In this document: positions 1 to 24,000 of the stretch, piece by piece
Layout of the letters: every line of letters begins with the position of its first letter
How positions within the stretch are numbered: position 1 is the first letter of the stretch
Program-made: the position numbers and the translations under genes
Notes under the pieces: model-generated
Database searches by the model: none
What the model was told of the DNA's origin: nothing
Seen by the model: only the letters and a program-made list of their open reading frames with translations
Assembly (NCBI GenBank): GCA_018970085.1
Contig: JAGWXD010000043.1
Location: 401 to 24,400 of the forward strand
Reading direction: 5' to 3'
DNA length: 24,000 nucleotides
From: Cyanobacteria bacterium REEB459
Lineage (GTDB): Bacteria; Cyanobacteriota; Cyanobacteriia; Phormidesmidales; Phormidesmidaceae

Positions 1-639
1 TAGTTCTAACAACCCCTTGAGGCCCGTGGTAAAGGTGCCAGCCAGCACCAGTGGCAGCACGTAACCAACCGCATAGGCGAGTAATAGGCTACCTCCCAGG
101 AGGGGTTTTTGGCTAGCAGAAACCCAGGCCAGTAGGGTGGCCAAGACGGGGGTGCTACAGGGAGAGGCAACAATACCGAAGCTCAATCCCAGGCCATAGG
201 CCTTTAGCCAGGGGGGGAGGGCCCAACTGTTTAGATCCAGCCCAGCCACCGCCGGAAACCTCAGGGGTAAAAGCCCCAACAGATTCAGCCCCATCAGCAT
301 GGCAAGCAGACTGACAGCAATCGGTAAGCCGATCGCTACTTGACCATAAACATAGCCAAACAAACCCGCCACCAGGCCCAAAAGGGCCAGGGTGGTGGCT
401 AACCCCAGACCAAAACCTATAGACCGTAGGGTAGCCTCCCGGCGATTGACCGGCTCGTAGCCCCCCATATACCCCACCATAATGGGCAACATCGATAGTA
501 GGCAAGGAGAAAGGCTGGTTAACAGGCCCGCTAAACCCACCACCACCAGGGTAAGGGGAGAAAGGTGGGTGAGTTGGTGATCAACCAGATGGGTCGCCCA
601 CTGACCGATCTGGTACAGCAACAACTGTAAATTGTCCAA
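1..639 (-). CDS. ccdA: Cytochrome c biogenesis / thiol-disulfide transfer membrane protein CcdA (DsbD family); C-terminus cut by window edge
   Basis: Absent from the supplied ORF track because it runs off the edge. My minus-strand translation from TTG 639-637 reads LDNLQLLLYQIGQWATHLVDHQL..LTSLSPCLLSMLPIMVGY..FGIVASPCSTPVLATLLAW. The two SPC motifs in hydrophobic helices are typical of CcdA. An in-frame stop at 664-666 bounds the N-terminus. The start codon is uncertain. The track ORF 155..505 is a wrong frame of this gene. Confidence 0.75.
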   Translation of the reverse strand, partial: MDNLQLLLYQIGQWATHLVDHQLTHLSPLTLVVVGLAGLLTSLSPCLLSMLPIMVGYMGGYEPVNRREATLRSIGFGLGLATTLALLGLVAGLFGYVYGQVAIGLPIAVSLLAMLMGLNLLGLLPLRFPAVAGLDLNSWALPPWLKAYGLGLSFGIVASPCSTPVLATLLAWVSASQKPLLGGSLLLAYAVGYVLPLVLAGTFTTGLKGLLEL

Positions 640-790
640 AATCGTCCGCCCCCAGTTAATACCCTACTATTCTAGGACCTTCCTGAAGCTCCCAGGGAAG
701 GGGAGGATTTGATTATCCCAGCCTTCTGATTAGACCTGGGTATCGGGGATAGTTAATATAGGAAAACCCAGGACCTTTTTCTCCATAGCT

Positions 791-1657
791 ATGGTTCTAA
801 CCCACTCTCCCTCCTCCTCCAGCTTTAAAAAGCTCCAGTCATTCCTGCGGGGACGGGTAGGACAGGCCGTCCATGACTACGCCATGATCGAGGCGGGCGA
901 TCGCATCATGGTTTGCCTGTCTGGCGGCAAGGACTCCTACACCCTGCTGGATCTGCTCCTGCATCTGCAGCGCCATGCCCCCATCCAGTTTGAGTTGCTG
1001 GCGGTCAATCTAGATCAAAAGCAGCCAGGATTTCCCGCCGATGTGCTGCCCACCTACCTGGAGTCGGTGGGGGTACCCTACCGTATTGTGGAGCAAGACA
1101 CCTACAGTACCGTTAAGCGCATCATTCCAGAGGGTAAAACCCTCTGCGGCCTCTGTTCCCGCCTGCGCCGGGGAATTCTCTACCGGGTGGCGGCGGCAGA
1201 GGGGGCTACGAAAATTGCCCTGGGTCACCACCGTGACGATATCGTAGAAACCTTATTTTTAAATCTTTTCCATGGGGGCCGGTTAAAGGCCATGCCCCCC
1301 AAACTCCTGACTAACGATCGTCGCCACATCGTCATTCGGCCCCTGGCCTACTGTTCAGAAAAAGATATTGCTCGCTACGCTCGCCACCGCCAATTTCCCC
1401 TGATTCCCTGTAGTCTCTGTGGTTCCCAACCCAATCTGCAGCGGGCCCAAATCAAACAAATGCTCCAGGATTGGGAAAGGCAGTGGCCAGGGCGGACCGA
1501 CAACCTATTCCGCAGTTTACAGAACATCGATCCCTCCCAACTGGCCGATCGCCAGTTATTTGACTTTCTGGCCCTGGACTCGGCTCGCCTGCCAGGCTCT
1601 GTAGATAGCAGCGGAGAAGCCTCCATAGCCGGGGATCTGGAGGCACCCCTGTGGTGA
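791..1657 (+). CDS. ttcA: tRNA 2-thiocytidine biosynthesis protein TtcA (PP-loop ATPase)
   Basis: Contains the PP-loop motif SGGKDS ([15 protein letters not shown]). Paired Cys motifs [10 protein letters not shown] and CSLCGS are characteristic of the TtcA family. Size is 288 aa. Confidence 0.85.
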
Positions 1658-2151
1658 AGCCTGATGGGGCAAAGACTAATGCAGCTAGGATTCTGGACCG
1701 CCTTAATCTGCCTTACCAGATCCTTACCTACCCGGTGGACCCCCAGGATTTAAGGGCTGAGGCCACCGCTACCAAACTGGGTTTGCCGCCCCAGCAGGTG
1801 TTCAAAACCCTGGTGCTGAGGGCTTCTAACCAGGCGGTCTGTCTGGCTGTGATTGGGGCCGACAGCCAGATTGACCTGAAGGCCCTGGCCCGGCTCAGGG
1901 GAGATCGCAGAATTGAGCCTGTGCCCCTCAACCAGGTGCAGACCCTAACTGGCTATATCAGAGGCGGGGTAACGGCCCTGGGCACCAGCAAACCCTATCC
2001 GGTCTACGCCGATCAAACTATCACCAGTTTTGACCACATTGCCGTATCAGCGGGAAAGCGAGGACTAATGCTGTGGTTATCGCCCCAGGCTTACCTGAGT
2101 GCCACAGCGGCCACCCTGGCGGCAATTAGCCAACCAGCTCAGGCATACTGA
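1651..2151 (+). CDS. ybaK: Cys-tRNA(Pro)/Cys-tRNA(Cys) deacylase, YbaK/EbsC family
   Basis: N-terminus [23 protein letters not shown] and the 166-aa size fit the YbaK trans-editing domain. GTG start overlaps the ttcA stop by 7 nt. The start could be the next GTG at 1654. Confidence 0.75.
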
Positions 2152-3341
2152 CCTAAGAGCTGCTTGAGCTTACCGGCTTCAACGGCCGCACTATGGTTTT
2201 GAACGACCCGTTGGGCTCCCGCCTGGCCCATCTGGGTGAGGGTCTCCAGAGGGGTGTGGATGACCCTAGCCATCGCGTCTGCTAATGGCTGCGCTGATCC
2301 GGCGGGCACCAGCCAGCCGCAGACCCCGGGCTCCACCAGTTCAGCCATACCGGCAATATAGGTGGCCAGAACCGGCCGCCCCAGGGCCAGGGCTTCCATC
2401 ACCACCACCGGTAGCCCCTCAGCAAAGCTGGGTACCACCATCACCTGGGCCTTGAGAATATGCTGCTGCACCTCGGCATTGGTGGCCCAACCGGTAATTT
2501 CGATATAGTCGTGCAGTTTTAGCTGGGCAATTAAGGCCTCAAGCTGCGATCGCAGGGGTCCGTCTCCCACCAACACCACCTTGAACCGCTGCTGCTGGTT
2601 GGCCAGCCAGCTAACCGCCTCAAGCAAAATTAAATGGCCCTTTTGCTCACTAATCCGCCCTACACAGACAAACACCGGAGTTGGGGGGAGAGGGGTGGGA
2701 GGTGGGGCCAAAAACAGTTGGTCTACCCCGCAGTGAACGATGTGAATTTTAGACCAGTGCTGATAAGAGCACCAGCGCAGCAGCTGACTCCTGGTAAAGG
2801 AAGAAATAGCGACTACAAACGCGGCTCGGGTGATTTTCTCCCCCAGGGAGATCGCCTCTGGCTGGTCAAACTCGTGGGGGCCATGGACGGTAAAACTGTA
2901 GCTGGGCCCTCCCAGGCTGTGGCAGAGCATCGCCACCGCCGTGGCATTGGTGGCAAAATGACAATGCACATGGGTAATACCAGCCGCCTGTAGCCAGTCC
3001 AACAGCACACAGGCCTCCGCCAGGTAGGCCAGGTTAACCCCCAGGCCTCGATCGGACCGGCGGGCCAGACTCAGGGTTAGTCCCAGGGTTTGTAGCCACC
3101 GCTGGGGTCGGGTGATCAGGGCTTTCAACAAGCCCAACCCCAGTCTGGCCATGCCCCCGGTCAGAATAAAGCGGGTTTTGGTTAGCTCTTGCTGGTCGCC
3201 TTGATCGGTAATGGTTAACTCAGGGTAGCGAATCGAGAAGCGACTGACCGCAACTCCCTGGGCCTCTAACTCCAAAATCTCTCGCCGAATAAAGGTACAA
3301 CTGGCGTAGGGATGCTGGTTCATTAAATAGGCAAGTTTCAT
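2139..3341 (-). CDS. Glycosyltransferase family 4 (GT-B fold, WcaL-like)
   Basis: 400 aa. C-terminal half has the GT4 signature FAEGLPVVVMEALALGRPVLAT (E-x7-E region). It converges on ybaK with a 13-nt overlap. Confidence 0.85.
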   Translation of the reverse strand: MKLAYLMNQHPYASCTFIRREILELEAQGVAVSRFSIRYPELTITDQGDQQELTKTRFILTGGMARLGLGLLKALITRPQRWLQTLGLTLSLARRSDRGLGVNLAYLAEACVLLDWLQAAGITHVHCHFATNATAVAMLCHSLGGPSYSFTVHGPHEFDQPEAISLGEKITRAAFVVAISSFTRSQLLRWCSYQHWSKIHIVHCGVDQLFLAPPPTPLPPTPVFVCVGRISEQKGHLILLEAVSWLANQQQRFKVVLVGDGPLRSQLEALIAQLKLHDYIEITGWATNAEVQQHILKAQVMVVPSFAEGLPVVVMEALALGRPVLATYIAGMAELVEPGVCGWLVPAGSAQPLADAMARVIHTPLETLTQMGQAGAQRVVQNHSAAVEAGKLKQLLGQYA

Positions 3342-3417
3342 AGAAAGTCTGTATTTATGTATAAAAAAATAAACTTAGTATCTAGGTTTAAGCATACCCT
3401 ACCCCCCTGTAAGTGAT

Positions 3418-4206
3418 TTAGAATTGGCGGCGGCGAATAATCAAAGCGGTAAGGCTAAGCACCAGGGCCGTATAGGCCAGGGCGTAAATGCCATGACTGA
3501 TCATCACTGTTTTCTGGGGTAATAGCTCCGGTCCATAAACGGCCAGGTTGCGTAAATTTAGTCGTTCCAAGTCGGGCAAAACCAGGTACAGCAGATGGCT
3601 GACTCGAGTTAAACCAGGGTCACGGTTTATCCGGGCCAGGTTGACCAGATTCTGACTCAGATGACCCATCAGGTAAACAGCCAGGCCTAGCAACAGAGCC
3701 AGCAGAGAACTGGTAAAGCTACCAAAAAATAGAGCGATCGCCGCTAACACCATGGCCTCCAAAGCGATAAACCCGATCGCCAGCAGCACACTACCGGCGG
3801 CAAAGGCTATGCCTTGCAGGCTCAACAGCAGCAGTAAGACCACCCCCAGGGCCGCCACCAGCAGCCCCAGTACCATCGTTAGTCCCAGGTGTTTGCCAAG
3901 GACAAATTCAGCCCGGCTCAGGGGCTTGGTTAGCACCACCAGAATAGTCCGCTTCTCCACTTCTCGATTGATTAGCCCTGACCCGACAAACAGGGCGACC
4001 ACCGCACTGAGCCAGTGGATCGCCGCCAACCCCAAATCCAGGAAAATTTTATCCTCCGTGCCAGCGGCAATGGCCGGCAACAGGGCCGCCACCGCCACCA
4101 TTAGCAGGGTAAACAAAGCCACCAGATAGAGCAGGCGATCGCGCAGGACCTCCAGATAAACATTGCCGGCAACCGCCGCAATTCGGGCTAGACCAGTGTT
4201 AACCAT
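3418..4206 (-). CDS. fraE: ABC-2 type permease-like membrane protein (FraE-like)
   Basis: I prefer ATG 4206 (MVNTGLARIAAVAGNVYLEVLRDRLLY), 4 nt after the upstream gene's stop, over the track start at 4305. The protein is polytopic with ABC-2 permease character. It is the third gene of a 192/328/262-aa membrane operon whose sizes and order match Anabaena fraC-fraD-fraE as I recall them. Confidence 0.55.
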   Translation of the reverse strand: MVNTGLARIAAVAGNVYLEVLRDRLLYLVALFTLLMVAVAALLPAIAAGTEDKIFLDLGLAAIHWLSAVVALFVGSGLINREVEKRTILVVLTKPLSRAEFVLGKHLGLTMVLGLLVAALGVVLLLLLSLQGIAFAAGSVLLAIGFIALEAMVLAAIALFFGSFTSSLLALLLGLAVYLMGHLSQNLVNLARINRDPGLTRVSHLLYLVLPDLERLNLRNLAVYGPELLPQKTVMISHGIYALAYTALVLSLTALIIRRRQF

Positions 4207-4210
4207 GACT

Positions 4211-5197
4211 CTAGGACAGGGGAGGAGGACCAGGGCGGGAGGGAATCTCTGGTTCACAGGTAAATTTAGCCCAGCGGGAGGGCGTTGGTAGGGCCGACTC
4301 AGCATCGCTGGCGGGTTTAAGAACAGGCATGAGCATACAGGTCTTCTCTAGATAGTAACTGCCTGGCTCAGCGGTGGGCCCGGTCCAGACGGCCAAAATC
4401 TTGAGCTCGTAGCCCTCTGCCTGGCTCTGGGGCTGGGGCAGTTGGATCTGCCAGAGTGAACTCTCAGGCGATGCCTGGGAATGGCTCTGGATCTGGGTTT
4501 GAATGGTTTGCTGATGGCCCTCACGGTTGAGCAGCCACCGTTCTACCGCCGACCAGGGCTGACCATCGGTTTGATCGGCAATAAAGCTTTCTGCCTCCGC
4601 CAAATGGGCCATCCCAGCCGATAGGGGCAGGGGTTGACCAGGCAGGCGATAGACAAAATTACTAGCACCGAAGCGATCGGCCCCCAGGCTGGGGTAGTCT
4701 TTCAACCAGCTTTGAATCCGAAAATGAAACTGTATCCAGCTACTGATTAAAAGACTAAAAAAAAATAGTAGCACTAAGCGTTGCCGCACTGGGGGCAGGG
4801 GGCGCTTGGGCTGGAGGTCCCAGGTCAGGACTTCGGGCACCGCCGCCACGCAAAACGAAATCAGGGGCCAACAAACCAGAGCCGTTGGTAACCATGGGCC
4901 TTGCCACGAACTAAATAGAAATAAACAGAGAACTCCCCCCGCCACCCAGGGCGCCAGCGTTAGGCCAAAGGGCTTGATCTGGCTATGCTCTACGGCCCAG
5001 CCCAGACCTATGGCCAGAAAGATCCAGCTACCACTGGCGAGCAATCCTACGGTAAAGCCACTAGCCCCCAGCAACCGTCCCAGCAGAGACATCAACCAGG
5101 AAAAAATGCTCAAATACAGAATCGTCTGCCAGGAAAAGTAGCGCTCTGGCAATACCAGGGATTTAAAGGCGGCGATGGTCTGGCCTAACCACTTCAT
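4211..5197 (-). CDS. fraD: Membrane protein with five N-terminal TM helices and a soluble C-terminal half (FraD-like septal protein)
   Basis: 328 aa with about 5 predicted hydrophobic helices in the first 160 aa and a Q/P-rich soluble tail. Its ATG overlaps the upstream stop (ATGA at 5194-5197). The assignment rests on operon architecture and is not verified by alignment. Confidence 0.5.
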   Translation of the reverse strand: MKWLGQTIAAFKSLVLPERYFSWQTILYLSIFSWLMSLLGRLLGASGFTVGLLASGSWIFLAIGLGWAVEHSQIKPFGLTLAPWVAGGVLCLFLFSSWQGPWLPTALVCWPLISFCVAAVPEVLTWDLQPKRPLPPVRQRLVLLFFFSLLISSWIQFHFRIQSWLKDYPSLGADRFGASNFVYRLPGQPLPLSAGMAHLAEAESFIADQTDGQPWSAVERWLLNREGHQQTIQTQIQSHSQASPESSLWQIQLPQPQSQAEGYELKILAVWTGPTAEPGSYYLEKTCMLMPVLKPASDAESALPTPSRWAKFTCEPEIPSRPGPPPLS

Positions 5198-5772
5198 GGG
5201 GCTACCTGGAGGACTAATCGAATCACTAATAAGAGCAGAATAGCGGTAAAACTAAGGGCGTTGGCGTGCAATACGGCCAGGGCATGGCTGGATTGCTCTG
5301 GCCCGGCGGGGGAGGGCTGGGGCTGAGACCGGGGGTAGAAACGGCGTTGGATTTTAGGCCGCGGTGCCACCACAGGCAAACTACCCAACAGGCGGGTGAG
5401 GGCATTTAACCCCTGTAGTTTCACCCAGTAGGTTAAAAAGAAAACCCCCATCGCCGTCACCACCACCATGACCGGCAAATTAGGGGATAACCCATTGACG
5501 TATAGGTGGTTAAACAAAACGTAGCTGATCACCTGTTGTTGCCACTCAGGAGGTAATACCGCCTCCAGGGCTAAAAAGGCCAGCCAGCCCAGGCTCGTGG
5601 CCAGCAGGTTAAGGCTAGCGGCATAGTGGACGCTGCTCTGGTAGCCCAAGCGTAGATGCTGCCGTAGCACCATGGCTTCCAGGGCAATCGCCACCATCAG
5701 CAGCATAGTTTGAAAAGCCATCGCTCGCAGTGGCATCAGGCCAAGGTCGGCCAGCAGGTCAGTGAAGGGCAT
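5194..5772 (-). CDS. fraC: Small polytopic membrane protein (FraC-like filament integrity protein)
   Basis: 192 aa. The N-terminal pattern LMPLRAMAFQTMLLMVAIALEAMVLRQHLRL..YAASLNLLATSLGWLAFLALEA resembles the FraC pattern I recall. It is the first gene of the three-gene operon. Confidence 0.5.
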   Translation of the reverse strand: MPFTDLLADLGLMPLRAMAFQTMLLMVAIALEAMVLRQHLRLGYQSSVHYAASLNLLATSLGWLAFLALEAVLPPEWQQQVISYVLFNHLYVNGLSPNLPVMVVVTAMGVFFLTYWVKLQGLNALTRLLGSLPVVAPRPKIQRRFYPRSQPQPSPAGPEQSSHALAVLHANALSFTAILLLLVIRLVLQVAP

Positions 5773-5977
5773 GGGCAGATCCCAAATAGTGGTTTAAGGA
5801 TAGCGCCAGGATAGAAATTAGACGCACTGAACCCCCGGCGTTCGCTAAAATATAGCCATAGCCCTGGGTTAGACAGTCTGCCATTGGGCTGCTTCACCGG
5901 GCCCAGAGCCCCTGCCCCGCCATTGGCCACCGCAATGGTCCCTTAACTACGGCATAAATTTTGCGTTTGGTTGACCT

Positions 5978-7108
5978 ATGGCTAGAACTGGCATTGGCAT
6001 TCGCACCGCTCAAGAAACCAATCAACGCCTGACCGGACAAATCCACGTCTATGACGGCGAGGGCAAGGGCAAGTCCCAGGTGGCCTTGGGGGTGGTTTTG
6101 CGCTCCATTGGGCTGGGTATTCAAAACTTCTTAGAGAGTCGAGTGTTACTATTGCGCTTCTTGAAGGGGCCTGGGCGCACCTATGACGAAGACGCCGCCA
6201 TCGAGGCTCTGCAACGGGGGTTTCCCCATCTGATTGATCAGGTTCGCACCGGCCGGGCTGAGTTTTTTGGAGTTGGCGACATTACCCGATTCGACAAACA
6301 AGAAGCTCAGCGGGGTTGGGATGTGGCTAAGGGGGCGATCGCCTCAGGGCTATACTCCGTTGTGGTCTTAGACGAAATCAACCCGGTACTCGATCTGGGG
6401 TTGCTACCCATCGATGAGGTGGTCAAAACCCTGGGCCAAAAACCTGCCCAACTGGAAATCATTGCCACTGGTCGGGGCGCCCCTCGCCCCCTGCTCGATA
6501 TTGCCGATCTGCACTCAGAGATGAAACCCCAGCCCCACCAGGGAGATCTGCCGGGTCTTGAGGGCATAGAAATCTACACCGGTGCCGGCAAGGGTAAATC
6601 CACCAGCGCCCTGGGTAAAGCCCTCCAGGCAATCGGTCGGGGCATTAGCCAGGACCTATCCCACCGGGTACTGATTATTCAGTGGCTGAAAGGAGGTAAG
6701 GGGTACACAGAAGACGCCGCGATCGCCGCCTTACGCAGAAGTTATCCCAACCTGGTAGACCACCAACGTTGCGGACGGGACGCCATTGTTTGGCGAGGTC
6801 AGCAACAATCCATCGACTACGTTGAAGCCGAGCGAGGCTGGGAAATTGCCCGTACAGCGATCGCCTCTGGACTCTATAAGACCATCATCCTAGACGAGTT
6901 AAATCCCACGGTTGACCTAGAGTTGCTGCCAGAGGAACCAATTGTCCAGGCTCTTTTGCGCAAACCCAGAGATACGGAGGTCATTATTACCGGTCGTTGC
7001 AAAGTTCCCCCGGCCTACTTTAAGCTAGCCAGCACCCACTCAGAAGTCTTTAACCATAAACACTATGCCGAAAAGGGCATTGATCTAAAACGGGGAGTGG
7101 ATTTTTAA
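5978..7108 (+). CDS. cobO: Tandem-duplicated cob(I)yrinic acid a,c-diamide adenosyltransferase (CobO/BtuR-like) protein
   Basis: There are two homologous halves. Half 1 has IHVYDGEGKGKSQVALG, VVLDEINPVLDLGLL and IIATGRGAPRPLLDIADLHSEM. Half 2 has IEIYTGAGKGKSTSALG, IILDELNPTVDLELL, VIITGRCKVPPAYFKLASTHSEVFNHKHY and KRGVDF. These are CobA/CobO P-loop and C-terminal motifs. Confidence 0.8.
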   Translation: MARTGIGIRTAQETNQRLTGQIHVYDGEGKGKSQVALGVVLRSIGLGIQNFLESRVLLLRFLKGPGRTYDEDAAIEALQRGFPHLIDQVRTGRAEFFGVGDITRFDKQEAQRGWDVAKGAIASGLYSVVVLDEINPVLDLGLLPIDEVVKTLGQKPAQLEIIATGRGAPRPLLDIADLHSEMKPQPHQGDLPGLEGIEIYTGAGKGKSTSALGKALQAIGRGISQDLSHRVLIIQWLKGGKGYTEDAAIAALRRSYPNLVDHQRCGRDAIVWRGQQQSIDYVEAERGWEIARTAIASGLYKTIILDELNPTVDLELLPEEPIVQALLRKPRDTEVIITGRCKVPPAYFKLASTHSEVFNHKHYAEKGIDLKRGVDF

Positions 7109-7111
7109 CCA

Positions 7112-7357
7112 GTGACGAAAATTGTTCTGATCACCCTGATTCGCGGCTACCGCCAGGTTATTTCTCCCCTGTTGCCGCCTACCTGTCGGTTTACGCCCAC
7201 CTGTTCCCAGTATGCCCTCACCGCCGTAGAGCAGTTTGGCCCGCTGCAGGGGAGCTGGCTGGCGGTGCAGCGCCTTAGCCGCTGCCATCCCTTTCACCCA
7301 GGGGGATACGATCCGGTTCCCGACCCCCATAGCCAGAGGCACCCCCCTCACCCCTGA
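7112..7357 (+). CDS. yidD: Membrane protein insertion efficiency factor YidD
   Basis: The sequence [54 protein letters not shown] is the canonical YidD signature. GTG start. Confidence 0.9.
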
Positions 7358-7405
7358 CCTCAGCCTGGCATCAATTAAACCATGGCTTGATTAATTTTTT
7401 CGCAT

Positions 7406-7445
7406 GATTCCTGATTCCTGATTCCTGATTCCTGATTCCTGATTA
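7406..7445. repeat. Heptanucleotide tandem repeat (GATTCCT) x5 plus a partial sixth unit
   Basis: Direct reading gives gattcct at 7406, 7413, 7420, 7427 and 7434, then gatta. It lies in the yidD/araC-like intergenic region. Confidence 0.95.
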
Positions 7446-7585
7446 TACATATTTCGCAAGTAGCCTTCAAGTATCCTGAGAAGTGCTGAAAATTTTTTAT
7501 TTACAATGGTTTATAGACCTGGTAAGGTGCTGCCAGGGTGAAAATTCAAAAATTTAATTTAAGTCTCATTTTTTATTAGGTTCCT

Positions 7586-8479
7586 ATGGATGCCGCTAAT
7601 CCATTTCGGGTTAACCTCGAGGATGCCGCCAGTCTTACCCAGGTGTTTCCGGTAACGCCTACGGTGGTCCACTGGCCGGCCGATCAGGGCAAAGTGATTA
7701 TGCTTCATTACGATCAACTGGCCCCTGATTCCATAGCTGAATACCAGCCCTGTGGCCACAGCGTCTTAACTCTTTTCCACCTCGATGATTGCCCTGTGGC
7801 CGTGCCTGTGGTGCGCGCTGATCGATTGGCCGGTGAATGGTTTACCCACCGACTCCTGCACCCGGCGACAGCCCAGCTCTGCCCTGACGGGGTTGCCCAC
7901 GCAGCAGTCTGGTATCAGCCCCTGAAAGTCACTAGTTTTTGCTTTACCACCGCCTTTCTCAACCAGGTGGGCCAGTCTGCCTTCGATGGCCAGACTCCAG
8001 AGCTGATTCCTCGCAGTCAAATCTGCGATGATAGTCTTTACCATCTGGCGATGGTTATGAAGGGGGAGTTGGGGGCTCCTGTGGCTGAGCAAACAGGGCC
8101 ATTGTTCCAGGCAGAAATGATGTTTGCCATGGCCATTTATCTACTGAAGAACTATGGCGCCCGGCCTTGGCTAGGGGCTCCCGCCCAGGCCTTAGATAAT
8201 AGGGCTATGGCGTCTCTGGGGGAATATATCCACGCCAATCTGCATACAGAAATTTCTCTGGAACCCCTGGCCACCAGCTTGGGGCTGGGAGAATTGGCAC
8301 TGTGCCAGGGGTTTTTAACCCGCACCGGGCGAACTTTGCACCAATTTGTGCAGTGGCAGCGCCAGACTAAGGCCCTATGGCTATTGGCGGTTTCTTCCCT
8401 CTGTCGGGAGGAAATCGCCCAGCAGTGCGGCTACGACGATGTCTTAACCATGGCCCTAGCGCTGCGCCAGGGCCTCTAA
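7586..8479 (+). CDS. AraC-family transcriptional regulator
   Basis: The C-terminal ~100 aa has the two-HTH AraC layout (LGEYIHANLHTEISLEPLATSLGLGELALCQGFLTRTGRTLHQFVQWQRQTKALWLL...EIAQQCGYDD). The N-terminal sensor domain is unassigned. Confidence 0.65.
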   Translation: MDAANPFRVNLEDAASLTQVFPVTPTVVHWPADQGKVIMLHYDQLAPDSIAEYQPCGHSVLTLFHLDDCPVAVPVVRADRLAGEWFTHRLLHPATAQLCPDGVAHAAVWYQPLKVTSFCFTTAFLNQVGQSAFDGQTPELIPRSQICDDSLYHLAMVMKGELGAPVAEQTGPLFQAEMMFAMAIYLLKNYGARPWLGAPAQALDNRAMASLGEYIHANLHTEISLEPLATSLGLGELALCQGFLTRTGRTLHQFVQWQRQTKALWLLAVSSLCREEIAQQCGYDDVLTMALALRQGL

Positions 8480-8619
8480 CCTGGGTATTGCTCCCTGGTC
8501 GGGCGAGGGCCTGGGTTAAGACCCGGGGGGCTCCGAGGGGTAGCGGGGGTGACAACAGGCCGGGGGCTGAAGATGAACATGGCAGAGCTTGTGCTATCTT
8601 AAATAAGCAATGGCACTGT

Positions 8620-8697
<78 letters not shown>

Positions 8698-8702
8698 TAG
8701 GT

Positions 8703-8730
8703 TGAAACCTCCCAGTAATGGGGGGTTTCA
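8703..8730 (+). terminator. Stem-loop just 3' of tRNA-Pro (possible terminator and/or part of attL)
   Basis: tgaaacctccc / agtaat / ggggggtttca forms an 11-bp stem with one G-T wobble. The following T tract is weak (ctgtttc). Confidence 0.4.
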
Positions 8731-8841
8731 CTGTTTCAAGGGATAGGAGTTATGGCCCTATTGGGTATCTACCCTTGCCGATATTTAACGGAAGAATCAG
8801 GGTTTTGGCGATAGAATTGGTACGTATTTGGTACGCGAACC

Positions 8842-9930
8842 ATGGCCAGGAACCAAAAAAACGACGTTGCCATCGAGAATATAGATGGGTGGATTCGCCT
8901 TCGCTGGCAGTACCAGGGAAAGCGTTGCAGCTTGCGCCTGGGCTTGCCCTATGACCCGATAAATTTGGCTGTTGCCCAGCAACGGGTCAGCCAGATCAGG
9001 CTAGATATTCTCTCAGGTCACTATGATCCATCCCTGGTAAAGTACCGAGGCGGTGAACCCAAGCCACAGGTCATAGGAGCAGTGGAGCTCTTCACCCGGT
9101 TTATCGATTGGAAAGCCAAGCGGGTACAACCCAGGACGCTGGAGAAGTACTACGCCTTAACAGTTTGGCTGAAGGATCAGTTTGGCGATCGCAGCGTTGA
9201 TCCAGAGAATGCCGAAAAGTTCCTAGCCCACTTGCTAGATAACATGGAACCCATCACCGCCAGGGAGCGCCTGGCATTGCTTAACGCCGCCTGGGAATGG
9301 GGAGGGAAGCAGAACCTGGTGTCAGGTAACCCCTGGAGTGATTTAAGGGTCAGGAAGCCCCCTAAGCAAGCCCCCAAGCCATTTACCAAGGCACAGGTAG
9401 CTGCTATCATTGCCGGATTTAGTGAGTCTCGTTACTACCGCCACTATGCCGATTATGTACGGTTCAAGTTGGGGACGGGTTGCAGGACTGGAGAGGTCGC
9501 CGGGCTGCGGTGGAAGCACATTACTGCCGATTGCTCCTTAGTTTGGTTTGGCGAAAGCTTCACTCACGGGCAATTCAAGGACACTAAGACAGGCAAAGCC
9601 AGGGAAGTAAAATTATCCTCCTCTTTGGCCACCATGCTTAAAAATCGGATGCCGGACGATGTTGACCCCGATGCCTTGGTGTTCAGTGCTCCCAAGGGAG
9701 GGGCAATGGATGAACATAATTTTTGCAGAGCCTGGAGAATCGTCCTAAAAGCCCAGGGCATTGCCTACCGAAACCCATACAATACCCGCCATACCTTTAT
9801 CAGCCATGCTTTAGAGGCAGGCATGAGCCCAGTAGAAGTAGCTACCATCACAGGCCATAACGTCAAAACACTATTTGAGAATTACGCCGGCCTGATCAAG
9901 AGCCACCCCACCACACCAGAGCTGTTTTAA
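8842..9930 (+). CDS. Tyrosine-type site-specific integrase
   Basis: The C-terminal catalytic region has GCRTGEVAGLRW (Arg), NTRHTFISHALEAGMSPVEVATITGH (H-x-x-R ... H) and FENYAG (Tyr). The N-terminal arm-type domain reads IDGWIRLRWQYQGKR. Confidence 0.9.
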   Translation: MARNQKNDVAIENIDGWIRLRWQYQGKRCSLRLGLPYDPINLAVAQQRVSQIRLDILSGHYDPSLVKYRGGEPKPQVIGAVELFTRFIDWKAKRVQPRTLEKYYALTVWLKDQFGDRSVDPENAEKFLAHLLDNMEPITARERLALLNAAWEWGGKQNLVSGNPWSDLRVRKPPKQAPKPFTKAQVAAIIAGFSESRYYRHYADYVRFKLGTGCRTGEVAGLRWKHITADCSLVWFGESFTHGQFKDTKTGKAREVKLSSSLATMLKNRMPDDVDPDALVFSAPKGGAMDEHNFCRAWRIVLKAQGIAYRNPYNTRHTFISHALEAGMSPVEVATITGHNVKTLFENYAGLIKSHPTTPELF

Positions 9931-10193
9931 CGCCTACCAAAAGGTTTTTTCCGGCCACTGGGGAGCGATCGCCGGAAGTTTTCTATCGCCGCCTGGTGGG
10001 TCTGGGGGGCATCCTGGTTGGCTAGCCAGTCAAGGATCAGCTCACGGTTATAGAGGATAGGAGCTGTTGGCCCTTGCCCTCGCCGATAGTAATGAACTCC
10101 ATGAATCCATTGCTCCCGCAAGGCTTTAAGGCTGTCTGCCTTACACCGTAGCAGTTCACAGCATTCTTCAGTGGTCAACAGAGTGATCTGCAT
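9927..10193 (-). CDS. Small HTH DNA-binding protein, excisionase-like
   Basis: 88 aa. LLTTEECCELLRCKADSLKALREQWIHGVHY fits the Xis/MerR-type HTH pattern. It converges on and abuts the integrase gene. Confidence 0.55.
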   Translation of the reverse strand: MQITLLTTEECCELLRCKADSLKALREQWIHGVHYYRRGQGPTAPILYNRELILDWLANQDAPQTHQAAIENFRRSLPSGRKKPFGRR

Positions 10194-10357
10194 TAAGTCG
10201 CTCTCCAGTCGCTATCGCCCTTGGCCATCAGTCCTTGCTTGCACATCGAGGCATGATATTTATGCTGCACCTCCAATCCCCCAGCGGGTTGAGTAAACGG
10301 TTAACCCTAGCCACGCCCATAGTTGCCATCCTGAAGCCTCCTGGTCAGTTAGGGCCG

Positions 10358-10651
10358 CTAACCCTTCCCCTTCAGTAGGGCCAGAATTTCCTCTACCCCG
10401 CCGCGATCGCTAATCATCTGAGTCACCTGCCCTACCTTCGCCACCGGCACATACCGCTTACACTGCTGACCCTGGTCTAACCAGCCGTAGTAGTAGGAGA
10501 CACTGGGGGTTTTACGATGCTTATTGCCCAAACGCTTTTCCAACCAGCCCGAGGCGGAACCTTTATCGCTGTATCGTCGTTTAGGCTGACCGGAGTGGGA
10601 ACCTGCCATCACGGGGGAATCATCGAAACAAGAGAGTTGCCAATGGGCCAC
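10358..10651 (-). CDS. Hypothetical protein
   Basis: 97-aa ORF of basic character (GWLEKRLGNKHRKTPSVSYYYGW). No family recognised. Confidence 0.45.
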   Translation of the reverse strand: MAHWQLSCFDDSPVMAGSHSGQPKRRYSDKGSASGWLEKRLGNKHRKTPSVSYYYGWLDQGQQCKRYVPVAKVGQVTQMISDRGGVEEILALLKGKG

Positions 10652-10671
10652 GGAAAAATGCCTACCAGCGG

Positions 10672-10887
10672 TTAAGGGGAATGCTCAGGGCGATCGCACC
10701 TTGACCGCTTCACCTCCTGGGCGATCAACTGATTAATTTCCTCTTCGATCAGCTCACCAAAATCACTTTCAGACACCGTTGGATGCTTAGCCAGGACATT
10801 GTTGTGAGCCCGCAGAAACAGCAGAGCGGTTTTTAGCAACAAGGCCGTCAGGGTGGGTGAGAACATTGACCAGGGAGTAGAGATCAT
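10672..10887 (-). CDS. Hypothetical small protein
   Basis: 71-aa ORF in the same orientation as its neighbours. No motif recognised and the start is uncertain. Confidence 0.3.
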   Translation of the reverse strand: MISTPWSMFSPTLTALLLKTALLFLRAHNNVLAKHPTVSESDFGELIEEEINQLIAQEVKRSRCDRPEHSP

Positions 10888-10952
10888 ATTGAGTGGAGAG
10901 CTAATCAGAATACAAGGATTACCCTTTCACTCGAATATACACTATCCTCCAC

Positions 10953-11948
10953 TCATTCCAGAATTTCGTCATGATTTCCTGTATTTTTGCCGTTATCCCC
11001 AGAACAGTTTTCTTGAGGCCCCTCGGGGCCAAGCACTAAGCCCCAGTCTGGATTTTGGGCAATTGCCTGGCGAATACCTGGACGACAGGCAGGACTTTGC
11101 CAGAGCTGCTGGTATCGCCTGAGGCGTTCGGTTGGGGTCTCCTGCACCGGTGGGGGTAACGGTGGGGGGCTAGGGTGGGTCTGATGGGTGGTAACAGTTT
11201 CACCCCAGTGTTGATATTCCTGGTAAAGCACATCGCCATATTTTTGGATCCAAGCCGTCGCTACACTCCGGGGAGAAGCGGGTTTCTCGGGCAGACGTGG
11301 AATTTTATAGCTCACCACCCACTCAAAGAAGTCAACATCCAGGAGTAAGGGATCGGGTTCTGGAGAGCTGTTCTGGGGATTGAAAAAGTCATCGCCCCCT
11401 TTTCTCTCTCTTGGATCGGATCTGAAATAGATCTGAGAAAGATCTGTAGGTCTCTGGACCCCTTGCCTGGCAATGGTTTCAGGAGCTAATTGTGACATCC
11501 CTGACACACCCTGGGACATTTCTGACACACCCTGTGACACCTCTGACACACCCGGATCCTGGGACATTTTTGTCACAGTTGTGTCAATTTGACTCACCTG
11601 CCCTAGGCCATCCCCCTGGTCTTCCGGTCCATGGTTGGGAACACGCAGGTCAATGGCGTCATCAATGTTTTCCTCCAGCCTCCCGGCCAGGAGGAGCTGG
11701 GCCTTGGCCCGGTAGAAAGCCCGTCGATTCATCTCCCACTGGCGACAAAACTGAGAGATGTTATCAATGCGGAGCCACCAACCCTGACGCCGTAGGGCCA
11801 GGAGCAAATGGTACAGATAACCCGTAGGGGTATAAAACCCCTGCTGCCAGTTTGCTAACACCTGAGCTGGCGTCAACCGCAGATGGCAGGCATGATCAGA
11901 TTGACGCACCACCCCAGGGGGTTTGCGCCCTCGATGACGATATTTCAT
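10953..11948 (-). CDS. Hypothetical protein with N-terminal winged-helix-like region and internal heptapeptide repeats (possible replication/DNA-binding protein)
   Basis: 331 aa. The N-terminus YLYHLLLALRRQGWWLRIDNISQFCRQWEMNRRAFYRAKAQLLLAGRL looks wHTH-like. The central GVSEVSQ/GVSEMSQ/GVSGMSQ repeat is encoded by 21-bp tandem repeats. The C-terminus is P-rich. Confidence 0.6.
   Translation of the reverse strand: MKYRHRGRKPPGVVRQSDHACHLRLTPAQVLANWQQGFYTPTGYLYHLLLALRRQGWWLRIDNISQFCRQWEMNRRAFYRAKAQLLLAGRLEENIDDAIDLRVPNHGPEDQGDGLGQVSQIDTTVTKMSQDPGVSEVSQGVSEMSQGVSGMSQLAPETIARQGVQRPTDLSQIYFRSDPRERKGGDDFFNPQNSSPEPDPLLLDVDFFEWVVSYKIPRLPEKPASPRSVATAWIQKYGDVLYQEYQHWGETVTTHQTHPSPPPLPPPVQETPTERLRRYQQLWQSPACRPGIRQAIAQNPDWGLVLGPEGPQENCSGDNGKNTGNHDEILE
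11491..11553. repeat. 21-bp tandem repeat x3 (consensus TGKGACAYYTCTGACACACCC) plus degenerate TGTCA/GACA copies to about 11590
   Basis: Units lie at 11491-11511, 11512-11532 and 11533-11553. They are followed by tgggacatttttgtcacagttgtgtcaatttgactca. Confidence 0.9.
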
Positions 11949-12072
11949 GGCGGGAAGTAGACCCTGAACGGGGCAAGGGACGAATGGTAGGCAGCATCGG
12001 TTCGACGCCCCTCAACAAGAGAGCCGCGAATCAGCAGCCAGAAAACCTAGGTATATTTATGCCGGTGCCAGT

Positions 12073-12237
12073 CAAGCTGGCGGGCGATCGCTACCCTTGC
12101 TATCCTCTATTTTTTTCAGTGCCTCGGCGGCCTCCGTAAGGTAGTCAGCAGCCACCTCATGATTGCCTTTATCTAACTCACTACAAGCCTTTTTGACGTT
12201 TTCTACGGCATCACGCCAGGTTTTCTTAGATTTCATC
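12073..12237 (-). CDS. Small helical protein (54 aa), unannotated in the ORF track
   Basis: My translation is MKSKKTWRDAVENVKKACSELDKGNHEVAADYLTEAAEALKKIEDSKGSDRPPA*. ATG at 12237, stop at 12073-12075. It is divergent from the XRE gene. It falls below the track size cutoff. Confidence 0.35.
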
Positions 12238-12697
12238 TTTTGAAAAAAGAGTAATGCTGGCAGGCTAAACCCCTGACGGCCTCAGCCACCAGCTTGACCA
12301 AATTGCCCCTAAGCCAGACTATTGGGTCGATGTGGCCCCAGGGTCACCCCTTTTGCCAACCACAACAACTCAGCAGCTCTCTATCGACAGATTGATAGTA
12401 CCTATGACCTGAAGTTCATAAGTACTCCTAGATTCTTCCCGAATCCGTAGATTCTGCAGTGATCCTGATCATCGACCGGTCAAGTCCTCCCTAACGCTAG
12501 ACACCATAAATCAACCCAAAGCATCACCCATGGAAAACCGATCTTTTTGAGCGGCTAAACGCTCAGATATGTTAGAATTGACTTTCAATCAAATATACAC
12601 CATTCGCCAATCAAATAGATCATGGGTTCTAGTTTGTCAGCAAGCGCCGACAATGATCTGAGTTAGGGGTTGCCTTAGTTTCTTGCTTGTACTTGAG

Positions 12698-12709
12698 GTA
12701 TCTAGATAC
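12698..12709. promoter_or_regulatory. Perfect 12-bp palindrome GTATCTAGATAC, candidate operator
   Basis: The sequence is self-complementary. It sits 6 bp upstream of the AAGGAG Shine-Dalgarno (12716-12721) of the XRE regulator. Confidence 0.4.
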
Positions 12710-12731
12710 ACCATTAAGGAGATACATACCC

Positions 12732-13061
12732 GTGGACCAAAAATTTCGAGATCGCTTTGCCCAGGTGATACTGGAGTTAAGGGGGAGTGAGCCACAGCGG
12801 AGTTTCTCCCAACGGTTAGGCATTTCCCAGGCCTCGGTATCTGCCTGGGAGAGGGGCAGTTTGCCTACCATCGAGAGCTTTGTCAAGATTGCCACCCTGC
12901 GGGGTCAATATCCCGAGGAATTTATGGCAGAGCTCTACAACCGCAACCCGGCTGAAGTGGCCATTGTGGACCGGGCGGAGATCATGACCAAAGCTCAGTT
13001 AATCGAGTCCTTAGAGGTATTGGTCACCAAACTAAAGGAGAAAGAATTCGAGGCTAACTGA
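12732..13061 (+). CDS. XRE/cI-family helix-turn-helix transcriptional regulator
   Basis: RSFSQRLGISQASVSAWERGSLPTIESFVKIATL is a classic HTH_XRE sequence. I prefer GTG 12732, which lies 10 nt after AAGGAG, over the track TTG start at 12687. Confidence 0.75.
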   Translation: MDQKFRDRFAQVILELRGSEPQRSFSQRLGISQASVSAWERGSLPTIESFVKIATLRGQYPEEFMAELYNRNPAEVAIVDRAEIMTKAQLIESLEVLVTKLKEKEFEAN

Positions 13062-13075
13062 CATCTGATTAAATA

Positions 13076-13101
13076 ACCCCTGGTACCGATGGGCACCAGG
13101 G
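13076..13101 (+). terminator. Stem-loop after the XRE gene
   Basis: cccctggt / accgatgggc / accagggg forms an 8-bp GC-rich stem. It is followed by cggtttagtt. Confidence 0.4.
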
Positions 13102-13290
13102 GCGGTTTAGTTATAGGGAGATTAGAAATAGAGGCTTCAGAGGAGCTAATAAAATCATCTTCCCCCGGTTACCCCTATCGCGATAGGGATTGGCCCCCAG
13201 GTTCACTGGATGTTAACGAAAGTTGCTCCTATGCAAACATCCGATATTTTGTGACCAGAGTTACGGATTATTTCAAATTCCTTCAATACC

Positions 13291-14025
13291 CTAGGGCCCT
13301 TCCCCGACATAGCAGATCCGATTGGTGCCCCCAGAGCGGCTATAGGAGGAGCGATCGCCACAGGCTCGACCGGCATTATCTAGATCGTAGGGACAATCAC
13401 AGCGGCCCCGTTGGGGATCTCGAATCGGTACTGGAGTGGTCGGAGTCGGTTCCGGTAGGGGAGGGCTACTGGTTAACCCCTGACGGTAATCCCAGGGCAT
13501 TAGGGGGTTAGCCTGGCTCCAGAAATTTAACTTTGCCCGCCGGGCCTGGGCCTCCTCCGCCAGCAAAGTTTCTCGACTCTCTGGACAAGCGCTGAGGTAT
13601 TGCCGGTAGACCACCGCCTGGCCCTCCTGCACCAGCTTGAGGTTCACCGAAGTGCCATCCAGCAGGTATACCTCCGCCACAACTCGCCCGTAACGATCGC
13701 GGTCAACCTCTCGAAACCTGATCTCTGTTTTTTTAGGTAATAGTTCCCGCAGACGAGCAGCGGCAGCAGGACCGTAGGGAACCTGGGTTGATTCCGGAGC
13801 ATCAATACAGGCCATCCGTATCGTTAGCAGTTGACCTTGATAGGCCATCCGAAAGGTATCTCCATCACCGACAGAAATGACCGTACCAGTAGGTAGATTG
13901 GGACTCGGACTGGCAGTTTGTAGCGCTGGCGTAGGGGCTGGTTTCGTGAGATCGGCGGTGGCATTGGTGCCTACCAGAAGTAGTAGAGCCAGGGTCCCGG
14001 GAATCAAGTACTTGTATCTATTCAT
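13291..14025 (-). CDS. Secreted thermonuclease (staphylococcal nuclease/SNase family) with Cys-rich C-terminal tail
   Basis: The SNase core reads VGDGDTFRM..IRMACIDAPES..RYGRVVAEVYL..NLKLVQEGQAVVY..ARRAKLNFWS. I prefer ATG 14025 (MNRYKYLIPGTLALLLLVGTNATA, a signal peptide) over 14100. The tail reads RCDCPYDLDNAGRACGDRSSYSR. Confidence 0.85.
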   Translation of the reverse strand: MNRYKYLIPGTLALLLLVGTNATADLTKPAPTPALQTASPSPNLPTGTVISVGDGDTFRMAYQGQLLTIRMACIDAPESTQVPYGPAAAARLRELLPKKTEIRFREVDRDRYGRVVAEVYLLDGTSVNLKLVQEGQAVVYRQYLSACPESRETLLAEEAQARRAKLNFWSQANPLMPWDYRQGLTSSPPLPEPTPTTPVPIRDPQRGRCDCPYDLDNAGRACGDRSSYSRSGGTNRICYVGEGP

Positions 14026-14326
14026 GTCTAACTTGGTAGGGATGGATCCCTGAATGTGGTTGAATTCTTGCTTTCTAGTTTTAGCGCACCTTGCCTCCAA
14101 TATTGCCTACTGTCTCAAGGGCTCGGGCGTAGCCGGAGCCTCTAAAATATCTGCCCGGGCATCGCCGGGGCAGATCTCTAACCGAATCCTGAAAATCAGT
14201 TATCCCCAGAACAGCAGAGCCGTTAAGATTTAGAGGTGATAGATAAAAAAACAGATTCTAATCTCTGGATTAGCGCCGTTTCCTGTTTAATTTAGTGATG
14301 TTGGTTTAGCTGAAACCCTAAGACAG

Positions 14327-17281
14327 ATGGCTGGTATCCGGGTCCAATTCAGCACCTACTTGTACAAGCCGGTGATCCGGTCCATGGCTCTGGCGGGTTT
14401 AGGTCTGGCCCTCTCCCTGGCGATCGCGGGTGGGGTGAGACCGTCTGCCAGCCTGGCCCAGACCCAGGCCCCCACCCTGGTGGAGCGAGCCGATCAACTA
14501 TTGGAGAAACACCAACTGGCCCTGGGGGTAGCCGGCGCGGCGGTAGTGGGTTACCTGGGGGTACTGGGGCTGCGACCCCGATGGTTATTGAAACTCCCCT
14601 CCAAGGACATCACCCTACCCTGGACCCAGTGGACCCTACCCCTGACCCTGGTGAAGCCCTTGAAGTATCCCAACCGGGTGCTGGATGCCTGGGTGGAGGA
14701 TCATTGGCAGGTGGCGCGGGATCAATTTCTAGCCCTGGATACCGTAGATAACCGGACCCTTCACATTTCCCTACCGGTGGATCTGGACGGAATAACCCGG
14801 GAAGCCCTTCGCCCAGAGGATCTGGCTCCCACCTTTGCCAAGCAGCCCGCCCTTCTATTAATTACAGCGGAAGGGGGAGCGGGTAAAACCAGTTGGGCCT
14901 GCCAGATTGCCCAATGGGGGCTGGATAAAAAGTTAACTCAACACCGCCTGATTCCTTTATTGATTGAGAAGGACTTAGAGGAAGGGGTTTCCCTGCTAGA
15001 AACCCTGAGGGGGCGACTTGGCACCTTAACCGGCCAAAGTGATCCCCTGCCCCTGGACCTGGTGGAAAAGCTGCTGCGTCGCCAACGGTTGCTGGTGATT
15101 GTGGATCACCTATCGGAGATGGAAGCAACCACCCGTAAAGCCCTTAACCCGGATCTGCCGGACTTTGCCCCTAAGGCCCTGATTATCACCTCCCGTTTAG
15201 AGGAAAAGGATCGTCTGGGAAGTTTACCTAAGAGCATACTGAGGCCCCTACAGATTGAATCGACCCAGCTTTCGCTGTTTATGGTGGCCTACCTGAAGGC
15301 AAAAAATTTGGTGGGTCTACTGGAGGATGACGACTACTTTCTCGGTAGCGATCGCCTGCGCCGCATGACCGCCGATAAACCCATCACCCCCCTGCTGGCC
15401 TGCCTCTACATTGATCAGATGATCAACGAACGAAAAGGGGCCGGGGGCATCCTACCGGATTCTCTACCACGGTTGATGCTGAGCTACCTGACCCAGCTCA
15501 ACCGCGCCATCGAGCCCGCCAATAAACGGGAAGACCGGGAGGTACAACGGGATGCCAGGGCAGTGGCCTGGGCCTGTCTACAAAACACCTACCGCCCCAA
15601 CTGGATTAATACGGAAGCCGCCATCGCCGCCCTGGCCAGGGCGGAGGACAACACCGCCGAAGCCCGATTTCGCTACCTGAAGGACCGCCTATCCTTTCTG
15701 CAAAGCCCCGACCCGGGCGATCGCACCCGGGTGATATTAGACCCCCTGGCGGAATACCTGGCCGCCGCCTACCTGGTGGAACAGATTTCCCAGCAGCCAG
15801 ACCCCGAGGCGGCCTGGGAGGAGTTTTTTAGCCAGACCCTACCGGCCAAGCTGACCAAAACCGACAGTGATGCTATCCAGGTGAAGGGGTTCATCCTGGC
15901 CCTACGGGACTGCTGCCTTGACCAGAGCCAGGATGACGGCATCCCCGCCGGGGTGGCCGACCGCCTGGCCCGCACCGTTGATCTAGACCCCGAGGAACTG
16001 CGGCGCATCGAAGACCAGCGGCGGATTAAGCGGTTGATTGCCGACCTGGCGGAACCCAACCTAAAGGACCGCCTGCGGGCCGCCCAAGAGCTGACCACCT
16101 ACGGAGCCGCCGCCCGGGTGGCCGAACCCAACCTGGTGGGGATGCTAGAGAACCGCAAACAACAACCCCCCCAAGCCCGCCAGGCCGCCGCCGCCGCCCT
16201 GGGCAAACTGAAGATTGGCAACACCGCCCTGCTCACCCTGCTTCAGGATAGCCAAGAGGACCTGGAGGTGCGGGGCAGTGCCGCCCTGGCCCTGGGTGAA
16301 ATGGGCGCCGCCCAGGACACCCTATTGACCCTGCTCAACCATGAGCCCCAACCCCTGGCCCTGCGCCAGGCCGCCAGCCAGGCCCTGGGGTTAAGCGGGG
16401 GCCCCAGCAGCCAACCCCAGCCCATGCTAGAGCTAGGCCTGAGGGAGGGCCAGCCCCTCCCCCGGGTAATTAGCCCCCTGGTGTGGCGGGAAGCCCTGCC
16501 CCTGGAGCAAACCCTGGCCTTGGTGCAGATCCCGGCGGGGGAATTTGTGATGGGGTCTGGGGAGGGTGAGGAAGGCCGAGATTATTACCCCTATAATTTT
16601 CCAGAGACCCAAGGATTAGATGTAGAACAGCAACACCGGGTCAGCCTATCGGCCTTTTACCTGGGCCAGCACCCCGTCACCCAGGCCCAATGGCGAGCCG
16701 TCGCCAGCCTGCCCCCTATTAAGTATGAACTCAACCCAGACCCGGCCCAGTTTAAGGGGGAGCATCGACCCGTCGAGATGGTGACCTGGTATGAGGCGGT
16801 GGAATTTTGCGATCGCCTCTCTCAACACACCGGCAAACCCTACCGACTACCCAGCGAAGCGGAATGGGAATACGCCTGTCGGGCCGGTACCAGCACCCCC
16901 TTTTACTTCGGTGACACGATCACCCCCGACCTGGCCAACTACAACGGTAACTACAGTTATGGCTCTGGGCCGAAGGGAACCTATCGAGAACAGACTACCC
17001 CGGTGGGTAGCTTTGGGGTGAACCCCTGGGGACTAGCGGACATGCACGGTAATGTTTTGGAGTGGTGTGAAGACCACTGGCACCCCAGCTACGACAGTGC
17101 CCCCAGGGATGGTAGCGCCTGGGTGACTGGTGGCGATGATCGCTTTCGCCTGGTGCGGGGCGGGTCCGGGTTTAGCCTCCCAGTGGGCTGTCGCTCGGCC
17201 TTCCGCAATCGCCTCGATCCGAATGCTCGATTCAATGTCATCGGTTTTCGGGTGGTGTGTGCGCCGCCTGGGCTCCTGTAG
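14327..17281 (+). CDS. DGR target (variable) protein: TM helices, NACHT-like P-loop NTPase, HEAT repeats, FGE-sulfatase/C-type-lectin-fold domain carrying the VR
   Basis: Hydrophobic segments occur at aa ~20-36 and ~64-83. Walker A is ITAEGGAGKTSW (nt ~14870-14890). Walker B-like is RLLVIVDHLSEM (~15085-15120). Four PBS-lyase-type HEAT repeats (RLRAAQEL.., ARQAAAAALGKL, LEVRGSAALALGEMG, LALRQAASQALG) span nt ~16020-16400. The FGE/SUMF1 domain (GEFVMGS..HRVSLSAFYLGQHPVTQAQW..VTWYEAVEFC..LPSEAEWEYACRAG..GLADMHGNVLEWCED..VRGGS..IGFRVV) spans nt ~16515-17278. Confidence 0.9.
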   Translation: MAGIRVQFSTYLYKPVIRSMALAGLGLALSLAIAGGVRPSASLAQTQAPTLVERADQLLEKHQLALGVAGAAVVGYLGVLGLRPRWLLKLPSKDITLPWTQWTLPLTLVKPLKYPNRVLDAWVEDHWQVARDQFLALDTVDNRTLHISLPVDLDGITREALRPEDLAPTFAKQPALLLITAEGGAGKTSWACQIAQWGLDKKLTQHRLIPLLIEKDLEEGVSLLETLRGRLGTLTGQSDPLPLDLVEKLLRRQRLLVIVDHLSEMEATTRKALNPDLPDFAPKALIITSRLEEKDRLGSLPKSILRPLQIESTQLSLFMVAYLKAKNLVGLLEDDDYFLGSDRLRRMTADKPITPLLACLYIDQMINERKGAGGILPDSLPRLMLSYLTQLNRAIEPANKREDREVQRDARAVAWACLQNTYRPNWINTEAAIAALARAEDNTAEARFRYLKDRLSFLQSPDPGDRTRVILDPLAEYLAAAYLVEQISQQPDPEAAWEEFFSQTLPAKLTKTDSDAIQVKGFILALRDCCLDQSQDDGIPAGVADRLARTVDLDPEELRRIEDQRRIKRLIADLAEPNLKDRLRAAQELTTYGAAARVAEPNLVGMLENRKQQPPQARQAAAAALGKLKIGNTALLTLLQDSQEDLEVRGSAALALGEMGAAQDTLLTLLNHEPQPLALRQAASQALGLSGGPSSQPQPMLELGLREGQPLPRVISPLVWREALPLEQTLALVQIPAGEFVMGSGEGEEGRDYYPYNFPETQGLDVEQQHRVSLSAFYLGQHPVTQAQWRAVASLPPIKYELNPDPAQFKGEHRPVEMVTWYEAVEFCDRLSQHTGKPYRLPSEAEWEYACRAGTSTPFYFGDTITPDLANYNGNYSYGSGPKGTYREQTTPVGSFGVNPWGLADMHGNVLEWCEDHWHPSYDSAPRDGSAWVTGGDDRFRLVRGGSGFSLPVGCRSAFRNRLDPNARFNVIGFRVVCAPPGLL
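17147..17270 (+). repeat. DGR variable repeat (VR), 3' end of the target gene
   Basis: Gap-free 124-bp alignment to 19014-19137 (offset 1867). There are 20 mismatches, 19 of them at TR adenines. The repeat is in frame and encodes [41 protein letters not shown]. Confidence 0.9.
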
Positions 17282-17331
17282 CCCTTTACCCTTTTGCGCT
17301 TTTGCCCTTTGCCCTGGGTCGAGGTTCGAAT

Positions 17332-17346
17332 ACGCGCGGAGCGCGT
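17332..17346 (+). terminator. GC hairpin ACGCGC-GGA-GCGCGT followed by TTTAAAAATTTTT (terminator and/or DGR target-recognition hairpin)
   Basis: Perfect 6-bp GC-rich stem, 51 nt after the target stop codon, with an A/T tract downstream. Confidence 0.4.
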
Positions 17347-17485
17347 TTAAAAATTTTTCAGTGCCACGGCTGGGTATTCGTTCTAGCTGGCCGGCGACTA
17401 TAACCTTAGGTAACATTATGGGCCACCGCCACATCTAGGGGTGTAGAGTGATATTTTCACCCCTTTACCCCCAGATAGGCAATTT

Positions 17486-17863
17486 ATGACTAAACCTGCC
17501 GTCGCCGATTTGCCCGTCATTCAAAAAGCTTACGATCTGGTGAAGTGGTACGTCCCCATTCTGAACCGCCTACCCCGAGATCATCGTTTCACCCTGGGGG
17601 AACGCATCATTCAAGGGCTCTATGACCTGTTAGAAGGCCTGATCCAGGCCCGTTACAGCGCCAATAAACTAGAGCGTCTACAAACCCTCAACATCCGCCT
17701 GGACCTGCTTCGCCACCAAACCCGACTTCTATTCGACTTTCACCTGATGGAGGTTAGTCGTTATGAGTATGTTGGCACGATGATCAACGACCTGGGCATG
17801 GAACTAGGGGGATGGATAAAACAACAGAAAACCCGTCAGCCCCCCTCACTGCACCCCAGTTAA
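17486..17863 (+). CDS. avd: DGR accessory variability determinant (Avd), four-helix-bundle protein
   Basis: 125 aa. [50 protein letters not shown] matches the four-helix-bundle / 23S rRNA-IVS protein family used as DGR Avd. It lies immediately upstream of the RT. Confidence 0.85.
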
Positions 17864-17879
17864 ACCCCGGGTAACCACC

Positions 17880-18956
17880 ATGAAACGCCACGGCTACCTG
17901 TGGGAGGGGATTATTGACTTTGCCAACCTGCTGGCAGCGGCCCGCCAGGCCCAGAAAGGGCGACGGATGCGGGATAACATTCTGCGCTTTAACTACAACC
18001 TGGAATCAGAACTCCTCCAACTACGCCAGGAACTGATCAACCAAACCTATTCTCCTGGACCCTACACCACCTTTCAGGTGAGGGAACCCAAGGCCCGATT
18101 AATTTCTGCCGCACCCTACCGGGACCGGGTGATTCACCATGCCCTGTGTAACGTGATCCTACCGATCTTTGAGGTCACCTTCATTCGTGATTCCTACGCT
18201 AACCGGCTGGGCTATGGCAGCCATCGAGCCCTGAAGCGATTTATCGAATTTAGCCGCTCCAGCCGCTATATCTTGCAATGTGACGTGCGCAAGTACTTCC
18301 CCTCCATCGACCATGCCCTTCTCAAGGAAATGATTCGCCGCAAGATCAAATGCCCCCCTACCCTGTGGCTGATTGATCGGATCATCGATGCCAGCAACGA
18401 CCAGGAGCCGGTGATTGACTATTTCCCTGGAGATGACCTACTCACCCCCATTCAGCGGCGGCGGGGCCTACCGATTGGTAACCTGACCAGTCAATTCTTT
18501 GCCAACATCTACCTGAATAGCCTGGATCACCTGGTCAAAGAACAGCTCCGTATAGCAAAGTATCTGCGCTACGTCGATGACTTTGCCCTATTTGCCGATG
18601 ACCGAGATACCTTAATCACAGCCCGCTTAGCTCTCGAAGCCCACCTAGCCAAACTACGCTTGAGGATTCACCCCATTAAAAGTCAACTGTTTGAAACATC
18701 CCGAGGCCCCACCTTTGTTGGGTTTCGGGTTTGCCCAGACCGGGTGCGGGTCAGATCCGCCAGCCTTCGCCGTGGTCGATATCGCCTGAAACGATATCAA
18801 CGACAGTACGCCCAGCATGATTTATCCTTCGAGCAACTGACCCAGGCCATTCGTAGCTGGGCAGCCCACCTGAAACATGCCGACACCTGGCACTTGAGAG
18901 CCGACATTTTTACCCAGTTAGTGTTTGTCAAAACTCCCAAGCTGCAAACAAGATGA
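17880..18956 (+). CDS. DGR reverse transcriptase
   Basis: RT motifs are present: [47 protein letters not shown] (the DGR-typical I/LGxxxSQ), [14 protein letters not shown] (catalytic YVDD) and FVGFRV. At 358 aa it has no maturase or endonuclease extension. Confidence 0.9.
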
Positions 18957-19013
18957 AAAATACTCCACTCAAGGCCAATTTAGCCTAGGGTGAAGGCTAG
19001 GGGCAGGTCAGCC

Positions 19014-19137
19014 CACCTGGTGCGGGGCGGGTCCTGGTATAACAACCCAGTAAACTGTCGCTCGGCCAACCGCAATCGCAACAATCCGAATAATCGAAAC
19101 AATAACATCGGTTTTCGGGTGGTGTGTGCGCCGCCTG
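19014..19137 (+). repeat. DGR template repeat (TR)
   Basis: It starts 57 nt after the RT stop. In the VR frame it reads [41 protein letters not shown], with 12 AAY codons. Adenines at third codon positions occur only in 4-fold degenerate codons (CCA, GTA, CGA). The last 28 nt contain no adenine and are identical to the VR. Confidence 0.9.
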
Positions 19138-19503
19138 CACTCTTGAGCGCCAGAGCCAGTCAATGATCATTGATTGGGCGTGCCCATAAGAGTCCAGACC
19201 TGCTCCTGTCATACCCCCTGGCTCTCTAATCCTGGAGACCTGGTATGCAAAAACACCCCTGGGCTGAGCAGCCTGGTAGGCCATAGCTCGACGGGTTGTT
19301 TAGCCCATCCCTCCATTTGCCCGAGCTGCGGACCTTAAGAGATGCGGACCTTAAGAAAGGTTTTTAGATTTGAGCTCCCTAATCACTCCCCCGTAGAGTG
19401 AATAAATCACATCACACTCCCGACCCTGCCACCCCGGCGGGGTTCTTAGTTTGTGGTTGTCATCGCTGACGTCACAACTAACCCTGGGCTTCAGTGCCCC
19501 CCC

Positions 19504-19710
19504 CTATTCCACCACCCGCACCAGGGCCCCCTCCTTCACCCAGGTCCGTTTACTAGACCACTTCACCCGATAACGATTCAGCTCCCCGTCGTACTCCACC
19601 ACCCTACCCACCCGGGGCACCAACACCCTTTTCCCCTGGGAATCCCCCCATTCCACCAAATTACGCGAATCCTGCACCAGATCACCCAAAGCAAATTTCA
19701 TCCTACTCAC
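19504..19710 (-). CDS. Hypothetical small protein
   Basis: 68 aa. GTG start 3 nt after the upstream stop, with an alternative ATG at codon 4. No family recognised. Confidence 0.45.
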   Translation of the reverse strand: MSRMKFALGDLVQDSRNLVEWGDSQGKRVLVPRVGRVVEYDGELNRYRVKWSSKRTWVKEGALVRVVE

Positions 19711-19713
19711 CTG

Positions 19714-20121
19714 CTAATACCCCAACGCCTTCACCACATAGTCTGGTAACGACTCCACCCCCGTAGGTGGACTCTCCTGGGAAAAGGTAATCAACCGTAC
19801 ATAGCCACTCTCCCCCTCCTCCCCACTGCCCACAGGGCGGCTAAACCAGATGGCCGCCCCATACTTGGGATTACTACCACAGCGCCTCAGATAGTAATGG
19901 CCCATCCACCAGACCACCGTCGGCCCATAGGGATCTCGCTTAATTTCATGGGCCCCAATTCGACTCACCCAATTGCCCCCATACTCTGACAAAGGCTTAC
20001 GCCAATTAGGCGGATGCTGACTGGCCAGTGCCATCATCGCCAGCTCTATACGCTTGAGGGTCTCCGTCAATAGCCCAAACAGGGCACTGGTATCGCTGCC
20101 ATTACCGGTGGTAGTCGCCAT
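19714..20121 (-). CDS. Hypothetical protein (phage-like module)
   Basis: 135 aa. AAGGAG sits 8 nt upstream of ATG 20121. No motif recognised. Confidence 0.6.
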   Translation of the reverse strand: MATTTGNGSDTSALFGLLTETLKRIELAMMALASQHPPNWRKPLSEYGGNWVSRIGAHEIKRDPYGPTVVWWMGHYYLRRCGSNPKYGAAIWFSRPVGSGEEGESGYVRLITFSQESPPTGVESLPDYVVKALGY

Positions 20122-20161
20122 AATTTCAACTCCTTTAACTCAAGTTTTGCTAGACAAGCCC

Positions 20162-20935
20162 TTAGGGAAAGCAAAACAAACTGGGCTGAAACCCCGACAC
20201 CGCCGCCGCCGCCAGCCCCGTATCTAGATCAATGCCAATGGCGTCATAGCCCCGCTCACCCGCCGCCAACAAAGAGGTACCCGTGCCACAAAAGGGATCC
20301 AACACCGTAGCCCGCTGCCGCGTTGCACAGCCGAGTAACCGCCGGGCCAGGGCCGGGGCCATCTTACAGGGATGCTCTGAAGCCACCGACGGATAGGCCA
20401 GCACACTGGTATCGGTGGGGGTATAGGCTAACCGGGGCCGCTGCCGGCGATCGCAACCCAACACAAACACATACTCATGGCAACGGCGAGGATTGCCCAA
20501 GGGCTGCTGACTGCGGTTACCCTGATGCCAGATCAAGGTTTCACGATGCACCCACCCCGCCCCCTGCAACCGCTGTAGCAATAGCCAGGGCACCGGTATC
20601 TCCTCCCCACTGCGATAGCCAGGCTCCGGCCTCCGGCGATAGGACGCCGCCGCCCCCCGACCCCCTCGCCTAACCACGCTATAGCCACTGGTGGTCGGCC
20701 CCAGGTTCAGCCACAACACCCCCCCCTGGGCCATACCCGCCTGCACCAGGGCAAACACCCGCTCTAGACAACCCAGATAGGCCCCTAGACTTTCCTCATG
20801 GCCGTACTCCCCCGGATGGCCGTAGTCAATCAGACCATAGTAGGGGGGACTGGTGAGGGCATAGTGCCACCCCCGGCCCTGGGAAAGGAGCGTTTGCAGG
20901 TGGGTCAGGGCATCGCCCTGGAATAGGTCAATCAT
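20162..20935 (-). CDS. DNA methyltransferase, N4/N6 family, beta-class motif order (orphan)
   Basis: Catalytic motif IV is LTSPPYYGL near the N-terminus. The AdoMet motif I, VLDPFCGTGTSLLAA, is near the C-terminus and is preceded by HPCKMAPALARRLL. Confidence 0.85.
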   Translation of the reverse strand: MIDLFQGDALTHLQTLLSQGRGWHYALTSPPYYGLIDYGHPGEYGHEESLGAYLGCLERVFALVQAGMAQGGVLWLNLGPTTSGYSVVRRGGRGAAASYRRRPEPGYRSGEEIPVPWLLLQRLQGAGWVHRETLIWHQGNRSQQPLGNPRRCHEYVFVLGCDRRQRPRLAYTPTDTSVLAYPSVASEHPCKMAPALARRLLGCATRQRATVLDPFCGTGTSLLAAGERGYDAIGIDLDTGLAAAAVSGFQPSLFCFP

Positions 20936-21001
20936 GGATTTAGTCCGAAGGAAGCAGGGTTACCCCCAGCCAGGGCCAGGGTGTTAGCAATCGACCAACC
21001 C

Positions 21002-21862
21002 TCAAGCCCGCTGGGCGGCCTGGGAACTGGCCAGACTGGTAATCAACTCAACCAGGCGATCGCAGTCGCTAGAGGACAACTGGCGCGGATTAGTCCGCCC
21101 ATCAAACTCCGCCATAATCAAACTGCGCACCGACTCCAGATCTAAGCCCGCCGCCTCCCGGGCCACCCGGACCCGCCGCCCCTTACTCTCCCCACTCTCC
21201 TCCATCGGACTGCCATCACTGAGCCAGAGCATCAGGGTATCGGCCAAAGACTCCCCCGGATTAGCATGGGTGGTATTAGCCAGGGCCGGACAGCGGCTCT
21301 TGGAAATCGAGAGGATATGGTTAAGATCCATCTCCCCCGCCAGGTCAAACTCATACTCAATACCAGAGGCCTGAATCGGGGCCATCCCCACCTTGCGGGG
21401 GGCCGTCCTACCTTTCTGGTCTTCTTCTAATACCCACTCCGTCTTCGTCCGCATGGTGCCGATGATATGGGCGGGAGACCCCAGCATCTCCTGAACCAAA
21501 GCCCGCTCTAGCTTGCGCACATCTCCCCAGGCGGCAAAGGAATTTTGGGCTTGACTGGTCTTATCTAACTCCCAGAACCAGGCATGGCTAAGGGAATCAA
21601 TAATGATCACCTCATACTCCGCCTGGGCCGCCTCCCGTAACAGATTGATGTAATTACCGGGATGGCAATCCTTCAACTCACAGACATCAAACTCGAACCG
21701 GTCAGCATACTTACTGGCACTGCCATGCTCGGTGTCAATCACCGCAATCCGTCTACCCAGATGCTGGGCAATATTGAGAGCGCTGTAGGTCTTACCACAG
21801 CCACTCGGCCCCGATAGGGCCAGCCGCAGGCGGGATTGGTGTTTAGTGGCCTTCTTAAACAT
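21002..21862 (-). CDS. AAA_24 / Sak4-like RecA-fold ATPase (phage recombination-replication type)
   Basis: I prefer ATG 21862 (MFKKATKHQSRLRLALSGPSGCGKTYSALN), which has TAAGGAG 7 nt upstream. Walker A is GPSGCGKT. Walker B is EVIIIDSLSHAW. Confidence 0.75.
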   Translation of the reverse strand: MFKKATKHQSRLRLALSGPSGCGKTYSALNIAQHLGRRIAVIDTEHGSASKYADRFEFDVCELKDCHPGNYINLLREAAQAEYEVIIIDSLSHAWFWELDKTSQAQNSFAAWGDVRKLERALVQEMLGSPAHIIGTMRTKTEWVLEEDQKGRTAPRKVGMAPIQASGIEYEFDLAGEMDLNHILSISKSRCPALANTTHANPGESLADTLMLWLSDGSPMEESGESKGRRVRVAREAAGLDLESVRSLIMAEFDGRTNPRQLSSSDCDRLVELITSLASSQAAQRA

Positions 21863-21884
21863 GGTCAATCTCCTTAGTGGAATA

Positions 21885-22142
21885 CTAAAACTCGTCAGAA
21901 TCAACCTCAGTCAAGGGCGAGACCTGCCGCCTGCCCTTCACCCCCCCGGGGGATAAACCAGCCAACTCACCCTCAAAATTACGAAACAGCGCCCCCACCA
22001 CCGCCAGTAGACCCCAGCGGTCTACGATGGCTTGCAGGTGGGCCAGGTCCAATTCCCAGGCCTGGGCGCGTTCATCCTCGATTCGCTCCTGTTCAGCCTG
22101 GTAATGCTGATAGGCCAGTTCAACGGGTTCACGGACCATCAT
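21885..22142 (-). CDS. Hypothetical protein
   Basis: I prefer ATG 22142 (MMVREPVELAYQHYQ...), preceded by GGAGGAG and lying 13 nt after the upstream stop. The track start at 22280 would overlap the upstream gene. Confidence 0.5.
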   Translation of the reverse strand: MMVREPVELAYQHYQAEQERIEDERAQAWELDLAHLQAIVDRWGLLAVVGALFRNFEGELAGLSPGGVKGRRQVSPLTEVDSDEF

Positions 22143-22155
22143 GGTGATCTCCTCC

Positions 22156-22482
22156 CTACAGGGCCTCAAGCTTGGTCTCAATCCGTTGGATCGCCGCATA
22201 GGTGTCCTGAAGTAGCTCCAGGCTGGGCACCTCAGGCCGAGCAGGATCCCTGAGACTCTGATCAATTGCCTGTAGCTCACTCAAAACCTCCCCAAGCAGG
22301 GCTTGAACCTTCCCCACCTGGGCCGATTTCAGACTTTGCCGGTAGTTGCTGAGCTTCGCAGCGGCCACTATGGCCATATCCAACACATCATCCAGGGCCT
22401 TATCCGGCTGATTCCTACTCCAAACATTGGGATTAGCCAGCAACGCGGCCATCAATTGAATCAGAATTGGGTCGTCATCCAT
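22156..22482 (-). CDS. Hypothetical helical protein
   Basis: 108 aa. GAAGGAG lies upstream of ATG 22482. No family recognised. Confidence 0.5.
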   Translation of the reverse strand: MDDDPILIQLMAALLANPNVWSRNQPDKALDDVLDMAIVAAAKLSNYRQSLKSAQVGKVQALLGEVLSELQAIDQSLRDPARPEVPSLELLQDTYAAIQRIETKLEAL

Positions 22483-22600
22483 GGTTCTTTCTCCTTCAAT
22501 CAGTAATTAGTGGGCAGATGCTAGCGATCGCGGCGGCTGATGTTCTGGGGATAACCCTTGAGAAAAAGGGCCTTTTAACGCCCTGCCCAGGGCTTGTAAC

Positions 22601-22891
22601 CTAGCCCTGCCTGAGGGCCGAAAGGGGCTGAGGCTGAAAGTGCAGATCTCGCTCTACCGGTAACCCCAGCACCGTGACCGACTCCAACTCACTGAGACTG
22701 AAATAACCCAATTCTTCTTCCAACCCCTGCACCAGGCCAAACAACAGATCTTCCCCATCAAACTCGGTGACATACCAGCGAAAGCAAGACAGGGGATGGA
22801 AAAACTTGACCCGAGCGATTGGATCCTCTACCTTCTCTTGGGAATAGAGGGGAGGGAGGGTTTGACGGATAGTTTTAGGTAGCAGTTCCAT
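22601..22891 (-). CDS. DUF2958 domain protein
   Basis: [59 protein letters not shown]...[11 protein letters not shown] matches the DUF2958 consensus as I recall it. Confidence 0.7.
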
Positions 22892-22921
22892 AGATTGAGT
22901 TCCTTCTTGATTGCAGATTGA

Positions 22922-23395
22922 TTAGGCGGCATAGACCGCTACAGCTTCATGAACCCGGGGAAATCGGCTAATCTTCTGGGCCTGGAGGTACTCATTTAAA
23001 GAACTCAAGCCAAGACGCCTAAGCACTGCGTAGCCATGCTTACAGCAACCCCGAGTAAAAAACTCCAACTGGTTATTAAAATCGTCACAGGTGCAGAAAA
23101 ACCCATCAGCCCGTTGCTCCACCAAGTAGGCGGTATTTTGGCGAGGATTACGGACGGTGTAATGATTAGCCAGATCGAGGCGTTGGGTTACCCTTAGCCC
23201 TTGACTCTGAGCCTTTCGCCACTCCACAAAATGCTGGAGAAATACTCGCTTACTGATAAAGGTGGGCCGCCGCCCCTTGACCCAAACCCAGATCACCCAA
23301 GCAAATTTCTTGAGTTGAATGGGAACCGAGGAATTTAACCCTAATAGACGACGCACAGCCGCAGCAGAATAGAGGATGTTAAAAGCGGTAACCAT
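22922..23395 (-). CDS. SWIM zinc-finger protein
   Basis: FCTCDDFNNQLEFFTRGCCKHGYAVL fits the CxC-x(n)-CxH SWIM signature. Confidence 0.65.
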   Translation of the reverse strand: MVTAFNILYSAAAVRRLLGLNSSVPIQLKKFAWVIWVWVKGRRPTFISKRVFLQHFVEWRKAQSQGLRVTQRLDLANHYTVRNPRQNTAYLVEQRADGFFCTCDDFNNQLEFFTRGCCKHGYAVLRRLGLSSLNEYLQAQKISRFPRVHEAVAVYAA

Positions 23396-23446
23396 GATGA
23401 TGAGGGAATGAAATTGATAGGTATTCAGAAACAGCCCCCTGAGGTG

Positions 23447-23701
23447 TTAGCAGTCGCAATCATTGGGGCTGTCGTACCCGCCCCTTAGGTAAGCCTGACT
23501 GAGCAAGCTCCAGCGCACCTCAGAGCCAGGCCTAACCCGACTATGGATGGCCGCCACCTGCTCTAAAACAGCTCTGGTGCCCCATTGCTGCACCATGGTT
23601 TCTAGAGCGATACGATCAAGCTCCCAGCCGGAAATGGAGCGCCCCGGATCGTCGGATTGATATTTGGCATCAGATTCAAAAACAAGCATGACTTTCTCCA
23701 T
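23447..23701 (-). CDS. Hypothetical protein
   Basis: 84-aa ORF. An alternative start at 23689 (MLVFESD) follows a GGAGAAAG sequence. Confidence 0.45.
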   Translation of the reverse strand: MEKVMLVFESDAKYQSDDPGRSISGWELDRIALETMVQQWGTRAVLEQVAAIHSRVRPGSEVRWSLLSQAYLRGGYDSPNDCDC

Positions 23702-23990
23702 AACTAGAAACTTTGAACACCCGTCCCGGTAAAAGCCGTTGCAGTACCTCTGCTTGAGCTATAGCCAGATCAACGGTGCTAACTACCCCGAGAGAAACCC
23801 ACCCATGAGGCCGCTTAATCCAAAGCTCTGCCATAGTGCCTCCCATGGTTTTAGGGGTAGAAAGCCGACTCAAGGGTTTAGACAGTGCCTCACTGGCTAA
23901 CTCGCCAGCTAATCTGTTTACGCGCGATTTTCGGTCTAAAACACTTGAGCCGAAAGACTTACCAGAACTAACAATTGTGTTTGGTCGCAT
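23676..23990 (-). CDS. Hypothetical protein (start uncertain)
   Basis: ORF of 104 aa. The internal ATG at 23834 (MAELWIKRPHGW), preceded by GGGAGG, may be the true start. Confidence 0.35.
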   Translation of the reverse strand: MRPNTIVSSGKSFGSSVLDRKSRVNRLAGELASEALSKPLSRLSTPKTMGGTMAELWIKRPHGWVSLGVVSTVDLAIAQAEVLQRLLPGRVFKVSSYGESHACF

Positions 23991-24000
23991 TTCTCGATAG

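Follow-up and report, generated by a model that had tools for sequence, protein, structure and literature searches.

Among described diversity-generating retroelements (DGRs), the arrangement avd-RT-TR, in which the template repeat (TR) follows the reverse transcriptase (RT) gene, is the published cassette architecture B2 (Wu et al., 2018, PMC5758913). A cyanobacteria-specific lineage of DGRs has been delineated as Lineage 4 (Wu et al., 2018), as a monophyletic clade (Vallota-Eastman et al., 2020) and as clade 5E (Dore et al., 2024). For the DGR of Bordetella phage BPP-1, ordered mtd-avd-TR-brt, the RNA elements have been described, and equivalents have been predicted for the DGRs of Cyanobacteriota (Handa et al., bioRxiv 10.1101/2023.10.23.563531). 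Here we describe a forward-strand locus within a 24,000-nt stretch of contig JAGWXD010000043.1 (the window) from Cyanobacteria bacterium REEB459, for which the cyanobacteria-specific lineage appears, on sequence grounds, to be the closest fit. A target gene (14327..17281, an ORF of 984 aa) carrying a variable repeat (VR; 17149..17270) is followed by avd (accessory variability determinant; 17486..17863, 125 aa), the RT gene (17880..18956, 358 aa) and TR (19016..19137), just where a sequence-only reading had placed the four parts of a complete DGR. That proposal stands, as the locus combines a DGR-type RT, an Avd, an adenine-specific TR/VR pair, an FGE/C-type-lectin (CLec) domain with VR at its C-terminus, a TR built on AAY codons, an IMH/IMH* pair and flanking RNA elements. 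We accordingly have high confidence in a DGR of the cyanobacteria-specific lineage, ordered target-avd-RT-TR, that functions now or did so very recently; the element is complete and, it appears, working, and would rewrite the far end of a sensor protein of the NACHT type. Three small details of the earlier reading needed revision: TR begins 59 rather than 57 nt after the RT stop codon; an element end at 19137 is too early, with the functional non-coding part reaching about 19306 and the boundary of the cassette lying at about 19465; and, as described below, the target may start later. The same reading correctly set the position of TR against that in BPP-1, where TR lies between avd and brt, but the order is not unusual, being shared by all eight cyanobacterial relatives examined. 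The element is thus a typical member of a known lineage: real, but not a surprise.

The locus resembles that lineage in gene order, in having Avd, in a C-terminal VR within an FGE-type C-type-lectin domain, in the abundance of AAY codons in TR, in its filamentous cyanobacterial host and in the occasional change outside adenines. It departs from the lineage in details alone. Its target is of the NACHT/NCH4-HEAT-FGE type, whereas the commonest described cyanobacterial targets are kinase or vWA/VMAP-type proteins (Vallota-Eastman et al., 2020; Dore et al., 2024). Pfam searches matched the VR-bearing FGE-sulfatase domain, which has a C-type-lectin fold (PF03781; aa 731-977, 16517..17257; 2.3e-48), NCH4 (aa 518-555; 2.9e-11), HEAT_2 (aa 634-695; 8e-8) and, weakly and below the curated cutoff, NACHT (aa 179-271; 0.007). 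The NTPase region contains the P-loop AEGGAGKT (aa 181-188) and a Walker B motif, LLVIVDH, at aa 255. Hydropathy reveals two hydrophobic segments in the N-terminus (about aa 16-38 and 64-82), and the protein is predicted to be membrane-tethered and cytoplasmic. The true start may lie at Met20 (14384), where the closest homologues have their annotated start. Homologues with an identical domain architecture exist, and sequence comparison indicates that the target belongs to a widespread cyanobacterial family (P-loop/NACHT, NCH4, HEAT, FGE-type CLec), a type proposed earlier as DGR-diversified sensors. Against the PDB, the target matches PvdO (5.5e-29) and the DGR variable protein TvpA of Treponema denticola (2y3c; 3.8e-24, over target aa 836-980). 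TvpA shares the FGE-type C-type-lectin fold and the C-terminal VR, but it is a short lipoprotein that lacks NTPase and HEAT regions, and the accessory architecture of its DGR differs.

Among the closest known systems are the STAND/NACHT-CLec "antigen sensor" loci of multicellular bacteria, typified by DGR 3 and 6 of Thiohalocapsa PB-PSB1 (Dore et al., 2024). Like our locus, they fuse a central STAND NTPase to a C-terminal FGE/CLec domain diversified by a DGR and have a multicellular host; their N-terminal extension likewise contains no recognized domain, and transmembrane segments are predicted in some members. Most of them are assigned to RT clade 5D, with two targets as a rule, whereas this locus would group with the cyanobacterial clade, shows one target in the window and encodes HEAT repeats between the NTPase and lectin domains; function is predicted in both. 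The most plausible role of the target is the sensing of a ligand or antigen. The alternative, in which the target serves regulation or signal transduction and responds to ligands from the environment rather than acting as an immune-type antigen sensor, is a serious possibility that we rate somewhat short of even. Tuning of regulatory pathways has been proposed for cyanobacterial DGR targets (Vallota-Eastman et al., 2020), and the target has no recognized effector domain, matches no PADLOC defense model and has no effector neighbor conserved across relatives. Antiviral STAND proteins, however, have the same layout, with a STAND/NACHT NTPase, then a repeat region and a variable sensor at the C-terminus, and an antigen-sensor role has been proposed for DGR-diversified NACHT-CLec proteins (Kaur et al., 2020; Dore et al., 2024). 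Moreover, the locus sits in an integrase-bearing island at a tRNA-Pro, next to a nuclease that matches a PADLOC candidate model, whereas phage association is reported to be lowest in Lineage 4.

The signature of mutagenic retrohoming is evident in the two repeats. VR and TR, each of 122 nt, align without gaps at an offset of 1867 nt, and VR ends 11 nt 5' of the target stop codon. Eighteen of the 19 mismatches in this core fall at TR adenines, bearing out the reading that differences would lie almost exclusively there and not be spread over the four bases; the sole exception is a T to G change at TR 19035. TR contains 29 adenines and 12 AAY codons. When the two edge columns are included, 19/21 mismatches are at adenines and 19/30 TR adenines are changed (hypergeometric p = 8e-13), a bias that neutral divergence cannot produce. 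The changes in VR sit at codon positions 1 and 2 of codons that read AAC/AAT in TR. Adenine mutation of TR can reach no stop codon, and about 8e15 protein variants are possible.

TR is enclosed by a covariation-supported RNA structure (19000-19306) that, by analogy, matches the RNA elements of the BPP-1 DGR. The model comprises 73 pairs, of which 95.6% are paired across loci (30-46% when partners are slid) and 32 show compensatory changes, values reached by none of 500 shuffles; these helices also emerge from the centroid fold of the single sequence (z = -3.3). The long-range helix H1 joins GGGGCAGGTC (19000..19009), just 5' of TR, to GACCTGCTCC (19197..19206) through 10 bp (95.6% of cells paired, four pairs with compensatory changes) and is the likely counterpart of the BPP-1 "cPRT Stop" duplex, which stops cis-primed reverse transcription. 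Because TR lies 3' of RT, the upstream strand of this duplex falls in the RT-TR spacer and not, as in BPP-1, in avd. The predicted template:primer duplex H6 pairs the 3' end of TR and IMH* (TGCACTCTTG, 19136..19145) with TAAGAGTCCA (19187..19196), paired in 100% of cells in nine loci and with two compensatory pairs. A19196 and the adjacent G19197 are invariant in the nine loci, and A19196 is predicted to be the priming adenosine, the analog of A56 in the BPP-1 spacer (Sp), with G19197 corresponding to Sp G57. The 9-bp stem-loop H8 (CCAGTCAAT-GATC-ATTGATTGG, 19156..19177; 6/9 pairs compensatory) would be the counterpart of the BPP-1 Avd-binding stem-loop (compare Handa et al., bioRxiv 10.1101/2023.10.23.563531), although its loop is GAUC here, against GNRA (GGGA or GGCA) in more distant relatives, a point in which the locus departs from the cyanobacterial lineage. 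Further 3', H9 (19208-19215/19242-19248; 4/7 pairs compensatory, 100% paired) and the conserved A-run of the single strand AAAAACACCCCT (19249-19260) together span 19208..19260 and are the likely counterpart of the stop stem-loop and A-minor adenosines of BPP-1. The H10/H11 hairpin (19261..19306; 11/13 pairs compensatory) is the 3'-most conserved element. No promoter was identified, and a terminator-like hairpin with a T-rich tail (19422..19444) marks the cassette end in a consensus scan whose site number is not above chance.

The 3' end of VR is IMH-like (17261..17278), with a GC-rich block GCGCCGCCTG followed by GGCTCCTG, where the IMH* of TR reads GCGCCGCCTG CACTCTTG. The C in TR and G in VR directly after CCTG are kept in 9/9 TR/VR pairs of relatives and lie just 3' of the predicted start of cDNA synthesis. 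Between the target stop codon and a GC hairpin lies a pyrimidine-rich tract (17282..17331) that is conserved in all relatives and recurs 3' of a remote second VR in locus L012. The hairpin itself (ACGCGC-GGA-GCGCGT, 17332..17346; GCGCGAAGCGC in relatives) is followed by TTTAAAAATTTTT; its core, GCGCG.AGCGC, is invariant across nine loci and present after both VRs of L012, and it is supported by DNA folding. It is a candidate target-site hairpin or cruciform, terminator, or both. Phage DGR target hairpins have a 7-10 bp stem, a GRNA loop and a distance of 4-34 bp (4-nt loop and 4 bp in BPP-1), whereas this one, with a 6-bp stem, a 3-nt loop and 62 nt from VR, is outside that range for all three.

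Taken by analogy with BPP-1, these elements suggest how the locus would operate. The avd-RT-TR unit would be transcribed together to an end probably near 19445, and the 3' part of the transcript would fold such that H1 encloses TR and the end of TR pairs with its primer strand. An RT-Avd complex would bind this RNA, partly via the 9-bp stem-loop, and prime cDNA synthesis in cis from A19196, copying TR from about C19135 toward its 5' end with misincorporation opposite adenines and a halt at H1. The cDNA would then replace VR. The IMH/IMH* difference (G17271 versus C19138) would fix the direction of homing, probably together with the pyrimidine tract and GC hairpin (17282-17346) found 3' of every VR. 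The outcome would be about 1e15 variants of 14-15 surface residues in the C-terminal lectin domain. Gene content, the adenine-specific repeat pattern, divergence of VR among strains and conservation of the RNA fold are observed here, whereas the priming nucleotide, the stop site, both transcript ends and the topology and role of the target in the cell are predictions.

Related loci bear on whether this process is ongoing. TR is 100% identical here and in loci L001, L003 and L004 of three related strains, yet any two of the four VRs differ at 18-23 sites, of which 17-22 lie opposite TR adenines; the variation among related strains is thus restricted to the positions that the sequence-only reading had singled out. 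At non-adenine sites, 92-93/93 positions are identical to TR (99-100%), compared with 87-96% identity in the flanks. By sequence comparison, such VR diversity on one TR is the footprint of repeated mutagenic retrohoming, and more VR variants at Asn-coded positions occur in proteins P0150, P0160 and P0161. The eight relatives also have adenine-biased TR/VR pairs, with RTs 65-76% identical and unrelated flanks. It could be argued that the DGR has lost its activity while its sequence stayed intact, its TR/VR differences being fossils of ancestral homing. Decay has indeed occurred in near relatives: the avd-RT-TR-RNA module (17453..19465) is a 2.0-kb block present or absent as a unit, and exactly this block is absent from L002 (Nodosilinea sp. 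LVE1205-7), a locus that is otherwise collinear and whose target is also split; the RT of L003 has lost the motif A region through an internal deletion. The VR of L005, identical to its own TR, and the departure of the H8 loop from GNRA point the same way. In the window, however, the three ORFs and every RNA helix are intact, and strains diverged by 4-10% carry completely different VRs on one TR with homogenized non-adenine sites, so homing continued after the strains split. We therefore consider inactivity unlikely and favor a functional or very recently functional DGR.

The two remaining proteins are consistent with this assignment. Avd matches Pfam bAvd (6.7e-19), NCBIfam NF033474 DivGenRetAVD (136.8 bits, above the equivalog cutoff of 80) and, in the PDB, Bbp7, the Bordetella phage Avd (4dwl; 0.003). 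The RT (Pfam RVT_1, 4e-21) retains IGNLTSQ (IGxxxSQ) and the catalytic YVDD within YVDDFALF, the motifs quoted by the earlier reading, together with equivalents of bRT R74 (KARLISA) and I181 (LPIG). The locus thus has in common with BPP-1 a homologous RT with its catalytic and adenine-mutagenesis residues, Avd, adenine-specific transfer from TR to VR and the IMH/IMH* difference; its target is a cellular multidomain NTPase, whereas that of BPP-1 is a phage tail-fiber protein. An ordinary duplication or recombination remnant beside an unrelated retron, group II intron or defense RT is effectively refuted. In favor of such an origin, group II intron and retron RT families rank best in NCBIfam, which has no DGR-RT model, and at JGI homologues carry the label "retron-type reverse transcriptase." The NCBIfam matches, however, fall far under their cutoffs (126.9 versus 300; 52.9 versus 235). 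Among PDB structures bRT (8ub7; 1.8e-49) leads the best group II RT (3.8e-19) by 30 orders of magnitude, so that the RT resembles that of the Bordetella phage DGR much more strongly than it does the RTs of group II introns or retrons. An Rfam scan returned no group II intron or retron RNA, Avd adjoins the RT, the gapless alignment shows the adenine bias (p about 1e-12), and compensatory changes accompany the conservation of TR and of the RNA that flanks it. The nearest homologues of the RT come essentially only from cyanobacteria.

[quoted passage not shown] Its four parts are collinear as had been claimed, namely a 984-aa target ORF (14327-17281), a 125-aa ORF (17486-17863), a 358-aa ORF (17880-18956) and the downstream copy of the repeat. 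The element is a member of a well-described kind and not a new kind of system. What is new here is the evidence of activity drawn from strain comparison, a mechanistic model at the level of coordinates, a candidate conserved target-site motif and the true extent of the element, for which the parts up to 19137 stand as first described but the end does not, as conserved RNA runs on to ~19306 and the cassette to ~19465.

The 358-aa protein matches Pfam RVT_1 and carries both IGNLTSQ, which fits the DGR motif-4 signature [I/L]GxxxSQ, and the catalytic YVDD of the YxDD box. Among all solved structures it is closest to bRT, the DGR RT of Bordetella phage BPP-1 (PDB 8ub7; 1.8e-49); the best group II RT reaches only 3.8e-19. 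Moreover, bRT residues R74 and I181, which contact the template base and the incoming nucleotide in the bRT structure (Handa et al., bioRxiv 10.1101/2023.10.23.563531), have conserved equivalents in the window RT. A group II intron or a retron as the source of this RT can be dismissed, as the respective NCBIfam models score far under their cutoffs (126.9 vs 300 for the group II RT; 52.9 vs 235 for retron St85), and in the window Rfam recognizes a tRNA as the sole family, with no intron or retron RNA. By its motifs and closest similarity, the protein is thus assigned to the DGR clade of RTs, in agreement with the original proposal. The adjoining 125-aa ORF, first described only as Avd-like, passes the NCBIfam equivalog 'diversity-generating retroelement protein Avd' (DivGenRetAVD) with 136.8 bits against a cutoff of 80 and matches Pfam bAvd at 6.7e-19; indeed, the Avd of the REEB459 MAG already carries a DGR-protein name in NCBI. 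In PADLOC, neither the target nor Avd has a model, and the RT matched generic RT models only.

The direct repeat pairs 17149-17278 with 19016-19145. Its 122-nt core (VR 17149-17270, TR 19016-19137) aligns without gaps and contains 19 mismatches, 18 of them at TR adenines and the remaining one a T to G difference at TR position 19035. With two edge columns added, adenines account for 19 of 21 mismatches, and of the 30 adenines in the TR, 19 have a different base in the VR (hypergeometric p = 8e-13); the differences thus lie almost entirely at adenines, as had been noticed, and are not spread over the four bases. DGRs are characterized by a VR that lies at the 3' end of the target ORF within a C-type-lectin (or Ig) fold and by AAY codons that cannot be mutated to stop. 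Read in the VR frame, the TR adenines here fall in 12 AAC/AAT (AAY) codons as well as in TAT and ATC, and at the AAY codons it is the first two positions that change. Mutation of the TR adenines cannot create a stop codon, and some 1e15-1e16 protein variants are possible. Besides the known VR, the window contains no second one in a search of both strands at full length and in 40-nt sub-windows, with TR adenines as wildcards. The 3' ends of the two repeats, termed IMH in the VR and IMH* in the TR, have GCGCCGCCTG in common, followed by GGCTCCTG in the VR and CACTCTTG in the TR. A C/G marker just beyond the GC-rich block (C19138 in the TR, G17271 in the VR) is kept in nine TR/VR pairs of relatives. 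This IMH/IMH* difference, with the GC-rich start of both, is a recognized feature of DGRs, and its role here is predicted.

An invariant 29-mer from the repeat recovered four related loci, one metagenomic and three from genomes. The window and three of these loci (L001, L003 and L004) share one TR, with 100% identity across its 122 nt. The VRs tell a different story: those of the window, L004, L003 and L002 (Nodosilinea sp. LVE1205-7, CP089923.1) each differ from the TR at 14-19 positions, 13-18 of them adenines, and differ among themselves at 18-23 positions, of which 17-22 are TR-adenine positions, so the VR heterogeneity anticipated at those positions is seen between strains. Of the 93 non-adenine VR positions, 92-93 match the TR in every strain, whereas the VR flanks are only 87-96% identical between strains (400 nt upstream, or 180 nt for L003, and 180 nt downstream). 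Conserved non-adenine sites within diverged flanks, together with scrambled adenine sites, argue that the VR has been overwritten repeatedly from a conserved template and randomized only at adenines. This between-strain comparison is indirect, but it suggests that the element was still active after the strains had split. Strain comparison thus reveals the activity of this cellular DGR, with the template frozen, the adenine-templated VR sites scrambled and the rest homogenized. Protein-level homologues (P0150, P0160 and P0161) add further VR variants, again at Asn-templated positions. In the relative L005, the VR (4339-4463) equals the TR (6143-6267) except for the IMH C/G marker, and its target appears to be either undiversified or freshly reset.

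The region around the TR also encodes a conserved RNA. An alignment of RT, TR and downstream sequence from nine loci was analyzed with RNAalifold and by explicit pair counting, with shuffles and a slide of the pairing partners by 1-3 columns as controls. The conserved stretch runs from ~18996 to 19306 and contains 73 pairs, in which 95.6% of cells are paired compared with 30-46% when partners are slid; 32 of the 73 pairs show compensatory changes, and the observed values were reached in 0 of 500 shuffles. The centroid fold of the window sequence alone gives the same helices (z = -3.3). All lie on the + strand. Helix H1 (19000-19009 / 19197-19206) encloses the TR, and H6 (19136-19145 / 19187-19196) pairs the 3' end of the TR with downstream sequence. 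These are followed by H8 (19156-19164 / 19169-19177), a tetraloop on a 9-bp stem; by H9 (19208-19215 / 19242-19248), behind which lies an A-rich single strand (19249-19260); and by H10 (19261-19273 / 19294-19306), the 3'-most hairpin. Candidate helices H2-H5 inside the TR were set aside, as they show little or no compensatory change and their sequence is constrained by the coding VR copy. No Rfam family covers the TR-flanking RNA.

The solved RNA of BPP-1 offers apparent counterparts for these elements. By this analogy, H1 would correspond to the upstream:downstream 'cPRT Stop' duplex, H6 to the TR:spacer template:primer duplex, H8 to the 9-bp stem-loop that binds Avd, and H9 with its A-rich strand to a stem-loop followed by A-minor adenosines. 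[quoted passage not shown] In the nine-locus alignment A19196 is invariant and the next base is an invariant G. We infer from structure and analogy that A19196 would be the priming nucleotide, and that the cDNA would extend from opposite ~C19135 to a stop short of 19009. The proposed start and stop fit the boundary of TR/VR homology, which begins at 19016; moreover, the TR-specific C19138 would never be transferred to the VR because the cDNA would start at ~C19135. The anatomy of this RNA thus appears to match that of the Bordetella phage complex one-to-one although the gene order differs, and a correspondence across gene orders supports cis-primed, RNA-guided reverse transcription as general among DGRs. 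The model supplies coordinates that can be tested directly, namely the priming adenosine, the H1 stop helix and the C19138/G17271 discriminator.

Three ORFs that overlie the conserved non-coding elements (17130-17438 on the + strand, 17033-17434 and 18997-19284 on the - strand) are considered spurious. No promoter for avd-RT-TR was found, and promoter and terminator scan counts in the window were not above chance; a terminator-like site at 19422-19444 is accordingly a candidate only. The non-conserved 3' tail of the cassette also carries a tandem 16-nt repeat at 19323-19354 (GAGCTGCGGACCTTAA / GAGATGCGGACCTTAA).

The best 120 homologues of the RT are 65-99% identical to it, and nearly all named ones are cyanobacterial, with one labelled Acidobacteria. 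Eight cyanobacterial loci were examined (RTs 65-76% identical). In the seven that contain a target, the TR lies 60-100 nt downstream of the RT and TR-VR differences are adenine-biased; the eighth locus, L009, opens with the RT and lacks a target, yet the sequence behind its RT aligns to the other TRs. Avd is upstream of the RT in 7 of 8 loci, the exception again being L009. Four loci share the NCH4-HEAT-FGE architecture of the target, and in L012 a single TR serves two caspase-FGE targets. The flanking genes are unrelated among loci, which argues for a unit that either moves or is maintained as a cassette. The order avd-RT-TR is the published architecture B2, and Lineage 4 is restricted to cyanobacteria (Wu et al., 2018). 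As such, the placement of the TR downstream of the RT, unlike that in BPP-1, was described correctly, but it is no novelty, being architecture B2 and recurring in relatives. RT homologues and conserved order place the element in the cyanobacterial DGR lineage (Wu Lineage 4 / Dore clade 5E), as far as these sequence features define it.

Close relatives provide examples of loss. In the complete Nodosilinea chromosome, the locus L002 (3355-3680) is collinear with the window, but window positions 17453-19465, comprising avd, RT, TR and RNA tail, are precisely absent from it; its target is split into three ORFs, and the methyltransferase gene (window 20134-20925) is also absent. Its orphan VR is nevertheless adenine-diversified and matches the window TR at 93 of 93 non-adenine sites. 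L003 lacks window 18145-18310 (a 165-nt deletion in the RT motif A region; L003 3047-3056) and window 19243-19404, the A-rich strand and last hairpin of the DGR RNA (L003 2123-2124), and is likely either an inactivated copy or an assembly artefact. Taken with the identity of VR and TR in L005, these losses suggest that active copies coexist in the lineage with decaying ones. Every tested part of the window copy is intact. In L001 (2-2463) and L003 (1908-1997) a second target-like paralogue follows the cassette, with an upstream region ~80% similar to window 14193-14281 and an FGE domain 73% similar to window 16640-17157; the window carries a DdrB-like gene at this site, and both contigs end ahead of any second VR.

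A further conserved signal lies 3' of the VR. Every VR is followed by a stop codon, a conserved pyrimidine tract, an invariant GC hairpin and an A/T run, and tract and hairpin are also present at the remote second VR of L012 and at the VR of L002, which lacks avd. The window hairpin (17332-17346, + strand) reads ACGCGC-GGA-GCGCGT, and relatives have GCGCGAAGCGC; the stem is 4-6 bp with a 3-nt loop (GAA/GGA), lies 62 nt from the VR and has a T/A run behind it. Phage DGR hairpins have a 7-10 bp stem and a 4-nt GRNA loop and lie 4-34 bp from the VR, and inverted repeats downstream of the VR occur in only 34% of DGRs (Wu et al., 2018). The conserved hairpin may, by analogy, be the counterpart of the hairpin/cruciform that BPP-1 needs for efficient homing, although it departs from the phage consensus in stem, loop and distance; alternatively, or in addition, it may be a terminator, which the T/A run behind it makes possible. 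We tentatively put forward a two-part reading that we regard as possible but somewhat doubtful as a whole. It holds that the pyrimidine tract, the invariant GCGCG(A/G)AGCGC triloop hairpin ~60 nt past every VR, remote ones included, and the C/G discriminator just 3' of the predicted cis-priming site form a lineage-specific target mark unlike that of BPP-1, and that avd-RT-TR-RNA (17453-19465) is a discrete 2-kb module lost or gained apart from its target. If both were true, the target mark and the separable module would be the minimal portable parts for retargeting this class of DGR.

The target itself ends in an FGE-sulfatase / C-type-lectin domain (aa 731-977; 2.3e-48) that resembles the DGR variable protein TvpA (2y3c; 3.8e-24). 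N-terminal to it are HEAT repeats, NCH4 (2.9e-11; 43.4 bits vs a cutoff of 27) and a P-loop region in which both Walker motifs occur (A, AEGGAGKT; B, LLVIVDH). The Pfam NACHT match to this protein is sub-threshold (16.6 bits vs a cutoff of 26.7); many of its homologues have a precomputed match to PF05729, and the PADLOC bNACHT and Avs models do not match the target. Near the N-terminus, two hydrophobic segments with basic residues on their flanks suggest a protein that is tethered to the membrane and lies mostly in the cytoplasm. The family is widespread in filamentous cyanobacteria, and its domains follow the order seen in STAND/NACHT-CLec DGR proteins (NTPase, repeats, hypervariable lectin). 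Those of multicellular bacteria have been cast as antigen sensors, by proposal only (Kaur et al., 2020; Dore et al., 2024); an alternative proposal for cyanobacterial DGR targets is the tuning of regulatory pathways (Vallota-Eastman et al., 2020). No effector domain was found in the target, nor an effector neighbour conserved across the loci of eight relatives. The target is a further probable example, from a multicellular bacterium, of a STAND/NACHT-type protein that carries a hypervariable lectin sensor, and bears on the hypothetical DGR-based adaptive sensing or immunity. Its start codon is uncertain because the closest homologues are annotated from the equivalent of Met20 (14384). The protein is missing from a collection of 15 billion proteins (best match 86% identity) in which the RT and Avd of the MAG are present; public annotation may have failed to call the gene or may have flagged it.

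The RT and Avd are exact matches to those of the MAG 'Cyanobacteria bacterium REEB459', which is close to Nodosilinea, and HIP1 (GCGATCGC) occurs 20 times in the window against 0.2 expected. Upstream, FraC and further chromosomal genes point to a filamentous cyanobacterium as the host. Directly behind a tRNA-Pro(GGG) gene (8624-8697) comes a tyrosine integrase (8842-9930) that carries an Arm-DNA-binding domain, and the stretch from there to the window end (24000) contains an HTH protein, a staphylococcal-type nuclease, the DGR, the DdrB-like gene, the DNA methyltransferase and AAA_24/phrog_1366. The DGR is probably inside an integrated island or prophage remnant; as for an attR, no repeat of the tRNA-Pro 3' end occurs within the window. 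The staphylococcal-nuclease homologue (13291-14100, - strand) is divergently oriented from the target and matches the PADLOC candidate model 'SNc+LTD' at 1.6e-17, but a role as a conserved DGR partner is ruled out by the unrelated flanks of relatives. Four tandem 21-nt iterons (TGTGACAYYYCTGACACACCC) at 11489-11577, in or antisense to an ORF that has no family match (10953-11948, - strand), could be an island replication origin or a repeated protein-binding site. An exact 16-mer, GTTATCCCCAGAACAG, occurs at 10992-11007 and again at 14199-14214, ~110 nt upstream of the target start, and the pair may be a common regulatory site or a chance match.

Follow-up and report, generated by a model that had tools for sequence, protein, structure and literature searches.

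In a 24,000-nt stretch of the genome of Cyanobacteria bacterium REEB459 (contig JAGWXD010000043.1, assembly GCA_018970085.1; hereafter the window), the 3′ end of a long open reading frame recurs downstream of a reverse transcriptase gene, and the two copies differ almost exclusively where the downstream copy carries adenine. The question raised by this locus is whether the copies are the variable repeat (VR) and template repeat (TR) of a diversity-generating retroelement (DGR), as the original prediction held, and whether that DGR is still intact. The follow-up analysis supports the TR/VR reading: Avd, reverse transcriptase (RT), a VR within a lectin fold, RNA elements, and a hairpin after the VR are all present and intact (Table 1). 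We consider it very probable that the locus is an intact DGR of the cyanobacterial RT lineage, carried by a filamentous cyanobacterium close to Nodosilinea.

Table 1. Coordinates of the DGR features and of neighboring features in the window.
Feature	Position	Strand	Basis or remark
tRNA-Pro	8624-8697		Reaches Rfam gathering score
Tyrosine integrase	8842-9930		Adjoins tRNA-Pro
SNase nuclease, possible effector	13291-14100	-	Matches PADLOC model C3a212 'SNc+LTD'
DGR target gene, 984 aa	14327-17281	+	Profile and homolog matches
Variable repeat (VR)	17147-17270	+	3′ end of target gene; 5′ edge may be 17149
Candidate IMH / IMH*-like region	17241-17278	+	A-free, G+C-rich VR 3′ end, then diverged tail
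GC-rich hairpin ACGCGC-GGA-GCGCGT, then TTAAAAATTTTT	17332-17346	+	62 nt past VR end
avd (accessory variability determinant), 125 aa	17486-17863	+	Pfam bAvd, NCBIfam DivGenRetAVD
DGR reverse transcriptase (RT), 358 aa	17880-18956	+	IGNLTSQ and YVDD motifs
Long-range RNA duplex, 5′ strand, upstream of TR	18999-19009	+	Pairs with 19197-19207; RNAalifold
Template repeat (TR)	19014-19137	+	58 nt 3′ of RT stop codon
Structured 3′ domain of DGR RNA (spacer equivalent)	19138-19306	+	RNAalifold and covariation
P1 helix	19139-19145 / 19187-19193	+	Within structured 3′ domain
9-bp stem-loop, loop GATC	19156-19177	+	Just 3′ of TR
Long-range duplex, 3′ strand	19197-19207	+	Partner of 18999-19009
Hairpin, then AAAAA	19208-19248	+	Within structured 3′ domain
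Long terminal hairpin	19261-19306	+	3′ end of structured domain
Terminator-like hairpin	19422-19444	+	Consensus scan only; possible 3′ end of avd-RT-TR transcript

Adenine-Specific Differences Between the Repeats

Recomputing the alignment of the VR to the TR reproduced the one originally counted by hand: 124 positions at an offset of 1867, no gaps, and 20 mismatches. The TR base is A at 19 of these 20 (A>G 8, A>T 8, A>C 3), and 19 of the 30 TR adenines are substituted in the VR; both recounts were exact. The sole mismatch at another base, T>G at 17168, turns TGG (Trp) into GGG (Gly) within the conserved GGSW motif. An independent repeat search recovered the pair as 17149-17278 / 19016-19145. 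The mismatch at 17148 sits at the extreme edge of the repeat, and the related locus L081, from a Nodosilinea MAG, also has G there; the VR may therefore begin only at 17149, in which case 18 of 29 adenines are substituted. When both strands of the window were scanned with adenines masked, no second VR-like copy was found. An inverted match between VR 17169-17191 and 19825-19847 (20/23) was set aside as probably due to chance, since it does not extend and shuffles of the VR (30) reach 19/23.

The VR begins in frame 0 of the target open reading frame. Read in that frame, the TR contains 12 AAY codons, its third-position adenines are confined to CCA, GTA, and CGA codons, and TAT and ATC codons are present, all as predicted. 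The mismatch spectrum and this codon layout together support adenine-specific mutagenesis of AAY codons in the target frame. The earlier estimate of protein diversity was right in its codon arithmetic but left out the CAC codon at 17147-17149, where A at position 2 allows four outcomes. Including this codon, the number of protein variants is 15^12 × 4^3 = 8.3e15, compared with 2.1e15 without it.

Accessory Protein and Reverse Transcriptase

Avd, an accessory protein of most DGRs, is recognized here by both Pfam bAvd (E 6.7e-19) and NCBIfam DivGenRetAVD (136.8 bits, trusted cutoff 80), and it matches PDB entry 4dwl (Bbp7) with E 0.003. DGR-type RTs were recognized by [I/L/V]GxxxSQ replacing the QGxxxSP of group II introns, together with a YxDD catalytic motif; the window RT carries IGNLTSQ and YVDD and is thus of the DGR type. 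Among solved structures, the closest to it is the RT of the Bordetella phage DGR (8ub7, E 1.8e-49), and its best match to a group II intron RT has E 3.8e-19. Homologs number in the thousands. The great majority of the nearest come from cyanobacteria (63-76% identity, and one at 99%), among them RTs of Leptolyngbya, Thermoleptolyngbya, Nostoc, Scytonema, Fischerella, and others (65-76% identity); some that are close carry the label of an Acidobacteriota or Thiotrichales MAG. These relatives were drawn from species representatives, a set outside which the window's own genome lies, and an exact-protein look-up of the window RT matched no record. Similarity ranking would place the RT in the cyanobacterial DGR RT clade, known as Lineage 4 (Wu et al., 2018; PMC5758913), as the monophyletic cyanobacterial RT clade (Vallota-Eastman et al., 2020; PMC7517822), and as clade 5E (Dore et al., 2024; PMC10907252).

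RNA Structure Around the Template Repeat

RNA folding and covariation were evaluated with RNAalifold on 41-47 loci. The long-range duplex that joins the two sides of the TR shows compensatory changes in 6 of 8 pairs (41 loci) and is the counterpart of the duplex that Handa et al. (10.1101/2023.10.23.563531) call 'cPRT Stop'. In the structured 3′ domain, 97% of cells are paired, vs 36-52% in slid controls, and 23 of 33 pairs show compensatory changes; none of 500 shuffles reached the observed values. The elements flanking the TR, among them a candidate Avd-binding stem-loop, match those reported for Cyanobacteriota DGRs in the same study (Handa et al., 10.1101/2023.10.23.563531). In an Rfam scan, tRNA alone reached the gathering score, and no curated family covered the DGR RNA.

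The 3′ End of the Variable Repeat and the Downstream Hairpin

VR and TR agree throughout the final 30 nt of the repeat, a stretch free of A, after which the tails diverge (VR GGCTCCTG vs TR CACTCTTG). By analogy with Bordetella phage BPP-1 (PMC3240598), this segment and its tail may form an IMH / IMH*-like region. The hairpin farther downstream resembles the hairpin/cruciform needed for BPP-1 homing (PMC3240598). In the clade, a comparable hairpin follows most VRs, the second and third ones of a locus included, mostly 33-70 nt downstream; it consists of a GC-rich stem of 5-8 bp that differs in sequence among loci and a loop of 3-4 nt, followed by a TCGAAATTTTTT-like sequence. A plain intrinsic terminator was rejected as the sole explanation of this hairpin because a conserved TCGAAA-like spacer parts the T-run from the stem and because the hairpin is also found after remote VRs. 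It may have a dual role in which termination is included.

The Target Protein

The target begins with two hydrophobic segments (residues ~16-38 and ~63-83), followed by a P-loop NTPase probably of the NACHT type, NCH4, HEAT repeats, and a C-terminal FGE-sulfatase/C-type-lectin (CLec) domain. The C-terminal domain spans residues 731-977 (Pfam FGE-sulfatase, 165.5 bits) and matches the Treponema DGR variable protein TvpA (2y3c, E 3.7e-26); the VR encodes residues 941-981 of 984, within this domain, and so covers roughly the last 45 residues of the target. C-type-lectin and Ig-like folds, which tolerate variation, are where the VRs of DGRs are expected. Pfam NCH4 scores above its cutoff (43.4 bits vs 27) and Pfam NACHT below its own (16.6 bits vs 26.7). 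GGAGKTS (Walker A) and LLVIVDH (Walker B-like) are visible in the NTPase sequence, and precomputed PF05729 matches are found on many target homologs. Homologs of the same architecture are widespread among filamentous cyanobacteria, and none of the PADLOC defense-system models matches the target; this and the low NACHT score count against the reading given here. The target is a predicted membrane-anchored NACHT-HEAT-CLec protein and probably a sensor, whose role may be to sense antigens or to act in signalling.

Intact Element, Fossil, or Duplicated Fragment

An ordinary duplicated gene fragment, its copies diverging normally and its adenine bias arising by chance or compositional drift, would account for the mere existence of a repeat and for nothing else seen here. 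Against it, at least 19 of 20 randomly placed mismatches would fall on the 30 TR adenines with P = 8.6e-14 (hypergeometric), and the TR lies in a noncoding stretch after the RT gene, outside any lectin-domain gene. The arrangement also recurs in related loci: adenine-biased TR/VR pairs were found in 50 of 80, and 47 of those 50 have, adjoining Avd, the order target-avd-RT-TR with the TR 3′ of the RT (median RT-TR gap 48 nt). This gene order is normal for the RT clade. The mismatch spectrum and the related loci refute the duplicated fragment, to which we assign practically no probability.

Whether the cassette still works is a separate matter. The VR could have been diversified in the past by a cassette that is now dead, leaving the VR frozen and drifting. 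The T>G change at 17168 counts against an intact DGR, as fresh homing would erase it; the Trp codon that it destroys is invariant in 41 of 41 aligned TRs, and L081 has T at this position. Similarly, the stem-loop after the TR is capped by GATC in the window vs a GNRA loop in almost all relatives. The DNA hairpin of BPP-1 depends on its loop sequence, and small loop changes can harm it (PMC3240598). However, the target, avd, and RT reading frames are all full length with catalytic motifs intact, and the window RNA keeps every helix, the C-G swap at 19210/19247 in the hairpin being compensatory. Comparison with L081, whose Avd and RT are 98-99% identical to those of the window, also weighs against a dead cassette. 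Between its VR and that of the window there are 23 differences, of which 22 fall on TR adenines, and between its VR and the window TR there are 19, all at adenines, which indicates independent diversification. In another related locus, L082, the VR allele likewise departs from that of the window mostly where the TR has adenine; in both loci, non-adenine positions keep the TR base. The TR, the window VR, and the L081 VR agree at 93 of 94 non-adenine sites, whereas the adjacent target is ~13% diverged from that of L081 (12-25 differences per 100 nt just upstream of the VR; 73% amino acid identity between the two targets). Drift at only 1 of 94 positions despite this divergence argues for recent overwriting of the VR from the TR. 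A fossil is thus improbable, and the VR alleles of related strains suggest that the DGR, which we regard as intact, may still be active.

Comparison With Known Systems

The locus is typical of its clade, of which detailed accounts exist (PMC7517822, PMC10907252). It shares with the cyanobacterial lineage the target, avd, RT, TR order, the TR consensus (AAC/AAT runs framed by GGSW...GFRVV), the RNA structure flanking the TR, a multidomain target with a C-terminal CLec domain, and a filamentous host, the window containing fraC/fraD genes. It departs from the lineage in its NACHT-NCH4-HEAT-CLec target, the commonest cyanobacterial DGR targets being kinase fusions (PMC7517822) and those of clade 5E vWA/MoxR-associated (PMC10907252). 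It also departs in having GATC instead of GNRA in the stem-loop after the TR, and in its neighbors, an integrase and phage-like genes that the other 80 loci lack.

The BPP-1 DGR (mtd-avd-TR-brt), the mechanistic prototype, is similar in its adenine-specific transfer of information from TR to VR, in its Avd and RT (the best solved matches, 4dwl and 8ub7), in a VR at the C-terminus of a C-type-lectin fold, and in A-free, GC-rich 3′ homology with a GC-rich hairpin 3′ of the VR (PMC3240598). In both RNAs, a duplex joins the two flanks of the TR, a 9-bp stem-loop with a tetraloop cap directly follows the TR, and farther 3′ come a hairpin with adenosines after it and a long stem-loop at the end (10.1101/2023.10.23.563531). 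In BPP-1, however, the TR lies between avd and the RT gene, whereas in the window it follows the RT gene; the upstream strand of the duplex therefore comes from the RT-TR spacer and not, as in BPP-1, from the 3′ end of avd. The hairpin of phage DGRs lies 4-34 bp from the VR and has a GRNA loop, in contrast to 62 nt and a 3-nt loop here, and the BPP-1 target is a phage tail fiber, unlike the cellular, putatively STAND-type protein of the window.

The STAND/NACHT-CLec 'putative antigen sensors' of multicellular bacteria (clade 5D of Dore et al., 2024; Kaur et al., 2020; PMC7159879) resemble the window target in domain layout (a central NTPase, in the window putatively of the NACHT type, and a single C-terminal DGR-diversified CLec domain), in having a multicellular host, and in an adjoining gene for a possible effector, here the SNase. 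The window RT, in contrast, would belong with the cyanobacterial group and not with the proteobacterial 5D, and the window holds one target, while two are said to be common in 5D. The SNase gene is divergent from the target and syntenic in L082 and in a further related locus, L083. A conserved SNase beside a NACHT-CLec target fits the putative sensor-plus-effector idea of Dore et al. and, if confirmed, could carry modest weight.

Genomic Neighborhood

The DGR cassette lies 5.5 kb from the tRNA-Pro-adjacent integrase, next to phage-like genes. An excisionase-like HTH gene is found on the integrase side of the window, and on the far side of the cassette are genes for a DdrB-like protein, a DNA methylase, and an AAA_24 ATPase, the last of which shares 45-49% identity with phage Mx8 and mycobacteriophage proteins. 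A search of the window for further copies of the tRNA-Pro region, as expected of an att site, gave none of 14 nt or longer, nor does the window contain virion genes. The integrase, DdrB-like, methylase, AAA_24, and DUF2958 genes were sought in 81 related loci and were essentially absent, and are thus not part of the DGR unit in general.

The HTH regulator, SNase, target, avd, RT, and TR could all be carried by a phage-derived element inserted at tRNA-Pro, a proposal that we hold tentatively and think rather unlikely. If it were true, sensor and effector would pass horizontally from one filamentous cyanobacterium to another as a single self-diversifying module, and the 98-99% identity of avd-RT beside a far less similar target in L081 would reflect recent exchange of the diversifier between sensor genes. 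No cyanobacterial DGR was definitively assignable to a prophage according to Vallota-Eastman et al. (PMC7517822); given that report, a DGR among integrase and phage-like genes could be of modest importance if confirmed.

Proposed Mechanism and Significance

By homology with the Bordetella phage DGR, a transcript of avd, RT, and TR, together with ~170 nt of structured RNA 3′ of the TR, would fold around an RT-Avd complex, and the RT would prime itself on this transcript and copy the TR into cDNA, faithfully at C, G, and U but with near-random incorporation opposite A. This cDNA would then overwrite the VR, where the target gene ends, directed there by the A-free, G+C-rich homology at the 3′ side and by the hairpin beyond it. 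In the ligand-binding face of the C-terminal CLec domain, 12 AAY codons and three single-A codons would be rewritten, never to a stop, and the outcome could be up to ~8e15 variants of the predicted membrane-anchored NACHT-HEAT-CLec protein.

As a DGR the locus is nothing new in kind: its lineage, gene order, RNA elements, and multidomain CLec targets have all been published. Its value is that of a clean example, with nucleotide-level coordinates for each functional element, and L081 is a natural comparison strain for independent rewriting of the VR.

Adenine-Specific Mismatches Between the Two Repeats

Direct comparison of the variable repeat (VR, 17147-17270) with the template repeat (TR) at a constant offset of 1867 reproduced the alignment counted by hand in the original prediction: 124 gap-free positions with 20 mismatches, 19 of them at a TR adenine (A>G 8, A>T 8, A>C 3) and the remaining one a T>G at 17168. 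A recount also gave the 30 TR adenines that had been reported; if 20 mismatches were scattered at random, 19 or more would fall on these with a probability of 8.6e-14. An independent repeat search recovered the same pair as 17149-17278 and 19016-19145; the VR 5′ boundary may be 17149 instead of 17147, because the A>G at 17148 lies right at the repeat margin and also occurs in a related strain.

The VR starts in frame 0 of the open reading frame 14327-17281. Read in this frame, the TR contains the predicted 12 AAY codons, and its third-position adenines are confined, as claimed, to CCA, GTA, and CGA; the other non-AAY adenines are in CAC, TAT, and ATC. The earlier diversity estimate was right in its core figure (15^12 = 1.3e14) and in the factors of 4 for TAT and ATC but omitted CAC, and the capacity with all three codons included is 8.3e15 variants. 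Both the observation and its interpretation as a diversity-generating retroelement (DGR) are correct.

Organization of the DGR

The complete DGR, comprising target gene, accessory variability determinant (avd), reverse transcriptase (RT), and TR, spans 14327-19306 on the + strand. Two hydrophobic segments are found at the target N-terminus, and the NTPase matches NCH4 significantly and NACHT below threshold. The C-terminal FGE-sulfatase domain, whose last part is encoded by the VR, scores 165.5 bits; its match to TvpA (2y3c), a variable protein of a Treponema DGR, has an E of 3.7e-26. The best solved relative of the RT is that of the Bordetella phage DGR (8ub7, E 1.8e-49), with group II intron RTs far behind. 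The order HTH_3-SNase-target is kept in two related contigs, the HTH_3 and SNase genes being at 12687-14100 in the window, 2059-3326 in L082, and 1781-3063 in L083. The SNase nuclease may act as an effector together with the NACHT-C-type-lectin (CLec) target, a putative sensor.

Features of the DGR and its surroundings (window coordinates)
Feature	Position	Strand	Description
tRNA-Pro(GGG)	8624-8697		
Tyrosine integrase	8842-9930		
Excisionase-like HTH	9927-10193		
HTH_3 protein	12687-13061		
SNase-family nuclease	13291-14100		Divergent from target, immediately left; PADLOC candidate-effector model C3a212 'SNc+LTD'
Target, 984 aa	14327-17281	+	P-loop NTPase, HEAT repeats, C-terminal FGE-sulfatase domain
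avd	17486-17863	+	NCBIfam equivalog model DivGenRetAVD, 136.8 bits (cutoff 80)
RT	17880-18956	+	IGNLTSQ and YVDD motifs
Long-range duplex	18999-19009 with 19197-19207	+	RT-TR spacer with sequence downstream of TR; RNAalifold, 41 loci
TR	19014-19137	+	Starts 58 nt past RT stop codon
Helix	19139-19145 with 19187-19193	+	Begins exactly at end of VR/TR homology; RNAalifold, 41 loci
9-bp stem-loop	19156-19177	+	RNAalifold, 41 loci
Hairpin, then AAAAA	19208-19248	+	Adenosine run after hairpin; RNAalifold, 41 loci
Terminal hairpin	19261-19306	+	Longer alignment
DdrB-like protein, N6/N4 DNA methylase, AAA_24 ATPase, DUF2958	19714-23395	-	Right of DGR

RNA Structure and Target-Site Elements

Members of the clade show striking sequence conservation 3′ of the TR. 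Folding of a 41-locus alignment with RNAalifold, supplemented by a longer alignment for the 3′ end, gave a structure with standard pairs in 97% of cells and compensatory changes in 23 of 33 pairs; none of 500 shuffles reached these figures, and pairing fell to 36-52% when the partners were shifted by 1-3 columns. These elements are not new. In Cyanobacteriota DGRs, Avd-binding stem-loops of ~9 bp with GNRA caps lie just 3′ of the TR, and a "cPRT Stop" duplex joins sequences upstream and downstream of it (Handa et al., 10.1101/2023.10.23.563531); the elements at the window TR match these. Every helix is retained in the window RNA. At 19210/19247 this involves a compensatory swap, the window having C-G and 45 of the 47 aligned sequences G-C. 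The 9-bp stem-loop of the window is capped by GATC (19165-19168), whereas nearly all relatives have a GNRA loop (GGGA, GTGA, GGAA), the only other deviant being L015, a related locus with ACTA. The loop of the 19208-19248 hairpin is enlarged in the window.

At the target site, the final 30 nt of the repeat are adenine-free and identical in VR and TR. Beyond 17270 the copies diverge yet stay similar (VR GGCTCCTG, TR CACTCTTG), which may be analogous to the relation between IMH and IMH*, the 3′ homology elements of VR and TR in the Bordetella phage prototype BPP-1. A hairpin (ACGCGC-GGA-GCGCGT) followed by TTAAAAATTTTT stands 62 nt 3′ of the VR, matching the hairpin/cruciform needed for BPP-1 homing but more distant than in phage DGRs, where it is 4-34 bp from the VR (Guo et al., PMC3240598). 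Most VRs in related loci, second and third VRs included, likewise precede a GC-rich hairpin whose stem varies in sequence, whose loop is 3-4 nt long, and whose tail is TCGAAATTTTTT-like. A 20/23 inverted match between VR 17169-17191 (in its VR-specific, not TR, form) and 19825-19847 on the opposite strand, in the DdrB-like gene, could not be extended, and 30 VR shuffles reached at most 19/23. The match is probably due to chance, although it is a marginal case.

VR Alleles and Probable Homing Activity

One RT homolog, 99% identical, is from a Nodosilinea MAG, whose contig (L081) carries the target 3′ end, avd, and RT. The avd and RT genes are 98-99% identical to those of the window (1-3 differences per 100 nt), while the target upstream of the VR has 12-25 differences per 100 nt. 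The two VRs differ at 23 positions, 22 of them TR-adenine positions, and all 19 differences between the L081 VR and the window TR are at adenines. Of the 94 non-adenine positions, 93 carry the same base in the TR and both VRs. Non-adenine sites of the VR have therefore been held to the TR sequence amid diverging surroundings, and the adenine substitutions of the two strains are independent. This pattern, read from sequence, is exactly what continuing retrohoming would predict. A metagenomic relative (L082; target protein 84% identical) has a third VR allele, differing mainly at adenine positions.

The main argument that the window element no longer homes, a weak one, is the T>G at 17168, which changes Trp to Gly in the conserved GGSW motif; this TGG codon is invariant in 41 of 41 TRs. 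The change is private to the window, L081 having the TR base, and its source could be a rare RT error at a non-adenine base, a point mutation acquired afterward, or faulty sequencing.

Across the last 304 target residues, L081 (1-2603, against window 16521-18976) is 73% identical (about 85-87% in nucleotides), and the switch from diverged target to near-identical avd-RT falls at the VR 5′ edge. This mosaic suggests recombination, or exchange of an avd-RT-TR cassette between different target alleles. In L082, a 220-aa CLec-only gene (7071-7733) follows the large target, where avd-RT would stand, and ends in a diverged VR-like sequence that mismatches the window TR at 42 of 120 positions; L082 has either lost its diversifier or carries it elsewhere in the genome.

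Genomic Surroundings

Toward its left end the window consists of ordinary filamentous-cyanobacterium chromosome. Among other genes it has a cluster for filament integrity (fraC, DUF5357, and ABC-2 permease; 3418-5772), which, together with HIP1-like GCGATCGC palindromes, marks the host as a filamentous cyanobacterium. At a distance of 4-5.5 kb to the left of the DGR are the tRNA-Pro(GGG), integrase, and excisionase-like genes, and on its right the AAA_24 ATPase is 45-49% identical to Myxococcus phage Mx8 (p81) and mycobacteriophage proteins. With such genes on both sides, the DGR appears to sit within or next to a putative phage-derived integrated element. Within the window, neither an att repeat nor a virion gene was found, and the integrase and right-flank mobile-element genes are essentially absent from the other related DGR loci. 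According to Vallota-Eastman et al. (PMC7517822), no cyanobacterial DGR could be definitively assigned to a prophage.

Relatives and Lineage

RT homologs number in the thousands, and the closest (65-76% identical) are almost entirely from filamentous cyanobacteria. RTs 63-66% identical to that of the window are also found on nine contigs labeled Acidobacteriota/Blastocatellia, Thiomargarita, Thiotrichaceae, or Parabeggiatoa (L023, L024, L033, L042, L046, L047, L070, L076, L079), three of which (L024, L070, L079) were in the RNA alignments and have TR-flanking RNA in common with the window; either these RTs have spread horizontally outside the cyanobacteria or the contigs were mis-binned.

Among 80 related loci from species-representative genomes, screened for repeats with at least 80% of mismatches at A in one copy, 50 had adenine-biased pairs, 21 of these with two or three VRs. 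The TR is directly downstream of the RT in 47 of the 50 (median gap 48 nt), and target-avd-RT-TR is therefore the norm for the lineage, whereas the order in BPP-1 differs. By RT similarity, it would correspond to Lineage 4 in Wu et al. (PMC5758913), to the cyanobacterial clade described by Vallota-Eastman et al. (PMC7517822), and to clade 5E in Dore et al. (PMC10907252). DGR targets of the NACHT-CLec type have been reported from multicellular bacteria (Dore et al., PMC10907252), and the NACHT-NCH4-HEAT-FGE architecture is common among filamentous cyanobacteria. The DGR of the window is an ordinary, well-preserved example of this already described type.

Follow-up and report, generated by a model that had tools for sequence, protein, structure and literature searches.

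The 24,000-nucleotide stretch of Cyanobacteria bacterium REEB459 that we have analysed, referred to here as the window, holds a complete diversity-generating retroelement (DGR) that targets the ORF at 14327-17281, and the host lineage of the locus is a Nodosilinea/Leptolyngbya-like filamentous cyanobacterium. We read the locus as a cellular DGR with a single local target, a membrane-anchored NACHT protein that would serve as a hypervariable sensor of an invader ligand with an output at the membrane, and we give this reading a probability of about 0.6. The ORF is exactly the one of the original prediction, and every domain that had been placed on this NLR-like STAND protein, i.e. a transmembrane (TM) segment, a NACHT NTPase, HEAT repeats and a C-type-lectin (CLec)/FGE domain, has been recovered, the TM segment by hydropathy and the others by Pfam together with structure prediction and Foldseek; the AF2 model of the protein has a pLDDT of 79.5, and 427 homologs have the same architecture. 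The coordinates of the features are collected in the table.

Table. Features of the DGR locus and of the left boundary of its island, in window coordinates.
Feature	Position	Strand	Basis and remarks
tRNA-Pro	8624-8697	+	ARAGORN and Rfam; left boundary of the island carrying the locus
Tyrosine integrase	8842-9930	+	Pfam Phage_integrase; phrog_1 1e-47; left boundary of the island
DGR target gene	14327..17281	+	984 aa; SP-TM-NACHT-NCH4-HEAT-CLec; ORF call and Pfam
Probable Sec signal peptide, residues 1-44	14327..14458	+	n-region R5/K14/R18, h-region 20-37, ASLA/QTQ (slash, predicted cleavage site)
TM helix 63-82 and juxtamembrane motif RPRWLLKLPS 83-92 (residues 63-92)	14513..14602	+	hydropathy 2.09
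NACHT NTPase module (NBD, helical, winged-helix, NCH4), residues 173-555	14843..15991	+	Pfam, Foldseek, invariant motifs
Walker A EGGAGKT, residues 182-188	14870-14893	+	motif reading
Walker B LLVIVDHLSE, residues 255-264	15089-15118	+	motif reading
HEAT repeats, residues 561-700	16007..16426	+	Pfam HEAT_2 (634-695); PDB alphaRep/HEAT matches
All-beta extension 700-745, then FGE-sulfatase/C-type-lectin domain (residues 700-977)	16424..17257	+	Pfam, model
VR, last ~40 codons of the target (residues 941-981)	17149..17270	+	IMH-like 3' end runs on to 17278
avd (accessory variability determinant)	17486..17863	+	NCBIfam DivGenRetAVD 2.9e-40; Pfam bAvd 7e-19
DGR reverse transcriptase (RT)	17880..18956	+	Pfam RVT_1 4e-21; PADLOC RT 7e-48; IGNLTSQ, YVDD
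TR, with 12 AAY codons when read in the frame of the VR	19016..19137	+	repeat search; same as the TR of locus L005
Terminator-like hairpin closing the Avd-RT-TR unit	19422..19444	+	consensus match only

The target, Avd, RT and TR all lie within 5 kb. Avd scores 136.8 bits against the DivGenRetAVD cutoff of 80, and the RT is 38-39% identical to phage DGR RTs. The repeat that pairs the VR with the TR (17149-17278 and 19016-19145) is 130 nt long and 83% identical; 19-20 of its 22 mismatches, depending on the alignment window taken, are located at TR adenines, and the changes affect the first and second positions of AAY codons. The 12 AAY codons and three partly variable ones would allow about 10^16 peptides, and the targeted codons are also hypervariable across 46 homologs. 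As judged from the sequence, Avd, RT and TR are a standard mutagenic-retrohoming cassette that rewrites these codons, which map to the ligand-binding face of the C-terminal C-type-lectin domain, a domain of the TvpA type. Close to the VR on its 3' side, where a GC-rich hairpin or cruciform may be expected of a DGR, there is just a hairpin of 5-6 bp at about 17332-17346, and the sequence 17240-17370 does not fold better than its shuffled versions (z = -0.23).

At the opposite end of the protein, hydropathy reveals two hydrophobic segments (at about residues 20-37 and 63-82), as had been predicted, but the first is a probable cleavable Sec signal peptide, so that the notion of two N-terminal membrane helices probably does not hold; from its likely cleavage we infer a probably single-pass protein, with the NACHT, HEAT and CLec parts probably in the cytoplasm. 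An N-terminus of this type (a positively charged n-region, an h-region and a small-x-small motif followed by Gln) is seen by eye in most of the 46 homologs, 30 of which are caught by a crude regular expression, and the segment is poorly conserved (2.6 bits of entropy), as is expected of signal peptides. The TM helix is flanked by a net charge of -0.5 on its N-side and of +1.2 on its C-side; the signal peptide, this charge bias and the ATP requirement of the NTPase agree with the cytoplasmic location that had been proposed for the VR tip, cleavage and topology being judged by rule of thumb rather than by a trained predictor. No segment of the protein is as conserved as the juxtamembrane motif, RPxWLLKLPS in its family form (0.93 bits, versus 1.23 for the NBD). 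Residues 1-172 match no Pfam, NCBIfam or PADLOC domain and hold just the signal peptide, the TM helix and a pre-NBD segment that is conserved. The effector or adaptor domain that the tripartite NLR logic calls for has been recognised nowhere in the target with Pfam, NCBIfam and PADLOC, nor does the target match the models that PADLOC has for known defence proteins.

The predicted NACHT-like Walker A and Walker B motifs are both present, and their key residues (G183, G184, G186, K187, T188, D260 and E264) are invariant across the 46 homologs. The Pfam NACHT match of the target itself, at residues 179-271, is weak (E 0.007, 16.6-17.9 bits versus a gathering cutoff of 26.7); among 13 family members, NACHT is matched by all 13 at E<=0.01 (best 1e-8), more frequently and with higher scores than NB-ARC and nSTAND, while NCH4 (PF22731), located at residues 518-555 of the target (3e-11, 43.4 bits versus a cutoff of 27), also matches all 13. 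In the Foldseek search with residues 60-560 of the model, the first 31 ranks are taken up entirely by animal NACHT NLRs (NLRP3, NOD2, NLRC4, NAIP5, NLRP2), with a best E of 8e-10 and a TM-score of about 0.5 for most of them, followed lower down by CED-4, Apaf-1 and ORC; this ranking of the model supports the assignment of the central domain to the NACHT-type STAND NTPase fold, as proposed from the outset. The HEAT repeats are likewise borne out, by Pfam HEAT_2 and by PDB matches to designed alphaRep/HEAT proteins (down to 4e-17), and the region is helical in the AF2 model at a pLDDT of about 90.

The DGR locus is located in an integrase/tRNA-Pro island, together with a DNA methyltransferase and a nuclease. 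The target is surrounded by genes for a nuclease, an HTH regulator and replication/recombination, with no phage structural genes among them, and among IMG/VR viral contigs no relative of the TM-NACHT module is found; we have rejected an Mtd-like phage receptor-binding target on these grounds, in line with the original prediction. A VMAP/MoxR-vWA ternary conflict system has also been rejected, as MoxR ATPase, vWA and VMAP genes are missing from the window ORFs scanned with Pfam, and the same scan has found no EAD or peptidase gene. All-vs-all clustering of the ORFs that flank 28 CLec-bearing loci, to about 6.5 kb on the upstream side and 8 kb on the downstream side, has returned no conserved partner gene: only Avd and RT recur.

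On the preferred reading, the cleaved protein would sit in the cytoplasmic or thylakoid membrane, with some 20 residues outside, followed by one TM helix. The CLec tip, displayed on the HEAT solenoid, would bind an intracellular ligand, most likely a phage component or a part of another invader, and this binding would free the protein from autoinhibition and permit ATP-dependent oligomerisation of the NACHT module, by analogy with other STAND/NLR proteins; the DGR would provide an anticipatory, heritable repertoire of sensor specificities. As neither an enzymatic effector domain nor a conserved partner gene is found, the only candidate output element is the TM helix at the N-terminus, together with the RPxWLLKLPS motif, which is extremely conserved, and we speculate that TM helices clustered in the oligomer might perturb or permeabilise the membrane, leading to abortive infection. 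In plant resistosomes of the ZAR1 type, the N-terminal helices of the NLR are thought to insert into or perturb the membrane once the NTPase oligomerises. The analogy to ZAR1 is limited to the output step that we propose; the N-termini are non-homologous, the helix described here, unlike that of ZAR1, comes after a signal peptide and serves constitutively as a TM anchor, and pore formation is entirely hypothetical. The full sequence of CLec capture, NACHT oligomer and resistosome-like membrane lesion, in an effector-less type-I membrane NLR that has the TM helix and RPxWLLKLPS as its sole output, is a tentative model that we consider unlikely to be correct as it stands; if true, a multicellular bacterium would have an "antibody-NLR", an immune receptor that is heritable and hypermutates somatically, and the presence or absence of the cassette from strain to strain would set which lineages can still re-draw their sensor repertoire.

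In the core family, the TM-NACHT module is always paired with HEAT repeats, often as a large N-terminal domain after the signal peptide and a Cys pair, the latter being conserved right after the signal peptide in long-form relatives, a further point in favour of the proposed topology; this order places HEAT outside the cytoplasm in such relatives, so across the family HEAT sensor domains occur on either side of the membrane. Relatives without CLec have just the extracytoplasmic HEAT domain, the TM helix and the NACHT module, a layout that resembles a transmembrane signalling receptor as much as an immune sensor. The protein could accordingly be a transmembrane signalling or kin-recognition receptor instead of an antiviral sensor, with the NACHT module relaying filament integrity, cell-cell contact or self/non-self and the DGR tuning a cytoplasmic adaptor-binding or allorecognition surface. 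The constant and often extracytoplasmic HEAT domain, the missing effector domain and partner gene, and the near restriction of the family to filamentous, multicellular cyanobacteria in our homolog survey all fit this alternative; regulatory tuning has been argued for by Vallota-Eastman et al. (PMC7517822), and kin recognition has been raised as an alternative by Doré et al. (PMC10907252). We nevertheless rate it well below the sensor reading, with perhaps one chance in five, because only about 20 residues are outside and the diversified surface, being cytoplasmic, is poorly placed to sense neighbouring cells, because an anticipatory diversity of about 10^16 is more in keeping with an arms race than with a signalling partner that stays fixed, and because the island that carries the locus, with its methyltransferase and nuclease, is mobile.

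The comparison of related strains and metagenomes has revealed at least five VR haplotypes (the window, L005, L022, L081 and L082) against the same TR scaffold, with 14-21 changes per haplotype at TR adenines and only 2-3 elsewhere, two of these in the IMH-like 3' end, which indicates repeated diversification of the VR in natural populations; the sequence cluster of a homolog with 86% identity has 20 variable columns, of which 13 are located within residues 950-972. Other observations could point to decay. The Avd-RT-TR cassette is missing as a clean indel in L022 and L082 (the terminator-like hairpin lies just inside the right edge, at ~19468, of the segment missing in L022), the L022 target is broken into three ORFs, and Avd or RT remnants adjoin the targets in L012 and L016. 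The VR of the window carries W948G, a non-adenine T->G change at the near-invariant structural Trp of the GGSW core motif (Trp in 43 of the 46 homologs and in the TR), and this target allele may be impaired. A point against the sensor reading is that in about two thirds of the testable CLec-bearing relatives neither RT nor Avd is present in the flank that was fetched, so constant coupling to a local DGR is not required. A decaying or orphaned system, in which the target would be non-functional and the DGR a selfish passenger, gained and lost over time and of no adaptive use at present, is still improbable to us, and less credible than a signalling receptor: the 984-codon ORF is intact, as are Avd and RT, the TR has kept its AAY codons and shares 100% identity with the L005 TR, the VRs of close relatives vary only at adenine sites and contain no stop codons, another retrohoming event would bring Trp948 back from the TR, and the frameshifts in L022 may be MAG assembly errors.

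The C-terminal region begins with β strands at residues 700-742 in the AF2 model, and Pfam FGE-sulfatase is matched at residues 731-977 (2e-48). Its similarity to PvdO (8e-29), to TvpA, a solved DGR variable protein (3e-26), and to human FGE (2e-13 by sequence, 4e-10 by fold) is in keeping with the predicted C-type-lectin fold. Cys336 of human FGE aligns in HMMER to Ser950, whose codon is DGR-variable and reads AAC (Asn) in the TR; Cys955, aligned with human C341, is the sole residue of the FGE catalytic pair that is retained. The pair, the presence of which the original prediction had proposed to check, is thus broken, and no member of a sulfatase family is present among the window ORFs scanned with Pfam. 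The variable codon at the Cys336 position and the TvpA match support a binding scaffold rather than an enzyme. A SUMF1/EgtB/PvdO-type enzyme regulated by the NTPase, which would fit the strong FGE-sulfatase match, the sub-threshold NCBIfam matches to PvdO and EgtB and the database names of the homologs ("SUMF1/EgtB/PvdO family nonheme iron enzyme", the automatic annotation that had been foreseen), is highly implausible, given NCBIfam scores far under their cutoffs (PvdO 129.6 bits versus 500), a catalytic position deliberately randomised by the DGR, a closest solved DGR protein, TvpA, that is a non-enzymatic binding scaffold, and no sulfatase gene among the window ORFs scanned.

DGR-diversified NLR-like proteins are the closest bacterial analogue yet proposed to an anticipatory, hypermutating immune receptor. 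The locus is compact and complete, with close relatives both with and without the cassette, which makes it a reasonable candidate for a first functional test, and the search for an output mechanism is narrowed by the probable single-pass topology, by the lack of an effector domain, by a juxtamembrane motif whose conservation exceeds that of the ATPase core and by HEAT sensor domains on both sides of the membrane across the family.

Among known systems, TvpA of Treponema denticola (PDB 2Y3C) shares the location of the VR in the last ~40 residues and the RGGSW...C...GFR scaffold, but it is a small surface lipoprotein with no NTPase, whereas the domain described here is probably cytoplasmic and fused to NACHT and HEAT. 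The VMAP/MoxR-vWA ternary systems (Kaur et al. 2020, PMC7159879) also have a cyanobacterial, DGR-diversified FGS domain of the TvpA type, with the other domains always N-terminal to it, as in the target; the NTPase of the target, unlike theirs, is a NACHT within the same polypeptide. bNACHT proteins are antiphage, and their FGS-type members have been proposed to be DGR-diversified antigen receptors (10.1101/2022.07.19.500537; PMC10907252; PMC7159879); Kibby et al. (bioRxiv 10.1101/2022.07.19.500537) list antigen-receptor NACHTs of the "FGS domain type" as diversified by DGR RTs. The target resembles their "antigen receptor type i: FGS domain" in its NACHT with an NCH-type C-terminal helical domain and in its C-terminal FGS domain, predicted to be diversified by the DGR RT, while the experimentally validated bNACHTs, none of which is of the FGS type, belong to the E. 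coli type, use other sensors and have effectors that are enzymes or adaptors.

Another close class is that of Thiohalocapsa PB-PSB1 DGR3 and DGR6 (RT clade 5D), whose targets combine NACHT/nSTAND with a C-terminal CLec (PMC10907252). Doré et al. 2024 propose exactly such a sensor role for CLec-bearing STAND proteins, the CLec domains of which they describe as experimentally uncharacterized (PMC10907252). The likeness extends to a central STAND NTPase fused to a C-terminal, DGR-diversified CLec/FGE domain, to a multicellular host, to the proposed role of antigen sensor and, in some members, to TM segments and to N-terminal extensions in which no known domain is recognised. The locus differs from the PB-PSB1 DGRs in its cyanobacterial (Nodosilinea-like) host, in a single local target rather than duplicated ones, in HEAT repeats between NACHT and CLec, in an N-terminus made of a signal peptide and a single TM helix, and in that no neighbouring peptidase, EAD or WD40 effector is found. 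The reading of such proteins as NLR-like hypervariable sensors is already published as a hypothesis (Kaur 2020; Kibby 2022; Doré 2024), and the locus is a clean further example of a predicted receptor class that leaves the current picture of these systems unchanged; what it adds is the juxtamembrane motif, the relatives with extracytoplasmic HEAT, the lack of an effector or partner, the tRNA-Pro/integrase island, and a cassette that some close relatives have and others lack.

The locus is a canonical, intact diversity-generating retroelement (DGR): the target gene, the accessory variability determinant (Avd), the reverse transcriptase (RT) and the template region (TR) follow one another on one strand, confirming the original observation of a DGR target gene. 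The variable region (VR) and the TR differ at 22 positions, 19-20 of which are located at TR adenines (the number varies with the window taken); the changes at adenines fall on codon positions 1 and 2 of 12 AAY codons, each of which allows 15 amino acids and never a stop, with a computed total of ~10^16 peptides. The repeat search has returned a single TR-like repeat and no second VR within the window, and the fold 3' of the VR, where a DGR cruciform was sought, could not be told apart from chance.

Features of the DGR locus, of the neighbouring tRNA/integrase pair and of the target protein
Feature	Position	Strand	Remarks
tRNA-Pro(GGG)	8624-8697		directly ahead of integrase
Tyrosine integrase	8842-9930		immediately after tRNA-Pro
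Target ORF	14327..17281	+	984 aa
VR copy of repeat	17149-17278	+	3' end of target gene
avd	17486..17863	+	NCBIfam DivGenRetAVD 2.9e-40, above cutoff
DGR reverse transcriptase	17880..18956	+	RVT_1 4e-21; IGNLTSQ and YVDD
TR copy of repeat	19016-19145	+	130-nt repeat, 83% identity to VR copy
NACHT	residues 179-271		Pfam, weak match
NCH4 ("NACHT C-terminal helical domain 4")	residues 518-555		Pfam 3e-11
HEAT_2	residues 634-695		Pfam
FGE-sulfatase	residues 731-977		Pfam 2e-48

The comparison of related loci shows clearly that rewriting of the VR has taken place again and again among them. L005 (a Leptolyngbya MAG contig) has a TR 100% identical to the one in the window, and no two VRs agree among the window, L005, L022 (the MAG chromosome of Nodosilinea LVE1205-7) and the related loci L081 and L082, with 14-21 changes at TR adenines and just 2-3 elsewhere, two of the latter in the IMH-like 3' end. 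An 86%-identical metagenomic homolog has a 90% cluster with at least 5 haplotypes, where 13 of the 20 variable columns are located in residues 950-972, and the hypervariable codons across 46 aligned homologs are the same as the DGR-variable codons. L081 carries the same VR scaffold despite a NACHT module that is only ~46% identical, and therefore one TR could serve several paralogs in trans.

The Avd-RT-TR cassette itself varies cleanly by presence or absence: the window and L005 have it, L022 and L082, a metagenome contig, lack it, and the target with a diversified VR is kept in all four. In L022, a single clean block that corresponds to window 17454-19468 is absent, with flanks that align on both sides; the block contains Avd, RT, TR and a terminator-like hairpin, and the DNA methyltransferase is a second indel (window 20135-20924); the corresponding L022 positions are 12989-12994 and 13657-13688. 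The orthologous target of L022 (9773-12809) is broken into three ORFs (373, 140 and 517 aa), and may be a pseudogene that followed the loss of the cassette, or the product of assembly-error frameshifts. Among the CLec-bearing (C-type-lectin-fold) relatives with enough flank, Avd and/or RT adjoins the target in about a quarter to a third and remnants occur in two, the others having neither gene within the flank. CP089923, Leptolyngbya sp. JSC-1 and Kovacikia minuta are examples of complete genomes with a CLec-NACHT gene that no RT adjoins.

The DGR locus is part of an integrated island that also carries genes of phage-like type for replication and recombination, as is indicated by the tRNA-Pro/integrase pair, which looks like the left end of the island, by the gene run downstream and by the ordinary chromosomal genes upstream of the tRNA. 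The integrase is followed by an XRE-type HTH protein, a secreted SNase-family nuclease and the DGR locus, and then by a phage-like replication/recombination run (19714-22891, minus strand) of a DdrB-like ssDNA-binding protein, an N6/N4 DNA methyltransferase, an AAA_24/Sak4-like ATPase (phrog_1366, 7e-71) and a DUF2958 protein. A search of the window for an attR copy of the tRNA-Pro end gave none, which places the right end of the island beyond 24000, and the tRNA is the only Rfam match. We speak of an island and not of a demonstrated prophage, because the PHROGs scans of the island, in the window and in the syntenic L022 region, returned no phage structural genes (integrase, methyltransferase and Sak4-like matches only) and no relative occurs in IMG/VR. 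The staphylococcal-nuclease-family protein (13291-14100, minus strand) has a C-terminal Cys-rich tail and a match to the PADLOC candidate "SNc+LTD" (2e-17), and its gene is transcribed away from the target. It is more probably cargo of the island than a partner, since its synteny is limited to the two closest relatives, L001 and L022, which are also the only ones to share the HTH neighbour. An unannotated 331-aa ORF (10953-11948, minus strand), with no Pfam or PHROG match, contains four tandem 21-bp repeats (TGTGACAYYYCTGACACACCC) at 11489-11577; these look like iterons, and the island could use them as an origin or to bind a regulator. Elsewhere in the window (4211-5772, minus strand), the genes of FraC, a filament integrity protein, and of a DUF5357 protein next to it point to a filamentous cyanobacterium as the host.

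The domain that carries the VR has the C-type-lectin/FGE fold that had been proposed from the sequence, with PvdO, TvpA and FGE being the structures that Foldseek returns from the PDB for the C-terminus. A role as a formylglycine-generating enzyme is rejected on the catalytic residues: the Cys pair, which the original prediction had singled out for a check, is lost in the target, with one Cys only being kept, and the position of the catalytic Cys336 in the alignment with human FGE is occupied by Ser950, a DGR-variable codon. The NCBIfam enzyme models score far under their cutoffs and, judged by its residues, the domain is not an enzyme. Next to Ser950, codon 948 (window 17168) shows a non-adenine T->G change, from TGG in the TR to GGG in the VR, that replaces Trp948 with Gly in the RGGSW core motif; Trp is located at this position in 43 of the 46 homologs, the AF2 confidence is <50 at residues 948-950, and the VR of L005 likewise has one non-A change. 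W948G could stem from one of the rare errors of the RT away from adenines, and could weaken the target allele in the window.

The central part of the target has been compared by fold, because the search of the NACHT region against the PDB by sequence profile was uninformative (best E 0.008, to TnsC). The AlphaFold model of residues 60-560 (pLDDT 82.8, pTM 0.76; the full-length model, from the 46-sequence alignment, has a pLDDT of 79.5) has nothing but animal NACHT NLRs at Foldseek ranks 1-31 (NLRP3, NOD2, NLRC4, NAIP5 and NLRP2; best E 8e-10, TM score ~0.5 for most), with CED-4, Apaf-1 and ORC ranking below them. NACHT and NCH4 were matched in all 13 diverse family members that were scanned one by one, NACHT more frequently and with higher scores than the NB-ARC and nSTAND models, and 46 homologs share, without exception, the residues of Walker A (G183, G184, G186, K187, T188) and of Walker B (D260, E264); together, these results bear out the NACHT/STAND NTPase that had been read from the sequence. 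The target has no PADLOC match among models of known defence systems.

Two hydrophobic segments are located at the N-terminus of the target. The first is, by eye, signal-peptide-like in most of the 46 homologs, with a basic n-region, a poorly conserved h-region and a small-x-small motif followed by Gln (ASLA|QTQ in the target), a pattern that a crude regular expression caught in 30 of the 46. Two forms of the region between this segment and the second helix occur in the family: a short form, a Pro/Thr-rich stub with a conserved PTLxERxxQLxxKHQ helix, to which the target belongs (~20 residues after the predicted cleavage site), and a long form, a 180-330-residue HEAT-like domain with a conserved Cys pair at its start, a pattern that is usual for oxidising compartments outside the cytoplasm. 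The net charge is -0.5 on the N-side of the second helix (residues 63-82) and +1.2 on the C-side, after which comes RPxWLLKLPS, more conserved than any other stretch of the protein (entropy 0.93 bits, versus 1.23 for the nucleotide-binding part of the NACHT module). From these features, we infer a single-pass N-out/C-in membrane protein with its NACHT, HEAT and CLec parts in the cytoplasm, in agreement with the cytoplasmic VR of the original prediction, but with one transmembrane (TM) helix in place of the two proposed, the first segment probably being a signal peptide.

The large protein collection contains 427 relatives of the target, nearly all annotated only as "SUMF1/EgtB/PvdO family" or "formylglycine-generating enzyme", and the GTDB species genomes contain 275 related loci. 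The 80 retained loci are cyanobacterial, mostly from filamentous genera, except for one from a MAG labelled Syntrophobacteraceae (L064), for which misbinning or horizontal transfer could account; the closest relatives, from Nodosilinea, are 79% and 75% identical over the N-terminal module. Residues 45-175, used as a HMMER query against every representative protein, matched 247 families, where the TM/pre-NBD module lies anywhere from residue 3 to residue 1313 and, in the sampled proteins, is always located ahead of NACHT/STAND-type NTPase and NCH4 matches. In the sample scanned, HEAT repeats flank the module N-terminally (outside), C-terminally (inside) or in both places, and the CLec domain occurs solely on forms with C-terminal HEAT; from this arrangement, TM-NACHT-NCH4 is constant and the repeats and the CLec domain can be exchanged, which is what one would expect of sensors. 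Relatives from Nostoc, Calothrix and Scytonema (L032-L080; P0154-P0273) have a signal peptide, a large N-terminal HEAT ectodomain of up to ~1300 aa, TM, NACHT and NCH4, and nothing C-terminal of NCH4, which suggests an NLR-like ATPase with a repeat "sensor" outside the cytoplasm.

The sequence and model work settles the retroelement, its target site, the domain order, the NACHT and CLec identities, the loss of the FGE catalytic pair and the natural diversity of the VR, and we give a probability of roughly 0.6 to the reading as a whole, namely a DGR-diversified NLR-like sensor that faces the cytoplasm and acts in conflict. By analogy with established STAND/NLR behaviour and published proposals, the CLec tip would bind an intracellular ligand and the NACHT module would oligomerise with ATP, whereupon output would ensue. 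We further propose that output may pass through the TM helix and the juxtamembrane motif, because this is the sole conserved element that is neither sensor nor NTPase, and neither the protein nor its neighbourhood offers anything else: none of the family members examined has an enzymatic effector domain, and the clustering of all ORFs from ~6.5 kb upstream to 8 kb downstream of the match in the 80 related loci has returned, as recurring genes, only Avd and RT, in a minority of loci. Beside the 28 CLec-bearing loci, too, Avd and RT are the only genes that recur. A membrane lesion as the output step, taken by itself, is rather unlikely.

Apart from the topology, the original interpretation is supported; the idea of a DGR-diversified NLR-like sensor is right, but already in print, and the window by itself holds nothing very surprising to a specialist. 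The class is an attractive problem, of which this locus is a tidy example with useful natural controls; no experimental test of DGR-diversified CLec-STAND proteins was found in the literature. Bacterial NACHT sensors have been classified by Kibby et al. (bioRxiv 10.1101/2022.07.19.500537), and FGE-sulfatase sensors on STANDs are listed again in a 2026 survey (PMC13581612). Doré et al. 2024 (PMC10907252) have shown the targets of DGR RT clade 5 to be NACHT/nSTAND-CLec proteins, some with TM segments, and propose for them a role as antigen sensors, noted as untested. The C-terminal domain of the target shares with the TvpA-like FGS domains the all-beta extension that is typical of them (Kaur et al., PMC7159879), formed by strands at residues 700-742 in the AlphaFold model.
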